A program made the position numbers and the translations under genes. From Thermoplasmata archaeon (GTDB taxonomy: Archaea; Thermoplasmatota; E2; JACPAO01; JAHFTW01): a DNA stretch of 64,000 nt. This document shows positions 1 through 64,000 of this stretch, one piece after another; within the stretch, counting starts at the first letter, position 1, and every line of letters starts with the position of its first letter. The notes beneath the pieces are model-generated. The model had not been told where the DNA came from, searched no databases, and saw nothing but the letters and a program-made list of their open reading frames with translations. Where the stretch lies: the NCBI GenBank assembly GCA_034667725.1, contig JAXDQS010000001.1:173593-237592 (forward strand), in the 5' to 3' direction.

Positions 1-1
1 C

Positions 2-193
2 GACACGGTCCCCGAGATGGACGCCGCCCGCCGCCTCTACGCCAGCCTCGGCTTCGAGCCGTGCGCCGCCTACTGCGACTCGCCGCTGCGGGAGCCGGTC
101 TTCATGCGGCGCAGCCTGGAGAACCTCCCCGGGCCGGCCCCTCCCAGGGCGCCGTGGCCGGGGGCGAAGGCGCGGCGGCCGGTGCGCCCCTAG
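2..193 (+). CDS. 3' end of an upstream gene, possibly GNAT-type acetyltransferase C-terminus (partial)
   Basis: In-frame translation ...RLYASLGFEPCAAYCDSPLREPVFMRRSL... ending at TAG 191-193 resembles the C-terminal strand/helix of GNAT acetyltransferases. Too short for certainty. Confidence 0.3.
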   Translation, partial: DTVPEMDAARRLYASLGFEPCAAYCDSPLREPVFMRRSLENLPGPAPPRAPWPGAKARRPVRP

Positions 194-230
194 GGCCAAC
201 CCTTATGGCCGGCCCCCAAGTCGCGCCGCC

Positions 231-1205
231 ATGGCCCACGAGGTCATGGTCTTCGACGCCGCCGAGTTCGTGGCGGAACAGGTCGCCGCCGTGCGCAAGC
301 AGGTCGGCAGCCGCACCGCCGTCATCGCGGTCTCCGGGGGCGTGGACTCGACCATCGCGGCCGCCATCGTCCACGACGCCATCGGCAAGCAGCTGCACGC
401 CGTCTACGTGGACACCGGCTTCATGCGCAAGGGCGAGTCGGAGCAGGTCGAGGCGATGTACCGCCGCATGGGCCTGAACCTCACCGTCGTCCACGCCCGC
501 GCCGAGTACTTCGAGGCCCTCCACGGCGTCACCGAACCCGAGCGCAAGCGCAAGATCATCGGCGAGAAGTTCATCCGCATCTTCGAGCGCGAGTCCAAGA
601 AGACCGGCGCCACCGTCCTGGTGCAGGGCACCATCGCCCCCGACTGGATCGAGTCCGGCGGCGGCAACCGCGACACCATCAAGTCGCACCACAACGTCGG
701 CGGCCTCCCCAAGGACATGCAGCTCGAGCTGTGCGAGCCGCTCTACCACCTCTACAAGGACGAGGTCCGCGCCGTGGCCCGCCACCTCAAGGTGGAGGTC
801 GCCGAGCGCCAGCCGTTCCCCGGCCCCGGCCTCGCCGTCCGCGTCATCGGCCTCCTGACCCCCGAGCGCGTCGAGATCGCCCGCGAGGCCTGCGACGTCG
901 TCGAGCGCGAGATCGAGGCCGCCGTCGCCGCCGGCAAGATGGCCCGCCCCTGGCAATACTTCGCGGTCCTCACCAACACGCCCACCGTCGGCGTCCAAGG
1001 CGACCTGCGGGCCTACGGCGAGACCGTCGCGGTGCGCGCCATCGATTCGCTGGACGCCATGACCGGCACGGCGGTCCACGTTCCTTACGAGGTGCTGGGC
1101 CGCATCGCGCGCGGCATCACCAACCACCCGCGGCTCAAGGACAAGGTCAACCGCGTCGTGTACGACATCACGGACAAGCCGCCGGCGACCGTGGAATGGG
1201 AGTAG
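231..1205 (+). CDS. guaA: GMP synthase [glutamine-hydrolysing] subunit B (ATP pyrophosphatase domain)
   Basis: PP-loop SGGVDS near the N-terminus and a conserved GMP-synthase C-terminal dimerisation region (…YDITDKPPATVEWE). A separate B subunit is typical of archaea. 324 aa. Confidence 0.9.
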   Translation: MAHEVMVFDAAEFVAEQVAAVRKQVGSRTAVIAVSGGVDSTIAAAIVHDAIGKQLHAVYVDTGFMRKGESEQVEAMYRRMGLNLTVVHARAEYFEALHGVTEPERKRKIIGEKFIRIFERESKKTGATVLVQGTIAPDWIESGGGNRDTIKSHHNVGGLPKDMQLELCEPLYHLYKDEVRAVARHLKVEVAERQPFPGPGLAVRVIGLLTPERVEIAREACDVVEREIEAAVAAGKMARPWQYFAVLTNTPTVGVQGDLRAYGETVAVRAIDSLDAMTGTAVHVPYEVLGRIARGITNHPRLKDKVNRVVYDITDKPPATVEWE

Positions 1206-1223
1206 CCCGCGGGCGCCAAGGGC

Positions 1224-2384
1224 CTAAGCCTTCAAGGTGCGCGCCAACGGCGCGACCTGGACGTTCGCCGCCGGCCGGCGCGCCAGCGCTTGGAGGACGT
1301 CCTCCAGCAGCACATGGGTGCCTTCGATGCCGATGCTGAGGCGGACCAGGCCGGGCGTGATGCCGGCGGCGCGGCGGTGCGCCTCGGGCATGGCGCTGTG
1401 CGTCGTGGAAGCGGGGTGGCTGGCCAGCGACTCGTAGCCGCCGAGGCTGACGGCTCGGGTGAAGACCTCGAGGCGGTCCAGGAAGCCCATCGCGGCCGCC
1501 TCGGAGCCGAGGTCCAAGGTCAGGACGCAGCAGCCCTCCATCTGGCTGGCCGCGACCTCATGGTCGGGGTGGCCGGAGAGCATCGGGTGGCGGACGGTGA
1601 AGCCCTCGGCCTCCAGCGACTCGGCGATGTCGAGGGCGCCTTGGTTGGCCGCCTCGACCCGGAGCCGCAGGGTGCGGGCGCCGCGCAGCACGAGCCAGGC
1701 CGTGTCGGCGTCGAGCACCGCGCCGGCGTCCTTGCGCCAGTCGCGTGCCCGGCCGACCAGCTCCTCGCTGCCGAGCACGGCGCCGGCCAGGAGGTCGCTG
1801 TGGCCGTTGACGCCCTTGGTGAGGCTGTGGACGACGAGGTCGGCGCCGAACTCCAGGGGGCGTTGGCCAAGCGGGGTGCAGAAGGTGTTGTCCACCACGA
1901 GCTTGCCGCCGGCCTTGTGGGTCCAGTCGGCGGCGCGGCGCAGGTCCACGACGCGCAGGGTCGGGTTCATCGGCGTCTCGATGAAGACGGCGTCGACGCG
2001 CTTGCCGATGGCGCGCTTGAGGGCGTCCGGGTCGGCGGTGTCGCAGCGCACCACCTCGACGCCCCAGCCGGCCAGCTTGTCCAGGAGGGTGTGGGTGCAG
2101 CCGTAGACACAGGGGTCCGCCACGACGCGCGCGCCGGGCTTGAGGACGGCCATGAGCGCGCAGTGGATGGCGGCCATGCCGGAGGCGGTGGCGACGCAGG
2201 CCTCGGCGCCTTCCAGCTCGGCCAGATGCTGCTCGAGCGCCGCGACGGTGGGGTTCTCCATGCGGCTGTAGACCAGGCCAGCCTCGCCGGCGAAGCGGCG
2301 CGCAGCCTCCGCCGCCGTCGGCGAACTGAAGGTGCTGGAGCGCACGATGGGCGGGTTGATGGCACCGTACGGGTGGCCAGGCAT
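1224..2384 (-). CDS. Cys/Met-metabolism PLP-dependent enzyme (cystathionine gamma-synthase / methionine gamma-lyase family)
   Basis: 386 aa. Has the conserved SLTKGVNGHSD Schiff-base lysine context and the overall MetB/MetC/MGL family fold signature (…VVDNTFCTPL…). Confidence 0.8.
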   Translation of the reverse strand: MPGHPYGAINPPIVRSSTFSSPTAAEAARRFAGEAGLVYSRMENPTVAALEQHLAELEGAEACVATASGMAAIHCALMAVLKPGARVVADPCVYGCTHTLLDKLAGWGVEVVRCDTADPDALKRAIGKRVDAVFIETPMNPTLRVVDLRRAADWTHKAGGKLVVDNTFCTPLGQRPLEFGADLVVHSLTKGVNGHSDLLAGAVLGSEELVGRARDWRKDAGAVLDADTAWLVLRGARTLRLRVEAANQGALDIAESLEAEGFTVRHPMLSGHPDHEVAASQMEGCCVLTLDLGSEAAAMGFLDRLEVFTRAVSLGGYESLASHPASTTHSAMPEAHRRAAGITPGLVRLSIGIEGTHVLLEDVLQALARRPAANVQVAPLARTLKA

Positions 2385-2436
2385 GGACCGGGACCTTCCA
2401 CCCGCCGCTTGAACCTTCGTCGGCGTGTCTGTCCCG

Positions 2437-3411
2437 TCAGAAAGGGTCCGCCTCGAAGGGCAGCTCGTCCCAGGCGAGCCGGGTGGCAGCGTCGGCGCCC
2501 AGGTAGCCGGACTCCAGGTCCTTCATGCGGCCGTAGACCGCGTCGCTCCGCGGCATCGAGGCCAGCAGCTTCTCGCCCAAGCGCACCAGGCGCCCCGTGA
2601 TCTGCTCGGTCTCGGTCGGCCGGCGGGCCGCCACGTCCTGGAGCATGCTGTTGCGGTTGGCCTGGGTGCGGCCGAGCACGTCGAGCGCCAGCGCACGCAG
2701 GTCGCCGTCCGGGATGGGCACGCGGGCCCGCCGCGCCAGTGCCTCGGCCTCGTCGATCAAGCCCTGGGCCAGCCCGCGCAGCTCGGCGCGCGCCAGGATG
2801 TCGCCGTTGGTGGCGCCATGCAGCGCCCCGACCGGGTTGATGCCGCTGTTGAGGATGGCCTTCTGCCAGGTCCAGCCGCGCATCTGGTCGGCCCACGCCG
2901 GCGCCAGCGCCGCGTCCGCGAGCAGGCCGTGGAGCGTGCGCGCCGCCTCCGCCCCCGCGGGCGCCATCGGGCCGACACGGAACCCGCCGAGCCCCGTGTG
3001 CACCAGTTTGCCGGGCGCCTCGACGTCGACGCCGTGGCTGGTCGTCGCCACCGCGATGCGGTCCACGGGCAGGTGGCGGGCCAGCTTCTCCGCGTTGCCG
3101 AGGCCGTTCTGCAAGGTCGCGTACACGCCGCCGGGCGCCAGCAGACGGGCCGTGGCCGCCGCCAGCGGCGCCGTGCGGTAGGCCTTCGCCGTGAGCACGA
3201 TGGCGTCGAAGCCGGGCCGCAGCGCGGCGGCGTCGGTGGCGACCGTCGGGTCCACGCACAGGCTGGTCTCGCCGCGCACGCACAGGCCGTCCTTGGCGAT
3301 GGCGTCGCGGTGCCGGGCCGTGGTGAGCAGCGTGACGTCGTGGCGCGCTTCCAGGAGCCGCGCGCCCAGCCACTGACCGATGGCCCCGGCGCCGGCGACG
3401 AGGAGCCTCAA
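2437..3411 (-). CDS. panE: 2-dehydropantoate 2-reductase (ketopantoate reductase, ApbA/PanE family)
   Basis: N-terminal Rossmann motif LLVAGAGAIGQWLGARL plus an ApbA C-terminal domain. The likely TTG start at 3411 overlaps the thiI stop (TTGA). Start is uncertain. Confidence 0.6.
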   Translation of the reverse strand: MRLLVAGAGAIGQWLGARLLEARHDVTLLTTARHRDAIAKDGLCVRGETSLCVDPTVATDAAALRPGFDAIVLTAKAYRTAPLAAATARLLAPGGVYATLQNGLGNAEKLARHLPVDRIAVATTSHGVDVEAPGKLVHTGLGGFRVGPMAPAGAEAARTLHGLLADAALAPAWADQMRGWTWQKAILNSGINPVGALHGATNGDILARAELRGLAQGLIDEAEALARRARVPIPDGDLRALALDVLGRTQANRNSMLQDVAARRPTETEQITGRLVRLGEKLLASMPRSDAVYGRMKDLESGYLGADAATRLAWDELPFEADPF

Positions 3412-4397
3412 GCCGTGACCGTCCTGCGCATCGACAGCAGGGACTCGACGGTCTCGCGGGCGGCCGGGTCGAGGATGGAGGTCGGCGCCTCCATGCGCAG
3501 CCCAAGGCGGCCGAGCACGGCGGCGTACTCGTCCGGGTCGAGGCCGCACACCGGGCGCAGCACCGGGAACGCGACGCCGCCGCGAAGGTCGGAGCCCAGC
3601 CGGTCGCCCGTCACGAGCGCCAACGCGCCGGCGCCGCGCGCGACCTCGCAGGCGGCGGCCAGCAGCACCGGCTTCGCCGTGCGGCCCGAGCAGACCGGCA
3701 GCACCTCGACGTCGCGCGGCCCGCCCCACGCGGCCATGGCCTCGACGCCCTCCGTCGGGACCGAGCCGGTGTCGCCGGAGTGCAGGTAGGCGACCGCGCA
3801 GCCGCGGCGCATCATGAGCCACGTCGCCACGAACGACGCCTCGTCCGACACGAGCGCCAGCACCAGGCCCTGCGAGCCGACGGGGAGGCCGCCGGGGCCT
3901 TCGAGCGTCTGGGTGAAGACGAACGCCTGGTCCTGCCGGATGTCGATGTGGACCTCGAAGTCCGGCCGGTCCAGGTCGACCTCGACCGGCTGTCCCGCGT
4001 CGCGGCGGGTGGTGAAGACCCGGCTGCCCGCCTGGACCTGGACGTCCATGCTGGAATACGGGTGGCTGCCCTCGCGGCGGGCACGCACCGCGAAGGTCTT
4101 GCCCGGCAGGCCAGCGGCGGCCTCGGCGGCGGCCGCGCACAGGGTTTCCATGCTGGCGCCGACGCGGCGGCACGGGCTCGCGGACACGACGCCGAAGGTG
4201 CGCGCCGCGACCTGCGCCAGCGCCATCGGGTCGGGGCCCACCAGCCAGACACGGCTGCCGGCTTGCAGGACGTCGCCCTCGACGCGGCCGCGCACCAGGC
4301 CGTCCAAGAGGTTGCGGCGCAGGCGTTCGACCATCGCGCGCCGCACCGGCGCCGACTTGATGCCGATCTCGCCGAAGCGGACCAGCACGCCGTCCAT
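3408..4397 (-). CDS. thiI: ThiI-like tRNA sulfurtransferase (THUMP + adenine-nucleotide alpha-hydrolase domain)
   Basis: N-terminal LVRFGEIGIKS matches the ThiI THUMP signature (…YGEI.LKG). The PP-loop position reads SDEAS instead of SGG.DS (degenerate). I moved the start to ATG 4397 (MDGVLVRFGEI…) because the track's GTG start at 4418 would overlap tRNA-Leu. Confidence 0.6.
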   Translation of the reverse strand: MDGVLVRFGEIGIKSAPVRRAMVERLRRNLLDGLVRGRVEGDVLQAGSRVWLVGPDPMALAQVAARTFGVVSASPCRRVGASMETLCAAAAEAAAGLPGKTFAVRARREGSHPYSSMDVQVQAGSRVFTTRRDAGQPVEVDLDRPDFEVHIDIRQDQAFVFTQTLEGPGGLPVGSQGLVLALVSDEASFVATWLMMRRGCAVAYLHSGDTGSVPTEGVEAMAAWGGPRDVEVLPVCSGRTAKPVLLAAACEVARGAGALALVTGDRLGSDLRGGVAFPVLRPVCGLDPDEYAAVLGRLGLRMEAPTSILDPAARETVESLLSMRRTVTA

Positions 4398-4411
4398 GGG
4401 GGAAGCCAAGA

Positions 4412-4493
4412 TGCGCACGACAGGATTCGAACCTGTGAAGCACGAAGCAACCGATCTTGAGTCGGTTCCCGTTGGCCGCTTGGGTACGTGCGC
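4412..4493 (-). tRNA. tRNA-Leu (anticodon CAA), class II with long variable arm
   Basis: Hand-folded cloverleaf on the minus strand. It has a 7-bp acceptor stem GCGCACG/CGTGCGC, a 5-bp anticodon stem ACCGA/TCGGT with loop CTCAAGA, a T-arm ACAGG-TTCGAAT-CCTGT, and discriminator A. CCA is not encoded. Confidence 0.75.
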
Positions 4494-4526
4494 GGTGGGT
4501 CGGGCGACCCCCGGCTTGTAGAAAAA

Positions 4527-6293
4527 CTACCGGTGCGCCCCGCTCTGGACGTTCCACAGGTCGGCGTAGACCCCGCCCTTGGCCACCAAGGCGTCGTGGG
4601 GGCCGCGCTCGACGATGACGCCGTCCACCAAGACCAGGATTTCGTCGCTCTGCCGGACGGTGCTCAGGCGGTGCGCGACGGCGACCGTGATGCGGCCTTC
4701 GCGGAAGCGGTGCAGGTTGCGCTGGATCAGTTCCTCGGTGCGCGTGTCCACGGCGGAGGTGGCTTCGTCCAAGACCAGGATGGCGGGGTCGCGCAGGATG
4801 GCGCGGGCGAGGCTGATGCGCTGGCGCTGGCCGCCGCTGAGCTTGAGGCCGCGCTCGCCGATGGGGGTGTCGTAGCCCTGTGGGAGCGCTTGGATGAACT
4901 CGTCGGCGCCGGCGATGCGGGCGGCCTCCTGGACGCGCTCCATCGGGGCCTCGGGGTGGCCGAGCCGGATGTTCTCCGCGACGGTGCCGCTGAACAGGAA
5001 CGCCTCTTGGCTGACGTAGCCGATGTGGCGGCGCAGGCTGGCGAGGGTGTAGTGATGCAGCGGCTTGCCGTCGACGAGGACCTGGCCTTGCGTCGGCTCG
5101 TAGTAGCGCAGCAGGAGCTTGATGATGGTCGACTTGCCGGCGCCGGTGGGGCCGACGATGCCGAGCACTTGGCCGCGCTGGACGGTGAAGTCGAGGCCAT
5201 GGAGGACGGGCTCGCGGGTCGGGTAGGCGAAGTGGACGCCCGCGAACGCGACGGAGCGGGGCTGGGCCGCAAGCGGGACGGCGCCCGGGAGGTCGCGGAT
5301 GGTGGGCTTGGTGCCCAGGAGGTCGAGGATGCGCTTGGCGCTGGCCTCGCTGCGCTGAATCTGGTTCAGCAGCATGCTCAGGATGAACAGCGGCATGATG
5401 AGGCGCATCGCGAACAGCACGAAGGTCACGTAGTCGCCGATGGTGGGGCCGACGCCCGAGAAGGTCATCCAGCCACCGACGGCGATGAGGAGGGAGAAGC
5501 TGAGGCCGGCGATGACGTAGATGAGGGGGATGAAGCGGGCGCGGGTGCGGGCCGCGGCGACGGCGGCGTCGCGGTACTCGGCGCTGCGGGCGCCCATGCG
5601 CGCGGCCTGCTGCGCCTCCGCGGTGTAGGCCTGGATGACGCCGATGCCCTGGAGGTTGTTCTCGAGGATGGCGTTCATGTTGCCGATGGCCTCGCGGCTG
5701 CGGCGGTACTGCGGCTGGATGCGCTTGGCGAAGAACCGCACCACGATGACGGCGATCGGGAGCGGCGCGAACAGCAGCAGCGCGAGGTGCCAGTCGAGCC
5801 ACAGCAGGAAGCCGTAGATGCCGACGAACGTGATGACGAGGCGGACCATCGAGGTGGTCGCGTCCGAGAGGAAGTTCTCCAGGTTGTCCACGTCGCCCGC
5901 CAGCACCGACATGATGTCGCCCGGCGGCCGCTCCTCGAAGGTGCGCACGTCCAGCGTCTGGAGGTGGCCGTAGAGGCGGGTGCGGATGTCGTGGCGGACC
6001 TTCTGCGCCAGCGTGTCCCAGGCGTAGTCGCTGGCCGACTGGAAGATGGCGAGGCCGACGAAGGTCCCGAGGATGGCGACGCCATACCACATGAAGTCGC
6101 GCACGGCGATGGCGGCGATGCCGCCCTGCGCGATGCGGTCGACGAGGATGCCAACGATCAGCATCGGGAGCAGGTCGAACAGGCGCGCCATCGCGTTGGT
6201 GCCGAGGCCGACGGCGACGCGACCGCGGTACGGGCGGACGTACGGGACGATCTGCCACAGATGCTTCCCGAGCGTCCGGTCCTTCTCTGCCAA
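4527..6293 (-). CDS. ABC transporter, fused permease + ATP-binding subunit (MsbA/MdlB-type exporter)
   Basis: Six-TM N-terminal domain followed by Walker A GPTGAGKST, ABC signature LSGGQRQR, Walker B ILVLDEATSAVD and H-loop AHRL. The start is set at TTG 6293 (M-AEKDRTLGKHLWQIVPYVRPYRG…). The upstream part of the 806-aa track ORF is a GC artefact. Confidence 0.85.
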   Translation of the reverse strand: MAEKDRTLGKHLWQIVPYVRPYRGRVAVGLGTNAMARLFDLLPMLIVGILVDRIAQGGIAAIAVRDFMWYGVAILGTFVGLAIFQSASDYAWDTLAQKVRHDIRTRLYGHLQTLDVRTFEERPPGDIMSVLAGDVDNLENFLSDATTSMVRLVITFVGIYGFLLWLDWHLALLLFAPLPIAVIVVRFFAKRIQPQYRRSREAIGNMNAILENNLQGIGVIQAYTAEAQQAARMGARSAEYRDAAVAAARTRARFIPLIYVIAGLSFSLLIAVGGWMTFSGVGPTIGDYVTFVLFAMRLIMPLFILSMLLNQIQRSEASAKRILDLLGTKPTIRDLPGAVPLAAQPRSVAFAGVHFAYPTREPVLHGLDFTVQRGQVLGIVGPTGAGKSTIIKLLLRYYEPTQGQVLVDGKPLHHYTLASLRRHIGYVSQEAFLFSGTVAENIRLGHPEAPMERVQEAARIAGADEFIQALPQGYDTPIGERGLKLSGGQRQRISLARAILRDPAILVLDEATSAVDTRTEELIQRNLHRFREGRITVAVAHRLSTVRQSDEILVLVDGVIVERGPHDALVAKGGVYADLWNVQSGAHR

Positions 6294-6331
6294 CGGGGCG
6301 GGGACTTGGGTCTTGGGGAAAAACCGTGGCG

Positions 6332-6880
6332 TCAGAGCGGAACGTGGGCGGCGAGCGCTTTCACGGTGGTCCGGAGCCGCAGCGCCAGCAGGACCGCCAG
6401 CACGACGCTGGGCACCAGCAGCGCGCCCCACATCGCCTCCGGGAACACGACGCCGACGACGACGGGCCCGCGCAGGTAGGCGATGAACTTCTCCTCCAGG
6501 AGCGCGTTCTGCACGAACAGCACCGTGTTGGCGAAGAACAGCACCAGCAGCCAAGGGTAGTAGGCGGGCTGGAACTGCGCGGCGCCCCACAGGATGATGG
6601 TGATGCCGAGCATGTCGAACACCGAGTCCAGCACGGCGCCGCTGCGGGTCTGCAGCCTCCCGACGCGGGCCAGGATGCCGTCGCCGCCGTCGAGCACGAT
6701 GACGAACACGGTCGAGAGCGCGAACACCAGCGCCCAGCCCTGGATGGCCGCGACCACCTCCAGCATGAACACCGGCAGCTGCAGGAAGGTGAAGTGGTTG
6801 GGATGGACGCCGCGCGCCAAGAGGAAGCGCGCGCCTTTCTCGAACGGCCGGTCGAAGTTGCCCTCGCCCGCGTCGCTCAT
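6332..6880 (-). CDS. CDP-alcohol phosphatidyltransferase family protein (archaeal polar-lipid head-group synthase type)
   Basis: 182 aa, multi-TM. Carries the CDP-OH transferase motif DG.DGILAR…G…LDSVFD. The ATG at 6880 overlaps the cysS stop (ATGA). Confidence 0.75.
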   Translation of the reverse strand: MSDAGEGNFDRPFEKGARFLLARGVHPNHFTFLQLPVFMLEVVAAIQGWALVFALSTVFVIVLDGGDGILARVGRLQTRSGAVLDSVFDMLGITIILWGAAQFQPAYYPWLLVLFFANTVLFVQNALLEEKFIAYLRGPVVVGVVFPEAMWGALLVPSVVLAVLLALRLRTTVKALAAHVPL

Positions 6881-8430
6881 GCGCGGGACCACCGCGGCCC
6901 CTGCGCCGTGTCCTCGATGCGGTAGCCGGCCTTCGCCACGGCCGCACGGATGGCGTCGCTGCGCGGCCAGTCGCGGGCCGTGCGCGCGGCGGCGCGCGCC
7001 TCCAGGACGCGCAGCATCGCCGCCGACTCGGTGGCGTCGGCGGGCGGCGGCAGCCCCAGCGATGCGACCAGCTCCACCAGCGGCGGCGGCGCCACGGCGC
7101 CGCCCGCCTGCTGGACGGGGCGGTCGAACAGCGTGAGGGCGGCGCCGCAGCGCTCGAAGGCCGCGAGGGCGGCGCCCGCGGCCGCGGCGCCGAGGCGGCC
7201 GGTGTCGAGGGCGGTGTTGGCCCAGCGCTGGAAGGCGAACAGCGCGGCGATGGCGCCCGGCGTGTGCAGGTCGTCGTCCATCGCGGCCGCGAAATCCGCC
7301 TCGAGCGCGAGGAGGGCGTCGGCGAGCGGCCGGTCCACGTCGGGCGCGTCCGGGTTGTCGGCGCGGACGGCGGCGTGCAGATGGGCGCGGGTGCGCTCCA
7401 GGCGACCGAGGGCGGTGGTGGCCTCCGCGAGCCCCTTCCGGCTGAAGTCGATCTTGCTGCGGTACTGCGTCTGCACGAAGTAGAACCGCAGGGCGGCGGG
7501 GTCGGTGCCGTCGGCGGCGAGGCCGTCCAGCATCGACTCGAGCGTGATGAAGTTCCCCAGCGACTTCGACATCTTCTCGCCCTCGACGTTGAGGAACCCG
7601 GTGTGCATCCAGACCTGGACGAACGGCGCCTTCCCGGTCTTGGCCTGCGACTGCGCCACCTCGTTCTCGTGGTGCGGGAAGATGAGGTCCTGGCCGCCGC
7701 CGTGGATGTCGATGGTGTCGCCGAGCGCCGCCGTCGCCATCAGGCTGCACTCGATGTGCCAACCCGGACGGCCCCGGCCCCACGGCGAGTCCCAGGAGCT
7801 GTCCTTGTGGTCCGCCGGCTTGGCGGCCTTCCACAACGCGAAGTCGGCGGCGTGCCGCTTGTCGCCTTCTACGTCCTTGCGCGTCCCCGCCGCCATCTCG
7901 CGGAAGTCGCGGTTCGAGAGCGAGCCGTAGCCGCAGCCCGGCATCTCGCGCGCCGCGAACGCATCGTAGGCGGGCACGTCGAAGTACACGCTCCCCTCCG
8001 GCGTGGCGTACGCGAACCCGCGCGCCACGATGGCCTCGATGAAGCGGACGATGGGCGCGATGTTCTGGGTCACGTGGGGCGCATGGTCCGGCGGCCGGAC
8101 GCCCAACCGGGCCATCTGCGCCGCGCACCGGGCGTCCCAATCGGCCGCGTGCTTGAGCGGACTGACCCCGACCTCCAGGGCGCGGGCGATGATCTTGTCG
8201 TCCACGTCGGTCACGTTCTGCACGAACGTCAACCGCCCCCAGCCCTCGGTCGCCGCCCGATGCTCCAGCCAACGGCGCGCCACCTCGAAGGCCACCGCCG
8301 TCCGCGCGTGGCCGATGTGGGCATGGTCGTACACCGTCAGGCCGCAGACGTACATCCCGACCTGGCCCGGGCGCAACGGCCGGAACGGCTCCTTCTGGCG
8401 GGTGCGGACGTTGTAGAGCTCCAAGCCCAC
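6877..8430 (-). CDS. cysS: Cysteine--tRNA ligase
   Basis: HIGH motif (HIGHAR), KMSKS (KMSKSLGN) and the Zn-binding CGLTVYDH context. Start is either GTG 8430 or TTG 8454. I prefer 8430 because it leaves a realistic divergent intergenic region. Confidence 0.9.
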
Positions 8431-8578
8431 GCGCCGCCATGGGCATGGACCCAAAAAGGGCGCAGGCTGTCGCCCACGCGTGAACCTCTACTGGCCCGAG
8501 CACCCCTTCCGCAGCGAGGCACGCCGCCAGCGCCGCCGGAAGGCGCGCTGGGCGGCGGCCGAACGGGCCGCGACCAAG

Positions 8579-9535
8579 GTGCTCGTCATCAGCCACGGCG
8601 GCTGCCTCGACGGCATCGGCGCCGTCGTCGTCACCAAGCGCGCGCTCGGCACCGACGGCATCGGTGTCGCCTATGTGCATCCGGGCGACATGGCCGAAGT
8701 GCTCGCCCTCTACGCCCCGCTTGCCGGCAAGGGCCGTTGCCTGCTCATCGCCGACCTGAGCCTCCAGCCCGACCAGGCCGACGCCATCGCCGCCGCCTGC
8801 CGGGCCCTCCGGGCCAACGGCTGGCGCATCGAGTGGCGCGACCACCACCACAAGCAATGGGAAGGCGTCCCCCTCGCTGCCCTGCAAGCTGAGCTGGACG
8901 TGCTGGAGGTCAACCGCGACGCCACCGAGTCCGGCGCCTCCCTCCAACAGCTGGCCTACGCCCCCGACGACCCGTTCTGCAAGACGCTCGCCGCCAAGGT
9001 GCGCGACCGCGACCTGTGGTGGAACAAGGACCCCGACTCCGAGACGCTGGAGTTCGCGCTGTCCTACCTCGGCTCCAAGGAGTTCGAGGCCCACCTCGTG
9101 CGTGCGCCCTCCGACGGCCCCGTCGTGGACCAGGCGCTCGCGGCGGCGGCTCGCGCGGAGCGCGACCGCCAGGCCGCGGTGCTGGCCCGCATGTTGGGCG
9201 AGGCACGGCGGTTCGGCGATGGCCCGCACCGTGTCGGCGTCATCTACGGCTGGCTGCCGAAGAACACGGGCCTGCACGAACTCCTGCAAGGCGACTGCGC
9301 CATCGCCATCAACGTCCGCCCGAACGGCAAGGTCAGCCTTCGGAGCCGCAAGGAGGCCGCCGTGTGCCACCTCGTGGCCCGCGACTTCGCCGGCGGCGGC
9401 CACCCGAACGCTTCGGGCGCCGACCTTGGCCTGCGCGGCCTCGGCTACTGGTGGTACGTCGTGCGCCGCGGCCGGGTCGCGCGGGTCGCGCAGATGGCCG
9501 AGCGCGCCGTGCAAGCCCTCCGGACGGGCGCCTGA
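8579..9535 (+). CDS. DHH/DHHA1 family phosphoesterase (NrnA-like)
   Basis: N-terminal ISHGGCLDGIGA motif, DHH motif (WRDHHH) and DHHA1 GGGHPNASG. The likely GTG start is 8579 (MLVISHGG…); the track alternative is 8480. The stop overlaps the endA start (TGATG). Confidence 0.7.
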   Translation: MLVISHGGCLDGIGAVVVTKRALGTDGIGVAYVHPGDMAEVLALYAPLAGKGRCLLIADLSLQPDQADAIAAACRALRANGWRIEWRDHHHKQWEGVPLAALQAELDVLEVNRDATESGASLQQLAYAPDDPFCKTLAAKVRDRDLWWNKDPDSETLEFALSYLGSKEFEAHLVRAPSDGPVVDQALAAAARAERDRQAAVLARMLGEARRFGDGPHRVGVIYGWLPKNTGLHELLQGDCAIAINVRPNGKVSLRSRKEAAVCHLVARDFAGGGHPNASGADLGLRGLGYWWYVVRRGRVARVAQMAERAVQALRTGA

Positions 9536-10506
9536 TGGCGAAGCCGAAGCCCGCGCGGGGCCAACGGCTGGACGGCGTGGTGCGCGTGGCCGACGAGGCC
9601 GCCGCCAACCGCATCTTCCAGCGCAGCTTCATCGGCACGCTCGGGCCCGGCAACGCGCTCACCCTGAGCGACGTCGAGGCCGCCTGGCTCGTGACCCAGG
9701 AGCGCCTCGCCGTCGACGGCCAGACCGTGGCCAGCCTGCTGCGCGCCGCCGGCCGCGCCGCCGAAGTCGGGTTCCTCGCCTACGCCGACCTGCGCGACCG
9801 CGGCCTCGTCGTGCGCCACGACGGCGACGCGTTCGCCGTGTGGCCGCGCGGCCACGGCCCGCCCGCGCCTCCCCAGTTCCGGCTCCACGTGCGCGCCGAG
9901 CGCGAGCCCGTGCCCGCCGCGACCCTGCAGGCATGGGCGGCCGCGGGCGACCTGGTGGCCGTCGTGGACGAGGACGGCGCCGTGACGCACTACCGGATGG
10001 CGCCCGAGTCGCCGGCCGGCAACGTACCCGTCGGCGAACTGCCGGCGTGCGAGGCCTTCCCCATGACGGATCGCGTCCTGGTGGCGGACGGCGGGCCCCT
10101 GCAGGCGGCGTTCCTAGGCACGCCGACCGGAGCGGGGCTGGTGCTGTCCTTCACCGAGGCGGAGTGGCTGCATGGCCGCGGCGTGCTCGCGCACAGCGTG
10201 GCCGCCGCCGCGCGCAAGGCGCAGCCGGACTTCGACCTGGTCCTGGCCGCCTATTCCCGGCTGCGCGCCGCCGGGCTGGTGGTCAAGTCGGGCTTCAAGT
10301 TCGGCACGCATCTGCGCGCGTACACGGACGACCCTGACCGGACGCACGCGCAGTTCCTCGTCCATTGCCACGCCCCGGGTTCGAGCCATGCGTGGGTGGA
10401 GTTGAGCCGCGCGGTGCGCCTGGCCCATGGCGTCCGCAAGCGGTTCCTGCTCGCGGTCGTGGGCGACGAAGTGGCGTTCGTCGGCTTCGAGTGGTTCAGG
10501 CCATAG
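9535..10506 (+). CDS. endA: tRNA-splicing endonuclease, two-repeat (alpha2-type) EndA
   Basis: 323 aa with two tandem EndA-like repeats. The C-terminal catalytic repeat has the conserved FKFGTHLRAY…HAQFLV…RLAHGVRKRFLLAVV motif, and the protein ends …EWFRP. Confidence 0.7.
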   Translation: MAKPKPARGQRLDGVVRVADEAAANRIFQRSFIGTLGPGNALTLSDVEAAWLVTQERLAVDGQTVASLLRAAGRAAEVGFLAYADLRDRGLVVRHDGDAFAVWPRGHGPPAPPQFRLHVRAEREPVPAATLQAWAAAGDLVAVVDEDGAVTHYRMAPESPAGNVPVGELPACEAFPMTDRVLVADGGPLQAAFLGTPTGAGLVLSFTEAEWLHGRGVLAHSVAAAARKAQPDFDLVLAAYSRLRAAGLVVKSGFKFGTHLRAYTDDPDRTHAQFLVHCHAPGSSHAWVELSRAVRLAHGVRKRFLLAVVGDEVAFVGFEWFRP

Positions 10507-10597
10507 GCATCACCGCCGCCGACATGGATCGGCCTGGCTTGGACGTTGGCGGGGGTCGGGTGGATTCGGACGCGCCTTGGCCTGCACGTTCCAGGCC

Positions 10598-11779
10598 ATG
10601 GCGCCCCGCGCCCATTCCGTCCTCATGCGCCGCGTCCTCGCCCTCATGCTCGCCCTCGCGCTCGTGCCCGCGCCAAGCTTGGCCGAACCTGCGTCCCTTC
10701 CCGACCTTCGGATCGTCGAGCTGCTGCCCGAGCCCGACACCGCCCTTGGCCAGCGCGAGTTCGTGGAAATCTGGAACGCCGGCAACGCCAGCGTCGAGCT
10801 AGCGGGCTGGAAGATCGGCGACAGCGGAACCAGCACCTTCGTGTTCCCGGCCTGGACCCTTGCGCCCGGCCGCAGGGTCGTCGTCTGGGGCGGGGGACCG
10901 GCCGACGCCGCGGGCCCGGCCTGGCCCGACGCCACCGTCTGGAACAACGCCGGCGACGCGGCCTACCTGCGCGCCCCGGACGGCACGCTCGTCGACTCCT
11001 TGGGCTTCGGGACCGCCCCCGCGCCTGCCGAGCCCAAGCCGCCGAAAGGCCAGTCGCTCCAAGAGGAAGCCGGAGTGTGGCGGGCGGGGACGCCGACGCC
11101 TGGGGTCGCCCCCGGCGCCGTCGCCGGCACCATCACGCTGGCCATCGCCAACGCGCCCCCGACGCTCGGCTGGACCCGCCTGCCCGTCTCGGCCCGCCAC
11201 GGCGCCCTGGTCGAGGTCGCATTCACGGTCGGCGACCCGAACGGCGACGCCGACGTCGCGGCGTGGTCGTTGCACGCGGCGGGCGTCCAGGTCGCCCACG
11301 GGACTGCCGCCGGCTCCCAGGCGGCGAGCTTCGCGGCGCCTGCCGTGGGCGCGGCGCTCGACCTGCTGCTCACGGCGCGGGACGGGCTCGGCAGCAACGC
11401 CACCTTGGCCGCTCGGCTGGACCTGCGCGACAGCGACCTCGGCGTCACGTTCCCCGACGGGCCGGTCAGGTTCGAGGCCGTGCCGGGCGCCGCGCAGGCG
11501 CTGGCCGTGGGCCGGCTTCGGCTCGACAACGCCGGCGCCAGCCCGGTGGTTCCGCTGCTGGACGTCTCCCAGTTCCGCGCCACCGCTGCCGCCTTCGACC
11601 CGGAAGGCCGCCTCCTGCTGGGCTGGGACGACGCATGGCATCCCTACACGGGGCCGCTCACGCCGTTGGCCGCCATCCCGCCCGGCGGCGTCCTCGACCT
11701 CCGGTTGCGGCTGGACGGCGTGCCGTCGCAACTGCCGGTCGGCAGCTACGGCGCCAGCTTCACGGTGGTGCCCGCATGA
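10598..11779 (+). CDS. Secreted lamin-tail-domain (LTD) protein
   Basis: Signal peptide MAPRAHSVLMRRVLALMLALALVPAPSLA. The LTD signature is RIVELLPEP…EFVEIWNAGNASVELAGWKIGD…G, followed by a Pro-rich linker and a beta-rich C-terminal region. Confidence 0.6.
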   Translation: MAPRAHSVLMRRVLALMLALALVPAPSLAEPASLPDLRIVELLPEPDTALGQREFVEIWNAGNASVELAGWKIGDSGTSTFVFPAWTLAPGRRVVVWGGGPADAAGPAWPDATVWNNAGDAAYLRAPDGTLVDSLGFGTAPAPAEPKPPKGQSLQEEAGVWRAGTPTPGVAPGAVAGTITLAIANAPPTLGWTRLPVSARHGALVEVAFTVGDPNGDADVAAWSLHAAGVQVAHGTAAGSQAASFAAPAVGAALDLLLTARDGLGSNATLAARLDLRDSDLGVTFPDGPVRFEAVPGAAQALAVGRLRLDNAGASPVVPLLDVSQFRATAAAFDPEGRLLLGWDDAWHPYTGPLTPLAAIPPGGVLDLRLRLDGVPSQLPVGSYGASFTVVPA

Positions 11780-12357
11780 TTGCCGCCCTCGCCGCCGCCA
11801 TCGTCCTCCAGCCGGTCCTGGCCGAGCCGGCCGACGTGCGCCTGGTCGCGGCCGGCACCGGCGACGCGCCCATCGACTGGCTGGTGGACGGCGCCTTGGC
11901 CGCCACGACCCAGGACCGCCAGCCGGCCACCGTCCATCTGGCCGCCGGCTACCATACCGTCGCCGCGCGCAGCGCCAGCCCGACGCCATGGCGCGTCGTG
12001 GCCCGCCCCGACCCGCCTGGCCCCGGCTTGGTCTACGTGCCGGCGTGGACCGGCGCAAGCGACGGGGCCCCGCCTGCGGCGGCCCCGGTCCCAGCCGCGC
12101 CGGCCCTGACGCTGTTGGCTTGCCTTTTGACCTCGATGGCCGTGCGGCGCGCGTGCACATCGACCCCTGGGGCTCCTCGCAGTACCAGGACTATGCCAGG
12201 CTCCGCACCGAGTTCGGCATCGGCGCCTTCGGGCCCGAGGAGTGGGGCGCCTTCCGCGACGCGCACCGGCTGTTCCGGCGCAACGTGGTCTTCGGGCACC
12301 GCGACTTCGAGCGGGTGGCGGACGCCGTGCGGGGGCAGGATCCTTGGTCCGTCATGA
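11776..12357 (+). CDS. Small secreted/membrane protein; 3' end undefined (runs into trpS in another frame)
   Basis: ATG overlaps the upstream stop (ATGA). N-terminal hydrophobic segment MIAALAAAIVLQPVLA and a C-terminal hydrophobic + RR segment (…ALTLLACLLTSMAVRRA, near 12165). No stop codon occurs until 12357, overlapping trpS by ~240 nt. This is either a frameshift or a genuine overlap. Confidence 0.3.
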   Translation: MIAALAAAIVLQPVLAEPADVRLVAAGTGDAPIDWLVDGALAATTQDRQPATVHLAAGYHTVAARSASPTPWRVVARPDPPGPGLVYVPAWTGASDGAPPAAAPVPAAPALTLLACLLTSMAVRRACTSTPGAPRSTRTMPGSAPSSASAPSGPRSGAPSATRTGCSGATWSSGTATSSGWRTPCGGRILGPS

Positions 12358-13487
12358 CCGGCTTCATGCCGAGCGGCGACCTGCACATGGGCCACAAGAT
12401 GGTGCTGGAGCAGGTCATCGCGCACCAAGGCGAAGGGGCCGACGCGCAGCTTGCCTTGGCGGACTTCGAGGCCATGGCGGCGCGCCACTTCACCAAGGAG
12501 AAGGCGCAGCGCATCGCGCTCGACCAGTACGTGCACAACGCCCTCGCCTTGGGCTTCGACACCTCGCGCGGCGGCTTCTATTTCCAGACGCGGCGCCGCC
12601 GGGTGCGCGACCTGGCGGACCGGTTCGCGCACAAGGTCAACTGGTCGAACCTGCAGGCGCTCTACGGCTTCAGTGGCGAGACCACGCTGGCCCACGCGAT
12701 GGCGCCGCTGGTGCAGGCGGCCGACATCCTGCACGTCCAGACGGACGAGGTCGGCCCGCGCCCCGTCCTCGTCCCCGTCGGAGTGGACCAGGATCCGCAC
12801 ATCCGCCTGACGCGCGACATCGCCCAGGACTGGCGCCTGTTCAACGTCCAGACGGCCGACAAGGAGATCGGCGTCTTCGTCAAGGCCGACGAAGGCGTGC
12901 GCGAGCTTCTGGACCTGGCGGAGAAGACCCTGCGCGACCAAGGCTACGGCGAGCTGCGCCGCAACGACGGCTACAAGGCGCTCTACGTCAAGGGCGCGAC
13001 GCCCGGCGACCTGCGCCGCATCGACGCCGCCTTGGCTCGCGCCGAGCGCCGCGCGACGCCGGAGGGCTCCCCGAACGGGCCCGCCTTCGTGCGCCCGTCG
13101 GCGACCTTCCACCGCTTCATGACCGGCCTCCAGGGCGGCAAGATGTCCAGCTCCAAGCCGGAGACCAGCGTCTTCCTCACCGAGGAGCCCAAGACGGCCG
13201 AGAAGAAGCTGCGCGCCTCCGTCACGGGTGGCCGCGCCACCGCGGAGGAGCAGCGCCGCATCGGCGCCGAGCCGCACAAGTGCCCGGTATACGAGATGTA
13301 TCTCTACCACTTGGCAAAGGACGACGCCCACCTGCAGGAGGTCCACGACACTTGCTCCTCGGGCGCGCGCCTGTGCGGCGGCTGCAAGGGCGAGGCGGTC
13401 GGCCTGCTGGTGGAGTTCCTCAAGTCGCACCGCGAGCGCCGCGACCAGGTGGCCCACCTCGTGCCCAAGGCCGTGGCCGCCGATTAG
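12120..13487 (+). CDS. trpS: Tryptophan--tRNA ligase (archaeal/eukaryotic type)
   Basis: Class I motifs GFMPSGDLHMGH (HIGH-like) and KMSSS, plus the archaeal TrpRS N-terminal V..PW…DY..L…FG block. The start is uncertain: TTG 12120, GTG 12153 or ATG 11988. Confidence 0.85.
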   Translation: MPFDLDGRAARVHIDPWGSSQYQDYARLRTEFGIGAFGPEEWGAFRDAHRLFRRNVVFGHRDFERVADAVRGQDPWSVMTGFMPSGDLHMGHKMVLEQVIAHQGEGADAQLALADFEAMAARHFTKEKAQRIALDQYVHNALALGFDTSRGGFYFQTRRRRVRDLADRFAHKVNWSNLQALYGFSGETTLAHAMAPLVQAADILHVQTDEVGPRPVLVPVGVDQDPHIRLTRDIAQDWRLFNVQTADKEIGVFVKADEGVRELLDLAEKTLRDQGYGELRRNDGYKALYVKGATPGDLRRIDAALARAERRATPEGSPNGPAFVRPSATFHRFMTGLQGGKMSSSKPETSVFLTEEPKTAEKKLRASVTGGRATAEEQRRIGAEPHKCPVYEMYLYHLAKDDAHLQEVHDTCSSGARLCGGCKGEAVGLLVEFLKSHRERRDQVAHLVPKAVAAD

Positions 13488-13530
13488 GCGGGGCGAAGGC
13501 GTTTCAGGCATTGCCGCCATCGGCGCGGCG

Positions 13531-15207
13531 TTGCGCGTCCCGCTTGCCGCCCTGCTCCTGCTGGCCCCCATGCTGTCCGGCTGCGCCTTGCTGGACGAGC
13601 TGCAGCGGCCCGGCTACCACGTGCGCGCCACCATGCCCGAGGAGGCGGGCTGGAACACGGACGCCCGTTTCCAGGTCGCCACCGAGGAGGCGGTCGAGAT
13701 CCGCATCACGGCCGACGCGCAGGACGGCCGCCACGTCGAGCGTTCGGGCGTCGGCGACGTCACGCTGGAAATCCCCGACGGCGTGTGGGACGTCAGCTAC
13801 ACCGTCGGTGGCTACGACTGGAAGTCCTATGAGGGCCTGCGCTACGACACGACCCCGCCCACCATCACGGGCCTGGAGCTGGTCGGCAACGCCCGCGACG
13901 GCGCCTACACGCTCGGGCAAGGCGCCACCATCCAAGGCCACGTCGCGCTCGCCGTCATCGACCTCCAGACCGGCCAGGCCGTCGCCACCACCCTCCCGCA
14001 CCTGCTCACCAACCTGCCGGACGGGCTGCAGACCTACCTGGTGAGCGCCCGCGACGAGGCGGGCAACGTCAACAACCTCACCGTCCAGGTCCGGGTCGGC
14101 TCCGCCGTCGACCTGCCCGCCGGCCAGCACACCTTCGGCGTGGTCGCGCGCTACACCAACCGCGTCCAGCTCTGGGACCTCGCCAACCTCAAGGCCTACC
14201 AGGCGCCCGCCGCCGCCCGCGCCGCCACCGGCGCCGCCTACCTCGGGGCCGGCTACGCCATCACGCCCGACGACGACGCGGTCAAGAACGTGGTCGCCGC
14301 CCACGTGGACGCCTCCATGACGACCGCGGAGGCAGCGCTCGCCTTGTTCAGATACATGGCCGAGAACCTGGAGTACGACGAAGGCCGCCTCGACAACACT
14401 TTCATCCTGACGCCGCGCCAGACCCTGCTCGACACCGAGGACGAGGCCGGCCGCGACTGCGCCGACCCCAAGGGCCCGGCGGCCGAGTGCGACGGCATCG
14501 TGCAGGCCGGCGCAGGCAATGGCGTGCGCGGCGGCATCTGCCGCGACCTGGCCGCGGCCTACGTCAGCCTGCTGCGCGCCGCCGGCATCCCTGCCCGCCT
14601 CGTCTCCGGCTACGTCGGCGGCGAGGTCAACGGCTTCCACGCCTGGGTCGAGTTCCACGGCGGCCTGCCGGGCAGCCCGAGCCCCTGGGTCCCGGTGGAC
14701 GTCAGCTCCATCGACGGGCCCTACAGCGACTCCGTCATGCTGCAGTCGTTCGGCATCAGCCTCCCCGAGTACCTCCCGCTGCGCGACGTGCCGCCCGACG
14801 GCGAGAAGGCCGGCTGGAGCACCGCCTTGGGCGTGCGCTACGAATGGCCGCCCTCCCAGCCCGAGCCCAAGATCAGCTTCGAGAAGGCCATCTCGGAGCA
14901 GCACACGGAGCAGAAGGTGCTGTGCTTCAACCCGCAGACCCGCGCCCGCGCCGTGGCCCAGCAGTCGTCGTCGTGCGGCTCCGGCTACGGCTTCTACCTC
15001 GGCGGCTTCACGACGGCCACCACCCGCACCATCGACTACGGCATCCTCGTCCAGTCCGCGCCGCCGGGCACGGAGGTCGTCGCCCAGGTCGCCTACCCGT
15101 TCCCGGACGCCGCCGCGCCCAACCAGGTGGACTACCAGTTCTACGGCAAACCCTTCACCAAGGACACGGAAGGCGGCAAGGCGATCGCGCGTTTCGCAGC
15201 GCCGTGA
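13531..15207 (+). CDS. Transglutaminase-like (Cys-His-Asp core) putative lipoprotein
   Basis: Signal peptide with LSGC lipobox (MRVPLAALLLLAPMLSGC). The transglutaminase-like core is GGICRDLAAAYVSLLRAAGIPARLVSGY…GFHAWVEF…PVD. TTG start at 13531. Confidence 0.7.
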   Translation: MRVPLAALLLLAPMLSGCALLDELQRPGYHVRATMPEEAGWNTDARFQVATEEAVEIRITADAQDGRHVERSGVGDVTLEIPDGVWDVSYTVGGYDWKSYEGLRYDTTPPTITGLELVGNARDGAYTLGQGATIQGHVALAVIDLQTGQAVATTLPHLLTNLPDGLQTYLVSARDEAGNVNNLTVQVRVGSAVDLPAGQHTFGVVARYTNRVQLWDLANLKAYQAPAAARAATGAAYLGAGYAITPDDDAVKNVVAAHVDASMTTAEAALALFRYMAENLEYDEGRLDNTFILTPRQTLLDTEDEAGRDCADPKGPAAECDGIVQAGAGNGVRGGICRDLAAAYVSLLRAAGIPARLVSGYVGGEVNGFHAWVEFHGGLPGSPSPWVPVDVSSIDGPYSDSVMLQSFGISLPEYLPLRDVPPDGEKAGWSTALGVRYEWPPSQPEPKISFEKAISEQHTEQKVLCFNPQTRARAVAQQSSSCGSGYGFYLGGFTTATTRTIDYGILVQSAPPGTEVVAQVAYPFPDAAAPNQVDYQFYGKPFTKDTEGGKAIARFAAP

Positions 15208-15256
15208 CCCGCTGCCCGCCATACCATCAAATAGCTCCGAAACAACCCGCGCCTGC

Positions 15257-17497
15257 TTGGTGGTCGCCTCGCGCTGCGTCGCCGTCCTGCTTGCCTTGGC
15301 CGTGGCCACCCTCCTGGTGCCCCCCGCCACCGCGCCCCTCCCGCCCGGCTGCTCGCTTGGCACCTTCGTGGAGGTCGCGACCCCGGCCGACGGCAGCACC
15401 GTCAGCGGCCCCGCCAGCGTCGCCGGCACGAGCGCCTTGTGCGGCGACGCCAACAACGACGGCTTCGTGGTGGTCGCCGTCACGGACACCGGCATCAACC
15501 CCTACAACCCCGACTTCGGCCGGGTCCCGGGCCAACCCACGGGCCACCCTAGCAGCTACGTCGACGCGTTCCCGTCCGGCATGGCGACCCTCACCCCCAG
15601 CTGCACCGCCACCTCGGGCATCGTCGCCGCCTGCGCCAGCGACTTTGCCGGCGTCGCCACCGGCACGCCCTACTGGATCGAGGGCACCAAGGTCATCGCC
15701 GCCATCAGCTTCGACCCCTACGGCGCGGTCCCCATCCTGGACGAGAACGGCCACGGCACCGCCAGCGCCTCGGTCGCCATCGGCAACACGAACGGCCTCT
15801 GCCCCGCCTGCCTCCTGGTCGTGGTCGAAGGCCTGCTCGACGAAGGGGTCGCCTGGGCCGCCAGCCAGCCTTACGTCGACATCATCACCAACTCTTGGGT
15901 GTCCGCCGCGGCCGGGCTGGCCACCAACGTCGGGGGCGCCGAGATTCCCGAGACCAAGGCCCTGGTCGAGGAGGGCGGGTCGGTGCTGTTCGCCGCCGGC
16001 AACGGCCACGAGAACATGTTCATCACGCCGATGCAGACCTACGAGTCCGGCTACACCGGCGTCGACTGGCACATGGTCGTGGGCGCCGTTTTCCCCGGCG
16101 ACACCAGCGTCCTCGGCTCCGGCAAGCCCGTCCACGTCTCCAGCTACGGCGCCGCGGTCCCGTCCGCCTGCCACGACGACGCCAGCTCCTCCTGCTTCCA
16201 CAGCGGCACCAGCGCCGCCACACCCCAGGTCGCCGGCGCCCTCGGCCACGTCCTCACCAAGGCCAAGCGGCTCCTGGACAGCAAGCACGAAGGCCCCGAA
16301 GGCACGGTCCTCATCGCGGGCGAGCCGTTCGGCGTCGCGGCCAAGGGCGACCTCGTGCCCGGCAACCAGTACCTCGACGACGGCCTGCTGACCCGCCAGG
16401 AGCTGTGGAACCTCGTGCTCCGCACGGCGGCGCCCCTGAGCGCCACGCCCGACCCGCTCTACTCCCCGCCCTCCATCGGCCTGCCCGCCAGCCCGGTCGA
16501 CCACGGCTACGCCGGCTACGGTGTGGTCAACCAGGCCAGCCGCGACGACGCCATCGACCGCCTCGCCGCCGGCTCCGACCTCCCCGACACCACCGACGTG
16601 GACGACTTCATCCGCCAAGACTCCGAGGTCCGCGTCGCCTACTGGGGCCCATGGGCCGAGAGCAAGATGGGCACCAACATCGGCGCCGCCGGCGTCCCGC
16701 CCGGCGGGCCCCCGCTGCCGCCGGCCCTCAAGCTCAAGGTCAACGGCCTGCCCGCCGGCACGACCACGCCCGACGCCATGGGCGGCTGGGACCTGCCGGT
16801 GGACTTCGGCGCGTTCCCCGCCGTCGCCGGCGCCTACGTGGTGCGCGCCGAGTACGCCGGCGTGTCGGACGTCGTCACCTACCTCGCCCCGACGGGCGGC
16901 GGCGGAGGCGGCGGCGCCAGCCCCACGCCCGACGAGCCGGCCGCGACCACCGCCACGACGCCCCCGGCCGACCTCGACGGCGACGGGCACCCCGACGGGC
17001 TCGACGACTGCCCGAGCGTCGTCGACCCCGACCAGTCCGACCTCGACCGCGACGGCGCCGGCGACGCCTGCGACGACGACCGCGACGGCGACACCATCGG
17101 CAACGCCATGGACCGCTGCCCGTCCGCCCCCGACCGGAGCCAGGCGGACCTCGACGGCGACGGCAAGGGCGACGCCTGCGACGACGACCTCGACGGCGAC
17201 GGCGTGCGCAACGCCGCCGACAACTGCCCGTCCGACCGCAACGCCGACCAGCGCAACAGCGACGGCGACCCGCCCGGCGACGCCTGCGAGGCCGCCTTCG
17301 GCCCGCCGCAGGACTCGGGCATCCCGCTCGGGGCGCCCGCCGAGGCCCGCGCCGCCGAGGCCCGCGCGGCCGACGCGGCGCCCGCCAAGGCCGCCAACCT
17401 GGAGTTCGTGCTCGCCATGGGGCTCATCGCCGGCGTTTTGACCTGCGCCCTGCTCGCCGTCCTCGTGGCCGCGCGGCGCAGGAAGCGGGACGAGTGA
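15257..17497 (+). CDS. Subtilisin-like S8 serine protease with C-terminal thrombospondin-type-3 repeats and TM anchor
   Basis: Catalytic triad contexts VVAVTDTGI (Asp), DENGHGTASAS (His) and HSGTSAATPQVAG (Ser). Four or more DxDxDG…C TSP3-like repeats (DLDGDGHPD…CDDDRDGD…). The C-terminus is a hydrophobic helix + RRRKRDE. Confidence 0.85.
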   Translation: MVVASRCVAVLLALAVATLLVPPATAPLPPGCSLGTFVEVATPADGSTVSGPASVAGTSALCGDANNDGFVVVAVTDTGINPYNPDFGRVPGQPTGHPSSYVDAFPSGMATLTPSCTATSGIVAACASDFAGVATGTPYWIEGTKVIAAISFDPYGAVPILDENGHGTASASVAIGNTNGLCPACLLVVVEGLLDEGVAWAASQPYVDIITNSWVSAAAGLATNVGGAEIPETKALVEEGGSVLFAAGNGHENMFITPMQTYESGYTGVDWHMVVGAVFPGDTSVLGSGKPVHVSSYGAAVPSACHDDASSSCFHSGTSAATPQVAGALGHVLTKAKRLLDSKHEGPEGTVLIAGEPFGVAAKGDLVPGNQYLDDGLLTRQELWNLVLRTAAPLSATPDPLYSPPSIGLPASPVDHGYAGYGVVNQASRDDAIDRLAAGSDLPDTTDVDDFIRQDSEVRVAYWGPWAESKMGTNIGAAGVPPGGPPLPPALKLKVNGLPAGTTTPDAMGGWDLPVDFGAFPAVAGAYVVRAEYAGVSDVVTYLAPTGGGGGGGASPTPDEPAATTATTPPADLDGDGHPDGLDDCPSVVDPDQSDLDRDGAGDACDDDRDGDTIGNAMDRCPSAPDRSQADLDGDGKGDACDDDLDGDGVRNAADNCPSDRNADQRNSDGDPPGDACEAAFGPPQDSGIPLGAPAEARAAEARAADAAPAKAANLEFVLAMGLIAGVLTCALLAVLVAARRRKRDE

Positions 17498-18420
17498 GCC
17501 GCGGCGGCCCCGCCGGCCTCTTCCCCGTCCTGGCGGCGCTGCTCTTGGCGGTGCCGCTGTCGGGCTGCTCCGGCGCCGACTCCGGCCGCGAGGCAGCGCT
17601 CGGCAGCCTCCGGTTCCCCGCCACGATGCGGGTCGCGACCACGCCCGACGACCCGTTCGAGGCCGTCGGCGACCTGCGCGTCGCCTGGCAGGGCACGGTG
17701 TTCGCGATCGCCTCCGAGGGGGAGGGCGACCTGGCCCGCCGCAGCGTCGTGGACGGGGCGCTCGCCTACACCACCAACCAAGGCATCGCCTGGACCCGGC
17801 ACCCCTGGCCCGAGAGCCTGGGCACCGTGAGCGCCCGCCTCCTGCTGTGGAACGTGCGCGCCCTGGCCGAGGACCCCGCGCTCGCGATGACGGTCGAGGA
17901 CACCGCCGAGGGCCGCAACCTGACGTTCGCCGGCACGCTGGTCCGGGGCGTCCGCGAGTACCCGGTGCGCCTGGAGCTGGGGGTCCGCGGCGACGACGTC
18001 GTGTGGGCCCGCCTGGACGCGCCCGCCGGACGTGAATCGCCATTCACGTTTCGCCCCGTCGAGGGGTTCCCGTTCCCCGCGCAGGCCCCCGCCGCCAGCC
18101 GGACGCCGGACGAGGCCTCCACCGGCGAACGGGCCAGCCACCCGTCCCACGTCCAGATCCTGGGCTGGATCCAGGACTACCGCCAGACCCGCGGCACGCT
18201 GCCCCCCGAGCCCAGCCCCGACGCGCTCCGGCTCCAGCTGCTCGCCTCCGGCAAGGAGTGGCCCCGCAACGCCTTCGACGGCCAGCCCATCGCCAACCGG
18301 CGCGCCTCCGGCCACTTCGAGTGGACCCGCTGCGGCGACCAGGACGGCGACTACCGCGGCCTCGGCCACGACGGCATCCTGGTCCAGCAGGTGTTCGGGG
18401 CGGGCTGCAAAACCCTATAA
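17494..18420 (+). CDS. Hypothetical lipoprotein
   Basis: GTG start overlapping the protease stop (GTGA). Signal peptide with lipobox LSGC (MSRGGPAGLFPVLAALLLAVPLSGCSG). 308 aa with no recognisable catalytic motif. Confidence 0.5.
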   Translation: MSRGGPAGLFPVLAALLLAVPLSGCSGADSGREAALGSLRFPATMRVATTPDDPFEAVGDLRVAWQGTVFAIASEGEGDLARRSVVDGALAYTTNQGIAWTRHPWPESLGTVSARLLLWNVRALAEDPALAMTVEDTAEGRNLTFAGTLVRGVREYPVRLELGVRGDDVVWARLDAPAGRESPFTFRPVEGFPFPAQAPAASRTPDEASTGERASHPSHVQILGWIQDYRQTRGTLPPEPSPDALRLQLLASGKEWPRNAFDGQPIANRRASGHFEWTRCGDQDGDYRGLGHDGILVQQVFGAGCKTL

Positions 18421-18522
18421 CCTGCACGCCAAGTTGCCTCTTTGCCCCAGAGGCACGGCCCTGCCGCGAACCTGGGGAAAGTCGGTGTTGCCTTGCCTGT
18501 CCGGGACCGTCCCATCGCCGCG

Positions 18523-21500
18523 ATGCTCGCCGTGGCCTTCCTCGCCCAGGCGTTGGCCCTGCCGTTCTCGTTCGTGGTGGCCCCCGTCGACGCCCAGGCG
18601 CCCCCGCCCCCGCTCCCGGTCAGCCCCGCCTTCGGCGCCTACGGCAGCTCCACCTGGGTCCAGTACACCCTGCCGGCGCCCGCCCAAGGCGGCGAGCCGT
18701 CCATCGGCGTCGCCCACGGCCTGGACGGCGGCACGACCGCCATGGTGCAGCCCCGCACCTCCGAATGGAGCGTCGCGTGGGACGACGCCGTCCCCGCCGT
18801 GGCGACCTACACCGACGTGACCTCGCCGTTCTCGCTCCCGCTCGGCTTCGACCCCATCCTCTACACCAGCCCCGAGACCGGCCGCACCTGGGCCGGCGAG
18901 CTGGAGGTCCCCGCCCTGGTGGCCGGCGCCCCCTCCACGGTCGGCAACCCCGTCCTGCCCCCCAACAGCTGCCTCAACATCCCGCCGACCCCGACCGTCC
19001 CCGGCGTCCACGGCAGCCGCACCATCCTGGTCTGCAACAGCGCCGCCACCACCTACGCCGGCTGCAGCAACATGTCCTACACCGACGACAACGGCGCCAA
19101 CTGGGTCCCCATGGTCGACCCCTGCTCGCTGCCCTCCTGGGACCACCAGAGCATCGGCGCCGGCCCCTGGGCGGCGCCCGTCCCCGCCCTCGCCAGCTAC
19201 CCGCAGGCGGTCTACTACTGCGCCCAGCAGGGCTACTTCGGCACCTCGCTGTGCTGGATCTCCTACGACGGCGGCCTCAGCTTCGTGCCCACCGAAGGCG
19301 CCCCCGACCAGACCGGCGTCTGCTCCGGCCTGCACGGCCACGTCCGCGTCAGCCGCGTCGACGGCACCGCCTACCTGCCCTACAAGAGCTGCGGCGGCCT
19401 CACCGGGTTCGCGGTCACCACCGACAACGGCGCCACCTGGAACATGCGCACCATCCCGTACGCGGCCACCGGCACCGGCTACTTCGACCCCTCCATCGGC
19501 ATCGCAGCCGACGGCACCATCTACGTCGGCATGGCCGAGGAAGGCAACCCCGGCATCGCCGGCGCGGACCCCGGCGCCTACATCTCCGTCAGCCACGACA
19601 AGGGCGTCACCTGGGACGTGCTGGGCACGAACGTCGCCGCCCTGGCCGGCCTGGAGCGCGCCCAGTTCGCCGAGGTCATCGCCGGCGACCCCGACCGCGC
19701 CGCCTTCGCGTTCCTCGGCTCCCCCTCCAACGACCCGAGCGACACCTGCGCGGCCGCCTCCGGCAGCCACGTCTGGCACATGTACGTCGCCATGACCTAC
19801 GACGGCGGCCTGAGCTGGGACGTCCAGCAGGGCACGACCGACCCCGTCCAGCGCGGCGGCATCTGGCCCGGCGGCGGCGGGGCCTCCTGCCGCAACATGC
19901 TCGACTTCAACGACATCGCCCTCGACGTCCACGGCCGCGTCCTCGTCGCCTTCACCGACGGCTGCACCGGCCCCTGCACGGCGGCCGGCGGCACGTACGC
20001 CACCTCCACCGACAACGACGTCGCCGTGCTGCGCCAAAGCACCGGCCGCGGCCTGTTCAAGAGCGAGGACATCCTGTTCCCCGACCCGCCGGCGCCGTGC
20101 GCGCCGCTCACCGACCCGCGCGTCGCCTTCCTCGACCCCGGCGACGGCGACTTCATCGAGACGAGCCTCCCCACCTGGACCGGCGAGGTCGACCGCCAGC
20201 CCCACGGCAACCCCCTCGCGGCGCACGCCAACGGTCCCTACTTCGGCAAGGTCGGCGCCGACATCCCCCTGAACGGCACCGCCTCCTGCTTCACCAGCGC
20301 GCTCGACGGCTACGGCTGCGAGTGGACCTCCCTCAGCGCCGTCGCCCCCAGCTTCACGCCGAGCGCCTACGACTGCCTCCCCGACATCGTCTACGGCGCC
20401 GTGGGCGTCTACCTCCTGCAACTCAAGGTGACGGACCTGGCCACCATGGCCACCGCCATCGACCTGACCCTCGTCACCGTCACGGACGCCGTGCCCGCGG
20501 TCGCGCGCTGCCCCGCCTCGCCCCTCGACAGCATCCTGGTGGACGACGACCCGGACCTCGACCGCGCCACCTTCGGCGACCCGGTCCAGCACCCCGCCGG
20601 CGTCCAGGAGATCGAGTGCTTCGGCGCCCGCTACGACGCCGGGGCCCAGGAGCTCGAGCTGTTCCTCGACGTGGCGGACCACCTCAAGCCCACGCACGGC
20701 GCCCTCACGGTGGCCGACGACGGCGCCATGGAGACCTACTGGTTCCGCTTCACCCCGAACTGGGGCACCTACGCCGGCATCGAGCAGATCCTCGAGGTCG
20801 AGTGGTACGGCCCCAGCAGCGCCACGCCGCTCGCCTGCTTCCTGGCCGCGTCCCCGATGGCAGGGGCCGGCGGCGCGGGCTTCCGCGCCAGCAGCCCCGA
20901 CCCGGGCCTCGGCAACGTGATGTGCGACCCGACCCGGCCCTACCCCGCCGTCTCCTGGGCCGGCGACCGCCTCACCGTCGAGATCCTGATGTCCGACCTC
21001 GGCGCCGCCGCGGCCGGTGACCTGGTCGAGGGCCTCTACGCCTGGACCTGGCACGAGGAGACCGACTTCTCCTGGAACGCAGCCCCCAGGACGCACGTGG
21101 GCGTCTACGGCTACAGCCCCAACCCGCTGGGCGGCTTCGGCAGCGGCACCGGCCGCACCACGGCCCTCGGCTTCGACGGCACCAACCAGGTCTGCATGCC
21201 GTCCACGGCCACGTGCGACGGCTTCTACCACGACGACGACTTCAGCCCCGACTGCCGCCGCGCCGACGTCCGGTTCCTGACCGCCACCACCATCGGCCTC
21301 GTCGGCTCCTGCAACCCTGCGACGCCGACGACCTGCTGCGCGGCGCCCGCCGGCGGCCTGCTCACGGGCCCCGGCGCCGGCCTGTCCGCGCCCAGCCCTG
21401 GCCCGCTCGGCCTGGTGCCGGCCCTCATCGGCACCCTGGCGGACGCGGTGGCGGGCATCGACCTCGCCCACAGCGCCGACTGGGAGCGCGAGGCGGGCCA

Positions 21501-22629
21501 CCTGCTGCCGCCCTACGCGGTCGCCAGCCCGACGCCGCCCAGGCTCCCGAGCCTGGCGGACGTGCTGGACACGCTGGAGGCCTGGTCGGCCCCGGCGCCG
21601 CCCGCCTTGACGCCGCCGACGCCCCCCGTCGCGCTGCCGCTGCCGGTGTCGCTGCCGCCGACGGCCCTCCCGTCCGCCTACGGCCTCAGCCTGCTCCGCA
21701 CGCCCGGCGCGGGCACGTTCATGTCCGGCAGCGGCTCGTGCACGACCTGCACTCCGCCGCCGTTCTTCCTGCCACCCGCGCCCCCGCCGCCGGCCAAGGA
21801 GTACGTCGTCGTCTACGCCGACTGGAGCGCCCCCGTGGCCGCCGCCGTCGACACCAGTGTTGCCACCCGCGACGACTGGGCCGTCCTCCTGGACCCCTTG
21901 GACACCAGCCTGAACGGCGCCCACACCCTGTTCGTCGAGTGGTACGACGCCTGGGGCAGCACCCTCCTGGACACGGACCAGATCACGGTCTACGTCAACC
22001 TGCTCGACGGCGTCGAGTCCACGGTCCTCCCGCCCCGCGACGGCGCCCCCCGCGACTCCAACAGCAGCTTCGACCTCGACGGCGACACCGTCCGGGACGG
22101 CGACGACAACTGCGCCACCACGCCGAACCTGAACCAGACCGACCTGGACGGCGACCTGTTCGGCGACGCCTGCGACCGCGACGACGACGCCGACGGCGTG
22201 GTCGATCCCCTCGACAACTGCGACCTCTTCATCAACCCGGGCCAGTCCGACCTCGACGCGGACGGCCGCGGCGACGCCTGCGACGGCGACCTCGACGGCG
22301 ACGGCCGCCTCAACCCGGCCGACAACTGCCCCACCGTGCCCAACGCCAGCCAGGCCGACGCCGACCGCGACCTCTTGGGCGACCCGTGCGACCCCGACCG
22401 GGACGGCGACGGCATCCCCAACCTCGCCGACCGCTTCCCCGACGGCGCCAACGGCGCCACGGCGCTCGACCCGCTGGACGCGGGCAGCCGCAGCCGCCTC
22501 GGCGGCGGCGCGGTGGCCCCCCACGCCACCGGCCCGGGCCTTGCCGGCCCCCTGGCCGCCACCGGCCTGGCCGTACTTTTGGCCGGCCTGGCCATCGTGG
22601 CGGCGGTGCTGCGCCGGCGTCCGGCCTGA
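18523..22629 (+). CDS. Large secreted BNR/Asp-box beta-propeller protein with TSP3 repeats and PGF-CTERM-like C-terminal anchor
   Basis: Signal peptide MLAVAFLAQALALPFSFVVAPVDAQA. Multiple Asp-box-like S.D.G.TW motifs (SYTDDNGANW, TTDNGATW, SHDKGVTW, TYDGGLSW). Six or more C-terminal TSP3-type DxDxDG…C repeats. The C-terminus is …GPGLAGPLAATGLAVLLAGLAIVAAVLRRRPA. Confidence 0.75.
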   Translation: MLAVAFLAQALALPFSFVVAPVDAQAPPPPLPVSPAFGAYGSSTWVQYTLPAPAQGGEPSIGVAHGLDGGTTAMVQPRTSEWSVAWDDAVPAVATYTDVTSPFSLPLGFDPILYTSPETGRTWAGELEVPALVAGAPSTVGNPVLPPNSCLNIPPTPTVPGVHGSRTILVCNSAATTYAGCSNMSYTDDNGANWVPMVDPCSLPSWDHQSIGAGPWAAPVPALASYPQAVYYCAQQGYFGTSLCWISYDGGLSFVPTEGAPDQTGVCSGLHGHVRVSRVDGTAYLPYKSCGGLTGFAVTTDNGATWNMRTIPYAATGTGYFDPSIGIAADGTIYVGMAEEGNPGIAGADPGAYISVSHDKGVTWDVLGTNVAALAGLERAQFAEVIAGDPDRAAFAFLGSPSNDPSDTCAAASGSHVWHMYVAMTYDGGLSWDVQQGTTDPVQRGGIWPGGGGASCRNMLDFNDIALDVHGRVLVAFTDGCTGPCTAAGGTYATSTDNDVAVLRQSTGRGLFKSEDILFPDPPAPCAPLTDPRVAFLDPGDGDFIETSLPTWTGEVDRQPHGNPLAAHANGPYFGKVGADIPLNGTASCFTSALDGYGCEWTSLSAVAPSFTPSAYDCLPDIVYGAVGVYLLQLKVTDLATMATAIDLTLVTVTDAVPAVARCPASPLDSILVDDDPDLDRATFGDPVQHPAGVQEIECFGARYDAGAQELELFLDVADHLKPTHGALTVADDGAMETYWFRFTPNWGTYAGIEQILEVEWYGPSSATPLACFLAASPMAGAGGAGFRASSPDPGLGNVMCDPTRPYPAVSWAGDRLTVEILMSDLGAAAAGDLVEGLYAWTWHEETDFSWNAAPRTHVGVYGYSPNPLGGFGSGTGRTTALGFDGTNQVCMPSTATCDGFYHDDDFSPDCRRADVRFLTATTIGLVGSCNPATPTTCCAAPAGGLLTGPGAGLSAPSPGPLGLVPALIGTLADAVAGIDLAHSADWEREAGHLLPPYAVASPTPPRLPSLADVLDTLEAWSAPAPPALTPPTPPVALPLPVSLPPTALPSAYGLSLLRTPGAGTFMSGSGSCTTCTPPPFFLPPAPPPPAKEYVVVYADWSAPVAAAVDTSVATRDDWAVLLDPLDTSLNGAHTLFVEWYDAWGSTLLDTDQITVYVNLLDGVESTVLPPRDGAPRDSNSSFDLDGDTVRDGDDNCATTPNLNQTDLDGDLFGDACDRDDDADGVVDPLDNCDLFINPGQSDLDADGRGDACDGDLDGDGRLNPADNCPTVPNASQADADRDLLGDPCDPDRDGDGIPNLADRFPDGANGATALDPLDAGSRSRLGGGAVAPHATGPGLAGPLAATGLAVLLAGLAIVAAVLRRRPA

Positions 22630-22758
22630 GCCGCCGAAGCCGGGTACGGGTCCCACCAGACTTGTTCGATGGGGTTATCAAAAGGTGCCGTCATCGAAGG
22701 CCGCCCCGCCCAGAGAGGGACACCCAGGTCCCTCCTGGCAGTACCGAGGCTTCCGCCC

Positions 22759-25700
22759 ATGCCATCGACTTCCCGCGCGCGCACGTCATTCATCCTGGCC
22801 CTCCTCCTGGTGGCGGGCGCCTTGCCTGCGCTGCCGGTGGCCACCGCGGCCGCGCCGGTCGTGACGAGCGCCAACCTGCTGGACGAGGACAACAACGGCC
22901 ACCTCGACGCCGTGCTGCTGACGTTCGACCAGGCCATCCGGTCGGACAGCGTGCGGCCCAGCGACTGGACCCTCGGCTCGGCGGTCGCGCGCAGCGTCGA
23001 GCGCCAAAGCAGCACCCAGTTCAAGCTGTTCTTCCAGGAGGCGCTGGCCTTGGACGGCAACTCCAACGCCATCAACATCGCCTACACCCGCGAGGCCGAC
23101 CAGCCGCTCGAGAACCTGGCGACCCCCTTCGAGGACTTCACGGCCAGCACTGTGCCCGCCTCCGCCAAGAAGGACATGGCCAAGCCCATCCTGATGGCGG
23201 CCTACGCCGTCGAGGCCACCAACTACATCGTCGCCGTCTTCAGCGAGGCCGTCACCGACAACGCGGGCGCCATCCTGACCCATGACGAGTTCGTCCTCAC
23301 CGCGGGCGGCGCCGGCGCCCCCGCCATCGACACCACCGTCGCCGTCACCGCCCTTGGCTCCCCGGCCCGCGTGTTCCGCATCCCCCTGAACGCCGCCTGG
23401 ACCACGGCCCAGCTGGCGCACGCCACCAAGCCCACGCTGGCGATCTCCGGCACCAACCTGGTCAAGGACCTTGCCACCCCCGCCAACAACAACCCCACCG
23501 GCATGGCGGCCGTCCCCGTCGGCGCGCCCTTCATCGAGCGCGTCATGGCCAACCCCGGCGACGACCTCGTGGTCGTCGAGTTCAACGGCCCCGTGGCCGA
23601 CTCGACCGGCACCGCCCCGCTCCCGGCCACCTCGAGCGGCGACCTGACGCTGCGCTTCCAGGAAGGCTCCGGCGGCGGCGCCATCGTCACCACCGACATG
23701 GTGAACCCCGTCTTCTCCGACCGCGTCCAGCTCCGGGTCGACGCCCCGCTGCGCCCCGCCGACTTCGCCGCCGGCACCATCAGCAAGATCGTCGCCCAGA
23801 CGGACAAGGTGTTCGCGTGGAAGGGCGCCTCCAGCGTCGCGAGCTACAAGGTCCCCGCCGGCGCCGCCGGCAACCTGGCCGACGCCGACGTCTACACCAA
23901 CCCCTACCCGACCCGCCTGGAGACGGTGGACCGCGACCTCAACGGCTGCATCGACGCCATCCAGATGACCTGGAACGACGACATCCTCGACGCCAGCCTG
24001 GCCGCCAGCACCGGCTGGGTCGTCGTCTTCCCCAAGAAGGCCTCCGGCACCCCGCTGCCCACCACGCCGCCCGCGCCCGGCATCGTCGGCGCCACCCTGG
24101 TGAGCGCCATCACCGGCGCCGGCGTCTCCCCGACCCTGTCGCCCGGCGTGGACGACCGCGTCACCTTCCTGACCTTCACCGAGACCGACGCCGCCACCGG
24201 CTGCGACCTGTCCCTGCCGGCCCCCCTGGTGGGCAGCACCGGCCCCGCCGGCGTCCGCCTCCTGCCCCGCGTCTCGCACTGCGACGGCCTCGACTCCGGC
24301 TGCACCGGTCTCAGCCCGACCGACCGCGCCGGCCGCGGCATCGGCGCCTCGCGCGGCGCCTTCAACGACGCCGGCGTCCTGTTCCGCCTCCCGGTGATCG
24401 ACAGCGCCCGCCCCGTTTTGATGACGGCGGCGACCCGCGACCTGCCCTCGTCCCCCGACGGCCAGGTCGACCAGATCCTCCTCAGCTTCTCGGAGCCGAT
24501 GAAGCTCGGCACCCTCAAGCAGGCCCAGTGGAACGTCCGCGTGCCCGCCAACCAGGCCCAATGCCCGGTCCCCGCCAGCACGGCCTACACCGTCACCTCG
24601 GTCGGCTCCGCCTCCGGCACCTCCGGCGACACCGAGTCCCTGCTCCTGCTGGGCATCCAGCCCTCGGGCACCCCGGACACCGGCTGCATCCTCGACATCG
24701 CCTACGGCACCACGCCCAACGCCCTCGAGAGCAGCAACGGCCAGGTCCTGCCCGCCATCCCGGCCAACAGCCTCATCCTGACGACCGCCACCGCCACCGC
24801 CGGCGGCGCCAACAGCATCACCGCCGCCGCCACCAACTTCGCCACCGCGGGCGCCCTCACCGGCATGCGCGTCGACGTGAGCCGCGCCGGCACGCCGCTC
24901 GGCTCGTTCACCGTGACCGGGGTCGCCGGCACCACCCTGACGTTCTCGCCCGCCGTGGCGGCCGCCAGCGCCCCCATCGCCGCGGGCGACGTCGCCACGG
25001 TCTACCGCGAGCGCGACGGCGCCGGCCCCGTCCTCTTGGACGGCCGGCTCGTCGGCGCGGTCGGCTCCCGCTTCGCCACCGCCACCTTCAGCGAGGCGGT
25101 CCTCGGCGTCAACGGCAACGCCGTCACCAACACCGACCTGACCTACAAGAACAACGGCGCGGGCGGCGCCTCCGGCATCAGCTGCGTCGCCACCCCGAGC
25201 TACACCTCGGGCACCTGCACCCCCGACCCGGCCGTCACCACGAACCCGGCCCAGTTGTCGCTCACCCTGAACGCGGTGCTCGCCGGCGGCGACGTCGGCA
25301 CGGGCAAGGACTGCGTCCAGATCGTCAACTACATCCCGGACGAGAACAGCCTGAACCCCGCCAACCCCGGCGTGCGCGACGCCGCCGGCAACGTCGGCCA
25401 GCCGCTCGAGCCCTCGGGCCCCTGCCGCATCTTCTCCACGGGCGGCACCGTCGCCACCGTGCTCGCCATCGAGACGCTCGACACCAGCAACCCGCCCAAC
25501 GGCGCCATCGACGCCATCCGCGTCACCTTCACGGGCCCCGTCAACGACGACTTCACCGATGGCGTCGCCAAGTGGAAGGTCAAGTTCGGCACCACCACGG
25601 CCACCATCAACACCGTCCAGAGCGGCGGCAACTGCGGCGGCAGCACGCTGACCCCCGACGTCGCCAACGACGCCGTGGTGTTCCTCTGCATCGCGGAGCT

Positions 25701-28700
25701 CACCGACACCTCCGACCCGGCCAACCCGCTCATCCCCAACACCGGCGCCCTGCCCCTGGTGTCCTACTCGGGCACCCTGCTGGCCGGCGCCACCGACGGC
25801 CTGCCGGTCGCGACCTTCACGGACCGCGCCGCCACCGACGCCGCCCTGCCGGTCCTGATCACCGTGCGCGGCGGCGCCGGCCGCAACACCGTCGAGCTGC
25901 GGTTCTCGGAGGACGTCGTGGACGCCACCACCAAGGGCCCGCTCAAGGCCTCGAACTTCCTCTACTCGAACGGCAACGGCGGCTCCTCGACCTGCTCCAG
26001 CGGCGCCTCCAACATCGTGGACGTGCTGCCGGTCACCGGCTTCAACGACCGCTTCACCGGTGTGCTCAACACGCCGGCCGGCCAGCCGGGCCTGCACTAC
26101 GACGACATCGTCGGCTGCCCCACCGTCGCCAGCCGCGACGAGGTGCGCGCCCTGGCCTCGAGCATCATCGAGAAGGTCGGCCTGCGCGCCATGACCGACA
26201 GCACCCCGCGCGACATCCAGGACATCTTCGGCCCCGACATCCTGTCGGCCCGCTTCATCGACGCCCCAGCCCAGGCTGGCGCCGTCACGGGCGCGGACGG
26301 CACCATCGACGCCGTCGAGGTCCGGTTCCGCGAGTACGTCTCCGACGCCGCGGCCGCCTTCGGCACCAGTGCCACCGTCACCGGCCAGTGGGCCGTCAAG
26401 GTCAACGACGGCAGCCTCAAGACCCTCAAGGTCAAGGCCGTCGTCTCGAGCCAGAACGGCGTCCTCGGCGACAGTTGCACGGACACCCAGGCCCGCCCCC
26501 TCATCCTCTGGCCGGGCGAGGTCCAGCCGCCCACCAGCGGCCCCTCCAGCGTCAACGGCGTGGACGACGACACCCTGTTCCTCTGCCTGGAGAACACCGT
26601 CGGCGTCTCGACCCAGGGCACCCTGGGCCTCGGCACCGGCATGGTCGGCACCCTCAGCTACGCCGCCGCCAACCCGACGGCCCGCATCAAGGACCGCAGC
26701 GGCAACGGCTTCGCCGACATCACCCTCGGCAGCGCCCGCACCGTCACCGACGGCGCCCGCCCCGTCGTCCTCAACACCTGCCGCCCCGAGGTCACCCCAG
26801 CCCTGCGCTGCACCGGCGTGTCCCCCGAGTCGGCCGACCTCGACAACGACGGCCTCGTCGACGCCCTGCGCGTCGTGCTGTCCGAGCCCGTGAAGGACGA
26901 CACCTACAAGCAGGTCGAGTGGGACCTCGGCTCCGGCTTCGCCATCACCGGCATGGACACCGGCGTCACCGTCGACGACGCCACCATCTTCCTCAAGTTC
27001 AACGAAGGCGCCACGCCGGACACCGGCCGCGGCCGCGCCTCCCAGCCGGGCCTGCCCGACCTGACGTTCAGCTCGACCGGCACGATGGCGGACCGCGCGG
27101 GCAACCGCATCCGCGCCGTCCAGTCGGGCGCGTGCGGCGCCGCCACCGACACCCACTGCGCCGACGAGCGCGACGGCGTCGAGCCCGTGGTCGTGCGCTC
27201 CCAGGCCGAGGTCGGCTCCGACCTCGTCACCATCGCCCTCAGCGAGCCCGTCCAAGGCACCGGCCCGGTCGCCAGCGGCCGCCCCATCACCACCAGCGAC
27301 ATCGCCTACCAGAACAAGGCGGGCGCGGGCGACGGCGCCACCGGCATCGTGGCCATCTCCCATGTCGCGGGCGAGTCGGTCCTCACCATCAAGCTCGACA
27401 AGAAGGTCACCGAGTTCGACCGCCTCAACGACCGCTTCGTCTTCGTGACGGGCAGCATCAAGGAGGCCCAGTGCACGGTGTCGGCCACGACGCCCTCGTG
27501 CTACCGCCAGCTCGCCATGACGCGCCTCTTTGTCCCCATCGCCTTCGCCGGCGGCGCGGACCCCAAGCCGGCCGCCATCGACGACCTGGACGCCCCCGCC
27601 GAGGACGTCACCGCGACCTCGGTCCGCCTGACCTGGACCGCCCCCGACGACACCGACCTCGCGAGCTACCAGATCTACTTCTGCGAGTGCTCGTTCGCCG
27701 GCACCATCCCGACCGGCGCCCTGACGCCCCCGACCTCGGTCGTCATCCCGACCCCGGACCCCGGCGAGGCCCAGGAGGTCGTCATCACCGGCCTCACCAC
27801 CGGCAAGACCTACAACTTCGTCATCCGCGCCATCGACAACTCCGGCAACACCGCCGAGCTGTCGAACGTCGCGACCGCCCTCGTCGAGGCCCCGGACACC
27901 GAGGCGCCCGACATGGTGTTGGCCCTCCAGGACCTCGCCGCCAGCACCCCGCTGGGCTCCGTCGCCCTCGTCTGGGACGCCCCCGGCGACGACGGCGACC
28001 AAGGCACCGTGGCCGGCTACCGCATCGCGGTCGCCGACCGCCCGATCGCGGCCAGCGACTTCGAGGACTTCGAGACGACCGACTACTCGCTCAACCCGGC
28101 CGGCCTTGCGGACGCGGGCGACACCCAGCGCGCCACCATCTTCGGGCTCATCCCCGGCGACGAGGTGTTCGTGTACATCCTCGCGTACGACGACGCCAGC
28201 CCGCCCAACGAGTCGCCCCTCAGCGGCGCCGTCCGCGCCACCGTCGGCGGCACCACCACCGACCTGGCCGACCCCGGCCCCATCACCGACCTCACGGCCA
28301 CCGCCGCCACCGACAGCACGGTGGAGCTGGAGTGGCGCGCGCCCGGCGACGACGGCCTCTCCGGCGGCCCCGTCACCGGCTACGACGTCTACTACAGCAC
28401 CGCGCCGTTCGCGTCCTCGACCCGCCCGTCCGTGCCCCGCGCCTCCGACGTCACGCTGTCGCCCCGCACCCCCACGGCCGCCGGCCTGAGCCAGCGCGCC
28501 ACCGTCGGCGGACTGGAGTCCGACACCGTGTACTACTTCATGGTCCTGGCCCGCGACGACGCGACCAAGACCAGCGCCTCGAACGTGGTCAACCGCGCCA
28601 CCCTCCCCGGCGTCGGCGAGCTGACCATCGACGACCTGTTCGCCGCCAACAAGGAGCTCAACGAGAACCTCGAGGTCACCCACGAGGACGGCATCAACAT

Positions 28701-29388
28701 CGTGAGCTTCACCATCCCCGAGGCCGCCCGCGACGCCGCCAAGGGCCTGCAGGTCTGGCGCGCCGAGGAGTGCGACGACGCCAACTACGTGCTCGTCAAC
28801 ACCTACGACGCCGACGACAGCGTGTTCGAGGACGGCCGCTTCGAGGAGCCCGGCGCCACCACCGACTGCTACAAGGTCACGCTGTTCACCAAGGACAGCC
28901 AGGACTCCGCGCTCGGCCCCAAGGCCAACGCCAGCGACATCGAGCGGTTCGCCGAGCTCGACTCCGCCTCCGCCAGCGACGGCGGCATCGGCACCGGCAT
29001 GTGGCTGATGATCGGCGGCGGCGTTCTCCTGGCCATCCTGCTCGCGGCCCTGCTGGTCTTCCTGGTCCGCCGCCGTGGCGGCGGCCAGCAGACCCTGCCG
29101 CCCGAGGAGACGGCCGAGGGCGGCGAGGCCGGCGAGGGCTGGAGCGAGGTCCCGGAGGAGGGCGCGGCCGAGTCCGTCGCCCCCGCCGCGGACACCTGGT
29201 CCGAGCCCGCGCCCGCCGAGGCCGAGCCCGAGGCGCCGTTGGCCGCGCCGCCCGCCGCCGCGGCGACGACGGCCGCCACGACGCACTACGTGACCTGCCC
29301 GCGCTGCAGCTCGCCGTTCAGCGCCGTCGGCGTCAAGCCGCTCGCCATCCAATGCCCGAGCTGCGGCGTGCGCGGCACGCTGAAATAA
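22759..29388 (+). CDS. Giant type-I membrane surface protein (2209 aa): tandem Ig-like/Big_5-like domains, FN3 domains, TM helix, acidic cytoplasmic tail ending in a Cys4 zinc ribbon
   Basis: Signal peptide MPSTSRARTSFILALLLVAGALPALPVATAAA. Many ~100-aa repeats open with D.[DN].[DN]G.[IL]D[AG] and carry …FSEP[VM].D (e.g. DLDNDGLVDALRVVLSEPVKDD). Three FN3-like modules lie near the C-terminus (…VRLTWTAPDD…, …VELEWRAPGDDG…). TM MWLMIGGGVLLAILLAALLVFLV, then RRRGG + an E-rich linker, then HYVTCPRCSSPFSAVGVKPLAIQCPSCGVRGTLK. Confidence 0.8.
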   Translation: MPSTSRARTSFILALLLVAGALPALPVATAAAPVVTSANLLDEDNNGHLDAVLLTFDQAIRSDSVRPSDWTLGSAVARSVERQSSTQFKLFFQEALALDGNSNAINIAYTREADQPLENLATPFEDFTASTVPASAKKDMAKPILMAAYAVEATNYIVAVFSEAVTDNAGAILTHDEFVLTAGGAGAPAIDTTVAVTALGSPARVFRIPLNAAWTTAQLAHATKPTLAISGTNLVKDLATPANNNPTGMAAVPVGAPFIERVMANPGDDLVVVEFNGPVADSTGTAPLPATSSGDLTLRFQEGSGGGAIVTTDMVNPVFSDRVQLRVDAPLRPADFAAGTISKIVAQTDKVFAWKGASSVASYKVPAGAAGNLADADVYTNPYPTRLETVDRDLNGCIDAIQMTWNDDILDASLAASTGWVVVFPKKASGTPLPTTPPAPGIVGATLVSAITGAGVSPTLSPGVDDRVTFLTFTETDAATGCDLSLPAPLVGSTGPAGVRLLPRVSHCDGLDSGCTGLSPTDRAGRGIGASRGAFNDAGVLFRLPVIDSARPVLMTAATRDLPSSPDGQVDQILLSFSEPMKLGTLKQAQWNVRVPANQAQCPVPASTAYTVTSVGSASGTSGDTESLLLLGIQPSGTPDTGCILDIAYGTTPNALESSNGQVLPAIPANSLILTTATATAGGANSITAAATNFATAGALTGMRVDVSRAGTPLGSFTVTGVAGTTLTFSPAVAAASAPIAAGDVATVYRERDGAGPVLLDGRLVGAVGSRFATATFSEAVLGVNGNAVTNTDLTYKNNGAGGASGISCVATPSYTSGTCTPDPAVTTNPAQLSLTLNAVLAGGDVGTGKDCVQIVNYIPDENSLNPANPGVRDAAGNVGQPLEPSGPCRIFSTGGTVATVLAIETLDTSNPPNGAIDAIRVTFTGPVNDDFTDGVAKWKVKFGTTTATINTVQSGGNCGGSTLTPDVANDAVVFLCIAELTDTSDPANPLIPNTGALPLVSYSGTLLAGATDGLPVATFTDRAATDAALPVLITVRGGAGRNTVELRFSEDVVDATTKGPLKASNFLYSNGNGGSSTCSSGASNIVDVLPVTGFNDRFTGVLNTPAGQPGLHYDDIVGCPTVASRDEVRALASSIIEKVGLRAMTDSTPRDIQDIFGPDILSARFIDAPAQAGAVTGADGTIDAVEVRFREYVSDAAAAFGTSATVTGQWAVKVNDGSLKTLKVKAVVSSQNGVLGDSCTDTQARPLILWPGEVQPPTSGPSSVNGVDDDTLFLCLENTVGVSTQGTLGLGTGMVGTLSYAAANPTARIKDRSGNGFADITLGSARTVTDGARPVVLNTCRPEVTPALRCTGVSPESADLDNDGLVDALRVVLSEPVKDDTYKQVEWDLGSGFAITGMDTGVTVDDATIFLKFNEGATPDTGRGRASQPGLPDLTFSSTGTMADRAGNRIRAVQSGACGAATDTHCADERDGVEPVVVRSQAEVGSDLVTIALSEPVQGTGPVASGRPITTSDIAYQNKAGAGDGATGIVAISHVAGESVLTIKLDKKVTEFDRLNDRFVFVTGSIKEAQCTVSATTPSCYRQLAMTRLFVPIAFAGGADPKPAAIDDLDAPAEDVTATSVRLTWTAPDDTDLASYQIYFCECSFAGTIPTGALTPPTSVVIPTPDPGEAQEVVITGLTTGKTYNFVIRAIDNSGNTAELSNVATALVEAPDTEAPDMVLALQDLAASTPLGSVALVWDAPGDDGDQGTVAGYRIAVADRPIAASDFEDFETTDYSLNPAGLADAGDTQRATIFGLIPGDEVFVYILAYDDASPPNESPLSGAVRATVGGTTTDLADPGPITDLTATAATDSTVELEWRAPGDDGLSGGPVTGYDVYYSTAPFASSTRPSVPRASDVTLSPRTPTAAGLSQRATVGGLESDTVYYFMVLARDDATKTSASNVVNRATLPGVGELTIDDLFAANKELNENLEVTHEDGINIVSFTIPEAARDAAKGLQVWRAEECDDANYVLVNTYDADDSVFEDGRFEEPGATTDCYKVTLFTKDSQDSALGPKANASDIERFAELDSASASDGGIGTGMWLMIGGGVLLAILLAALLVFLVRRRGGGQQTLPPEETAEGGEAGEGWSEVPEEGAAESVAPAADTWSEPAPAEAEPEAPLAAPPAAAATTAATTHYVTCPRCSSPFSAVGVKPLAIQCPSCGVRGTLK

Positions 29389-29398
29389 CCCATCCTGC

Positions 29399-29600
29399 CG
29401 AGCCGGGGGCCGCCGCGCGCGTGAGCGCGCAGGACCGAGCACGCCCGCCTGCGCGAGCATCGCGAGCGCACGGGCCGAGGGCGCGGCCCCCTCGCCGTGG
29501 GGGCGCAGGGGGCGAAGCCCCCGCGCAGGCGGAACGAACCGCAGTTCGTTCCGAGCCGAACCTGTTCCTTGTCGTTTTAAATACTTCCCGGGATGGAGCG
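29399..29600 (+). repeat. Conserved GC-rich intergenic element, copy A (terminator-like hairpin + BRE/TATA), between giant genes 1 and 2
   Basis: ~200 nt aligning with 34291-34500 at roughly 80% identity by eye (CGAGCCGGGGGCCGCC.GCGCGTGAGCGC.CAGGAC…). A 9-bp-stem hairpin GGAACGAAC-cgcag-GTTCGTTCC lies at 29531-29552 and is followed by CCGAGCCGAACCTGTTCCTTGTCGTTTTAAATAC. Confidence 0.7.
29575..29584 (+). promoter_or_regulatory. Archaeal TATA box (TTTTAAATAC) with upstream purine-rich BRE-like CG, promoter of giant gene 2
   Basis: AT-rich TTTTAAATAC in an otherwise ~70% GC context, ~74 nt upstream of ATG 29658. An identical box precedes giant gene 3. Confidence 0.5.
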
Positions 29601-29657
29601 GACCAAGCACCGGACGCCGGACCTTAGGGCCCGGCTTCCGCCCGCAGGTTGATCCCC

Positions 29658-32600
29658 ATGGCCGCCGGTCCCTCCTCTAAACCTCACGCCTTCCGCAGCG
29701 TCGCCGTCTTGACGGCGCTCCTGGTGGCCGTCCTGGCGCCGCTGATTCCGCAGGCTGTCGCCGACGGGACCAGCCTCAGCATCGCGGTCGGTCCCCACTT
29801 CGAGATCGACACCTCGAGCCCGACGTTCCAGGGCTGCCCCGGGTCGGACGCGACCAGCCCGCAGCTGCGCGCGCGCCCCGACGACGCGGTCGTGCAGACG
29901 CGGACGGTCCGCGTCTTCAACGGCGCCGCCGCCACGCAGACGCAGGTGACGTTCCGCTACACGGTGGCGGGCCCCGGCGCGCCGCCGGTGGACCGCTCCC
30001 TGACCTGGGACGAGGAAGGCTCCTCGGCGGCGGGCTGGACCGTGCAGGCCATCAACACCGGCAGCACGGCGGGCTCCTTCCGGGACCTGGTGTTCAACTC
30101 CGGCTCGCTGGTCCCCGGCGCCGCCGACTTCACCATCGCGTTCCGCGTCCCCACCACCGCCGTCGGCGACGCCGGCACCGCCACGCCTGACCTGTACCCC
30201 ATCAACGTGCGCACGGCCGGCGGCGGCGACTTCGAGTCCACCCCGCAGCCGACCAGCTTCTGCATCCGCGTCGACAACAAGGCGCCCAAGCTCACGGACG
30301 CCGTCACCCGCGACACCGACGCCGACGGCCGCATCGACGCCTACGTCCTCACCTTCGACGAGCCCATGGACACGGCGGCCTCCGCCGCGCAGTTCGAGGT
30401 CAAGAGCGTGACCGACCCCAGCCCCTACCAGCCGCTGGGCTTCCGCGCCTCGCACACCTTCCGCCCCGGCGCCGGCACCAACCTGGGCGAGAAGACCGAC
30501 GCGCTGCTGGACCGCCAGGCCGTCCTCAACCTCGCGCCCGGCTACTCCTACGACACCGGCGAGAAGCCGGACGTCACGTACCCGAAGGGCGGCGCCGTCG
30601 GCGTCATCCAGGACCAGGCCGGCAACAAGCTGGGCAAGATCGTCACCTCCGACGTCTCGGAGCGCGACGGCGCCAAGCCGGTGCTGGTGAGCGCCTACGG
30701 CTTCGACGGCGCCACCAACATCATCCTCACCTTCAGCGAGAAGGTCTCGGGCTCGCGCGCCGACAAGAACCTCGCCCTCGCGGACCTGTTCTACGAGGAC
30801 TCGCTGCAGACCAAGAACTGCATCGGCGCCACCGACGGCGTCTCGGCCGAGCTGGGCGAGCCCAAGCCGAGCCCCGCGCCCGCGCCCGCGACCACCTTCA
30901 TCATCCCGGTGCTCACGAGCCGCGCCGGCGCCGGCTGCACCAGCGTCCGCGTCGGCGACGGCGACTCGCACCCGTCCGCCGGCGACCGCATCAAGTTCTT
31001 CGACACTGGAAACTCGTGCGTCGGCCGCGACTTCGACCCGTGCGGCGCGCCCGTGTACGACGTGGCCAGCCTGCACGCCGTCCCCGCCCGCAACGCGCCG
31101 GTCGTCGTGACCGGGCCGTTTGTGAAGGAGGCCGAGGTCAACATCGACTCGTTCCAGTTGACGCTGCGCTTCAACGGCCCTGTCAGCTCGGCCCGCGGCG
31201 AGGACCAGCCCATCCGGCTGGAGGACCTCGACGTGGTGGCGGCCGACGGCACCGGCCAAGGCCCCGGCGGCATCGTCAACGTGCTGCACCGCCCCGGCTC
31301 CGACAAGGCCATCATCACCCTCGACCGCCGCACCCGCCCGACCGACGTGGACGACACGCCGGCGCGCATCAACATCCAGTGCAACGCGATCAAGGGCACC
31401 GGCCTGCCCAGCTTCGTCCCGTGCGGCGACCCGGACAACGACCGCTCGCCCGACGTCAACATGGTGGACCACACCCCGCCCGCCATCGTGGCCGCCGGCA
31501 CCTACGACGGCAACCGCGACGGCTACATCGACGGCGTCAGCCTGCTGTTCAACGAGCCGGTCGACGACGCCACCTTCTGCATCCAGAAGAACGTCGGCGT
31601 CCAGCCGCGCACCATCGCGCACGACTTCGGCGCCACCCCGGACAACATCTGCAACAACCTGGACATCCTGGAGATCGCGTCCATCCCTGGCCCCTACACC
31701 TTCGACACCGACAAGGTCCAGAACGACGCGCAGGGCATCATCAAGTTCCCGCAGCGCGCCCCGCCGACCTTCAAGCCGGACACCAGCGAATACCTGCCCT
31801 ACTCGATCAAGACCACCGGCGACGGCCTGTTCGCCGACCTGGCCCACCCCGAGCCGCCGACGCCCGGCGTCGAGCCGTGGCAGACCGCGAACCTGATGCT
31901 GCGCATCTCGAAGGACCCGGTCACCTGCCCCGACCCGAACATCCCGTGCGCCACCACGCTCACGGTCGCCGACTGGGCCCCGCCCGTCGTGCTGTCCGCC
32001 CAGACCGTGGACACCAAGCCCGCCGTCAAGCCCTCGGACATCGGCGCCCTCGGCTCCGACCCCGTGCCCGACCTCGAAGGCGACGGCTTCCTCGACGGCT
32101 ACCGCGTCACCTTCTCGGAGCGCATCGACGACACCTCGTTCAACGCCGCCGAGTGGCAGGTCGCGGGCTACAAGGTCACCGGGATGCGCACCTACGAGCC
32201 GCACGTCACCAAGAAGGCCGACCAGAAGGCCCTCAGCAACGACACGGTCATCACCATCCAGTTCGAGCCCAGCAAGGTGGCCGACACCGACGCGCGCCCC
32301 GAGCTGCACTACCTCGGCTCGACCCAGGCCCGCGCCGGCCTCGACGACCTCGTCGGCAACCGCCTGCTGCCCTTCGGCTCCATCGGCGTCAACGAGGCGG
32401 ACGACGCCGGACCCGTCATCGTCGGCATCGCCGCCATCGCGGGCCGCGCCGACGTGACGCTGCTGTTCAGCGAGCCCGTCGACGACGGCAGCCACGGCGC
32501 CTTGTCGCGCCGCGCCCTCCAGTACGGCAACGTCAACGCCAACAAGGTCGCCGAGAGCGCCGCCTCCGGCATGGCCGACCAGGACGCCGTGGTGCACAAG

Positions 32601-34196
32601 CCGGCCACGCGCTCGGTCGTGATCACCCTCAATGCCCCGCTGAGCACCGGCGACATCAACGACGACACCATCGCGGCCCAGCCGAACTCGGTGTTCGAGA
32701 CCTCGCCGACGGTGCAGGCCAAGAAGGTCGCGTCCTACAAGCCGCACGGCATGGACTTCGCCCGCGACGGCGTGCCCCCGGGCAACGTCACCGCCTCGGT
32801 CGTCGCCCCGCTCATCACCGCCAACTCGGTGACGCTGCAGTGGACCGCGCCCGGCAACGACGGCACCTCGACCCTGCCGGCCCCCGCCCGCGACGGCAAG
32901 ACCTACGCCAACGTCACCGGCTACCTCGTCAAGGTGTCCTCCGAGCCCATCACGCCGGAGAACTTCCTGTCGCCGGCCGCCCCGGGCACCATCGCCTTCG
33001 GCTACTCCGACGCCGCCGCCAAGCCGTTCACCGACGGCTCGCGCAACGAGATGGAGCTGGACGACCTGGTCGCCGTGTTCAACCCGGACCTCGGCGCGCT
33101 CGCCGGCCCCGGTGTCATGCAGCAGGTGACGGTGCGCGGCCTGAAGTCCAACACGCTGTACTACTTCGCCGTGGCCGCGTTCGACGACTCCGCCCCCGAG
33201 CCCCAGCTTGGCGGCATCGGCACCGGCACGGTCAGCGCCACCACGGCCGTCGACCCGACGCCGCCCATCGGCACCCCGGTCATCACCTCGAGCACGCACC
33301 GCCCCGACGTCACCCGCCCCAGCAACAGCAAGACCGCGATTTTCGACTGGACGCCGGCGCGCGACGACGAGTCGCTGGTCACCTACCACACCGCGGTCAA
33401 CCACGACCCCGGCTACGTCGCCACCGCGACCGACGAGATGACCACCCGCCTCAGCAAGGAGGTCGTCGTGTCCACCGAGGGCGTCTGGACCTTCCACGTC
33501 GCCGCGTGCAGCGGCGGCGGCTGCGGCGCCACCGGCCACTACAACTTCGGCGTCGGCTACTCGCCGCTCGACAAGCAGGAGATCCGGGTCGCCAACCAGT
33601 ACGTCAACTTCACGGCCGTCCGCGACGACAAGGCGAAGTCCACCACCATCACGTGGGAGCTGCCGCCCGAGGAGTTCCTGCCGTCGCGCGCCAACCTGGA
33701 GGCCGTCGTGGTGTACCGCCTCGACTGCGAGCCCAGCGCCGGCTGCAAGCCCACCGAGGTCCAGCGCGTCAACGGCGACTACACCAACCTCAAGACCGGC
33801 TCGGTCACGGACACCTCCGACAAGGCGACGCTGGCGTCGGCCTACCGCGTCGACATGGTGTTCGCCTCCGGCCAGGAGCAGGCCGAATCCCTCAGCGGCT
33901 TCTCCAAGGTCCGCGACGTCACCCCGGCCGAGTCCAACCTGATGTGGATCCTCATCGCCATCGGCGCCGTCGTGCTCCTGGCCATCGTGGGCTTCGTCGT
34001 GTACGCCATGCGCCGCAAGGGCCCCGGCGCCGCCGAGGCCTGGACCGAGGACCAGCCGGCCGGCACCGACCCGACCAGCGGCCTGCCGGCGCACGACGTC
34101 CGCTGCCCGAGCTGCCAGACGGCGTTCCAGGCGGTGGGCACGCTGCCGTTGCAGATCACCTGCCCCAACTGCGGCGTCGGTGGCCTGCTCCAGTAA
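29658..34196 (+). CDS. Giant type-I membrane surface protein paralog 2 (1512 aa) with identical C-terminal TM + zinc-ribbon architecture
   Basis: Signal peptide MAAGPSSKPHAFRSVAVLTALLVAVLAPLIPQAVA. Repeats carry DTDADGRIDAYVLTFDEPM, DGNRDGYIDGVSLLFNEPVDD and LEGDGFLDGYRVTFSERIDD. FN3-like region (…VTLQWTAPGNDG…). TM WILIAIGAVVLLAIVGFVVYAM, then a tail …TSGLPAHDVRCPSCQTAFQAVGTLPLQITCPNCGVGGLLQ. Alternative TTG start at 29649. Confidence 0.8.
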   Translation: MAAGPSSKPHAFRSVAVLTALLVAVLAPLIPQAVADGTSLSIAVGPHFEIDTSSPTFQGCPGSDATSPQLRARPDDAVVQTRTVRVFNGAAATQTQVTFRYTVAGPGAPPVDRSLTWDEEGSSAAGWTVQAINTGSTAGSFRDLVFNSGSLVPGAADFTIAFRVPTTAVGDAGTATPDLYPINVRTAGGGDFESTPQPTSFCIRVDNKAPKLTDAVTRDTDADGRIDAYVLTFDEPMDTAASAAQFEVKSVTDPSPYQPLGFRASHTFRPGAGTNLGEKTDALLDRQAVLNLAPGYSYDTGEKPDVTYPKGGAVGVIQDQAGNKLGKIVTSDVSERDGAKPVLVSAYGFDGATNIILTFSEKVSGSRADKNLALADLFYEDSLQTKNCIGATDGVSAELGEPKPSPAPAPATTFIIPVLTSRAGAGCTSVRVGDGDSHPSAGDRIKFFDTGNSCVGRDFDPCGAPVYDVASLHAVPARNAPVVVTGPFVKEAEVNIDSFQLTLRFNGPVSSARGEDQPIRLEDLDVVAADGTGQGPGGIVNVLHRPGSDKAIITLDRRTRPTDVDDTPARINIQCNAIKGTGLPSFVPCGDPDNDRSPDVNMVDHTPPAIVAAGTYDGNRDGYIDGVSLLFNEPVDDATFCIQKNVGVQPRTIAHDFGATPDNICNNLDILEIASIPGPYTFDTDKVQNDAQGIIKFPQRAPPTFKPDTSEYLPYSIKTTGDGLFADLAHPEPPTPGVEPWQTANLMLRISKDPVTCPDPNIPCATTLTVADWAPPVVLSAQTVDTKPAVKPSDIGALGSDPVPDLEGDGFLDGYRVTFSERIDDTSFNAAEWQVAGYKVTGMRTYEPHVTKKADQKALSNDTVITIQFEPSKVADTDARPELHYLGSTQARAGLDDLVGNRLLPFGSIGVNEADDAGPVIVGIAAIAGRADVTLLFSEPVDDGSHGALSRRALQYGNVNANKVAESAASGMADQDAVVHKPATRSVVITLNAPLSTGDINDDTIAAQPNSVFETSPTVQAKKVASYKPHGMDFARDGVPPGNVTASVVAPLITANSVTLQWTAPGNDGTSTLPAPARDGKTYANVTGYLVKVSSEPITPENFLSPAAPGTIAFGYSDAAAKPFTDGSRNEMELDDLVAVFNPDLGALAGPGVMQQVTVRGLKSNTLYYFAVAAFDDSAPEPQLGGIGTGTVSATTAVDPTPPIGTPVITSSTHRPDVTRPSNSKTAIFDWTPARDDESLVTYHTAVNHDPGYVATATDEMTTRLSKEVVVSTEGVWTFHVAACSGGGCGATGHYNFGVGYSPLDKQEIRVANQYVNFTAVRDDKAKSTTITWELPPEEFLPSRANLEAVVVYRLDCEPSAGCKPTEVQRVNGDYTNLKTGSVTDTSDKATLASAYRVDMVFASGQEQAESLSGFSKVRDVTPAESNLMWILIAIGAVVLLAIVGFVVYAMRRKGPGAAEAWTEDQPAGTDPTSGLPAHDVRCPSCQTAFQAVGTLPLQITCPNCGVGGLLQ

Positions 34197-34290
34197 AGCC
34201 GAGACGGCCCTTTTTCCTTTCCTTCTCCCTGTTTTCGTCCCCACTGGACACAGATTCCACAGATTCGCTGGAAGCTGGCGGGTCGAGCGT

Positions 34291-34500
34291 CGAGCCGGGG
34301 GCCGCCGTGCGCGTGAGCGCACAGGACGAGCGGGCCGGCCCGTGCGAGCGAAGCGAGCGCGCCGGCGCGAGGAGCGGCCCCCAAGCCGGGGGGTCGCAGG
34401 GGCGCAGCCCCCGTTCCCAACAGGCGGGACGAACCGCGCAGCGTGTTCGTCCCGAGCCGAATCTGTTCCTTGGCGTTTTAAATACCCCCAGGATTGGATG
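34291..34500 (+). repeat. Conserved GC-rich intergenic element, copy B, between giant genes 2 and 3
   Basis: Same element as copy A. The hairpin GGGACGAAC-cgcgcagcgt-GTTCGTCCC at 34426-34453 shows compensatory A:T→G:C changes on both stem arms relative to copy A. It is followed by CCGAGCCGAATCTGTTCCTTGGCGTTTTAAATAC. Confidence 0.7.
34476..34485 (+). promoter_or_regulatory. Archaeal TATA box (TTTTAAATAC), promoter of giant gene 3
   Basis: Identical TATA sequence to the giant-2 promoter, ~36 nt upstream of ATG 34521. The conserved flanks are GTTCCTTG[G/T]CGTTTTAAATAC. Confidence 0.5.
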
Positions 34501-34520
34501 CCTTACCCCGCTGGTGGCGT

Positions 34521-37500
34521 ATGGTCAACCGAAAATCCGCGTCCCTCCCCTACGTGCTGGCTTTCCTGATGGTGTTCTCCATCTCGCAAGCCATCGTGCC
34601 CGAGGCGGAGGCAGGCGTCGCCCCCGCTGGCCTCATGAGCGTCTCCGTCGAGCCCAGCTTCACGACCAACGTCATCATGGTCAAGCAGGGCATCAGCGCC
34701 GAGCGCCTGGTGCGGGTGTCGCAGGGCGACCCGCTCAACCCGATGACGACCATCGAGTTCGTCTGGTTCATGCGCGACGACACTTCGACGCCGGCCTGCC
34801 GCGGCCCGCCGCGCGACCTGTGCGCCACGGCCGTCAAGTTCGACTGGATCAAGGAGACCAGCTACGCCATGCGCCCCGGCTGGAAGGTCGAGGCCGCCAC
34901 CTCCACGGCCGCCAAGATCCTCCGCTTCGTCTCCGACGGCACCCAGGAGCTGCGCTCGGGCACGCCGCAGGACTTCAACGTCGCCTTCAGCCAGCGCGGC
35001 GCCGCCCAGGACGACGAGTACCACATCCAGGTCCGCGGCTACTGCGGCGCCGAGTGCCAGCCCGGGGTCGCCTTCGAGACCACCTGCGCCAGCACCCGCG
35101 CCCCCGAGTTCACCTGCATCCACACCAACCCGCCCTTCACCGGCGCCGCCCCGATCCCCGCGGCGGACTGCAACGCGCCCTGCGGCCAGCTGCCGAGCCT
35201 GGTGCTGCGCATCGACAGCGTGCCCCCGGACCCGCCGGCGGTCATCATGCAGGACATCGACCACAACGGCCACATCGACCGCTTCGTGGCGGACTTCCCC
35301 AAGAAGCTCGACGCCAAGTCGTTCGACGCCCGCCTGTTCACCCTCACCGCCCGCGGCCGCCTGTTCGGCTCCAGCCTCACGGACGCCGGCTACACCATCC
35401 AGAACGCCTACTTCGTCAACCCGGACAACCCGGTGCGCGTGGTCTTCCTGGTCAACGAGATGCCGTACTACGACACCGGCGACCAGGTCAACCTGCGCTA
35501 CGCCGGCACCAGCCTGCGCGACGAGGCCGGCAACCCGCTGCGCGGCATCAACGTCCAGGCCACCGACCGCGCCCCGCCGGTCATCGTCGCCGCCTACGGC
35601 CTCCAGGGCTACGACGGCGTCCACGTGACCTTCAGCGAGCCGGTCGTCGGCACCGGCAACGCCCAGGACCCCGCCACCGGCGTCGGCCTGCAGGACCTGC
35701 TGTTCTTCGACGACGGCGGCAGCGCCCCCGACAGCAAGGTCGGCTGCCCCGCCGCGAGCCCGTGCGTCCTGAGCATCGCCGACTCCCGCTTCGGCGCCAT
35801 CACGCACCAGCCCGGCCCCCGCACCGGCCACCAGGCCACCATCAAGACCTCGATCAACCCGGTCACGAGCACGCCCTACACCTTCGGCCCCAACGACGTG
35901 CACCCGCTCAAGGGCGACATGCTCGGCGTCGCCTCCAGCGGCGCCGCCTGCGCCCCCGGCGAGGACCCGCCCTGCGACTCGAAGATCAAGGACGCGGCCG
36001 GCCTCAAGATGTGGCACCCGCTCACGGCCCCCGCGTCCGTCCGGCACATCACCCGCCCCCTCCTGGTGCGCGCCGAGGTCGACATCGGCTCCGACGCCCT
36101 CAAGCTCTGGTTCAACGGCCCCGTGCGCGCCGCCAAGGAGCCCGGCGTCACGACGCCCCAGCCGATCTCGGTGTCCAACATGGACATCGTGACGGCGGCC
36201 GGCACCGGCGTCGGCCCCCAGGGCCTCATCGGCGACTACTTCCGCGCCGTCGACCAGGACTTCATCGTCGTCAAGCTCGACGCCAAGGCCCGCCCCACCG
36301 ACGTCGACGCGACCCCGACCTCGATCCGCCCGCACTGCAAGAAGATCGTCGGCAGCGGCCTCCCCGAGACCAACGACCAGGCGTTCCTGCCGTGCGACAA
36401 CCCGGACCTGTTCTACGAGCAGGAAGCCCGCGTCAAGGGCACCGGCACCTTGGACGCCAAGGGCCGCGACCACGACCTGCCGTCGCCCGGCGCCGCCTTC
36501 GTGGACGACACGCCGCCGCGCATCGTCCAGGTCCGCACCGTGGACACCGACCACAACGGCTGGCTCGACGGCCTCGAGCTCACCATGAGCGAGCCCGTGG
36601 ACGACGTCACGTTCTGCTCGAACGCCAACACCGCCCCCAACTTCTGCCCCGACTCCTGGACCCCGGTCGGCGGCATCTCCCAGGTCGGCCTCGTGATGAT
36701 GCAGAACCTGCGCGCCACCGACGACCGCTCGCAGGAGTGCCTCGGCCTCTACCGCTGGGAGACCGGCCTGGTGGTCAACGACAACGTCGGCATCATCAAG
36801 GCCATCAACGTCGAGCGCAGCCCCACCGGCGAGTACATCGTGACCAGCCGCGACTGCGTCGAGCGCTACTTCAACCAGGACACCGGCATCCGCATGGACA
36901 CCGGCCACCTGCCGACCTTCACCACCACGGCGCGCGGCCTGTTCGCCGACCTGTCGGTGCCGGAGAACCGGATGCCGCAGTACTGCCAGCTGCAGCGCCT
37001 CACCCACTTCCACCACCCGGACGCCGCCACCACCAAGGACTGCGGCCTCCTGGCCAGCACCAAGGCGCAGTACACCGCCCCCGTCTCCGACGGCGCCCCG
37101 CCGGTCGTCATGGCCGCCCGCACCGTGGACACGCCCGCCGTCAACAAGGACGGCATCCCGGACAAGCCCGCCGTGAACCTCTGGGGCGACGGCCGCATCG
37201 ACGGCTACCGCCTCACCATGAGCGAGTCCGTCAAGGACTCCACCTTCGACCGCCGCGACTGGCTGGTGCAGCGCCTCGGCGCCGCGCAGGCCCCGATCCA
37301 CGAGGTCAACGGCTTCCGCAGCTACGACCTCAACGAGACCCTGGGCGCGCTGCGCTCCAACGACCGCGAGCTCACGGTGCTGTTCAACCCGGACACGGTG
37401 CCCGACACGGACGCCCGCCCCGAGCTGACCTACCGCCGCGACCCCGACAGCAAGGGCCTCGCGGACATCGTCGGCAACGTCATGGTGGACTTCGACGAGT

Positions 37501-39284
37501 TCGCCGTGGTCGAGCAGGACGACTCCCGCCCCGTCATCGTGGGCATCGAAGGCTACGTCGGCGAGCGTGTCCTGACCCTCCACTTCAGCGAGCCCGTGGA
37601 CGACGGCGCCCAAGGCAAGCTGGTGTCGGAGGACTTCTTCTACCACAACAACGACGCGACCACGAACCCCGGCGGTGTTGCCGGCAAGGCGGTGTCCAAC
37701 CCGGAGACGGGACAGGCGGTCAACGTCATCCACGTCCCCGACGTCGACTGCACCGGCAACCTCGAAGAGGACGCCGACGGCTGCAACGAGAAGGCCATCA
37801 TCCCGCTCGACCGCGCCCTCACCAACTCCGACCTGACCACCGACCGCATCAACGCGGAGAAGGACACCATCTACGAGAAGGCCCCCACCGTGGTGCCGGT
37901 GCAGCGCAAGGCGGTGCCGAACTTCCAGCAGAAGCTGTCGGTCGGCGCCGACGTGACGCCCCCGGCCAAGGTCACGGACCTGCGCGTGCAGACCGACGCC
38001 GTGCTCGCCAACTCGGTGCTGCTGGCCTGGACCGCGCCCGCGGACGACAGCCTGGCCGGCGGCGCCGTGACGAGCTACGTCTTCAAGGTGTCCACCAGCG
38101 CCATCGACCCCGCCGGCTTCGACGCCTTGGTCAACCCGAACGGCATCACGCCCGAGTTCGAGCCCGCCGCCATGGCGGCGGTCAACCAGACGCAGACCCT
38201 GCGCCTCGTCGGCTTGAACCCGACCACCCAGTACCACTTCGCCATCCGCGCCGTGGACGAGGCGGGCAACGCCGGCGGCGTCTCCAACGCCGTCACGGCG
38301 CTCACCTCGCGCGACGCCACGGCGCCCGTCGGCACCCTCACGGTCTCGAGCACCAGCCACAAGGCCGGCGAGACGGCCCCCAAGGTGCAGGGCATCTTCT
38401 CGTGGAACAAGCTGGAGGACCCCGAGTCCACCGTCGTGTACCGCTACGCCCTGACCGGCAGCCCCGCCTACCAGGTGCTGGCCGCCGACAAGTCCGTGAC
38501 CGGCACCAGCGTCACCGTCGACATCCCCTCCGAAGGCGACTGGACGTTCCACGTCGCGGCCTTCAGCGGCGGCGGCTCGACCCCGACGGCGCACTTCTCG
38601 TTCGGCCGCGGCTCCCCCGTGCTGGCGGCGGACGCCATCGCCGCCGCCAACGACCGCCTCAAGGACAACGTCGAGATCGTCCGCAAGCCCGTCGAGATCC
38701 AGGACGGCGTCGAGGTCGACCTCAACACCATCACCTGGACCCTGCCGCCCGAGTCGGACCTGCCCGGCACCCTCGAGGCCATCGAGATCTGGCGCCTCGA
38801 CGCCGGCATCCCGACCCTGGTCACGACCCAGCCCGGCAGCTACAGCGAGCTCAAGAGCGGCAACTTCACGGACGTCACCCAAGGCGCGGACGAGAACTCG
38901 CTCTACCGCGTCAACATGGTGTTCGCGCAGGACCAGCGCCAAGCCGACCCAAGCGTCTCCGGCCAGTTCAAGGCCCTCCAGAACCAGACGCCCGGCGAAA
39001 TCCCCGCCTGGGTCTACGTCCTGGCAGGCATCGCGCTGGCGTTGATCATCGCGGGCATCATCATCTACTTCGTGCTGCGCGGCCGCCAGAAGGCCGCCGC
39101 GGCCGGAGGGGTGGCGTACTCGTGGGAGTCGGCCGACCCGGAGGCCCTCGGCATCGACGAGGCCACCGGCCTGCCGGTCCACGAGGTCAAGTGCCCGTCG
39201 TGCAACAACCCGTTCCAGGCGGTGGGCGTCCTGCCCCTGCCGGTGACGTGCCCGACGTGCCAGACGACGGGCATGCTGGAGTAA
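34521..39284 (+). CDS. Giant type-I membrane surface protein paralog 3 (1587 aa) with identical C-terminal TM + zinc-ribbon architecture
   Basis: Signal/anchor MVNRKSASLPYVLAFLMVFSISQAIVPEAEA. Repeats carry DIDHNGHIDRFVADFPKKLD, DTDHNGWLDGLELTMSEPVDD and WGDGRIDGYRLTMSESVKD. FN3-like region (…VLLAWTAPADDS…). TM VYVLAGIALALIIAGIIIYFVL, then a tail …ATGLPVHEVKCPSCNNPFQAVGVLPLPVTCPTCQTTGMLE. Confidence 0.8.
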   Translation: MVNRKSASLPYVLAFLMVFSISQAIVPEAEAGVAPAGLMSVSVEPSFTTNVIMVKQGISAERLVRVSQGDPLNPMTTIEFVWFMRDDTSTPACRGPPRDLCATAVKFDWIKETSYAMRPGWKVEAATSTAAKILRFVSDGTQELRSGTPQDFNVAFSQRGAAQDDEYHIQVRGYCGAECQPGVAFETTCASTRAPEFTCIHTNPPFTGAAPIPAADCNAPCGQLPSLVLRIDSVPPDPPAVIMQDIDHNGHIDRFVADFPKKLDAKSFDARLFTLTARGRLFGSSLTDAGYTIQNAYFVNPDNPVRVVFLVNEMPYYDTGDQVNLRYAGTSLRDEAGNPLRGINVQATDRAPPVIVAAYGLQGYDGVHVTFSEPVVGTGNAQDPATGVGLQDLLFFDDGGSAPDSKVGCPAASPCVLSIADSRFGAITHQPGPRTGHQATIKTSINPVTSTPYTFGPNDVHPLKGDMLGVASSGAACAPGEDPPCDSKIKDAAGLKMWHPLTAPASVRHITRPLLVRAEVDIGSDALKLWFNGPVRAAKEPGVTTPQPISVSNMDIVTAAGTGVGPQGLIGDYFRAVDQDFIVVKLDAKARPTDVDATPTSIRPHCKKIVGSGLPETNDQAFLPCDNPDLFYEQEARVKGTGTLDAKGRDHDLPSPGAAFVDDTPPRIVQVRTVDTDHNGWLDGLELTMSEPVDDVTFCSNANTAPNFCPDSWTPVGGISQVGLVMMQNLRATDDRSQECLGLYRWETGLVVNDNVGIIKAINVERSPTGEYIVTSRDCVERYFNQDTGIRMDTGHLPTFTTTARGLFADLSVPENRMPQYCQLQRLTHFHHPDAATTKDCGLLASTKAQYTAPVSDGAPPVVMAARTVDTPAVNKDGIPDKPAVNLWGDGRIDGYRLTMSESVKDSTFDRRDWLVQRLGAAQAPIHEVNGFRSYDLNETLGALRSNDRELTVLFNPDTVPDTDARPELTYRRDPDSKGLADIVGNVMVDFDEFAVVEQDDSRPVIVGIEGYVGERVLTLHFSEPVDDGAQGKLVSEDFFYHNNDATTNPGGVAGKAVSNPETGQAVNVIHVPDVDCTGNLEEDADGCNEKAIIPLDRALTNSDLTTDRINAEKDTIYEKAPTVVPVQRKAVPNFQQKLSVGADVTPPAKVTDLRVQTDAVLANSVLLAWTAPADDSLAGGAVTSYVFKVSTSAIDPAGFDALVNPNGITPEFEPAAMAAVNQTQTLRLVGLNPTTQYHFAIRAVDEAGNAGGVSNAVTALTSRDATAPVGTLTVSSTSHKAGETAPKVQGIFSWNKLEDPESTVVYRYALTGSPAYQVLAADKSVTGTSVTVDIPSEGDWTFHVAAFSGGGSTPTAHFSFGRGSPVLAADAIAAANDRLKDNVEIVRKPVEIQDGVEVDLNTITWTLPPESDLPGTLEAIEIWRLDAGIPTLVTTQPGSYSELKSGNFTDVTQGADENSLYRVNMVFAQDQRQADPSVSGQFKALQNQTPGEIPAWVYVLAGIALALIIAGIIIYFVLRGRQKAAAAGGVAYSWESADPEALGIDEATGLPVHEVKCPSCNNPFQAVGVLPLPVTCPTCQTTGMLE

Positions 39285-39289
39285 CGCGG

Positions 39290-39450
39290 ACAACCGCCTG
39301 GGGCGTTTGTCCGCCCTCCAGCGGGGGCTTTGCCCCCGCACCCCCACGGCAAGGGGGCCGCGCCCTCGGCCCGTGCGCTCGCTGGCGCTCGCGCAGGCGG
39401 GCGCCCTCGGTCCTGCGCGCTCACGCGCGCGGCGGCCCCCGGCCCGGCGT
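39290..39450 (-). repeat. Inverted (reverse-complement) copy C of the GC-rich element, immediately 3' of giant gene 3
   Basis: GGCGGGCGCCCTCGGTCCTGCGCGCTCACGCGCGCGGCGGCCCCCGGC is the reverse complement of the 5' part of copies A/B. The 5' portion (GGGGCGTTTGTCCGCC…GGGGGCTTTGCCCCCGC…) is the reverse complement of the GGCGAAGCCCCC…GGCGGAACGAAC region. It lacks the TATA segment. Confidence 0.6.
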
Positions 39451-39483
39451 GTCGGCTAAATGCGTGAAACCTGTGGAGTCCCT

Positions 39484-40383
39484 GTGCGCCTGCTGTTCCT
39501 GACGCGGGAGGTGCGCCTCTACTCGGTGCGCCGCTTCCAGCAGGCGTGCCGGACGCAGGGGCACGCCTTCGAGCACCTGGACGTGCTCGGCTGCAACCTG
39601 GTGCTGCACCCCAGCGCCCCGCAGCTCTGGTCGGGCGGGAACCCGGTGCAGCGCCGCGAGGTGGACGCCGTGGTGCCCCGCATCGGCACCTCCGTGACCG
39701 ACGAGGGCTGCGCCGTGGTCGCGCAGTTCGAGGCGATGGGCGTCCCGGTCGTCAACGGCAGCGAGGCCATCCAGCGCGCCCGCGACAAGCTGCGCTCCCT
39801 CCAGCTCCTGGCCGGCGCCCACATCCCGATCCCGCGCACGGCGGTCATCCGGGTCACCGACGACCTCGACGAGGCCATCGACCAGGTGGGCGGGATTCCG
39901 TGCGTCCTCAAGCTCCTCAAGGGCACGCAAGGCATCGGGGTCATGCTGGCCGAGTCGCGGGAGGGATTGGAGGCGATGCTGCAGGCGTTCTGGAGCCTCG
40001 GCCACACCGTCCTCTTGCAGGAGTTCATCCATGAGTCGAAGGGCAAGGACGTGCGCGCGTTCGTTGTCGGCGACCGGGTGGTGGGCGCGATGCGGCGCGA
40101 GGCCCAGGTCGGCGAGTTCCGCTCCAACATCCACCGCGGCGGCGTCGGGCGGCCGCTCGTGCTGACCCCCGAGGACGAGGCCAAGGTGCTGCGCGCATCC
40201 CGCCTGCTCGGCCTCGACGTCGCGGGCGTCGACTACCTGGAGTCGGACGACGGGCCGAAGGTCATCGAGGTCAACGCCAGCCCCGGCTTCCAAGGCCTGG
40301 AGCAGGCGACCGGGCTCGACATCGCGGGCGAGATCGTGCGCCACGCCGCCGAGCGCGGGCGGGCCGGCGCGAGGGGGACGTGA
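39484..40383 (+). CDS. rimK: RimK-like ATP-grasp alpha-L-glutamate ligase
   Basis: ATP-grasp fold matching the RimK family across its length (…CVLKLLKGTQGIGV…, …FRSNIHRGG…, …IEVNASPGFQGLE…). GTG start at 39484. The stop overlaps the next start (TGATG). Confidence 0.8.
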   Translation: MRLLFLTREVRLYSVRRFQQACRTQGHAFEHLDVLGCNLVLHPSAPQLWSGGNPVQRREVDAVVPRIGTSVTDEGCAVVAQFEAMGVPVVNGSEAIQRARDKLRSLQLLAGAHIPIPRTAVIRVTDDLDEAIDQVGGIPCVLKLLKGTQGIGVMLAESREGLEAMLQAFWSLGHTVLLQEFIHESKGKDVRAFVVGDRVVGAMRREAQVGEFRSNIHRGGVGRPLVLTPEDEAKVLRASRLLGLDVAGVDYLESDDGPKVIEVNASPGFQGLEQATGLDIAGEIVRHAAERGRAGARGT

Positions 40384-41417
40384 TGGCCGCGGCCCTCAAG
40401 GACGGCCGGTTCGCGGGCCGCGTGGTGGCGCCGGGCGACGTCGCGCAGGTGGACCTCAAGGTGAGCGAGTCGGTCGCGCACCAGCCGATGCGGATCCCGG
40501 TGACGGTGGCGCGCGGCAAGAAGGACGGCCCGGTGCTCTACGTCACGAGCGCCATCCACGGCGACGAGATCAACGGCGTCGCCATCGTCCGCCGCCTCCT
40601 GGACGGCATCGACGGCCTGCTGGTGGCCGGCACCCTGGTCGCGGTCCCCATCGTCAACCGCTTCGGCTTCGAGTCCGGCGAGCGCTACCTGCCCGACCGG
40701 CGCGACCTCAACCGCCACTTCCCCGGCGACCCCAAGGGCTCCATGGCGGCCCGCCTTGCCGACCAGGTGTTCCGCAAGATCGTCCGCGGCTGCGACTTCG
40801 GCGTCGACCTGCACACCGCCGCCGACGGCAACACCAACCTCTGCCACATCCGCGGCGACGCCGACCGCCCCGAGCTCAAGGCGCTCATGAAGGCGTTCGG
40901 CATCCCCATCATGGTGCACGGCGACGGGCCCCGCGGATCATTGCGCCGCGCCGCCACCGAGGCCGGCGTCCCGAGCCTGCTGTTCGAGGCCGGCGAGCCC
41001 GGCCGGTTCCAGCGCCGCGTCGTCGAGGTCGGCCACGCCGGCCTCGTGAGCCTGCTGCGCCACCTCGGCATGGCCGACGGCAAGCCCACCAAGCCGCCGC
41101 TGCAGATCCTGGTGCGCGAGGCCGAGTGGGTCCGCAGCGACCACGGCGGCATCCTCGACCTCGACGTCGAGCCCGGCGACATCGTCCGCAAGGGCGACCC
41201 TCTCGGCACCATCCACGACCCGCTCGGCCGCCACGTCGACGCCGTGGACGCGCCCATCTCCGGCGTCGTGCTGGGCACCACCACCTCGCCGCTGGTGTTC
41301 CCCGGCCTCGCCATGGTGCACCTCGGCCAGCTCGAGAAGACCTTCGACCGCGCCCGCGCCTACGCCGACGCCGGCGGCGACCTCGGCCACGTCCACTTCC
41401 CCGGAGGCCGCCCGTGA
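40383..41417 (+). CDS. Succinylglutamate desuccinylase/aspartoacylase (AstE/AspA, M14-like Zn hydrolase) family protein, RimK-associated
   Basis: Zn-ligand contexts SAIHGDEINGV (HxxE) and …DLHTA… are typical of the AstE/AspA family. This family is commonly found adjacent to rimK. The stop overlaps the next GTG start. Confidence 0.75.
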   Translation: MAAALKDGRFAGRVVAPGDVAQVDLKVSESVAHQPMRIPVTVARGKKDGPVLYVTSAIHGDEINGVAIVRRLLDGIDGLLVAGTLVAVPIVNRFGFESGERYLPDRRDLNRHFPGDPKGSMAARLADQVFRKIVRGCDFGVDLHTAADGNTNLCHIRGDADRPELKALMKAFGIPIMVHGDGPRGSLRRAATEAGVPSLLFEAGEPGRFQRRVVEVGHAGLVSLLRHLGMADGKPTKPPLQILVREAEWVRSDHGGILDLDVEPGDIVRKGDPLGTIHDPLGRHVDAVDAPISGVVLGTTTSPLVFPGLAMVHLGQLEKTFDRARAYADAGGDLGHVHFPGGRP

Positions 41418-42748
41418 GGCCGCGCAGCGCCGCCACCCTCCTGGCCCGCGGCTGGCTGCGCGACGCGCGCCGCTGGGCCTGGAGCGCCTCGCTGGTGCTC
41501 GCCGGCACCCTCGGCCTGATGATCGGTGCCGCCGGCATCCTCGAAGGCACCGAGGCCGAGACGCTGGAGCGCGTCGCGGACTTCTACACGGGCGACCTGC
41601 GCATCACCCGCGACCGGCCCGGCGCGCTCCCGCCCGCGTGGTTCGACCTCAACAAGACCACCGGCCCCGACGGCGGCGGCGGGCTCGCGAAGGCGGGCCG
41701 CATCGTCTCCTACCGCGTCGAGGCGCAGTACGTCATGAGCCGGCGCGGCTTCCTGGAGGCCGCCCTGCTGGAGCGCGACCAGTTCATCGTCGAGGCGCCC
41801 GGCTCCGCCGGCAACGCCACCGAGGCCATCGCGCTCGGCTCGCTCGTCGGCCTCGACGCCGGCGACCCGGGCCGCGCGTTGCTGGAGCGCCACCTGGTCG
41901 CGGGCCGGATGCCCCGCGAGTCCAGCAACGACACGCTGGAGGTCGTCATGTCGCTGCGCCGGCTGTCGCAGTTCTTGACCCCTGGCGAGTCGGCCGCCGC
42001 CGCCAACATCGCCCCGATGACGGTCGCGGGCGCCCTCAACATCGAGGCCACCAGCGCCCAAGTCGACCTCGGCAACCGCTACCGCCTGCCGATTCGGCGT
42101 TCCGTCGAGGTCGTGGGGTTGTACGACACCAGCGTCGATGTGCTCGACGGCTACACCATGATCGCCGCCGCCCCGGACGTGCGCGCCATGGTCGCCCGCC
42201 CGCCGCACGAGCGCAGCGCCAACGCCATCGCGGTCTGGGGCGAGACGGCGGGCCTCGCAACCCTCGGCAAGGAGCGCAACTGGGCCGTGCAAGGGCCCGA
42301 AGGCTTCGCCCAGAACTACGTCGGCGAGACCATGGCCATCCTGTCCGCCGTCGTGGTGTTCGTCGGCGCCGTGCTGTTCCTCATTCCCACCTTCCTCGTC
42401 AGCCACGGCCTTGCCCGCCAACTCGCCGCCCAGCAACGCGAGCTCGCCGTCTGCACCGCCATCGGCGTCCCCGCCCGCGTCCTCCGGAACGCCTTGGGCC
42501 TGGAGGTGCTGCGCATCGGCCTCGGCGGCCTGCTGATCGCCGCGGCCCTCGTGGCCCTCGGCGTCTGGCTCCTGCCCGGCGCCTTGGCGAACGTCCACGG
42601 CGCCCCGCTGCCGCTCGGCTTCGCGTTGAGCCTGACCGCCGTCGGCTCCGCCCTCCTGGTGACGCTGCTGTCGATGGCGATCGGCCTGTTCATCGGCGTG
42701 CGCAGCCGGCGCCGGCTCGGGTTGGCGGCGCAGCTGCGGGCGGTTTGA
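41414..42748 (+). CDS. FtsX/MacB-type ABC-transporter permease-like membrane protein (no adjacent ATPase)
   Basis: One N-terminal TM ([23 protein letters not shown]), a ~270-aa extracytoplasmic domain, then three C-terminal TMs with FtsX-like topology (…[21 protein letters not shown]…, …[15 protein letters not shown]…, …[23 protein letters not shown]…). The GTG start at 41414 overlaps the upstream stop. Confidence 0.65.
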
Positions 42749-42791
42749 CCCCACAAGAAGCCTGAAAGGGGCGCGCCGGCGTCGGCCCGCC

Positions 42792-43934
42792 ATGCAAATG
42801 ATGGCCACCCCTGAGCACCAGCTCGTCCGCCAGACGATGCGCGAGTTCGCCGAGCGCGAGGTCGCCCCCATCGCGGCCCGCATGGACCAGGAGGACTGGT
42901 GGCCGGACACGCTGGTCCCGCGCATGGCCGAGCTGGGGCTTTTGGGCATGACCGTGAAGCAGGAGGACGGCGGCGCCGGGCTCGACACGGTCGCCTACAA
43001 CATGGCCATCGAGGAGATCGCCCGCGTCTCGGGCTCGCTTGCCCTCAGCCTTGCGGCCCACAACGGCCTGGGCATCAGCCACATCTACACCCAAGGCAAC
43101 GCGGCGCAACGGGAAACCTACGTCCGCCCGATGGCGCAGGGCAAGGTCATCGGCGCCTGGTGCCTCACCGAGCCGGGCGCGGGCTCGGACGCGGCGGGGC
43201 TCGCGACGACGGCGGTGCGCGACGGCGATGGCTGGCGGCTCGATGGCCAGAAGCAGTTCATCACCAACGGCCACATCGCCGGCGTCTTCACCATCATGGC
43301 CAAGACCGACCCGGCGAAGGGTCCGGCGGGCATCACGGCGTTCGTGGCCAAGGCCGGCGCCAAAGGCCTCCACCTCGGCAAGAAGGAGGACAAGCTCGGC
43401 ATGCGCGGCAGCATCACGAGCCAACTCTACTTCGAGGACCTCCACGTCCCGGACGAGGGCGTCGTCGGCAAGGTCGGCGAGGGCTTCCTCGGCACCATGA
43501 AGACCTTGGACGCCGGCCGCATCGCCATCGGCAGCCTCGCCCTCGGCCTCGCCCAAGGCGCCTTCGACGCCAGCCTCGCCTACGCCCAAGAGCGCAAGCA
43601 GTTCGGCAAGCCCATCGCGCACAACCAGGCCATCCAGTGGAAGCTCGCCGACATGGCGACCCAGATCGACGCCGCCCGCCTGCTCTTGCACCGCGCCGCG
43701 ACCCTCAAGGACGAGGGCAAGCCGTTCACCCGCGAAGCCAGCATGGGCAAGCTCTACGCCAGCGAGGTCGCCATGTGGGCCACCACGCAGGCCATCCAGG
43801 TCCACGGCGGCAACGGCTACACCCGCGACTACCCCGTCGAGCGCATGTTCCGCGACGCCAAGCTGTGCGAGATCGGCGAGGGCTCGTCCGAGGTTCAGCG
43901 GATGGTCATCGCGAAGTCGCTCGGTTTGCGTTAG
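42792..43934 (+). CDS. Acyl-CoA dehydrogenase (short/medium-chain type)
   Basis: 380 aa with full-length ACAD architecture. Conserved motifs [10 protein letters not shown], …FITNG… and the catalytic-base context …[24 protein letters not shown]…. Confidence 0.9.
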
Positions 43935-45940
43935 CTGCTGCGCCGCCGGGCCATGCCGACCGCCACCGCCGCGACGACTGCGGCCACCGCGGCGCCCACG
44001 GACAGGCCCAGCACGATGGGGCCTGCCGCGGAGCCGCGCTGCCGTGCCAGGCTGGCCTCGTCGTTCGACAGGCCTTGGCGGGCGCGCCCGGAGGCGGCGA
44101 TGGCGACACAGGCGTCGCCGGTGCCGTCCTGGTCGACGTCGGCCTGGTCTGGGTTGCCGACGCCGGGGCAGTTGTCGGTGAAGACGTCCAAGGCGCTGGC
44201 CTCGGGGACGCCGTCGCCGTCGCGGTCGGGGTCGCACAGGTCGCCCAGCCGGTCGGCGTCGAGGTCCTCCTGCCCGCGGTTGGCGGTCCCGGGGCAGTTG
44301 TCCGCGCCGTCGGCCACGCCGTCGCGGTCGCGGTCCAGGCCGGAGCCGGCGCGCGCGGTGCGGGTCGCGGCGTCGTCGCCGGGCGTGACGGGGTCGGGGT
44401 CGCAGACGTCGCCGACGGCGTCGTGGTCGGCGTCCGCCTGGTCGCCGTTGCTGTCGCTGGGGCAGTTGTCGGCGTCGTCCGCGACGCCGTCCAGGTCGAA
44501 GTCCTTGACCTGCATCGGCACGGGCGCCGGCACGACCTTGACCTCGACCGTGGCCTCGTCGGTGCAGCCGCCGTCGCTGGCGGAGAACGTGATGGTGTAG
44601 ACGCCGCTGTCGCCGGCCGCGGTGCGCCAGGTGAAGGTCCCGGCGTCGAGCAGGGCGTCCGCCGTGGTCGGCAGGTCGCTGACATAGGCGAACGTGATGG
44701 GGTCGTGCTCGTGGTCGGTGACGACGAGGTCGAAGCGGACCAGCGTGCCCTCGGGCACCTCGACGGTGGAGAGGTTCTGGAGGTTGGGGCAGCAGTTGGG
44801 GTCGCCGACCGAGAAGACGGCCTTGGTGAGCGACGCGGTGGCGCCCTTGTCGTCGGTCACGGTGAGCTTGACGTCGTAGGTGCCCGCGGCGGTGTACTGG
44901 TGGACCGGGTGGCGCACGGTGCTGGCGGGGCTGCCGTCGTCGAAGTCCCACAGCCAGGAGACGACGCTGCCGTCGTCGGTGCTGGCGTCGGTGAAGTGGA
45001 CGGTGGAGTCCTCGCAGGCGGTGCGCGCCTCGACCGTGAACCGGGGGACGGGCAGCGGGTTCGGCGGGGGCGGCGGTGGGGGAATGGTGCCGAGCGGCGA
45101 GAACAGGGTGTCGTGCGTGAAGGTCGCGGACACGCCGGGGGGCAGGACGAAGTCCCAGCTCAGGCCGGCGCCGTTGTCCACGAACGAGCCGCAGGCGCAG
45201 CTGTTCGGGAACATCAGGCCGGAGCCGATCTGGTTCCAGACGGTGCCGAAGGAGGTCTCGTAGTAGCGGCTGCCCGGCGTCTTGGGCACCCACATCTCGA
45301 TGCGGCCGGGCGGGACGTTGTCCGGGTTCTCGGTGCAGCCGACGGCGGCGTAGTCGCCGGGCGGGTCGGCGTAGCCGTAGCCGTAGTCCGAGTCCTGGAG
45401 CTGGCAGTCGCCGGCGCGCCACAGGCGGTAGGAATGCGCCGCGGTGCCGTCGTTGGTGACGGTCACGAGGGTGGTGTAGTAGTCGTTGCCGACGACGTAC
45501 TCGTCCGCCTGGCTGACGGTGGCGTCGCCTGCGGTCACGATGGTGGTGAGCTTGTACGGGCTGGCGGAGGTGCCGGCGCCGCTGACGGCCGACTGGCTGA
45601 CGGCGATGAACGGCAGCGCGCCGGTGAACGCCCCGGTGGTGGCCGTGGGCGGGATGGCGCCGGCGTGGCGGGCGAAGTCGGGCGTGCTCAACACCCCGTC
45701 CTCCATGAGGAAGGTGCCGCAGTCGCCGGGCTCGGTGCCGGCCGGGAAGAACTCGAACAGGGCGTCGCCGACGCGCGTCACTTGGCACGCAAGGTCGGTG
45801 CCGATGGAGATTTGCGAGAGCGGGCCGGCCGACGTGATGGTGGTGTAGGGCACGGTCTGGGCGTCCGTCGACGGCAACGCCGCAAGCAGGAGCACGGCCC
45901 CGGCCCCCAGGAGCAGCCAGCGCGTGGCGGGAACGGCCAT
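43931..45940 (-). CDS. Secreted PKD-domain protein with TSP3 repeats and C-terminal TM anchor
   Basis: Signal peptide [30 protein letters not shown] signature …[11 protein letters not shown]…[17 protein letters not shown]. Three or more TSP3-type DxDxDG…C repeats. The C-terminus is …[32 protein letters not shown]. Confidence 0.75.
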
Positions 45941-46018
45941 CGGTGATGGAGCCCGGGGACTGGTTCAAAAGGCTTGGCAGGCCCAAACCGCTTTCTCGTC
46001 GCCCCCAGTCGCAGCCTT

Positions 46019-47206
<1,188 letters not shown>

Positions 47207-47290
47207 CGCTGGCGGGCAATCGGCGCCAGCGTCCGCCTTGGGCCAGGATTAGCCGAAAGCCTCACCTGTATTCCCTGGCCTCGTGGCCCG

Positions 47291-50200
47291 ATGCCGGACC
47301 TCAACCCGACGAACCGGAGGCCGCAGGACCTGAGGAGCGCCACGGGCAGCCCGGCCGCCCCGTCGGTCCCCTCCACTTCTGCCATCCCTTCCCCTGCGAC
47401 GCCCACGGTGCCTTCCATGCCAGACTCCCCCACGACCCCGTCCATCCCCATCGCCCCGTCGAGCCCGCTGACGCCCCCGTCGGCCCCCTCGGGCGGCACT
47501 CCAAGCCCACCGTCCCCCTCCGGGCTGCTGCTGGCCGCGCTGCAGAGCGCCACCGTCACGCCCTCCCGCGTCGCCTTGAAGCCCGGCCAGCCGTTCGCGC
47601 CGCAGCTCCAGCTCCCCGGCGCCGTCCTGGCCACGACCCCCGCCGGCCCGACGGCGCTGGACGTGGGCGCCATGGCCAAGGTTCGGTGGCAGGCCTACCC
47701 GGCCAAGGCCGACGGCACGCCGGACTACGCCAACCCCATGCCGCAGCGCCAAGCCACGCTGGTCGGCCCCGTCCACAGCCGGACGCCGACGTTCCTGTTC
47801 CGGCCGCGCATCCTGGGGGACGCCGACCCTGCCACGGCGACCCCGGCGTTCGTGGTGGCCCACCTGGAGGCCATGGCGGACGGCCTCGCGGTCCGGCACG
47901 ACATCCCCATCCCCGTGGACCTGGAGCCCATGGCCACCCGCGAGGTCTACGGCCAGCTGGGCCGCCTGTTCAAGGTCCAGGTCTCCGCCCCCGCCGTGCC
48001 GGCCGGCGGCATCCTGCGCGCCTCCATCCTGCCCCGCGGCGCCGAGGAGACGGAGTTCGTCGTCAAGACCGCCTCGCTCCAGGGCAAGCCCATCCTGGAG
48101 GTCACGGGCAGCGTGGGCCTGGACGGCGCCATGACCGCCCTCAACGCCATCGCGGGCAGGTCCGCCGCCCCCGGCGCCTTCGCGCTGCACGACGTGGCCA
48201 CTTCGATCGCCATCCTGAACGACCCTGCCGAGCGCGTGGCCGCGACCCTGGCGATGCTGGGCGAGCCCATCGACCGCCTGGCCGGCGTCATGGCGCTTCT
48301 GAGCGAGCCCACCGACCGGGTCGCCGCCACGCTGGCGATGTTGAGCGAGCCCGTCGACCGCGTCGCCTCCGCCCTGGCCCTGGCCTCCCTGCCGGTGGAC
48401 AAGATCGCTGACGTGGCCGCCGTCCTGCTGATCCCCCTGGACCGCATCGCGGGCATCATCGGCCTCTTGAGCGAGCCGTTCGAGGAGGTCGCCCGGGCGC
48501 TCCACTTGCTTGGCTACCCCGCCGAGAAGGTGGCGCAGGCCCTCGCCATGCTGGTGGAGCCGGTGGCCGGGGCCGTCAGCGTCGTGAGCGCCTTCATCGG
48601 CAAGGGCTCCGGCTTCGACGTGGACGCCGGCGACCTGACCCGCCAGGCCACCCCCGTCCTGGGAGGCGCCAGCCGTCTGGGCGACACGGCCGGCACCGTC
48701 GGCGCCCTGCTGGACACCAGCGACCTGCGCCGCCGCATCGCCTCCATCCTGGCGTCCACCGACGTCAAGGGGCAGGTCCGCGCCATGATGCAGGCCCCCG
48801 GGTTCCAGGAGCGCACGCGGGCCATCCTCGACGACCGCGGCCTGCCGGAACGGCTCGCGGCCGTGCTCGACAACAAGGACTCCATGCGCCGGCTACGGCC
48901 CCTCCAGCAGACGGGCCAGGGCAGCGACCGCGGGGCTGCCGTCCTGGCCGGGAAGGGCCGGCTGGAGCGCATGCAGGCCCAGGCCGCCCGCGACGGCGTG
49001 GCCCGCGGCGTGCAGCTCCCCATCAACGTCCAGGTCAAGAACGCCGACTTCACCAAGCACCTCGTCCGCCGCGAGGACGAGGACCCGGTGTACAAGCTGA
49101 CGCCCAGGGCCCGCCAGCTCCCCGAGGTGCCCGGCCTGGTGGACGAGATGCAGGTCGCCGACCGGCTGCCCGACGGGGTCGCGGCCTTCGAGGCGGGGCC
49201 GCTGCGGCTGCCGTTCTCCATCAAGGGCGCCACCTGGCAGCTCTTCCGGTCCCCCGGCGAGCGGGACGAACTGCCCGCCTCCCGCTACCGCTTCGCCGAG
49301 GGCACCGCGGGGCGGAACCTGGTCCGGTCGCTCCAGCTCGGCGTCCCCGAGGCTGACACGGTCCTGCGCCTCGTCGTCAAGCTCCAGTTCGGCTTCGACC
49401 CGAACCAGGTGGCCGCCGAGGGGCTGCCGCCGCTGCCGGACTCTTGGGTTGCGCTGCCCGACGTCCCGCTGCGTTGGCTAGGCGCCGACGTGCTGGACCT
49501 CGTGGCCCAGCAAATCACCCTGTCCGCCCCGGCCACGGTGCCGCCCGGCGGCCCCGTCCCCGCCAGCCTTGCCTGCCCCCTGTTCGCGCAGGCCGACCCG
49601 GCCGCCACCGAGGTCGGCGGCACCGCCACCCTCGGGGAGGGCGTGCCGGTGCCCTTCAAGATTACCAACGTCCAGTGGCGCCTCTTGGACACGACGGGGC
49701 AGGAACGGCAGCGGGACGCCGGCCGCACCGGCTTCGCCGCCCTGGCCGCCCGCCTGGACGCCGGGCTCCCCAGCACGGACGAGACCTGCGTGCTGGAGGC
49801 CTCGTTCCGCCTCCAGGCCGGCGACGGCGGCCTCGTGCCGACGACGCAAGGGGACGCGCCCTTGACCCTGCGCACCGCCCTGAGGATCGAGGGGGTGGAC
49901 GTCCTCGGGCTGCTGCTGTCCCAGATCTCCCTGGACGCGCCGGCCACGGTGCCCGCCGGCGCCACGGCCACCCTAGGCGTCCTGTCCCCCTTGCTGCCCG
50001 ACGGGCTCCCCGCCGGGGGCGCCACCGTGCGCCTGGCCATCGCGGGCGGCCCCGGCCTTCCCGTCCAGTTGGCGGACCCCGTGTGGGAGGTCAAGGACGA
50101 GGCGGGCCAAGCGGCCAACCTGCCTGTGCTGCCGCCCCAGGACACGACGCGCACCGTCGCGCTGTCGTTCGAGGCCCGGCCCACCGGCCTTCCCCCCACC

Positions 50201-52636
50201 CGTGTCCGGCTGGGGCCGGTGCGGATTCGCTTCCTGGGGCTCGACCTGGAGGCCGCCTTGCGCAGGCAGCTTGCCATCGGCTGCCCCGCCCGGCTGGCGC
50301 CTCTCGCGCCCTTGGCCGTGCGCCTGGATGGCGCCGTGCTGGAGGACAAGGCCATCCCGTTGGGCGTCGGCGTGCCCGCCTTGCCCATCGCGCTCGCCGG
50401 CGTCCAATGGAGCCTCAAGCGCAGGGACGGCTCGGCGGCCCCGGGCCAAGCCCTGCCGTCGCAGGCGCCGCAGGAGCAGTCCTACGGCATGCCGCTTCTG
50501 GCCGAGGACACGGCGCTTGCGCTGGAGGCCCAGGTCCGCCTCCAGGCCGGCGGCTTCGGCCCCATCCCCGTCCGCGAGGTGTCCCTGACCCTCCAGGCCG
50601 CGGTCACGGTGGCCGGCCTGGACGTCGGCAAGGCGTTGGGCGATGCCCTGCACATCCAGGCGCCTGCGTCTGTGGCTCCCGGCAAGCCGGTCGTCGCCCG
50701 GCTGGAGTCGCACCTCTTCCAGGCCACGGACGGCGCCACCGGCCTGCTCCCCGTGCCCGACGGCCCCGGCCTGCCCTTCGAGGTGCGGCGCGTGGACTGG
50801 ACCCTGGTCCCATCCAGCGGGCAGGCCCTCGCCGCCACGGGCGCGGGTCCCACGGTCCGGCAGGCCACGCTCGGCTCCCTGCTGCCCGAGGCCTCCACGG
50901 AGGCCATCGTCGGCGCCACCGTGATTGCCGCGGTCGCGGGCCAGGAGTTGGCGGCCCTCCGGCTGCCCCCTGTTCCCATCCAGTTGGGCGGCCTCGACCT
51001 GGTGCAGGCCGCCTTGGCGCAGCAGCTCCGCGTCGAGGTGCCGGCGACATCGCCCAAGATCGGGGACCACATCCAGGCGACCTTGACGGGGGCTGGCCTT
51101 GACTCCACCCCGGACGCGCTGGCCGGGACGCTCGGCGGCGACCTGCCGCTGCCGTTCAAGGTGTCCGCGGTCGCCTGGTCCTTGGAGCAGGCCGGCGGCG
51201 GCGCCGTCCCGGTGGCGACGGACCCCGAGCAGATGCGGACGCACACCTTCGACGCGCTGCTGCCGGACACCACGGTCCCCTGGTGGGTCCGGGCCAGCCT
51301 CACCGTGCAGGTGGACGGGCTGCGCGGCACGCCCGTCGAACGCCAGCTCGAGCTGCGGTCGCGGCCCCTGCGCATCCCTGGTGTGGACCTGGTGCGCGCC
51401 GCCGTGGTCGGCAAGCTCCGCCCGACCATCAAGGGAAACGAAGAGCCCGGCGGCTGGGTGGAGGTCGGCCTCGACGCCGACTTCCCGCTTCAGCCCAACG
51501 GCCCGAATCTGCGGGGAGTGAGGCTTGGAGTGGGGCGGCCGATGGTCGCCGGCCATCCCGTCGAGATTCTCGTGAGGCTGCAGGCCGGCGGTTCCGGGCT
51601 GGCTGGCGAACGCCCGTGCCTGGCCCGGTCCAAGGACAACCTAACATGGGAGCTCCTGTTCGCGCCGGAGGTGGCCATCCGGCCGGCCGGGCCCGCCACC
51701 CGCCCCGTGAAGGTACAGTTTGGTGTCTACATGCGCCACCCCCAGACGGGCGACGTTGTGACCTTGCACGTGGAACAGTCCGAGTCCATCGTGTTGGTTC
51801 CCCCGATCCAGTTGCCGGCGCTGGCGGCCGCCGTGGAGGAAGGCAAGATCGCCTGCATCGCGGTCCCCGACTACTACCGCTTTTGGCACGTGGACGGCTG
51901 GGAAAGCCTGGCGGACACCCTGAAGGCGGCCCGCAAGCAGGTCGAGGGGGTCCTTGAGGCCCTGCGGGCGAAAGGGGCGTCCACTTCCGACGTCGAGCCC
52001 TACTCGGTGACGGCGGAGGCCCTTCGCCTCATCCTGGACGCCAGCGGGGGCGCGGAGGCGTTCCGCTTCATGCGGAGAACCGGCGACATCTATTCCCACC
52101 CGGCCGACGAGGACATCAAGGCCGCCCAGAGTTGGCTGCTCGCCGTCCCGCAGTTCGGGGAAAGGATGGCCCTCGTGGCATTCACGCGCAGCACGTTCGG
52201 CATGACCACCCATGCCCAGATGGGCGGGGACATGGCAAGGGAGGTGGCGATGGCCCGGGGAAGTCCGTTCGACCTCTTGGAGCGCCTTGGCGAGTTGATG
52301 AAATCCCGCTACTTCTGGGACCGCTTCACGCGCCTGCCCAGCGCGCCGCCGGTCCTCATCCGCTACGACCTCCAGAACCCGGATGGCGTCTGGGAGGACG
52401 CACGGGCCCAGTTCGAGGCGGTGTACGCCGAGCCCCAGCCGCCCGTGCCGGCCGTCCGCCTGCTGCCGCCCCGCGGCTACCGCGCCGAATGGGACTTCAG
52501 GATGGGCGGCAAGAAGCGGGAGGGAAGCGCCGACCTGGCATCCGCTGGCAACCCGGACTTCCGGATGACCAAGGGCGGGTGGGACCGGCGTTTCATCGAC
52601 CAGTTGAACCTGTCGCCCCCCGAACCGGAGGCCTGA
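47291..52636 (+). CDS. Large (1781 aa) hypothetical repeat protein, no signal peptide or TM
   Basis: Pro/Ser-rich N-terminus. A run of 11-residue repeats follows (LAMLGEPIDRLAGV / MALLSEPTDRVAAT / LAMLSEPVDRVASA …; 33-nt period, ~48240-48560). Then six or more ~130-aa repeats share …LDAPATVPAG…LG…LPDG…PF[KE]V..V.W.L…. The ~230-aa C-terminus is non-repetitive. No family assignment is possible by eye. Confidence 0.55.
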   Translation: MPDLNPTNRRPQDLRSATGSPAAPSVPSTSAIPSPATPTVPSMPDSPTTPSIPIAPSSPLTPPSAPSGGTPSPPSPSGLLLAALQSATVTPSRVALKPGQPFAPQLQLPGAVLATTPAGPTALDVGAMAKVRWQAYPAKADGTPDYANPMPQRQATLVGPVHSRTPTFLFRPRILGDADPATATPAFVVAHLEAMADGLAVRHDIPIPVDLEPMATREVYGQLGRLFKVQVSAPAVPAGGILRASILPRGAEETEFVVKTASLQGKPILEVTGSVGLDGAMTALNAIAGRSAAPGAFALHDVATSIAILNDPAERVAATLAMLGEPIDRLAGVMALLSEPTDRVAATLAMLSEPVDRVASALALASLPVDKIADVAAVLLIPLDRIAGIIGLLSEPFEEVARALHLLGYPAEKVAQALAMLVEPVAGAVSVVSAFIGKGSGFDVDAGDLTRQATPVLGGASRLGDTAGTVGALLDTSDLRRRIASILASTDVKGQVRAMMQAPGFQERTRAILDDRGLPERLAAVLDNKDSMRRLRPLQQTGQGSDRGAAVLAGKGRLERMQAQAARDGVARGVQLPINVQVKNADFTKHLVRREDEDPVYKLTPRARQLPEVPGLVDEMQVADRLPDGVAAFEAGPLRLPFSIKGATWQLFRSPGERDELPASRYRFAEGTAGRNLVRSLQLGVPEADTVLRLVVKLQFGFDPNQVAAEGLPPLPDSWVALPDVPLRWLGADVLDLVAQQITLSAPATVPPGGPVPASLACPLFAQADPAATEVGGTATLGEGVPVPFKITNVQWRLLDTTGQERQRDAGRTGFAALAARLDAGLPSTDETCVLEASFRLQAGDGGLVPTTQGDAPLTLRTALRIEGVDVLGLLLSQISLDAPATVPAGATATLGVLSPLLPDGLPAGGATVRLAIAGGPGLPVQLADPVWEVKDEAGQAANLPVLPPQDTTRTVALSFEARPTGLPPTRVRLGPVRIRFLGLDLEAALRRQLAIGCPARLAPLAPLAVRLDGAVLEDKAIPLGVGVPALPIALAGVQWSLKRRDGSAAPGQALPSQAPQEQSYGMPLLAEDTALALEAQVRLQAGGFGPIPVREVSLTLQAAVTVAGLDVGKALGDALHIQAPASVAPGKPVVARLESHLFQATDGATGLLPVPDGPGLPFEVRRVDWTLVPSSGQALAATGAGPTVRQATLGSLLPEASTEAIVGATVIAAVAGQELAALRLPPVPIQLGGLDLVQAALAQQLRVEVPATSPKIGDHIQATLTGAGLDSTPDALAGTLGGDLPLPFKVSAVAWSLEQAGGGAVPVATDPEQMRTHTFDALLPDTTVPWWVRASLTVQVDGLRGTPVERQLELRSRPLRIPGVDLVRAAVVGKLRPTIKGNEEPGGWVEVGLDADFPLQPNGPNLRGVRLGVGRPMVAGHPVEILVRLQAGGSGLAGERPCLARSKDNLTWELLFAPEVAIRPAGPATRPVKVQFGVYMRHPQTGDVVTLHVEQSESIVLVPPIQLPALAAAVEEGKIACIAVPDYYRFWHVDGWESLADTLKAARKQVEGVLEALRAKGASTSDVEPYSVTAEALRLILDASGGAEAFRFMRRTGDIYSHPADEDIKAAQSWLLAVPQFGERMALVAFTRSTFGMTTHAQMGGDMAREVAMARGSPFDLLERLGELMKSRYFWDRFTRLPSAPPVLIRYDLQNPDGVWEDARAQFEAVYAEPQPPVPAVRLLPPRGYRAEWDFRMGGKKREGSADLASAGNPDFRMTKGGWDRRFIDQLNLSPPEPEA
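48240..48560 (+). repeat. 33-nt (11-codon) tandem periodic repeat inside the 1781-aa gene
   Basis: About nine or ten consecutive 11-aa units of consensus [LA]-[AL]-[ML]-L-[SG]-E-P-[VIT]-D-R-[VL]-A. Confidence 0.5.
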
Positions 52637-52645
52637 CGGCGGCAC

Positions 52646-53752
52646 TCACCCGCCCCAGCACGCCCGCAGCCCGTCCAAGCCGGCGTCCGTGCGCACGCCC
52701 TGCGCGTCGAGGTGCGCGCGCGCCGCCGCGAAGCCGGCCGCCCGCAGCCGCGCGATCAGCACGTCGCGGCGCGGCGGCGGCCCCAGCCGCTTCTGGAACA
52801 GATCGGGCTCGACCCAGAACGCGGGCGCGTCCGCCTCCTCGGTGAACAAGGCCAAGAGCGCGTCCGCCTCCTTCGGGCGGGCCAACTGCTTGCCCTCGCG
52901 CGCGGCGCGCATCGCGGCCACCAGGCCGGCGTCGTGCAGCGGGCCGCCCCACAGCGGCCCCGCCCACTTGCCGTCGGGGACCTCGTGCGCCGGCGCCATG
53001 CGGCCGAGGCCGTCGGCGTCCAGCACGGCGTTCCGGAGGCCGCGCAGCCCGTCGTCGGTGTCCTTCTTGCCCTCCTCGACGCGCGCCACCACGCGCATCC
53101 AGTGGCCCGAGGCGATGGAGAGCACGGGAGTCGCGACCCGCTCGAAGCGCGCCGCCGACCGCACCAGCGCGCCGCCCAGCACCCGCAGGCCCACCTCGGC
53201 GCGCCACGGCGCCGGGTGCAGGCCGTGGTGGGCGTCGTAGCGGCGGCGGCAGACGCGCGGGAACTTGCCGGCCAAGGCGCCGGTGTCGGTGGCGGTGGCG
53301 CACACCAAGGCGCCGACGCGGGCGGCGCGCATCGCGGCGTCCACGAACGGCATCGGGCTGCCGCAAGGATCCAGGTCGATGACGTCGAAGCGCTGCGTGG
53401 CCAGGAAGGCGTGCGCGTCGCCCTCGTGGATGCGCAGCCGGGCGCCGACGGGATGGGCACGCATGGCCGCGACGCCGCGCGGGTCGGCGTCGTTGGCGTG
53501 CACGATGATGGGCGCCTCGACCTCGCCGGTCAGGCGCAGGCTGCGCGCGCCGGTGCCCGCGAGCGCGTCGGCCACGTCGATCTCGCGCCCCCGCGCGCGG
53601 GCGAACGCCTCCACCAGCAGGACCGAGAGGTCGCGGTTGAGCGCCATGCCTGGGTTGTAGAACGGCTGTCCCTTGGCGCGCTCGCCCGGCTGGCGCGGCC
53701 CCTTCTGCAGGTTGGCGGGCGGCGGGAACAGGCGGGTGGCGCCCTCCATCAT
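52646..53752 (-). CDS. trm1: tRNA (guanine26-N2)-dimethyltransferase Trm1
   Basis: Trm1 motifs FYNPGMALNRDLSVL, …DALAGTGARSLR… and …VIDLDPCGSP…. ATG start at 53752 (MMEGATRLF…). The upstream part of the track ORF is unlikely to be coding. Confidence 0.8.
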   Translation of the reverse strand: MMEGATRLFPPPANLQKGPRQPGERAKGQPFYNPGMALNRDLSVLLVEAFARARGREIDVADALAGTGARSLRLTGEVEAPIIVHANDADPRGVAAMRAHPVGARLRIHEGDAHAFLATQRFDVIDLDPCGSPMPFVDAAMRAARVGALVCATATDTGALAGKFPRVCRRRYDAHHGLHPAPWRAEVGLRVLGGALVRSAARFERVATPVLSIASGHWMRVVARVEEGKKDTDDGLRGLRNAVLDADGLGRMAPAHEVPDGKWAGPLWGGPLHDAGLVAAMRAAREGKQLARPKEADALLALFTEEADAPAFWVEPDLFQKRLGPPPRRDVLIARLRAAGFAAARAHLDAQGVRTDAGLDGLRACWGG

Positions 53753-53783
53753 GCCGTCCACAAGGGGGCCACGACGAGGCGCG

Positions 53784-55724
53784 TTATCGGCTTGATGGCC
53801 TCCGCCGGGAGGGCTTCTTGGGTGGGGCGGAGTTGAGGTTTTCCAGACGCCCTTCGATGTCAGCAATCCAGTCTGCCTGCGGGCCGTGCAGGCGCTTTTC
53901 TGCGGCCAGCGACCGGAGCGTCTGGAGGTTCTCTTCCAGGAGGGTGCGGGTGCGTTCCCGATCAATGCCCGCCTTCCCGCCTTCGGCAAGCATGACGAAC
54001 CGCATTTTGGAGACCACGAGGTCCGTCTGCCATTGGGCGTTTGCCTGGTCTTTGGCGGCCAGTCGTTGCGCGATGGCGAGGCTGTCCTGGTAGGCCGTCA
54101 GGGCGGCCGGGAGGTTGCCTTGCGCTTGGAGGATGTCGCCGATTTTGTTGTGGCTGATGCTGAGGTCGCGTTGCCACTCGGTGTTGGCGGGGTCCTTGGC
54201 GGCCAGGGTTTGGCGAAGGGCGAGGCTGCCCTGGTAGGCCGTCAGGGCCGCCGGGAGGTTGCCCTGCGCCTGGTGGATGCCGCCGATCTTCTCGTGGCTG
54301 ACGCTGAGGTCACGTTGCGAGTCGGTGTTGGCGGGGTCCTTGGCGGCCAGGGTTTGGCGAAGGGCGAGGCTGTCCTGGTAGGCCGTCAGGGCCGCCAGGA
54401 GGTTGCCCTGCGCTTGGAGGATGTCGCCAATCTTCTCGTGGCTGATGCTGAGGTCGCGTTGCCACTGGGTGTTGGCAGGGTCCTTGGCGGCCAGTCGTTG
54501 CGCGATGGCGAGGCTGTCCTGGTAGGCCGTCAGGGCCGCCAGGAGGTTGCCCTGCGCCTGGTGGATGCCGCCGATGTTGTCGTGGCTGACGCTGAGGTCG
54601 CGTTGCCACTGGGTGTTGGCGGGGTCCTTGGCGGCCAGTCGTTGCGCGATGGCGAGGTTGTCCTGGTAGGCCGTCAGGGCCGCCGGGAGGTTGCCCTGCG
54701 CCTGGTGGATGCCGCCGATTTTGTTGTGGCTGACGCTAAGGCGGCGCAGCCAACCGTTGCCTCGGGCCTTGGCCACTGCCGTCTCCGCCACCGAAAAGGC
54801 TTCCCTATACGATGCCAAAGCCGCCATCGAATCACCTTGGCTGGCCAGGAGGCCCCCAAGCTCCTCGTGGGCAATCCAGACGGTTTCCGGTTCCCCAAGG
54901 CCCTCGGCAATCGTCAGGAGTTGCTGGTACTGCGCGGCAGCCTTGCCTGAGAGCCCGATGCGTCGCAGGAAGGCCCCGTACTCTTGCAGGAACGAGGGCG
55001 CCGGGAACGTCGCCACCGCCTTCGCGTAGGCCTCCTCCGCCAGGGTGAACTCGTGCTTGGCCAGATGTTCCCTTGCTTTTGCCTCCAAAACCTTCGCCGC
55101 CTGGAACTGGCGGTTCCCTTCGAGCTTGGCCGGGTCATGGACGACTAGGTCTTTGGAAGGATGTGCGACTGGGGCGATGTCGTTGGTCGGCGGGGCGGCC
55201 AACTCCCCGTCCGCCCTCTTGTCCAGCCAGTTGCAAAGACGCTTCCGAAGCTCGCCCGACCAGTCCTCCTCGCCTTGGTAGCGGGCGTAGAGGGTCTTCT
55301 GCTCCTTCTCAAGCCTCGCCTTGAAGACCAAGACCTTCTGAAGCTGCGGCCCGGCGTCCGCCAACTGGTCGTCCGGGACGCTGCGGAAGTAGACCAGGAT
55401 ATGCTTCCCCGCCTCCTTGGCGACGTGGAACTCCTCCTCGGTGCCGGACGAGAACTTGTCCGTCGGCGTCCCCCACCGCTTCCAGAACACCAGGACGCAG
55501 AGGTCGCACTCTCGCACGTCCTTGTTGATGAGATCCTGGGCGCGGGTGCCGTGGCCTGGAAGGGTGTCTTCCCATCCGATGCCCTCCAGGTGGAGGCCTA
55601 TGGGGTGGGCCTTCAGGCCGTTGACCTCCTCGATGACACGGGTGAATTGTTTCCGTTCCTCGGGGACGTCGTTGGGGGAGCCAATGAAGACGTGAAGAAC
55701 CTCGTACTGCTTGGGACGGGCCAC
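53784..55724 (-). CDS. DUF4062 (TIR/SLOG-like) N-terminal domain fused to an array of near-identical TPR-like repeats
   Basis: The N-terminus YEVLHVFIGSPNDVPEERKQFTRVIEEV…CDLCVLVFWKRWGT matches the DUF4062 pattern (VFISS..D…ER…, …CD.[FV][IV]). A 42-aa unit then repeats about six times (LAALTAYQDSLAIAQRLAAKDPANTQWQRDLSVSHDKIGGIHQAQGN). Confidence 0.7.
   Translation of the reverse strand: MARPKQYEVLHVFIGSPNDVPEERKQFTRVIEEVNGLKAHPIGLHLEGIGWEDTLPGHGTRAQDLINKDVRECDLCVLVFWKRWGTPTDKFSSGTEEEFHVAKEAGKHILVYFRSVPDDQLADAGPQLQKVLVFKARLEKEQKTLYARYQGEEDWSGELRKRLCNWLDKRADGELAAPPTNDIAPVAHPSKDLVVHDPAKLEGNRQFQAAKVLEAKAREHLAKHEFTLAEEAYAKAVATFPAPSFLQEYGAFLRRIGLSGKAAAQYQQLLTIAEGLGEPETVWIAHEELGGLLASQGDSMAALASYREAFSVAETAVAKARGNGWLRRLSVSHNKIGGIHQAQGNLPAALTAYQDNLAIAQRLAAKDPANTQWQRDLSVSHDNIGGIHQAQGNLLAALTAYQDSLAIAQRLAAKDPANTQWQRDLSISHEKIGDILQAQGNLLAALTAYQDSLALRQTLAAKDPANTDSQRDLSVSHEKIGGIHQAQGNLPAALTAYQGSLALRQTLAAKDPANTEWQRDLSISHNKIGDILQAQGNLPAALTAYQDSLAIAQRLAAKDQANAQWQTDLVVSKMRFVMLAEGGKAGIDRERTRTLLEENLQTLRSLAAEKRLHGPQADWIADIEGRLENLNSAPPKKPSRRRPSSR
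54040..54750 (+). repeat. 126-bp near-identical tandem direct repeats (~6 copies) encoding the TPR-like array
   Basis: GGTCCTTGGCGGCCAG[GGTTTGGCGAAGGGC/TCGTTGCGCGATGGC]GAGGCTGTCCTGGTAGGCCGTCAGGGCCGCC[A/G]GGAGGTTGCCCTGCGC…TGGCTGA[CT]GCTGAGGTC[AG]CGTTGC… recurs with only a few substitutions per copy. Confidence 0.7.
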
Positions 55725-55744
55725 ATTCCAACACGACTGGCTTC

Positions 55745-55755
55745 CCCTATATCGT
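55745..55755 (-). promoter_or_regulatory. Putative TATA box for the DUF4062-TPR gene (leaderless-type spacing)
   Basis: On the minus strand, CGATATAGGGG is centred ~27 nt upstream of ATG 55724 in a GC-rich background. Confidence 0.35.
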
Positions 55756-55813
55756 CGGATTGGCTAATGATGGGCCAAATGCCGTTTTCGATACGCACTC
55801 TCGCGAGCGCGCT

Positions 55814-56389
55814 TCATGGCGCCACCGCGGCCGGGCGCATGGACTCGGGGCCGGTGCAAGGCGGCCGCCCCGCGTCGAACGAGGTGCGAATCTCGCCCTT
55901 GGGCGGCGGATCAGGCCAACTGTGGAAGCGGCGGTGCCAGCGGTGGCCGCGCACCAGGTCGTGGAAGAACTTCTCGTGGTCCCACTCGACCTCGGCCATG
56001 CCCAAGAGCTCGTCGGCGAAGTCCGCGCGCTCGGCTTGCAGGGCGAGGCGGGCGGCGACCTCGTACTCCCAGATGTTGCGGCGCTCGATGCGGCCGGCGC
56101 CATACATCGGGACGTACCAGCCGCCGACGAAGCACGAGGCCGCGATGGCGGTGCCGACCGTCCCCATCCAGAGGTCGCGCGGCTTGCCGGGGCGGGCGCC
56201 GAGCTCGCGCATCATCTCGCCGACGCGGGCGCGGTGGGCGAGCTCCTCGCGCATGATGCGCTGGATGTCCACCTTCTGCCCCTTGTCGCGCACCGAGCGC
56301 CAATGGCCGGCGTAGGCGCGCGCCGCCGCCAGCTCGCCGGCGTAGGCCAGGCGGAGCCGGTGCACCAAGGCGTCCCGGGCGGCGGTCAT
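55814..56389 (-). CDS. Ferritin-like/rubrerythrin-family diiron-fold protein (hypothetical)
   Basis: 191 aa. Has LAYAGELAAARAYAGHW…IMREELAHRARVGEMMRELG… helical E..H pairs reminiscent of ferritin-like four-helix bundles. Family assignment is tentative. Confidence 0.45.
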   Translation of the reverse strand: MTAARDALVHRLRLAYAGELAAARAYAGHWRSVRDKGQKVDIQRIMREELAHRARVGEMMRELGARPGKPRDLWMGTVGTAIAASCFVGGWYVPMYGAGRIERRNIWEYEVAARLALQAERADFADELLGMAEVEWDHEKFFHDLVRGHRWHRRFHSWPDPPPKGEIRTSFDAGRPPCTGPESMRPAAVAP

Positions 56390-56422
56390 CCCGGGCTTGG
56401 GGGGCCTTCGCGCCGGAAAAGG

Positions 56423-56689
56423 CTACTGCCGCTCGTGCGGCCGGCCCTCGACGTCGATGACGTCCTCCCGTTGCTTGCGGGCGGACTGGGCGGCGGCCGC
56501 GCCGAACACCATGCCCCACCTGCGGACCTCGCGGCGCACCTTGCGCTTGACGTACCAGACGGCGAACAGGGCCAGCAGGAACAGGCCGAGGATGGTGCCG
56601 CCCACGATGGCGGCGACCACGCCGAGGCCGTTGAGGCCCCAGACGGCGATGACCACGATCAGGACAATGAGCAGCAGGACAGGCAGCAT
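56423..56689 (-). CDS. Small two-TM membrane protein
   Basis: 88 aa. Two hydrophobic helices (MLPVLLLIVLIVVIAVWGL…, ILGLFLLALFAVWYV) followed by a basic tail. Confidence 0.4.
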   Translation of the reverse strand: MLPVLLLIVLIVVIAVWGLNGLGVVAAIVGGTILGLFLLALFAVWYVKRKVRREVRRWGMVFGAAAAQSARKQREDVIDVEGRPHERQ

Positions 56690-56734
56690 CGGCTCAGGGC
56701 GTTGTGGCGGTCTTGGGTGATAGCGCTTGCGGGC

Positions 56735-56910
56735 TCAGGCGTGCAGGCGGCGGCCGCTGCGGAAGTGGCCGGTGAGCAGCCCGATGACGATGAGCGCGAC
56801 CACGACGATCAGGATGAGCTTGAGCGTGCCCGCGACGACGTTCATGAACAGCAGCGGGCCCATGAGGACCACGAGCAGGACGATCGCGAGGATCAGCAGC
56901 AAGGATGCCA
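56735..56910 (-). CDS. Small hydrophobic membrane protein (58 aa; below the ORF-track length cut-off)
   Basis: Manual translation gives MASLLLILAIVLLVVLMGPLLFMNVVAGTLKLILIVVVALIVIGLLTGHFRSGRRLHA*, two predicted TM helices. It lies adjacent to the other small membrane ORF. Confidence 0.3.
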
Positions 56911-56968
56911 TGATTCTTCTTCGGCGACGGCCCCAGTCAACCCTTTCCCACGGAAGGCGCGGCCCGCT

Positions 56969-57541
56969 TCAGTAATAGCTCGTCTGAAGGTGGTCCTTCA
57001 TGAGCTTCTCGATCTTGTAAGGCAGGAGGTTCTTGTTCACCGGCGTGACCTCCAGGATGCGCACGTCGTCGCGGCGCCGCAGGTCCTGCAGGAGCGGGTT
57101 GCGGCTTTTCTTGTGCAGCGTCATGATGACGGGCTTCGGGCAGTCCAGCGCCAGCTTTACGACGTCGTTGAACTTCTCGGAGTGCATCTCCATCTTGCCG
57201 ACCTCGTCGATGATGATGATGTCCACCTCCTCGTCCTGGATGGCGTCGCGCACCGCCTTGACCCCGATGCGGTCGAGCGGGTCCAAGTCCACGAAGTAGT
57301 CGCCGTCGTCGGTCTCGGCCTTGTACTTCGTCTTGAACTCCTTGGAGGCGAACACCTCCTTCTCGCCGGTGCGCCAGTCCTCGACGTAGAAGCCGATGCG
57401 GACGGTGCCGTCGCCGGGACGGTAGGCGCGCGTGATCATGCCGCCGACGATGAAGTCGTCGCGCTCGAGCTTGCGGCAGATGGCGGCCAGCGTCGCGGTC
57501 TTGCCCACGTTGGGAAGGCCCGTGATGCCGATCTTTGGCAT
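56969..57541 (-). CDS. THEP1-type nucleoside-triphosphatase (COG1618)
   Basis: Walker A GLPNVGKT (IGITGLPNVGKTATL), Walker B IIIIDEVGKME. The ~190-aa size and K-rich composition are typical of the archaeal THEP1 family. Confidence 0.8.
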   Translation of the reverse strand: MPKIGITGLPNVGKTATLAAICRKLERDDFIVGGMITRAYRPGDGTVRIGFYVEDWRTGEKEVFASKEFKTKYKAETDDGDYFVDLDPLDRIGVKAVRDAIQDEEVDIIIIDEVGKMEMHSEKFNDVVKLALDCPKPVIMTLHKKSRNPLLQDLRRRDDVRILEVTPVNKNLLPYKIEKLMKDHLQTSYY

Positions 57542-57627
57542 GGTCTCGAACAGTCGACGGTCCCCCGGCTACGCGGCGACGTATGGGCCCCTCATTGAAA
57601 AGGGGAACGTTGCCGCGACCCGTGCCC

Positions 57628-58486
57628 TCAGGCTGCCGCGACGATGCCGGGCTGGGCCAGCTGGAGCGCCGGCACGAGGCGGCCGGTGGGCGCGTAGCTC
57701 GGGCGGCCGTCCACCTTGGCGGCGTCCACGAGGCCCGCCTGCGCCAGCTTCGCCAGGTGCTTCGACACCGCGGCGGGCTGCAGGTCGAGCTCGGCGCACA
57801 CCGCGTTGTGGCGGATGCCCGGCTTGGCGGCCACGGCCGTCGCGATGCGCAGGGCGGTGCCGTTGCGGAGCGCTGCCAGGTCCTCGCGGGCGCGGGACTC
57901 GGGCGTGTTGGCGGCGTAGAGCAGCTTGCGCGGGCCCTGGCGGACGGACACCAGGTGGCCGGTGCCCTCCAGGCGGCGGACGTGGTGCACCAGCGTGCCC
58001 CAGGCAACGCCGACCAGCTCCTGCAGCTCCTTGAGGTGGAGGCCAGGGCGCGAAGTCACGGCGTCGAGGATGCGCTGGCGGGTCTGGTGCTCCAGCACGT
58101 CGTCCTTCTGGATGCGCGAGAACAGGCCGACGCCCGTGAAGCCGAGCGCCTTCAGGGCCATGATGCCGAGCAGGGCCAGGAGACCGAGGCCGGCGGCGCC
58201 GGTGGCGACCGCGACCACGGGGTCGACGCGGGGCGGCGCGCTCCGGGACTCAGGCACTTCGATGGGGAGCTCGGGCGCTTGGCTGGGCGCGAGGCCGTCG
58301 AGCGGGTCCACGCCGGTGCCGATCGGGCCGATGGGCGTGTCGGCGGCCACCGCGAGGCCGTCGGCGGTGGCTTGCAGGTCCCCGCCCACCTCGACCTGGG
58401 CAGCCAGGTCCGTCTGCGCCGCGGCCAGGCCGGCGACGGCAAGGAGGGCCAAGAGAGCGATGCTGGGCCAAGCTCGGAGCACCATG
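57628..58486 (-). CDS. Membrane-anchored winged-helix (HTH) transcriptional regulator
   Basis: N-terminal signal/TM (MVLRAWPSIALLALLAVAGLAAA), a ~90-aa extracytoplasmic segment, a second TM (AAGLGLLALLGIMALKALGFTGVGLF), then a cytoplasmic wHTH (QTRQRILDAVTSRPGLHLKELQELVGVAWGTLVHHVRRLEGTGHLV). Alternative ATG start at 58510. Confidence 0.55.
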
Positions 58487-58910
58487 GTTGTCCCTTCTTC
58501 CAGGGACATTGTTAAGGCTCTCGTTCCGGGGGTCCCCGCGGGCGTTTTTCCTCCTGTTCCGCGGCCCGATCGGGGCTTGGCCGGGGCTTGCGCGGCGGGG
58601 TGCCGGCCGGGCCGGAGGACAACCTTGGCGGGGCTCTTGGAACGAACGTGGAAACCATGGCGGGCACGGACATGACGCGGGGCGGATTCCGCGCACTTTC
58701 CCGCTCTGTCGCCTCGCTTTATCCCGCGCGCCGTCGAGCCAGGAGACAACCGGGGGCCCGCTTGCACCGCGGACCCCCGGCCCCATTGGCCCCGATCGTC
58801 CCAAAACGAGCCCAGCACCCCCGTGCCGGGTTCGATCCTCCTCTTTTCCTGCCCCAGGCATGACTCTGCCGGTCCATGCCGCCAAATACCTTCGCCGCGT
58901 AGGCCGCGCC

Positions 58911-59873
58911 ATGCGCGCCATCCTGGCCGTGACGGCCATGGCCCTGCTTGCGGGCTGCACCGCGCCCGCCACGGACTCCCTCACGACCGCCCCCGGGGAG
59001 GCTGCCGCCGAGGTTCCGCTGGCCGCCCCCACGCTGCGCGTCGGCGACTGGTGGAACTTCACGGCGCCCGGCCTCGGCCCGTTCACGCTCGTGGTGGCGG
59101 CGGACGCCGGCTCCGATTGGGTGTTCGCCACCGACGACCCGGACGCCGCGTTCTACGACCTGCGCAACGACATCAGCTACCTCGGGCCCCAGCGCAAGTC
59201 GGACCTCGCCGGCTCCCAAGGCACCGAGCGCGTCAAGTTCCTCGACTTCCCGCTCACGGACAACAAGACCTGGACGACGACCTGGGACCATCAGCCCGTG
59301 ACCGTGCGCGCCACCCGGGACGGCGACCGGTTCCACCTCCTGGCCTCGAACGCGACCCGGCCCTACGTCGCCTACGACTACGACCCGGCCGTCCGCTGGT
59401 TCACCGAGATGGACTTCCTCCAGCCCGACGGCTCCTCCTTCGTCATGTCGCTGCAACGCTCCGGCGGCAACTACACCGGCACCCTTGCCCACTGGCAGCT
59501 TGACACCTTGGTCGAGATCCACGGCGACCTCGCCTCGACGCCGTTCGGCAGCCAAGCCTACCAGGTCCCCGCCGGCACCACTGACGTCTGGGTGGACGCC
59601 GAGCTGCACTGCACGGCCGGCTTCGCAGGCGCCGGCACCGCGCCCGCCCCGTTCGTGGGCAGCCTGGCGGGCACCGACGAGCGCGGCGCCGGCTCGCCTG
59701 GCGGCGCGTGCCCCGCGGACGAGTCGTTCTCGGGCGTCGCCGGCGACGTGCGGCCGGACGCCAGCGGGAGCGAAGCATGGGGCTACTCCGCGGGCGGCGC
59801 CGGCGGTGCTGTGGGCACCATCGACCTCTTGATCCTGCTGCGCACCTTGGAGCGCACGCCCCTGGGCGCCTGA
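58911..59873 (+). CDS. Lipoprotein, paralog A (LAGC lipobox)
   Basis: Signal peptide MRAILAVTAMALLAGC. Shares VGDWWNF…, LGPQRKSDLAGSQG, …W…NAT… and overall length with the gene at 60624-61559. Confidence 0.6.
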   Translation: MRAILAVTAMALLAGCTAPATDSLTTAPGEAAAEVPLAAPTLRVGDWWNFTAPGLGPFTLVVAADAGSDWVFATDDPDAAFYDLRNDISYLGPQRKSDLAGSQGTERVKFLDFPLTDNKTWTTTWDHQPVTVRATRDGDRFHLLASNATRPYVAYDYDPAVRWFTEMDFLQPDGSSFVMSLQRSGGNYTGTLAHWQLDTLVEIHGDLASTPFGSQAYQVPAGTTDVWVDAELHCTAGFAGAGTAPAPFVGSLAGTDERGAGSPGGACPADESFSGVAGDVRPDASGSEAWGYSAGGAGGAVGTIDLLILLRTLERTPLGA

Positions 59874-59938
59874 CGCCCTCGATCGCCGCGGGACGCATCG
59901 TCAAGTCCCCCGGGGCTTCGGGTGGGGCGAGGCGCCCC

Positions 59939-60583
59939 ATGCCCAAGAAAGCCATCATCCTCACCGCAGACCAGTTCGAGGACCTCGAGGTCCTGGTGCC
60001 GAAGAACCGCCTGGAGGAGGCTGGCTGGACCGTGGACGTGGCGGCGCCCAGGCGGGGCCGGGTCGAAGGCGAGCACGGCTACGAGGTCGAGGCCCGCTGG
60101 GACCTCGACGAGGTCGAGCCCGACGACTACGACCTGCTGCTAATCCCCGGCGGCCCGCCGGAAGGCGGCGCCGGCACGGTGCGCAGCTACCGCAGCGCCC
60201 GCCGCGTCGTGCAGGCGTTCATGGAGGCCGACAAGCCGGTGGCGGCCATCTGCCACGGGCCGTGGGTGCTCGTGTCCGCCGACGTGGTGGAAGGCCGCCG
60301 CCTCACCTCCGTCAAGAAGGACGGCGTCCCCGACGAGATCGAGGACGAGGGCGGCAAGTGGGTGGACGAGGAGGTCGTCGTGGACGGCAACCTCGTCACC
60401 TCCCGCACGCCGCGCGACCTGCCCGCCTTCCTGCGCGAGGTCATGCGCCTGGTCGAGAAGGGCGGCAGCCGCGCCCGCCGCGCCCCCAAGAAGGCCGCCC
60501 GCAAGCGCTCCGACCGGGCGTCCAACGGGGTCGCCCGCGGCGACGGCTCGCGGGTCGTCGAAGTCTCCCCCGGCATGACCTGA
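59939..60583 (+). CDS. DJ-1/PfpI family protein (class I glutamine amidotransferase-like; intracellular protease/deglycase type)
   Basis: Nucleophile-elbow motif AAICHGPWVL and PfpI-like layout (…ILTADQFEDLEV…, …LLLIPGG…). The C-terminal ~40 aa form a basic tail. Confidence 0.85.
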   Translation: MPKKAIILTADQFEDLEVLVPKNRLEEAGWTVDVAAPRRGRVEGEHGYEVEARWDLDEVEPDDYDLLLIPGGPPEGGAGTVRSYRSARRVVQAFMEADKPVAAICHGPWVLVSADVVEGRRLTSVKKDGVPDEIEDEGGKWVDEEVVVDGNLVTSRTPRDLPAFLREVMRLVEKGGSRARRAPKKAARKRSDRASNGVARGDGSRVVEVSPGMT

Positions 60584-60623
60584 CTGGGCTAGGCTCATTT
60601 GCCAGGACCGGGTCGCCGCCCTC

Positions 60624-61559
60624 GTGCGGTTCGCGCCCTGGATCCTGGTCGCCCTGCTCGCCGGCTGCACGGCCCCCGCCGCGGACGACGCCACCCTCAC
60701 GCCCCCGCTGGCCCCGGACGCCGGCGCGGGCCTCCAGGTGCCTGCCTGGGCGCTGCGCGACTGGTGGTCCTACCGCGTCGGCGACGAGGTCGCGACCTAC
60801 GTCGTCACCCAAGACCTCGGCGCAGCGTGGCAGATGGACACCGACTCCCAGGCGCGCGCCTTCCAGGACGCCCGCGACGACGTGAGCCGCCTCGGGCCGC
60901 AGCGCAAGGCCGACCTCGCCGGCTCGCAAGGCGACGACGCCGTGCAGTTCTTCCGGTGGCCCCTTGCCGCCGGCGACAACTGGACGACGCCCTGGGACGG
61001 CGTCGAGATGGGCATCACGGTGCTGGCCGTCGACGGCCCGCTGGCCCGCCTGGAGGCCCGCAACGCCACCGGCGGCCTCGTCTACACCTACACCTACGAC
61101 GCCGGCGCGCGCTGGTTCCGCGACCTGCGCCGCCTCGCCGCCGACGGCACCGAGCTGGTCCGCCTCGAGCTGTCCGCCTCCGGCCGCAACTGGACCGGCA
61201 CCGCGGTGCGCTGGGACCTCGCCTCCCTCGCGGCAGGCGCCGGGGCGGCCAGCACTGCCGTCCCGTTCAACGTCCCAGAAGGAGTGACCGACCTGTGGCT
61301 GGCCTACACGGCCCAATGCAGCGGCGGCCAAGGCGGCTACGCCATCGCGGTCAAGCCCGCCGACCCCGCCGCCGTCACCGCCACCGAAGGCTACGCCAAC
61401 CAAGGCCCCTGCGGTGACGTCGCGTTCGCGGAGGTCATCCAGGAGGCGCCGCGCCCCGGCCAATGGGCGTTCGCCGTGAGCATGGGCGGCAACCCGGCCG
61501 ACGCCGCGTTCAGCTACGAGGTGCTCCAGCGCACCCTCCGCTTCGTCCCGGTCGGCTGA
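60624..61559 (+). CDS. Lipoprotein, paralog B (LAGC lipobox)
   Basis: Signal peptide MRFAPWILVALLAGC. Homologous to 58911-59873 (LRDWWSY, LGPQRKADLAGSQG, …NWTTPWDG…). Confidence 0.6.
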   Translation: MRFAPWILVALLAGCTAPAADDATLTPPLAPDAGAGLQVPAWALRDWWSYRVGDEVATYVVTQDLGAAWQMDTDSQARAFQDARDDVSRLGPQRKADLAGSQGDDAVQFFRWPLAAGDNWTTPWDGVEMGITVLAVDGPLARLEARNATGGLVYTYTYDAGARWFRDLRRLAADGTELVRLELSASGRNWTGTAVRWDLASLAAGAGAASTAVPFNVPEGVTDLWLAYTAQCSGGQGGYAIAVKPADPAAVTATEGYANQGPCGDVAFAEVIQEAPRPGQWAFAVSMGGNPADAAFSYEVLQRTLRFVPVG

Positions 61560-61596
61560 CGCCAAGCTTTTCGGGGGCGGCCCCGATGGGCCCGCC

Positions 61597-61884
61597 ATGC
61601 GCCCCGCCCTCGCGCTCCTGGCCATCGTCCTCGCCCTGCCCACCGCCACCGCCATGGCCGTCCCGCTGCCCGTCGTCGTCCACCTCGACGCCGACCCCGA
61701 CTGCACGGACTGCATCGGCGTCGAAGCCGGCGTCGGCGCCTTCATCCCCGGCTGCCTCGACTGCCCCGCCGTGGGCGCCTCCGCCGCCGCCGAGACCGAC
61801 GGCACCACCACGACCGCCACCGTCCGCGTCTGCTACGCCAGCTTCTACGTCCTCTGCCTCGTGGACGAGACGGTCACGGTCTAG
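61597..61884 (+). CDS. Small secreted Cys-rich protein (hypothetical)
   Basis: Signal peptide MRPALALLAIVLALPTATAMA followed by seven Cys in 70 aa (CTDCIG…PGCLDCP…). Its stop overlaps the next convergent ORF. Confidence 0.35.
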   Translation: MRPALALLAIVLALPTATAMAVPLPVVVHLDADPDCTDCIGVEAGVGAFIPGCLDCPAVGASAAAETDGTTTTATVRVCYASFYVLCLVDETVTV

Positions 61885-62225
61885 GACGTCCGGCTCTCCA
61901 CCACGACCACCTCGGGCCACCCCTGCATCGGGTAGGACTCCGCCCAGGCGTCCACGTCGAACGAGACCGTCTGCCCGACGCCCACGCTTTCGAGGGTGGT
62001 GGGCGGGCAGGAGCCGTCGTGCTCCCGTCGCAGCAGCCTGGCGCCCGAGAGATGCAGCACCGCCGGCTCGCCGCCGTCCAACTGGACGCGCAGCGACGAC
62101 TCGCCCACCTCGGTGACGGTGGCGCGCTGGCCAGGGCGGACGCAGGCCTCGCCGGGCAGGGGCTGGTCGGCGAGGCAGCCGGCCATCAGGACCGCGACGG
62201 CCAGCAAACCCAGGAGGCCACGCAT
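61881..62225 (-). CDS. Small lipoprotein (hypothetical)
   Basis: MRGLLGLLAVAVLMAGC lipobox signal peptide, 114 aa. Confidence 0.4.
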   Translation of the reverse strand: MRGLLGLLAVAVLMAGCLADQPLPGEACVRPGQRATVTEVGESSLRVQLDGGEPAVLHLSGARLLRREHDGSCPPTTLESVGVGQTVSFDVDAWAESYPMQGWPEVVVVESRTS

Positions 62226-62236
62226 GGAGGCCGCCG

Positions 62237-62476
62237 TCAGAGGAGCTCGCGGCAGCCGCGGCCGGCCTCGCAGCGGGTCACGGTGACCCCGTCGCCATCC
62301 GCGCAGGCGATGGTCGCCGTGCCACGGCCCTGGCCATGGTAGACGCAGACGGACTCCTCGCCCGCGTCGATGCCGGTGCAGGCGTCCTGGGCGACGCAGT
62401 GGCCGACCCACTCCCCGGACGCGGGGACGGCGAAGGCGGTCAAGGCGAGCAAGGCGATGGCAGCAAGGACGCGCAT
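62237..62476 (-). CDS. Small secreted Cys-rich protein (hypothetical), in frame with the read-through tfb ORF
   Basis: [21 protein letters not shown] signal peptide and eight Cys in 58 mature residues. As sequenced it is in the same frame as the tfb extension, but it has its own ATG 62476 and signal peptide. Confidence 0.3.
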
Positions 62477-62627
62477 CGGGGTGGCATGGCGGGCGCCGCG
62501 CTTAGGGGTTTGCCAGCCTTTCGGCCAGCCCCCTGAGCCTCGCTGATGCTCGCTCAGGGTCCGGCGTCGCCTTCGGCGTGCCTGCTCGCAGAGCGCGGCC
62601 TGTCGGACCTCGCCTCCTCGCTGCGGC

Positions 62628-63703
62628 TCAGAGGACGATGTCGATGTCCAAGCGCTCTGCCCCTTCCTGCCTTCGCTTCTCTCTGGCTGGAAGGTCCGCT
62701 CGCCTTCGCTGCGCTCGGCTCGCATCCACCTTCGGCTGAGGCCTTCGGCCTTCAGCACGATGTCGATGTCCAGCCTTTCGGCCAGCTCCTTGTACCGGTT
62801 GCGGATCGTGACCTCGGTCACGCCCGCGACCTCGGCGACCTCGCGCTGGGTGCGGCGCTCGCCCGACAGGATGCTCGCGATGTAGATGGCGGCCGCGGCG
62901 ACACCGGTCGGCCCCCTTCCACTCGTCAGTTCCCGGTCGGCGGCCTGCTTCAGGATGTCCACCGTCTTGGCCTGGACGTCGCCCGACAGCTTCAGCTCGG
63001 AGCAGAAGCGGGGGATGTAGTCCTGGGGCGCGGTCGGCATCAGCTTGAGCTTGAGCTCGCGGGCGATGAAGCGGTAGGTGCGGCCGATCTCCTTGCGGGA
63101 GACGCGGGACGCGTCGGCGATCTCGTCCAAGGTGCGCGGCACGTCGCACTGGCGGCAGGCGGCGTAGAGCGCGGCGGCGGCGACACCTTCGATGGAGCGG
63201 CCGCGGATGAGGTTCTTCGTGACGGCGCGCCGGTAGACCATGGCCGCCGTCTCGCGGACGTTGCGGGGCAGGCCCATGCCGGAGGCCATGCGGTCCAGCT
63301 CGGAGAGGGCGAAGGCGAGGTTGCGCTCGGTCGCGTTCGAGACGCGGATGCGGCGCTGCCACTTGCGCAGGCGGTAGAGCTGGGCGCGGTTGCGGGTCGG
63401 GATCGACTTGCCGTAGGAGTCCTTGTTCTTCCAGCCGATCATGGTGGAGAGACCCTTGTCGTGGATGGTGTAGGTCATGGGCGCGCCGACGCGGGCGCGC
63501 TTCTCGCGCTGCTCGGAGTCGAACGCGCGCCACTCGGGGCCTTGGTCGATGAACGCGTCGTCCAGCACCAGGCCGCAGGTCTCGCACACCATCTCGCCGC
63601 GCTCGTAGTCGGACTGGATGTGGTCCGACCCGCACTCCGGGCAAGTGGTGATCTCCTCGATCTTCTGCTGCTCCTTCTTCTTCGGCTTCGCGATCTCGAC
63701 CAT
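62628..63703 (-). CDS. tfb: Transcription initiation factor IIB (TFB); 3' end disrupted by an insertion/duplication
   Basis: N-terminal Zn ribbon CPECGS…CETCG, B-finger/linker, two cyclin-fold repeats and a C-terminal HTH (…[23 protein letters not shown]). The expected stop (…[12 protein letters not shown] 62628-62630) is present only in the +1 frame after a ~122-bp insertion flanked by the 16-bp direct repeat ACGATGTCGATGTCCA (62635-62650 and 62757-62772). As sequenced the frame reads through to 62237. Confidence 0.85.
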
Positions 63704-63734
63704 GGAAAACCGGGGTCCCGGGCGGCTGCGGGGG

Positions 63735-63890
63735 GCGCCGCCCTGTCTGGGTTTGCTGTGATAGCAATAAACAGTTAAGCCTTTCCCAGTTTTTCCATGG
63801 CGCTTCATATACTTGGACCAAGTTTTGACTTGAAGCTGTCGTCCGGCACTGCCCCCGGGCCCCGCGCGGTTCCATAAAAAGAGAACCTTC
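63735..63890 (-). promoter_or_regulatory. AT-rich island upstream of tfb (candidate promoter region, possibly divergent)
   Basis: The ~150-nt segment is far more AT-rich than the ~70% GC surroundings (…TGATAGCAATAAACAGTTAAGCC…TTCATATACTTGGACCAAGTTTTGACTTG…TTCCATAAAAAGAGAACC…). It carries several TATA-like motifs on both strands upstream of ATG 63703 and of a possible + ORF starting at 63892. Confidence 0.3.
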
Positions 63891-64000
63891 ATGGAAGGCA
63901 GCCCCCTCGGCCGCGCGCCGTGGACCTGTCGCGCCTGCCCGAGCCCACGTCGCAGATCGCGCAGGAGCGGGTCGCGCCAGGCCTCCCGTCCCGCAACTTC

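Follow-up and report, generated by a model that had tools for sequence, protein, structure and literature searches.

The window analysed here is a 64-kb stretch of DNA from a high-GC host of the Thermoplasmatota, for which the archaeal markers TFIIB, Trm1 and THEP1 NTPase were found. Downstream of the genes for giant surface proteins, it carries a three-gene transcription unit encoding a bacterial-type RimK, an AstE/AspA-family hydrolase and a LolC/E-like permease. The features of this region are as follows.

34494..39284, plus strand: last giant surface protein, 1596 aa, containing fn3 domains and a TM helix at the C-terminus; its cytoplasmic tail is a CPxC...CPxC zinc ribbon whose last residues are -GMLE
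39286..39339, no strand assigned: two GC-rich hairpins (arms of 13 nt at 39286-39314 and of 8 nt at 39321-39339) directly 3' of the giant's stop codon
39446..39451, plus strand: TAAAT, putative archaeal TATA-like box, about 33 nt 5' of the rimK GTG start
39484..40383, plus strand: rimK, bacterial-type RimK alpha-L-glutamate ligase (ATP-grasp), 299 aa, assigned by Pfam, TIGR00768 and PDB matches and GC3 (0.97)
40383..41417, plus strand: AstE/AspA-family (COG3608-type) zinc amidohydrolase, 344 aa, assigned by PF24827, PDB matches and conserved residues
41403..41407, plus strand: GGAGG, Shine-Dalgarno-like, 7 nt 5' of the permease GTG and within the 3' end of astE
41414..42748, plus strand: orphan type VII ABC permease (MacB/FtsX superfamily, LolC/E-like), 444 aa, assigned by AlphaFold model and Foldseek
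42792..43934, plus strand: acyl-CoA dehydrogenase (ACAD; Pfam scan), downstream syntenic neighbour of the permease, used as a control for plain synteny

The three members of the triad are real genes with GC content by codon position of the coding type (GC3 of 0.97, 0.98 and 0.96 for rimK, the astE-like gene and the permease gene, respectively). A preliminary description of this DNA had reported overlaps at TGATG (40381-40385) and GTGA (41414-41417) and proposed a translationally coupled operon; both overlaps are present exactly so, and the proposal holds, with overlapping junctions recurring in relatives. At the first junction the genes share 1 nt, the rimK stop TGA at 40381-83 running into the ATG at 40383-85 from which the hydrolase gene starts (an alternative GTG lies at 40380), while at the second the GTG start of the permease and the TGA stop at 41415-17 overlap by 4 nt. 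The rimK and astE genes overlap by 1-14 nt in 8/8 related loci, and astE and the permease gene by 1-4 nt in six of eight; such conserved stop/start overlaps argue for stoichiometric co-expression. The hairpins are likely to represent a transcript end or a stability element between the giant and the triad, and the TAAAT could possibly serve rimK as a TATA-like box. The giant is taken here as a syntenic upstream neighbour of the triad.

The product of the first gene matched PF08443 (RimK, 194 bits) and PF18030 (Rimk_N, pre-ATP-grasp, 91 bits) in Pfam, showing the two-domain architecture of soluble bacterial RimK without any extra domain. Its TIGR00768 score of 257 bits exceeded the cutoff (143), and it stayed narrowly under the equivalog cutoff of PRK10446, the ribosomal protein S6--L-glutamate ligase (297 vs. 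331 bits), which was nonetheless a far higher NCBIfam score than those for MptN (161 bits) and CofF (84 bits). Comparison with the PDB gave matches to Pseudomonas RimK (7QYR, 7e-86), E. coli RimK (4IWX, 3e-81) and LysX (1e-24). To our knowledge, bS6 is the single protein substrate tied to RimK by experiment, and it is specific to bacteria and absent from archaea; the acceptor of this archaeal RimK must therefore be something else. No match to PF05618 (RimB-like protease) or EAL (RimA) was obtained among the window genes scanned.

The second product matched PF24827 (AstE_AspA_cat) with 133.6 bits against a cutoff of 25 and reached no equivalog level in NCBIfam (DoeB 88 vs. 403, ASPA 26 vs. 180 and AstE 16 vs. 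306 bits), its best PDB matches being 3CDX (1e-26) and DoeB (6TWL, 3e-20). Across 29 AstE-like homologues, H59, E62, H144, the DRRDLNR motif with D108-L109-N110-R111, EAGE and E202/E205 were invariant. By a mapping onto ASPA residues that we assume, H59, E62 and H144 are presumably the Zn ligands (H-x-x-E ... H) and DLNR the carboxylate-binding element. Polybasic tails, suited to bind a polyanion such as poly-Glu, occur in some AstE homologues.

Classing the permease from its sequence gave weak results, with a Pfam FtsX score of 16.4 bits (cutoff 25.5) and a best PDB match of the family profile to YtrF at E 0.0018, and for this reason its structure was predicted. Among the orthologues, L016 passes the same cutoff (38.8 bits) and L017 scores 24.5 bits; those in L016 and L010 carry an FtsX annotation on record. 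The AlphaFold model (pLDDT 81, pTM 0.74) matched LolC/LolE, YtrF, MacB and HrtB over its full length in Foldseek (E to 3e-15, TM 0.5-0.6), and the best 47 matches (E <= 0.001) were LolC/E, YtrF, MacB, HrtB, YbbP, BceB and Spr0695. The structure prediction proposed earlier for this FtsX-like protein thus returned a LolC/LolE/MacB fold, and, as modelled, the protein is a true permease subunit of the LolC/E-like type VII ABC kind; the family assignments first given to all three genes are borne out, by profile scores for the enzymes and by fold match for the permease. The predicted layout comprises an N-terminal amphipathic helix, TM1, an extracytoplasmic domain of about 250 aa and TM2-4. The protein belongs to a small lineage-restricted subfamily, with 40 cluster representatives at E<=1e-30 among 1.84 billion.

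The preliminary description had also noted the lack of a cognate ABC ATPase nearby and suggested looking for an orphan one. Across 15 distinct Thermoplasmatota loci including the window, a tblastn search with a nucleotide-binding domain (NBD) found nothing relevant closer to the permease than about 10 kb, so that the lack holds over this range and no cognate orphan turned up at these loci. Only L014 departs from this, with an unrelated NBD at a distance of 4.4 kb that is followed by a 282-aa ORF. The 64-kb window contains a single ABC ATPase domain, and the minus-strand gene for it (4527-6878, some 34 kb from the permease) supplies its own ABC_membrane domain in the same polypeptide. The ten-residue coupling-helix motif of the permease is kept, with RELAV..AIG invariant or nearly so, pair-less loci included; since this canonical motif is retained, the partner would be an ABC ATPase encoded elsewhere. 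Judged from these sequence features, the permease most likely works with such an ATPase and acts on the extracytoplasmic side.

Comparison of the 15 distinct loci, all from one phylum, showed that the permease gene lies downstream of astE in 10/10 Thermoplasmatota loci with the hydrolase, being directly adjacent in eight; in L010 and L103 an opposite-strand gene of 469-481 aa stands between them. The gene-neighbourhood check proposed in the preliminary description found the complete triad in eight further distinct loci besides the window (six directly adjacent, two split). The outcome that was to reduce the locus to a routine ABC transporter beside an unrelated rimK pair, a neighbouring ATPase gene together with a triad confined to this DNA, thus did not arise. 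The genes for AstE and the permease stay linked even where their neighbours change (ACAD, sucC or a trypsin-like gene), ACAD itself adjoining the permease gene in L001, L003, L010, L014, L016 and L103. Nevertheless, L001/L011 and L003/L012 show giants, permease and ACAD without rimK or astE between them, and L014 and L015 also have no rimK-astE pair at the permease locus. At least three lineages keep giants, permease and ACAD without the pair at this position, a locus-level count that takes in relocation as well as loss. In the permease tree, every locus without the pair has a triad locus as its sister; this tree, although a crude neighbour-joining one, suggests that the triad is ancestral in the lineage. 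Full-length RimK matches were 74-77% identical to the window protein, AstE 64-72%, the permease 31-50% and the giants 30-40%, which indicates that these genes evolve at different rates. The pair and the permease are therefore separable, and the permease needs no pair in cis; against mere separability, the 10/10 astE-permease link through flank changes and the conserved overlaps suggest more than chance synteny.

Outside the lineage, 39 distant metagenome loci had 1.3 kb or more of flank; in 28 of them rimK lay within 1.5 kb of astE, and in the same order in 26, which makes rimK and the AstE-like hydrolase gene a two-gene module of wide distribution. A permease-family HMM matched 0/79 distant loci, its matches being confined to Thermoplasmatota loci, and the link between pair and permease is lineage-specific. 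The search for a third gene recurring with the bacterial pair came down to a RimB-like PF05618 protease, which joins rimK-astE in 4/44 bacterial-type loci, and rimK itself in inverted order. In the bacterial-type loci rimK and astE lie 350-450 nt apart; this stretch contained no consistent ORF for a small gene and is probably an N-terminal extension of AstE. Nothing relevant on a pairing of RimK with AstE/COG3608 or on RimK in Thermoplasmatota was found in the literature searched. Two points are undescribed there: the constant partner of RimK is an AstE/AspA-type hydrolase rather than RimB, and the Thermoplasmatota pair shares its transcript with an orphan LolC/E-like permease within a giant surface-protein block. 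The preliminary description had regarded RimK and a deacylase as a known write/erase pair, which needs correction: the experimentally demonstrated eraser of RimK is RimB, of family PF05618 (PMC7343187), and what we found for rimK and astE is the strong genomic linkage just given.

Orthologues of the last giant lie 5' of rimK or of the permease gene in nearly all related loci, with a giant-to-rimK spacing of 35-200 nt in the window, L005, L010 and L103. Glu-rich cytoplasmic tails had been ascribed to three of the giants, and this stands for giant 2 (12% Glu) and fails for giant 4 (7%) and giant 3 (3%), giant 1 having no tail. In seven of eight loci, the last residue of this last giant's tail is acidic and free (-L-E or -L-D). 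No covariation of the giants' C-terminal residue with the presence of rimK was seen, the terminal -L-E/D and the whole tail being equally kept in L001 and L003, which are pair-less here.

We consider, with a probability of about 55%, that the locus is a lineage-specific operon in which a known ligase/hydrolase couple is joined to the orphan type VII ABC permease of the giant block, its genes being co-expressed and separable and the ATPase lying elsewhere. From the chemistry of their families, the ligase would add alpha-linked Glu onto a carboxylate acceptor and the hydrolase would cut an X-CO-NH-Glu bond in which Glu has a free carboxylate, together forming a build-and-trim couple. The permease gene would belong ancestrally to the giant surface-protein block, and its product would pair with an ABC ATPase from elsewhere and act extracytoplasmically. 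Because the pair is immediately upstream of the permease gene and translationally coupled, the three genes would be co-expressed, and direct biochemical cooperation of the pair with the permease is possible.

A more ambitious account makes the locus an integrated membrane-associated glutamylation system, in which alpha-Glu chains on the cytoplasmic zinc-ribbon tails of the giants, or on another membrane-proximal acceptor, are lengthened by RimK and shortened by the AstE-like enzyme, with the permease as platform or effector. The block of giants, rimK, astE and permease appears ancestral and is widely kept, rimK follows a giant closely in four of the loci, the acidic C-terminus of the giant is of the kind that bS6 presents to RimK for extension, the overlap of astE with the permease gene is conserved and the polybasic tails of some AstE homologues fit poly-Glu. 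Yet the acidic terminus and tail persist equally where the pair is missing from the locus, just one tail in three is Glu-rich, two hairpins separate the giant from rimK, the pair is widespread without giants or permease and the permease persists without the pair, and we regard this account as rather unlikely. Its strictest version, in which a glutamylation cycle on the -L-E/D zinc-ribbon tails is physically coupled to the ATPase-less permease and controls the extracellular handling, release or conformation of the giants, seems improbable to us. The triad as a single membrane-associated glutamylation machine, which had been offered in the preliminary description as weak speculation, stays speculation because the known eraser of RimK is RimB, the pair is separable, the permease was found at none of the 79 distant loci outside the lineage and the tails are mostly not Glu-rich.

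The pair might instead serve the metabolism of small molecules or free polymers, RimK making oligo-/poly-alpha-glutamate or an N-acyl-Glu dipeptide, the AstE/AspA-like enzyme hydrolysing the product, and the permease with an unlinked ATPase handling the product or a related envelope component. The AstE/AspA enzymes whose function is known use small N-acyl amino acids as substrates, and among characterised proteins the hydrolase best matches DoeB-type deacetylases; mammalian RIMKLA/B make N-acetyl-aspartyl-glutamate, archaeal MptN and CofF, which are among the NCBIfam matches of the ligase, cap cofactors by glutamylation in organisms without bS6, and E. coli RimK reportedly makes poly-alpha-Glu in vitro. 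Against this, the ligase is far nearer to true RimK than to MptN, CofF or LysX, the RimB-like protease sometimes found beside the bacterial pair points to a protein-tail system, and type VII ABC permeases (MacB, LolCDE, FtsEX) are, as far as we know, not classical transmembrane exporters of cytoplasmic solutes, which leaves this alternative decidedly unlikely. Finally, RimK or a RimK/AstE complex could replace the missing ATPase, docking on the coupling helices of the permease instead of an ABC nucleotide-binding domain and driving or gating it. The absence of an ABC ATPase from the 10 kb or so around the permease in the 15 loci (save the unrelated system in L014) and the translational coupling of rimK and permease via astE would agree with this, but the coupling-helix motif is equally kept where rimK is absent from the locus, the RimK here is an ordinary close relative of the soluble bacterial enzyme and we know of no precedent for RimK standing in for an ABC ATPase; we consider such a replacement extremely improbable.

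The conservation of a close RimK orthologue in archaea that have no bS6 calls for another acceptor, and if the three proteins cooperate, cytoplasmic glutamylation would be linked to the archaeal cell surface. Should the strictest version above, with its tail glutamylation coupled to the permease, be true, it would amount to a 'tail code' for archaeal surface proteins, and a true RimK would have its first protein substrate outside the ribosome. Even if the three do not cooperate, the function of the widespread RimK-COG3608 module could be tested cleanly at this locus, which also offers a rare archaeal subfamily of type VII ABC permeases with an unlinked ATPase.

Among known systems, mammalian RIMKLA/RIMKLB and aspartoacylase (NAAG/NAA metabolism) likewise combine a RimK-family ligase and an AspA-family hydrolase acting on acidic N-acyl amino acids or dipeptides. 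Archaeal MptN and CofF share the alpha-Glu ligation, directed in archaea to small molecules, although by NCBIfam score the window ligase is much nearer to true RimK. With the TTLL glutamylases and CCP (M14) deglutamylases of eukaryotes, the resemblance is one of analogy, an ATP-grasp ligase and a zinc hydrolase whose fold falls in the wider carboxypeptidase-like class following a write/erase logic for Glu, whereas the triad enzymes have no specific sequence relationship to TTLL or CCP. The bacterial RimK/bS6 system (E. coli RimK; Pseudomonas RimABK) has a close homologue of the ligase with the same two-domain architecture, and the operon-paired hydrolase here could reverse the ligase reaction as RimB does (PMC7343187). 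It differs in that here the host is archaeal, the hydrolase is of the AstE/AspA (M14-like) type and not RimB (PF05618), RimA is missing and a membrane permease is co-transcribed. The permease itself resembles LolCDE, MacB, FtsEX, YtrEF and HrtBA in its predicted fold, which aligns with LolC/LolE from end to end (E 3e-15, TM 0.53-0.62), and in its four TM helices, large extracytoplasmic domain between TM1 and TM2 and RE..AIG coupling-helix motif. In contrast to the LolCDE/MacB/FtsEX group, to which its identity is 12-17%, it has no adjoining ATPase gene in any locus and forms a small, lineage-restricted archaeal subfamily set among giant surface-protein genes.

The triad lies on one strand between positions 39484 and 42748 of the window, downstream of four giant surface-protein genes, and its components are arranged as follows:

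18421-39284, four giant surface-protein genes (giants 1-4), upstream of the triad
39484-40383, + strand, rimK, with RimK ATP-grasp and RimK pre-ATP-grasp domains
40383-41417, + strand, AstE-like gene, with an AstE/AspA catalytic domain (134 bits)
41414-42748, + strand, permease gene, with a predicted LolC/LolE-like fold (Pfam FtsX 16.4 bits, under the cutoff)

All three genes are strongly coding (GC3 of 0.97, 0.98 and 0.96 in a window of 72% GC). The family assignments of the preliminary description proved right, on domain matches for the first two genes and AlphaFold/Foldseek for the third, and the overlaps that it reported are present exactly where it placed them, TGATG at 40381-40385 between rimK and the AstE-like gene and GTGA at 41414-41417 between the latter and the permease gene, with GGAGG 7 nt upstream of the permease GTG. 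The rimK product passed TIGR00768 and narrowly missed the S6-ligase equivalog (297 vs 331 bits); solved bacterial RimKs are its close relatives (7QYR, 7e-86; 4IWX, 3e-81), while LysX/ArgX are far from it (about 1e-24). The AstE-like protein matched none of the characterised equivalogs; in 29 homologues its presumed zinc ligands and the carboxylate-binding DLNR motif never vary. The triad is probably its own transcription unit, since two strong GC-rich hairpins (39286-39339, with 13-nt and 8-nt arms) directly follow the stop codon of the last giant and a TAAAT sequence lies about 33 nt upstream of the rimK GTG.

Archaeal markers in the window include TFIIB, Trm1, a THEP1-type NTPase and HVO_0163-type HTH proteins. 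The triad is followed by genes for an acyl-CoA dehydrogenase (ACAD), a thiolase and, between them, a PKD/TSP3 surface protein. Upstream of the giants (10406-15207) are genes for a protein with a lamin-tail domain and for one with a transglutaminase core; the latter may belong to a conserved surface-protein block, as a transglutaminase-core gene also lies upstream of a giant in locus L016 (1-850). Further downstream, an ORF of about 1800 aa (47207-52636, +; GC3 0.93, coding-type) matches nothing in Pfam at E<=0.001, and GC falls to 0.65, against about 0.72 elsewhere, over 53784-56000, around a DUF4062-TPR protein gene (53784-55763, -); this stretch may be acquired DNA.

Conservation of the triad as a unit was borne out among 15 distinct Thermoplasmatota-type loci, including the window, all on MAG or metagenome contigs. 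In all 10 of these loci that contain the AstE-like gene, a same-strand permease gene lies downstream of it, and it directly adjoins it in eight (the window, L005, L006, L008, L013, L016, L017 and L023), with stop/start overlaps of 1-4 nt wherever the genes were called. At L010 (5877-7286, -) and L103 (9007-10452, -), both of one clade, an opposite-strand gene of 469-481 aa without a Pfam match intervenes. Five loci (L001/L011, L003/L012, L014, L015 and the distant L009) have the permease but, as far as their flanks extend, no rimK-astE, the order in the first two being giants-permease-ACAD; the pair is thus separable from the permease. The triad looks ancestral, with the pair lost or relocated at least three times, because a crude neighbour-joining permease tree places every pair-less locus as sister to one with the triad. 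Part of this conservation is simple synteny between genomes of moderate relatedness, as ACAD adjoins the permease in seven loci, about as often as the pair does (identities to the window are 77-84% for ACAD and, in full-length matches, 74-77% for RimK). The triad is nevertheless intact despite other downstream flanks, namely sucC (L006, L008) or a trypsin-like gene (L005).

Outside this lineage, scanning metagenomes with the AstE profile recovered 79 loci (38-50% identity). Of the 39 whose flanks reach 1.3 kb or more on each side, 28 have rimK within 1.5 kb of the AstE-like gene, 26 of them in the gene order of the window, and the permease family occurs in 0/79. The RimK and COG3608-type hydrolase pair is therefore a widespread module, and the addition of the permease to it is specific to Thermoplasmatota; among the nearest AstE-like homologues from bacteria (about 50% identity), some are wholly without rimK. 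The preliminary description had called RimK plus a deacylase a known write/erase pairing, which overstated the record: RimB is the only RimK eraser shown experimentally (PMC7343187), and our literature search returned no paper on the pairing of RimK with AstE, nor any on Thermoplasmatota RimK. In four bacterial-type loci (L050, 5049-5513; L059; L069; L089) a RimB-like PF05618 retropepsin-type protease directly follows the AstE-like gene, so that both enzymes can share an operon, and one probably does more than duplicate the other. The Thermoplasmatota AstE-like homologues P0061, P0079, P0086 and P0090 carry K/A/P/R-rich polybasic tails of 100-190 residues, N- or C-terminal, which suggest a polyanionic binding partner (poly-Glu, RNA or the ribosome); the window protein has no long polybasic tail.

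The permease model (20 homologues; pLDDT 81, pTM 0.74) matches LolC/LolE over its full length (Foldseek E 3e-15, TM 0.53-0.62), besides YtrF, Spr0695, MacB, HrtB, YbbP and BceB, whereas the family profile reached YtrF alone among PDB sequences (E 0.0018). An N-terminal amphipathic helix and TM1 precede an extracytoplasmic domain of about 250 residues, and TM2-4 follow. A short helix, equivalent to the canonical coupling helix of FtsX domains, bears a conserved 10-residue motif. The family is small: 5.8 billion proteins searched by word index yielded 20 members, and 1.84 billion representatives searched exhaustively by HMM yielded 40 at E<=1e-30, beyond which matches were generic FtsX C-terminal domains only.

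Four readings of the triad were weighed. The one we favour, at a probability of roughly 0.55, is a lineage-specific operon co-expressing two separable functions. RimK would add alpha-Glu to a carboxylate acceptor other than bS6, the AstE-like enzyme would hydrolyse the X-Glu bond, and the permease would act extracytoplasmically, plausibly on the neighbouring giants. That RimK serves as a surrogate ATPase for the permease is very improbable. As the preliminary description noted, no cognate ABC ATPase is nearby, the sole such domain in the window being 34 kb away and part of one protein with a type-IV-style membrane domain of its own. Within about 10 kb of the permease, no ATPase gene is present in the window or the 14 related loci, apart from an unrelated one in L014. 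The coupling-helix motif is conserved even at pair-less loci, from which we infer that the permease retains a partner in the cytoplasm, in all likelihood an ABC ATPase encoded at an unlinked site.

An integrated glutamylation machine, as originally proposed, is unlikely: the overlapping junctions and recurrent gene order speak for it, and the permease-only loci and the permease-free distant pairs against it. The Glu-rich tails then attributed to the giants held for giant 2 (linker 12% Glu vs 3.8% in the whole protein) and failed for giants 3 (3%) and 4 (7%). A C-terminal TM helix, a linker and a CPxC...CPxC zinc ribbon are common to giants 2-4. In 7/8 loci the C-terminus of the last giant is -L-E or -L-D, and these include L001 and L003, where rimK is missing from this position; the terminal residue does not covary with rimK across the eight; these data neither support nor exclude tail glutamylation. 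Small-molecule or poly-Glu metabolism appears a little less probable still. The conserved, cytoplasmic giant tail (window 29100-29388, 34010-34196 and 39080-39284; motif H[DE]V[RK]CPSC..PFQAVG.LPL..TCP.CG..G.L[EDQKR]) recurs at giant C-termini of L001, L003, L005, L006, L010, L016 and L017, and L014 has a free-standing 189-aa zinc-ribbon (DUF7836) gene between giants and permease.

The components of the triad are of known kinds. The combination of a true archaeal RimK and an AstE-like enzyme, in translational coupling with an orphan permease of the LolC/E-like kind within a giant-protein block, appears to be undescribed.

Follow-up and report, generated by a model that had tools for sequence, protein, structure and literature searches.

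The window, i.e. the whole 64,000-nucleotide stretch of archaeal DNA analysed, carries a gene for a NIR(DUF4062)-TPR protein. The balance of the evidence leans slightly towards a one-protein sensor-effector, which would be TPR-sensed, deplete NAD+ and act by abortive infection. This antiviral NADase reading draws on the membership in the families Pfam DUF4062 and PADLOC PDC-S60, on the position of Glu96 on KpSwz E97 within a nearly invariant TEEEF motif, and on a five-strand beta-alpha model combined with the published NAD+ depletion by NIR domains. It also draws on the TPR fusion in 50 of 80 relatives, the swapping of the array onto TIR_2, caspase and STAND N-termini, the evolution pattern of the repeats, the accessory status and low GC3 of the gene, and homologs on plasmids and viral contigs. 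The gene and its parts are as follows.

53784..55724, minus strand: whole gene for the 646-aa NIR(DUF4062)-TPR protein, from the list of open reading frames; GTG start.
55746..55753, minus strand: AT-rich GATATAGG, possible archaeal TATA box, recognized by eye in the sequence; centre about 26 nt 5' of the GTG start.
55212..55703, minus strand: NIR / DUF4062 domain, aa 8-171 (Pfam PF13271, PADLOC PDC-S60, AlphaFold models).
55437..55439, minus strand: codon of Glu96 within S93-G-T-E96-E-E-F; this glutamate is predicted to be catalytic.
55134..55211, minus strand: linker, aa 172-197; core (aa 179-196) predicted disordered, pLDDT below 50 in the full-length model.
54753..55133, minus strand: divergent N-terminal helical (TPR-like) hairpins, aa 198-324; model helices 198-318.
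54033..54752, minus strand: five tandem 144-bp / 48-aa repeats, aa 325-564 (TRF, autocorrelation, pairwise identities).
53832..54032, minus strand: C-terminal capping helices, aa 565-631; model helices 563-631.
53784..53831, minus strand: basic disordered tail and stop codon, aa 632-646, PPKKPSRRRPSSR (translation; pLDDT below 50 at aa 640-646).

The open reading frame reported in the initial annotation proved to be real. Its product has the same sequence as NCBI MEA3189599.1, annotated as 'hypothetical protein' in a Thermoplasmata archaeon MAG (100% match to P0051). Domain scans and the full-length model gave the order NIR domain (aa 8-171), linker and helices (aa 198-631). A P-loop domain is absent, and scans with Pfam, NCBIfam and PADLOC detected no NTPase family in the protein. 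In the full-length model, only the 26-residue linker lies between the NIR domain and the repeats. The hairpins at aa 198-324 share about 10% identity with the 48-aa repeat unit and show traces of TPR_16 and TPR_NPHP3. The capping helices have the pattern 'WQTDLV.S...LHGPQ..WI' in common with the ortholog P0099, as found by sequence comparison. The TATA-like GATATAGG in front of the GTG codon suggests an own promoter and a leaderless mRNA for the NIR-TPR gene.

The N-terminal domain is, by its profile matches, a true DUF4062 member. Pfam DUF4062 (PF13271) matches aa 12-102 over the profile positions 2-82 of 82 (E=7e-9) with 36.2 bits, above the curated gathering cut-off of 24.7 bits. The assignment made earlier from the letters alone is thereby upheld, and the literature describes the family as TIR-like NADase immune effectors. 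The PADLOC defence-candidate profile PDC-S60 also matches the domain (positions 4-169 of 906, E=2.6e-26). AlphaFold models covering the NIR domain reached pLDDT values of 83 and 91. They predict five beta-strands alternating with helices, and Glu96 would open the third helix. A low-confidence loop in the model (aa 53-62) occupies the position of the BB loop of TIR domains. A five-strand beta-alpha topology, to which the predicted one would correspond, has been described for KpSwz (Osinski et al. 2026, bioRxiv 10.64898/2026.05.01.722283). In PDB searches with the NIR domain, KpSwz (10wc) was the sole match for the single sequence and the sole meaningful match for the profile, at weak sequence similarity (E=0.056-0.48). 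An ungapped alignment places S-G-T-E96 of the window protein on S-F-T-E97 of KpSwz. E96 is kept in at least 90% of the homologs, and the adjacent E97 and E98 are invariant in the 80-sequence set. Glu96 is therefore predicted to be the catalytic residue.

NIR domains of Swarozyc, NIR-Avs2, Vulcan, Vesta and Evangelion deplete NAD+ and act as anti-phage effectors (three 2026 preprints). The conserved NIR glutamate is required in Swarozyc, NIR-Avs2, Vulcan and Vesta. KpSwz E97, Vulcan E98 and PsAvs2 E108 are needed for both defence and NADase activity (2026 preprints). NADase activity has been demonstrated for human TEP1, with E1008 as catalytic glutamate. In the eukaryotic NIR proteins NWD1, NWD2 and NPHP3, no NADase activity was detected. 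A fold relationship of DUF4062/NIR to the TIR and nucleoside 2-deoxyribosyltransferase folds has been published; the TIR-like fold comprises a parallel sheet of five strands flanked by five helices. A Foldseek search of the PDB with the model of the N-terminal domain yielded only generic Rossmann-like, flavodoxin and GTPase matches, among them SelB, Rab and flavodoxin, with the CMP N-glycosidase BcmB at rank 2; neither KpSwz nor any TIR structure was among them. When the 80-sequence NIR alignment was compared by local hhalign with 17 TIR_2 domains of TPR proteins, the probability was a non-significant 0.6%, so the NIR-TIR relationship leans on the published structures.

The repeat region was correctly recognized at the outset as TPR-like and as a tandem DNA repeat. 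Strong matches to TPR_12 and TPR_10 and further ones to TPR_1 and TPR_2 were obtained with Pfam, while HEAT was absent. TRF detected 5.0 copies with a period of 144 at 54018..54741 (89% matches, score 1099). The initial annotation had counted six copies with a period of 126 bp or 42 aa, and both figures need correction. The DNA autocorrelation reaches 0.75 for a lag of 144 and stays at the background level (0.34) for a lag of 126; the protein has 166 self-matches at lag 48 versus 24 at lag 42. Five units are highly similar, and the flanking helical hairpins share only 4-17% identity with them. According to the model, each unit is made of two helices, the first of 20 and the second of 21 residues, which are joined by a turn and followed by a DPAN loop. 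The top structural matches of the solenoid are the TPR domains of LGN/Pins (TM 0.78-0.83), and TPR domains of OGT were found as well. A sequence search of the PDB with the array gave no match.

Pairs of the five units are 81-93% identical in DNA and 75-88% in amino acids, with a synonymous divergence (dS) of 0.09-0.46. The wording 'almost identical' at the nucleotide level was thus too strong. Very recent expansion or concerted evolution had been proposed, and the dS values argue against the recent expansion. Concerted evolution or repeat reshuffling fits, since the copies are far more alike within a protein (82-85%, mean 82% inside the window protein) than between the units of the two orthologs (51%). 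A similar within-protein likeness of repeats in NLR-type receptors has been tied to rapid diversification by published work. Seventeen of the 48 repeat positions vary, in mosaic combinations. At dN/dS ratios of 0.30-0.73 between copies, positive selection is not demonstrated. Exact searches with the window protein and with P0051 retrieved no contig; the only other copy of the gene that was found (L007), reached solely through P0316, showed 100% DNA identity over 5.9 kb. It probably represents the same genome as the window and, being identical, adds no independent evidence on the repeat copy number. A metagenome scan for close relatives with other repeat numbers retrieved distant proteins only (28-46% identical).

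The 48-residue spacing is common to all related proteins examined, and the same array occurs on other N-terminal domains. Among the 120 best matches listed, a hand count of the table gave about 35 TIR_2, about 24 STAND NTPase, 14 caspase, 4 kinase, 4 trypsin-like and 1 SIR2 partners. The NIR subfamily of the window protein is huge, with 2,566 cluster representatives at E<=1e-30. Its architectures were scanned in 80 proteins, i.e. the 79 best long relatives and the query: DUF4062 was present in 80/80, TPR arrays in 50/80 and HEAT repeats in 16/80, and PDC-S60 matched 79/80. Homologs on 160 plasmid records and four IMG/VR viral contigs indicate mobility of the family; a search of a phage collection for homologs gave no match. 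Relatives inspected on long contigs are also surrounded by metabolic genes.

In a few Thermoplasmatota lineages, the NIR-TPR gene has been inserted as an accessory element between THEP1 and trm1. The insertion site comprises the following genes.

52646..53752, minus strand: trm1 (tRNA m2,2G26 methyltransferase), the downstream anchor, 31 nt past the NIR-TPR stop (Pfam TRM, E=1.9e-67).
55814..56389, minus strand: COQ7-like ferritin-fold gene in the variable gap (Pfam COQ7, E=3e-9).
56423..56689, minus strand: gene for an 88-aa membrane protein, part of the variable gap 55814..56689.
56969..57541, minus strand: THEP1-type NTPase gene, the upstream anchor (Pfam NTPase_1, E=5e-44).

An ortholog is located at the same THEP1-trm1 junction on another archaeal contig (L001). 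The two carriers are not sister lineages by Trm1, and their gaps differ in gene order. Five related Thermoplasmatota genomes (L002-L006) lack the NIR-TPR gene and have THEP1 at a distance of 15 bp to 1.5 kb upstream of trm1; Trm1 proteins of the related genomes are 63-75% identical. The distribution is thus patchy. Orthologs conserved in non-defence contexts had been named beforehand as evidence for a scaffold protein. One such ortholog exists, in the same context in L001; the lack of the gene in five equally related genomes marks it as accessory and not as a conserved scaffold protein. Similar small membrane proteins are present in the gap of L001, L002 and L004. The COQ7-like and the 88-aa membrane protein genes had no PADLOC matches. 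The NIR-TPR gene is atypical in composition, with a GC of 0.652 and a GC3 of 0.84 (0.76 in L001), in comparison to neighbouring genes, whose GC3 ranges from 0.88 for the HTH regulator gene up to 0.98 and mostly falls within 0.94-0.98. The possibility that the window genome alone received the gene recently from bacteria was considered and dropped, because the ortholog at the same junction shares 52% identity in the N-terminal domain and the best bacterial matches only 49-51%.

Pfam and PADLOC assigned the neighbours to metabolic, surface, tRNA and transcription genes only, and the earlier picture of a lone effector-plus-repeat module directly upstream of trm1, in a housekeeping neighbourhood, holds. 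No known defence genes were detected by Pfam and PADLOC in the approximately 25 kb examined around the gene or within about 10 genes of it. Weak partial PADLOC matches of the HTH regulator to Csa3/CasR, DNA-binding regulators, and of the P-loop NTPase THEP1 to mad8/PD-T4-6 were read as generic and discounted. As to the suggested co-transcription with trm1, read-through from the NIR-TPR gene is plausible, as the same-strand gap measures 31 nt and contains neither a T-run nor a clear TATA box.

In the proposed mechanism, an N-terminal NIR (TIR-like) NAD+ glycohydrolase, a flexible linker and a TPR solenoid would be united in one protein. From the homologs we infer the NADase activity, a trigger, activation by assembly and an antiviral role. 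The NADase would be held inactive in the resting state. Binding of a foreign, probably viral, protein in the TPR groove would switch it on by assembly, and the resulting NAD+ depletion would lead to abortive infection. Mosaic, internally conserved repeats may allow the binding specificity to shift fast by reshuffling of units. A more specific version is put forward tentatively, with chances somewhat short of even: an archaeal NTPase-free immune receptor, whose 48-residue TPR array would sense proteins of Thermoplasmatota viruses and trigger the NIR NADase and abortive infection, whose specificity would evolve through repeat reshuffling, and whose gene would move via a recombination hotspot at the unusually conserved THEP1. 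Counted against the antiviral reading are the lack of defence genes in the surroundings and the position of relatives among metabolic genes, the weak similarity to KpSwz, the generic Foldseek matches and the non-significant NIR-versus-TIR_2 profile comparison, the inactive eukaryotic NIR proteins, and the dN/dS values.

A non-immune role in the physiology of the archaeon, either as a regulated NAD(P)+/nucleotide hydrolase or as a catalytically silent interaction scaffold, is unlikely but deserves consideration. The housekeeping setting and the ortholog next to trm1 at the same position in L001 are in accordance with it. Several eukaryotic NIR proteins without detectable NADase activity may serve otherwise, and about 80% of the prokaryotic NIR genes are situated away from known defence genes according to a published count. 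Such a role fits poorly with the intact, nearly invariant catalytic motif and with a repeat array common to TIR, caspase and STAND proteins, and the absence from five equally related genomes together with the atypical GC3 is unlike a core function. A coupling to the THEP1-trm1 unit, in which a co-transcribed NIR-TPR protein would act on tRNA or RNA (e.g. NAD-linked RNA ends) or regulate Trm1, is very improbable. It would explain the short same-strand gap without a T-run and the recurrent adjacency in L001. However, THEP1 and trm1 adjoin without the NIR-TPR gene in the five related genomes, the gap gene order differs between the two carriers, no link to trm1 was found among the bacterial relatives examined, and the gene seems to have its own TATA-like element.

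The NIR domain may also be part of a signalling enzyme instead of a killer, forming an NAD+-derived messenger, as the Thoeris TIR does, for an effector encoded elsewhere. TIR-like folds can make cyclic ADPR-type signals, the NIR authors raise the possibility for some NIR domains, and TPR domains have been proposed to participate in TIR signalling. All NIR domains assayed to date gave only ADP-ribose and nicotinamide, with no other derivatives for TEP1, and no candidate partner effector is encoded nearby in the window or in L001. The messenger route is improbable, though less so than the coupling to trm1.

NADase immunity based on NIR/DUF4062 has so far been shown in bacteria only. If the window protein is active, this immunity would extend to Archaea, and also to the commonest architecture of its subfamily, in which NIR and TPRs are fused directly and no NTPase is present. 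The 48-residue array recurs in thousands of proteins of the TIR, caspase, kinase and STAND types, so a trigger or a structure obtained for one would inform many. For genome annotation, the gain is a relabelling of the 'hypothetical protein' as a putative NADase of the NIR family that carries a TPR sensor.

Swarozyc (KpSwz; PDB 10wc, 11cq, 11cv) combines DUF4062 with a winged-helix AUX domain (Osinski et al. 2026, bioRxiv 10.64898/2026.05.01.722283). It belongs to the same Pfam family as the window protein, and the motifs VF.S..DL.EER, R.G and S.TE align, including the catalytic glutamate. It provides the sole solved structure found by sequence search for the NIR domain, at a very distant level, and the match is confined to this domain. 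The sensor of KpSwz is a C-terminal helix-turn-helix/winged domain wrapping the phage portal, whereas the C-terminus of the window protein is an all-helical TPR solenoid. The PADLOC candidate PDC-S60 corresponds to the N-terminal approximately 165 residues, and the rest of its 906-position profile is unrelated to the TPR array; a literature search on PDC-S60 yielded nothing.

NIR-Avs2 and NLR-like STAND proteins, with a NIR or TIR effector and a TPR sensor, follow the same effector-plus-repeat-sensor logic, and STAND (AAA_16/nSTAND) proteins carry the same 48-residue repeat family. Unlike the window protein, Avs and NLR-like STAND proteins possess a central STAND/P-loop NTPase (NACHT/NB-ARC/AAA_16). 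Any assembly of the window protein would therefore need to proceed without nucleotide-driven oligomerisation. Fungal and bacterial NLR arrays with strongly conserved tandem units, about 80-90% identical to one another, resemble the window array, whose helical-hairpin units are 75-88% identical and vary at a subset of positions, in mosaic combinations that suggest unit reshuffling. With 48 residues, the period of the window array is neither 42 nor 34; the 42-residue TPR-like class goes back to Marold et al. (2015), cited through bioRxiv 10.1101/2020.01.06.895854.

Judged by architecture, the closest analogue is Vulcan, a single-protein NIR-HEAT anti-phage system (Le Mouellic et al. 2026, bioRxiv 10.64898/2026.09.04.749371). 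Both are encoded by a single gene and directly fuse an N-terminal NIR domain with the catalytic glutamate to a C-terminal alpha-solenoid sensor, free of an NTPase. HEAT-repeat relatives even occur inside the NIR subfamily of the window protein. Vulcan differs in its HEAT sensor; the sensor of the window protein is a TPR array repeating every 48 residues, and its host is an archaeon. The window protein looks like a TPR-bearing, archaeal form of the single-protein antiviral sensor-plus-killer type demonstrated in bacteria in 2026, rather than a new kind of system.

The NIR-TPR gene, named for its N-terminal NIR domain (formerly DUF4062), encodes a protein identical to NCBI MEA3189599.1, a 'hypothetical protein' on a 368-kb contig of a Thermoplasmata archaeon MAG. 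The DUF4062 domain proposed in the initial annotation was confirmed by a Pfam match (PF13271) at aa 12-102, with 36.2 bits exceeding the cut-off of 24.7. The C-terminal half matches TPR_12/TPR_10/TPR_1/TPR_2 (Pfam). Domain scans found no NTPase or further domain. A full-length AlphaFold model reached a mean pLDDT of 90.8 and supplied the structural segments below.

53784..55724, minus strand: NIR-TPR open reading frame, GTG start, 646 aa
aa 8-171: alpha/beta domain, five strands alternating with helices (model)
aa 172-197: linker, its core (aa 179-196) predicted to be disordered (model)
aa 198 to 631: all-helical solenoid (model)
C-terminal to the solenoid: basic tail (model)
54033..54752, minus strand: five 48-residue units, aa 325-564, protein register
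Each 48-residue unit: 20-residue helix, 3-residue turn, 21-residue helix, DPAN loop (model)

A tandem repeat is present, as initially annotated, but with a different geometry from the six 42-aa (126-bp) copies described there. TRF reported a period of 144 bp with 5.0 copies, 89% matches and a score of 1099 at 54018..54741. The autocorrelation of the DNA reaches 0.75 at lag 144 and does not rise above background at lag 126; protein self-matches give a single peak at lag 48. The five units share 81-93% DNA and 75-88% protein identity; the hairpins flanking them are unrelated in sequence. Synonymous divergence between copies is 0.09-0.46 (dN/dS 0.30-0.73). The copies thus resemble one another without being near-identical or provably very young, which does not fit a very recent expansion. 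Variation affects 17 of the 48 unit positions in mosaic combinations (GGIHQ/GDILQ, NLP/NLL, IAQRL/LRQTL). Mean unit likeness within the protein is 0.82, and 0.85 in its ortholog P0099, versus 0.51 between these two. Published work on NLR repeats has linked high internal conservation to rapid diversification via unit reshuffling.

The solenoid's best Foldseek matches are LGN/Pins TPR domains (TM 0.78-0.83 on target), besides OGT TPRs; a sequence search of the PDB found nothing for the repeat array. The 48-residue spacing is kept in every related protein checked. In a whole-protein search, the consensus 'WQRDLSVSH.KIGDVL.AQG....AL.AY..SL.I...LA..DP.N..' defined a very large family, in which the arrays carry interchangeable N-terminal modules. 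Counted from the table of the best 120 matches listed, these comprise about 35 TIR_2, 14 caspase, about 24 STAND NTPase, 4 kinase, 4 trypsin-like, 1 SIR2 and 6 DUF4062 modules. Some bacterial TIR_2-TPR and DUF4062-TPR proteins (P0123, P0105, P0057) have eight to ten 48-residue units, nearly letter-for-letter identical (e.g. P0123) and far above the internal conservation of the window protein. In many TIR_2-TPR versions an apparent transmembrane segment separates the TIR domain from the repeats.

At E<=0.001 the profile of the N-terminal domain retrieved 14,504 cluster representatives, of which 2,566 reached E<=1e-30. The subfamily was sampled with the query together with the 79 best long representatives. 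DUF4062 occurs in 80/80 of these proteins, HEAT repeats in 16/80 and an extra TIR_2 domain in 3/80. Direct NIR-TPR fusion is the commonest architecture of the subfamily, since TPR arrays were found in 50/80. In the available portions of three 2026 NIR preprints this fusion is not described, 'TPR' appearing only among figure abbreviations. NIR-domain homologs occur in 160 plasmid records as well as four IMG/VR contigs; the phage genome collection contained none. Those on the four viral or proviral contigs (L015-L018) share 34-38% identity with the window domain. The bacterial relative P0018 (contig L009, 10001..12218) is cut to 312 aa by an IS insertion (DDE transposase); such truncation makes many database homologs of the domain look short.

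The only solved protein matched by domain sequence searches is the Swarozyc protein KpSwz (PDB 10wc, 11cq, 11cv; 'KpSwz TIR/DUF4062'). At E=0.48 for a single sequence and 0.056 for a 39-sequence profile, the match is weak. It runs collinearly through the motifs VF.S..DL.EER, R.G and S.TE, and aligns window Glu96 to KpSwz Glu97. Glu96 is retained in at least 90% of homologs; the next two Glu are invariant in the 80-sequence sample. A profile comparison of NIR with TIR_2 domains was not significant. A first preprint showed that DUF4062 is a TIR-like NADase; KpSwz, which requires E97, is switched on by a phage portal and uses up NAD+ during abortive infection, and human TEP1 is likewise an NADase (Osinski et al., 2026, bioRxiv 10.64898/2026.05.01.722283). 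A second preprint renamed the domain NIR, showed NAD+ depletion by NIR-Avs2, Vulcan and Vesta, and reported an enrichment of NIR genes near defence genes (20.0% vs 3.9% expected); Vulcan, in which NIR is fused directly to HEAT repeats, is triggered by a small lambda protein (Le Mouellic et al., 2026, bioRxiv 10.64898/2026.09.04.749371). A third describes a plasmid-borne family, Evangelion (Ibarra-Chavez et al., 2026, preprint).

The gene lies among the following neighbours.

RimK, AstE-like enzyme, acyl-CoA dehydrogenase, thiolase
PKD/TSP3 surface protein; 1781-aa protein of unknown family
Trm1, COQ7-like protein, 88-aa membrane protein
THEP1 NTPase, HTH regulator, DJ-1/PfpI, TFB

The 1781-aa frame (47291..52636, plus strand) has a coding-type GC3 of 0.94, no Pfam or PADLOC match and, around aa 330-450, a run of short 'LAMLSEPVDRVA'-like repeats recurring roughly every 11 residues. 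Four consecutive giant genes at 18421..39284 (plus strand; 1403, 2253, 1523 and 1601 codons stop-to-stop, GC3 0.98) bear mere traces of fn3, TSP3 and BNR domains and probably form a surface-protein cluster.

NIR-TPR is an accessory gene at a variable spot, as follows from its patchy occurrence between THEP1 and trm1, the Trm1 identities, the gap order and the low GC3. The one ortholog found, P0099 (580 aa; NIR domain 52% identical, three 48-residue units, the same C-terminal cap), is carried by L001, a 5.6-kb metagenome contig, where it too sits between THEP1 and trm1. Five further Thermoplasmatota genomes (L002-L006) have THEP1 directly upstream of trm1 with gaps of 15 bp to 1.5 kb; the flanks fetched held no NIR-TPR and the gaps small membrane proteins only. 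Gene order within the gap differs between the window and L001. Their Trm1 proteins share 0.66 identity, and 0.66-0.71 with genomes lacking NIR-TPR, so neither is nearer to the other than to those genomes. GC3 of NIR-TPR is 0.84 (window) and 0.76 (L001) versus 0.88-0.98, mostly above 0.9, in neighbours. Its history involved either multiple gains, exchange between lineages, or repeated loss.

The interval is shortest in L006, at 15 bp. L003 and L005 have some 360-380 bp here, and L002 and L004 have 1.1-1.5 kb that encode small membrane proteins. The interval holds NIR-TPR and an 87-aa membrane protein in L001, and the 88-aa membrane protein, COQ7-like gene and NIR-TPR in the window (53753..56968, 3.2 kb). 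Compared with the L002-L006 MAGs, the THEP1-type NTPase (56969..57541, minus strand) shows 91-96% protein and 85-90% DNA identity, whereas the adjoining Trm1 reaches only 63-75%. The GC1/GC2 of the THEP1-type gene, 0.59/0.32, is very low for this 72% GC genome. Unusually strong constraint or recent spread could account for this, and THEP1 could provide the variable spot beside it with an anchor for recombination.

A single-protein sensor-effector is moderately favoured as the function of NIR-TPR. The analysis itself established the domains, the catalytic motif, the architecture, the repeat pattern, the accessory status and the composition; NADase activity, trigger and antiviral role are suggested by homologs. 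A foreign protein would be bound in the TPR groove; the NIR domains would then be gathered together, or freed from inhibition, and Glu96-dependent NAD+ hydrolysis would lead to cell arrest. A non-immune hydrolase or scaffold is an unlikely alternative.

PADLOC found no credible defence protein among the neighbouring genes, and NIR-TPR relatives on long bacterial contigs are also solitary. A gap of 31 nt, lacking a T-run, separates the NIR-TPR stop codon from the ATG of trm1 (53752), and an AT-rich GATATAGG precedes the GTG start of NIR-TPR by about 26 nt. A messenger-producing enzyme with a partner encoded far away is improbable. Functional coupling to THEP1-trm1 is very improbable.

The sensor-effector reading can be compared with known systems. 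By sequence, the window protein belongs to the DUF4062/NIR family. It resembles Vulcan in joining effector and solenoid without an NTPase, and differs in having no HEAT repeats. Unlike Avs it has no STAND module, and unlike Swarozyc no winged-helix AUX domain. The PADLOC candidate system PDC-S60 is matched in its N-terminal part only; the same part was matched by 79/80 sampled proteins and the full length by 0/80. The repeats behave like the internally conserved arrays of NLR type, but their period is 48 residues instead of 42. After the 2026 NIR papers the protein would not surprise a specialist; beyond them it adds a 48-residue repeat class without solved structure, an archaeal host and the NIR-TPR architecture.

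Follow-up and report, generated by a model that had tools for sequence, protein, structure and literature searches.

Results

The tfb Gene and the Open Frame That Follows It

The window is the whole stretch of 64,000 nucleotides of DNA that was analyzed here. Its GC content was determined to be 72%, and its best matches are MAGs from the Thermoplasmatota. The minus strand of the window carries a canonical tfb gene of 317 codons (positions 62753–63703), which was delimited from the open reading frame and its translation, from Pfam matches, from the identity to relatives, and from a GC content at the third codon position (GC3) of 0.97. The ATG start codon is located at 63703, and the last conserved codon, for the leucine of the terminal ...DIDIVL, is found at 62753–62755. 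The product contains the TFIIB zinc ribbon (PF08271, residues 20–61, E = 2.3e-18) and two stretches of the cyclin-like TFIIB repeat (PF00382, E = 1.7e-51), as expected of a TFB. The protein is 100% identical in amino acid sequence to those encoded at the related loci L003 and L004 and to protein P0121 from a JGI metagenome assembly.

The codon at which tfb is expected to terminate (62750–62752, minus strand) is AAG in the window, and it is TAG in the JGI contig at locus L086 and in the relative L083. The frame remains open past 62752 until a TGA at 62237–62239, for a total of 488 amino acids. The length of this open frame after the loss of the stop follows from the rarity of stop codons in a genome of 72% GC. 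A TFB is expected to end at ...DIDI[VI]L followed directly by a stop after about 310–320 residues; the JGI contig has the TAG and a product of 317 amino acids, whereas the window has AAG and 488 amino acids. Nearly all of the best 120 TFB homologues are 309–344 residues long, and DIDI[VI]L-stop, or a near variant of it, is the terminus of every one that was inspected. The original prediction, which was correct in reporting that tfb lacks a stop after ...DIDIVL, had allowed for a genuinely extended TFB if reads were to support the sequence uniformly and the orthologous 3′ ends to carry the same extension. When these ends were compared, no orthologue was found to extend beyond the conserved end of TFB, with the exception of one unrelated read-through ORF (P0079).

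In the frame of the window, the 276 nt from 62477 to 62752 (minus strand) would be read as an extension of TFB. The GC contents at the three codon positions were determined to be 0.66, 0.68, and 0.74 for this stretch versus 0.62, 0.46, and 0.97 for tfb. The stretch therefore has no codon periodicity, and the apparent extension is of noncoding composition. It is described here as a spacer that is rich in repeats and hairpins, on the basis of codon-position GC, motif counts, and folding. The motif SCGAARGS occurs 6 times within 265 nt of the spacer versus 42 times on both strands of the entire 64 kb, and the z-score for folding of the spacer is −3.3. No Rfam family was found between 62100 and 63000, where the lone match, a sub-threshold chance similarity to CRISPR-DR28, scored 16.3 bits versus a gathering score of 35.

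The GC3 returns to 0.93 in a 79-codon ORF that starts at 62476. This ORF (62237–62476, minus strand) is a separate gene for a Cys-rich protein of 79 amino acids with a signal-peptide-like start. It has its own gene call in the JGI and Logan assemblies, and it shares the frame of tfb by chance. A protein search with the extension together with the Cys-rich ORF returned no homologue, and homology searches with the 79-residue protein alone gave no match. A fusion of TFB to this protein had been regarded as implausible from the outset, and we agree, given the noncoding composition of the extension, its lack of homologues, and the termination of the orthologues at the conserved C-terminus.

The next gene downstream encodes a lipoprotein-like protein of 114 amino acids (61881–62225, minus strand). 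In L003 and L083, the closest other species, this gene adjoins the stop codon of tfb, and its ATG is found 5 nt (L003) or 3 nt (L083) past that stop. The tfb gene of L003 is about 92–93% identical to that of the window at the nucleotide level. Since the lipoprotein gene directly follows tfb in both species, the 527 nt from 62226 to 62752 are extra in the lineage of the window. Nine flanking genes from approximately 52 to 62.5 kb of the window were scanned against Pfam. Trm1, DJ-1/PfpI, and an NTPase are among them, others lack a Pfam match, and none is a recombinase.

Comparison of the Window with a Second Assembly

The same population was found by exact-sequence look-ups in JGI metagenome 3300044738. 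The locus is divided there between two contigs. The first is Ga0467041_0000031 (236 kb, loci L084 and L088), to which a Logan contig of SRR24887408 (L085) is identical, and the second is Ga0467041_0000057 (112 kb, loci L086 and L089). Ga0467041_0000031 and L085 begin at window position 62693 and are identical to the window over 10,813 nt (62693–51881), except at 62688, 62684, and 62680. They include the Cys-rich ORF and the two displaced copies of the tfb end (copies 2 and 3) that are described below. Ga0467041_0000057 terminates at window position 62705 and is identical to the window from 64000 to 62705, except at 62752, 62731, and 62728.

The window and the JGI contigs are thus identical at 12,103 of 12,109 bases, with six mismatches. 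All six are confined to a patch of 73 nt (62680–62752, minus strand), where they fall among 62 comparable bases, and there are none among the other 12,047 nt. Both short-read contigs end inside this patch, 11 nt apart, and the 11 nt from 62694 to 62704 are found in the window alone. Five of the differences are exchanges of A and T, and one is an exchange of C and A.

The sequence of Ga0467041_0000057 reads GAC ATC GTG CTG TAG and then GCCGAAGGCCTCAGCC / GCCGAAGGCC, so that the segment thought to have been inserted follows immediately after an intact, in-frame stop. The gene call by JGI on this contig is a TFB of 317 amino acids, on record as P0121. Because the JGI allele contains both the supposed insert and the intact TAG, the stop is missing from the window through a single change of T to A at 62752, and not through an insertion, as had originally been proposed. 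A deletion within the stop of 1 nt (GTGCTG-T-AAGG) or of 2 nt (CTCTGA→CTGA) was also considered, by analogy with L001/L009 and L007b, respectively. This reading was dropped because the difference from L086 is a plain substitution that leaves the length unchanged.

The 488-residue ORF is on record from one source, NCBI entry MEA3189610.1, which is located on a MAG contig of 367,845 bp. The window presumably derives from this contig, which joins the two JGI contigs and supplies the 11 nt between them. The ORFs of 488 and 551 amino acids are absent from the position index, and the version of 523 amino acids is absent from the protein collection. A search of metagenome contigs for the exact junction ATCGTGCTGAAGGCCGAAGGCCTC gave 0 matches, which is uninformative because the collection evidently does not include sample 3300044738. 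With regard to the placement and type of the differences, those seen in the JGI assembly sit at the very ends of contigs, which are the least reliable part of short-read contigs, and six substitutions with no indel are unlike the classic error profile of long reads.

Hairpins in the 73-nt Patch

Two hairpins were identified at the patch by folding of both alleles. The one around the position of the stop codon (62730–62762, minus strand) can be written as CATCG-T-GCTG-N-AGGCC-GAA-GGCCT-CAGC-CGAWG. In the JGI allele, this hairpin comprises 14 bp; in the allele of the window, its outer stem is broken. The second hairpin (62662–62694, minus strand) has the arms CCTTCCTGCCT and AGGCAGGAAGG, which form a perfect 11-bp stem in the JGI allele and contain two A·A mismatches in the allele of the window. 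The folding energy of a 171-nt segment was calculated to be −84.3 kcal/mol for JGI versus −72.0 kcal/mol for the window. Illumina sequencing is known to make sequence-specific errors at inverted repeats and GGC motifs (PMC3141275), and these features could also account for the loss of coverage and the contig break at this site. A fold-back artefact at the end of the JGI contig was examined and rejected; it would cover only 10–11 nt of a stem arm, and not the loop difference or the TAG.

Orphan tfb Ends in the Window

The terminal residues of TFB are encoded again downstream of the gene. The 16-nt repeat TGGACATCGACATCGT is present within tfb (62757–62772, minus strand), and an exact second copy was found by repeat search 122 nt away (62635–62650, minus strand), as had been reported previously. 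The E-value of the exact 16-nt repeat within the window is 0.004. The distal repeat lies within a longer unit, here called copy 2 (62628–62660, minus strand), that was recovered by repeat and six-frame peptide searches and consists of ten codons of the tfb 3′ end followed by TGA at 62628–62630. Copy 2 is 122 nt downstream of copy 1, the end of tfb itself, and is 2 nt out of frame; the "+1" of the original prediction is a matter of convention. In a six-frame search of the window, the 10-residue end peptide was found at these two sites only. Copy 2 is exactly reproduced in the JGI and Logan contigs (L084 and L085).

Over 30 nt, copies 1 and 2 show seven differences, every one of them synonymous (P about 5e-6 if changes were random); the three codons upstream of the ten terminal codons of copy 2 carry nonsynonymous changes. 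At a GC3 of 0.97, GACATCGACATCGT is nearly the only way in which the peptide DIDIV can be encoded. The 16-nt identity is therefore a by-product of a repeat at the level of the peptide, and it is not evidence for a target-site duplication. A third and decayed copy, CAGGGGGCTGGCCGAAAGGCTGG (copy 3, 62513–62535, minus strand), was recognized from a match of 21/23 nt to the part of tfb that encodes KELAERL; it corresponds to approximately these residues and does not include the DIDIVL part. The spacings within the array are 122 and 135 nt.

Copy 1 is identical to the end of tfb in L083 (30/30 nt). The best matches to copy 2 and its flank are the tfb ends and flanks of L007, L002, and L004 (36–37/43 nt), and the comparison with L007 and L004 suggests that the 122-nt segment is situated inside a former gene end. 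An assignment of copy 2 to a second type of tfb paralogue was rejected, since both types match about equally well. The possibility that the spacer is a collinear, decayed tfb pseudogene was likewise discarded, the additional matches being no better than those of shuffled controls (best shuffle 31.6 bits). A test for a mosaic tfb gave a weak signal, with the window and L083 identical at 59/60 positions over the last 60 nt versus an average of about 53/60 along the gene.

Orphan tfb Ends in Related Species

Orphan tfb ends were found past tfb in six related species (L004, L008, L013, L021, L020, and L043). In L008, the gene is followed by a 138-bp tandem repeat (2.1 copies, 93% matches) and by a decayed third copy. 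The orphan end is located 149 nt downstream of tfb in L013, 166 nt downstream in L021, and 133 nt past the second tfb in L004, and L020 and L043 have longer decayed tfb fragments downstream of the gene. The orphan end of L013 differs at five positions, all of which are synonymous. The unit of the window that extends from copy 2 to copy 3 is homologous to the unit of L008, with 90% identity over the first 31 nt. Two tfb genes are arranged in tandem in L002, L004, L006, L007, and L009.

Archaea can have multiple tfb genes, as is well known for haloarchaea. The tandem genes listed above and the decayed fragments of L020 and L043 resemble the expansion and decay of such paralogues, and the orphan end of the window, with its synonymous differences only, fits a copy that was once functional. 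However, the window, L008, L013, and L021 repeat only the last 10–19 codons of tfb at spacings of 122–166 nt, sometimes as plain tandem units, and short partial duplications fit this pattern better than the decay of whole genes.

Copies 2 and 3 are real, and they are older than, and separate from, the loss of the stop; they are ordinary remnants that are not translated. The array probably arose as the end of tfb was partly duplicated or replaced again and again. The spacer would then be a small, decaying array in which the unit is the 3′ end of tfb with about 100 nt of flank. New units of end plus flank, each with its own stop, would have been placed repeatedly before the older ends, which would have been pushed downstream to decay in the spacer. 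This could have come about through unequal recombination between copies, through recombination with paralogous or foreign tfb genes, or through the decay of tandem tfb copies.

Discussion

Origin of the Missing Stop Codon

We conclude from the comparison of the assemblies that the missing stop of tfb is probably a residual consensus error in the MAG, within a patch beyond the reach of short-read polishing. On this reading, tfb itself would be an ordinary gene of 317 codons. The MAG contig would span a hairpin-rich and GC-rich stretch at which the short-read assemblies of the same population break, and a contig that bridges such a gap may have been left unpolished over 73 nt, with six consensus differences as the result. 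One of these would turn the TAG of tfb into AAG. The frame would then run on for 171 more codons, over the noncoding spacer and into the next gene, and the annotation would have made a 488-residue "transcription initiation factor" of the read-through frame. The original prediction had named an assembly artefact or heterogeneity as one explanation. This is where the evidence points, although the lesion would be a single base in a fragile hairpin patch and not a length difference of 122 bp.

The situation resembles the read-through ORFs that arise from consensus errors in MAGs of high GC content. As in those cases, loss of the stop takes one base, the frame then continues for hundreds of nucleotides at 72% GC, a longer protein is annotated, and the difference is located where short-read contigs break. 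Here, however, six substitutions are closely clustered in hairpins, unlike an isolated miscall or a homopolymer indel, and which of the assemblies is faulty is something that we infer. The bases of the JGI assembly look original, judging from the conserved position of the stop, from L083, from the unit of L008, and from the better hairpins. In L083, the last 30 nt of tfb and the TAG are identical to the JGI allele, and the CGATGG of the JGI allele is similar to the TCGATGG found in the unit of L008. An error at a contig end that creates a stop at precisely the conserved codon is unlikely. The changes are mostly transversions between A and T, which is unusual for point mutations of natural origin. 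The chance that six changes over 73 nt strike the three bases of the stop is roughly one in four.

A genuine AAG allele is possible but unlikely. In the strain or sample of the MAG, six bases of the hairpin and short-repeat patch would have been changed together by a clustered mutation event, either by template switching between imperfect inverted repeats or by gene conversion among the CCGAAGG and CCWG repeats, and the strain would then produce a TFB of 488 amino acids or depend on a second tfb. The MAG may also derive from a different sample that truly has AAG. Clustered multinucleotide changes are a known mutational outcome at imperfect inverted repeats, and the substitutions seen here resemble such template-switch (quasipalindrome) clusters in that several lie within tens of nucleotides in imperfect hairpins (PMC8604942, PMC8794818). 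The bases of the window at 62752 and 62731 each generate the local repeat GAAGG, those at 62688 and 62684 together convert CCTGCCTG to CCAGCCAG, and the tandem tfb paralogues of the relatives could buffer a damaged copy. However, no more than three of the differences (62731, 62688, and 62684) fall within the arms of hairpins, and the remaining three, in a bulge and in loops, are not covered by template switching. The expected direction of change is also in conflict with the conserved stop, since template switching raises the complementarity of the arms, which would point to the JGI allele as the derived one, although this allele has the conserved stop. A single record carries the 488-residue ORF. 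Furthermore, the TFB protein is 100% conserved across species that differ by 7–10% at the DNA level, so that a tail of 171 residues with a hydrophobic segment would be strongly selected against. We give very little credence to the related notion that the 73-nt patch is a genuinely hypervariable spot, in which template switching or gene conversion among short repeats turns the stop of tfb off in part of the population, and in which the peptide-conserved orphan ends are kept to feed this recombination. If this were true, some cells would produce a TFB whose 171-residue tail terminates with a Cys-rich peptide of the secretory type.

The remaining explanations concern the origin of the repeats or a function for the open frame. 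A recent insertion or duplication of 122 bp with 16-bp direct repeats, which took out the stop and whose precise excision would restore the gene, is highly improbable. Excision between the repeats does yield the canonical end ...GACATCGACATCGTCCTCTGA, as originally predicted, and the restored end with its flank is similar to the tfb ends of L004 and L007. However, the same inserted sequence is present in L086 together with an intact TAG, so that the insertion and the loss of the stop are separate events, and an allele that is 122 bp shorter is not needed, because the segment brought its own end and stop. The 16-nt identity is predicted by the codon bias alone, and the repeat is not recent, since its flanks differ at seven synonymous sites. 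Neither are the marks of a MITE or transposon present: the segment is not bounded by inverted repeats, and no other copy was found in the 64-kb window or in approximately 20 kb of JGI sequence, which includes the 10 kb past tfb outside of the window.

Integrative elements are known to duplicate the 3′ ends of tRNA or protein genes as attL and attR, and casposons generate target-site duplications at the 3′ ends of genes for tRNA or EF-2. The repeats could similarly be scars of the attachment site of an integrative, viral, or casposon-like element that targeted the end of tfb and supplied a replacement gene end, but this is very doubtful. The layout is reminiscent of attL/attR, in that the gene is intact in the JGI allele, a duplicated and only synonymously different end is displaced downstream, and empty sites are present in L003 and L083; such sites are equally expected from simple insertion, duplication, or deletion. 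The arrangement also recurs in several lineages, with 0.1–2 kb of variable DNA after tfb. In the window, however, the "element" would be only the 106 nt between the copies, with neither recombinase nor cargo, the flanks of the repeats differ, and no copies of an element were found elsewhere in the window or in the 10 kb beyond it. In L008, the copies form simple tandem repeats that share their flank. No integrase, recombinase, transposase, Cas1, or viral gene was found among the nine flanking genes (approximately 52–62.5 kb) and five giant ORFs that were scanned, or among the JGI gene calls within 10 kb on either side, and a search of viral contigs for the pattern of the tfb end gave 0 matches. 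Programmed recoding by frameshift or readthrough, and a targeted, adenine-directed hypermutation of the retroelement type at the 3′ end of tfb, are scarcely credible. All six sites have A in one of the two alleles, and in five of them it is the allele of the window. The JGI allele has its stop in frame 0 and so requires no frameshift, which was part of the original prediction. The extension is of noncoding composition, with neither codon periodicity nor homologues, and the orthologues, apart from P0079, stop at IVL. No reverse transcriptase, as would be expected for a diversity-generating retroelement, was found in the 15 ORFs of the window that were scanned or in the JGI gene calls within 10 kb on either side, and no template copy of the patch is present in the window or in the 10 kb beyond.

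Implications

It would be remarkable if a general transcription factor had lost its stop codon and become fused to a secreted peptide, but the evidence indicates that this protein is not real. The public record MEA3189610.1 very likely represents a wrongly called TFB, in which the fusion hides a separate gene of 79 amino acids. In very GC-rich MAGs, hairpin-rich intergenic patches can keep unpolished bases, which produce long, false ORFs. The orphan 3′ ends of tfb that recur in this clade of the Thermoplasmatota are a small but real sign of a local hotspot of duplication and recombination at the end of an extremely conserved gene.

Arrangement of tfb in Related Loci

The window carries a single tfb gene at this locus, whereas several close relatives carry tandem pairs. 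Two tandem tfb genes are found at positions 2156–4151 of L004, 2518–4511 of L007, and 3001–4949 of L009, and the gene is paired in the same manner in L006 and L002. The members of these pairs are approximately 94% identical to one another in protein sequence and are separated by 90–140 nt. In L001 (5952–6631), a relative that is 96% identical, the tfb stop codon overlaps the start codon of an 84-aa ORF (TAAATG), and this ORF is followed by a 141-aa ORF with a weak match to the retropepsin-like RVP family. With these two ORFs, the corresponding site downstream of tfb carries different cargo in L001.

The spacer after tfb contains repeated copies of the gene end in other relatives. At positions 1229–1560 of L008, a 138-bp unit comprising ~37 nt from the end of tfb, the stop codon, and ~100 nt of flanking sequence forms a tandem array (2.1 copies, 93% matches), after which comes a third copy in decayed form. 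The array looks like a recent instance of the same process of tfb-end duplication. In L021 (3880–4250) and L013 (1600–1800), near-identical tfb-end copies of 51–57 nt lie on both sides of 92–115 nt that form strong perfect hairpins. The tfb-end parts in L021 differ at only 2 of 51 nt, but the two units have quite dissimilar hairpin cores, and this pattern of divergence suggests that the tfb-derived part is under conversion or selection.

Very Long ORFs in the Window

Five very long ORFs of 1402, 2252, 1522, 1600, and 1809 codons are located on the (+) strand at 18421–39284 and 47207–52636, with GC3 values of 0.93–0.98. Thrombospondin type 3, fibronectin type III, or BNR repeats were identified in four of the five, which are probably surface proteins; the Pfam scan returned no match for the ORF of 1809 codons.

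TFB Records and the Cys-Rich ORF

Two homologues recovered with the window TFB are unusual. Protein P0079 (466 aa) extends ~150 residues beyond the TFB C-terminus (...KLGIKVEFEAGPSG...), and P0043 (331 aa) contains an internal tandem duplication of 19 residues. Both records may reflect additional problems of assembly or annotation in the TFB gene family.

The 79-aa Cys-rich ORF that follows tfb in the window (62237–62476, (–) strand) has a signal-peptide-like start and a strong coding composition. It had no match in the Pfam scan, and neither the search of 5.8 billion proteins nor any of the related loci yielded a homologue. The public MAG annotation absorbs this ORF into a 488-aa “TFB” (MEA3189610.1). 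The 79-aa protein and the TFBs share one protein cluster at 90% identity, and the 488-aa fusion ORF is presumably the link that joins them. Protein clustering can thus be contaminated by a single false read-through ORF.
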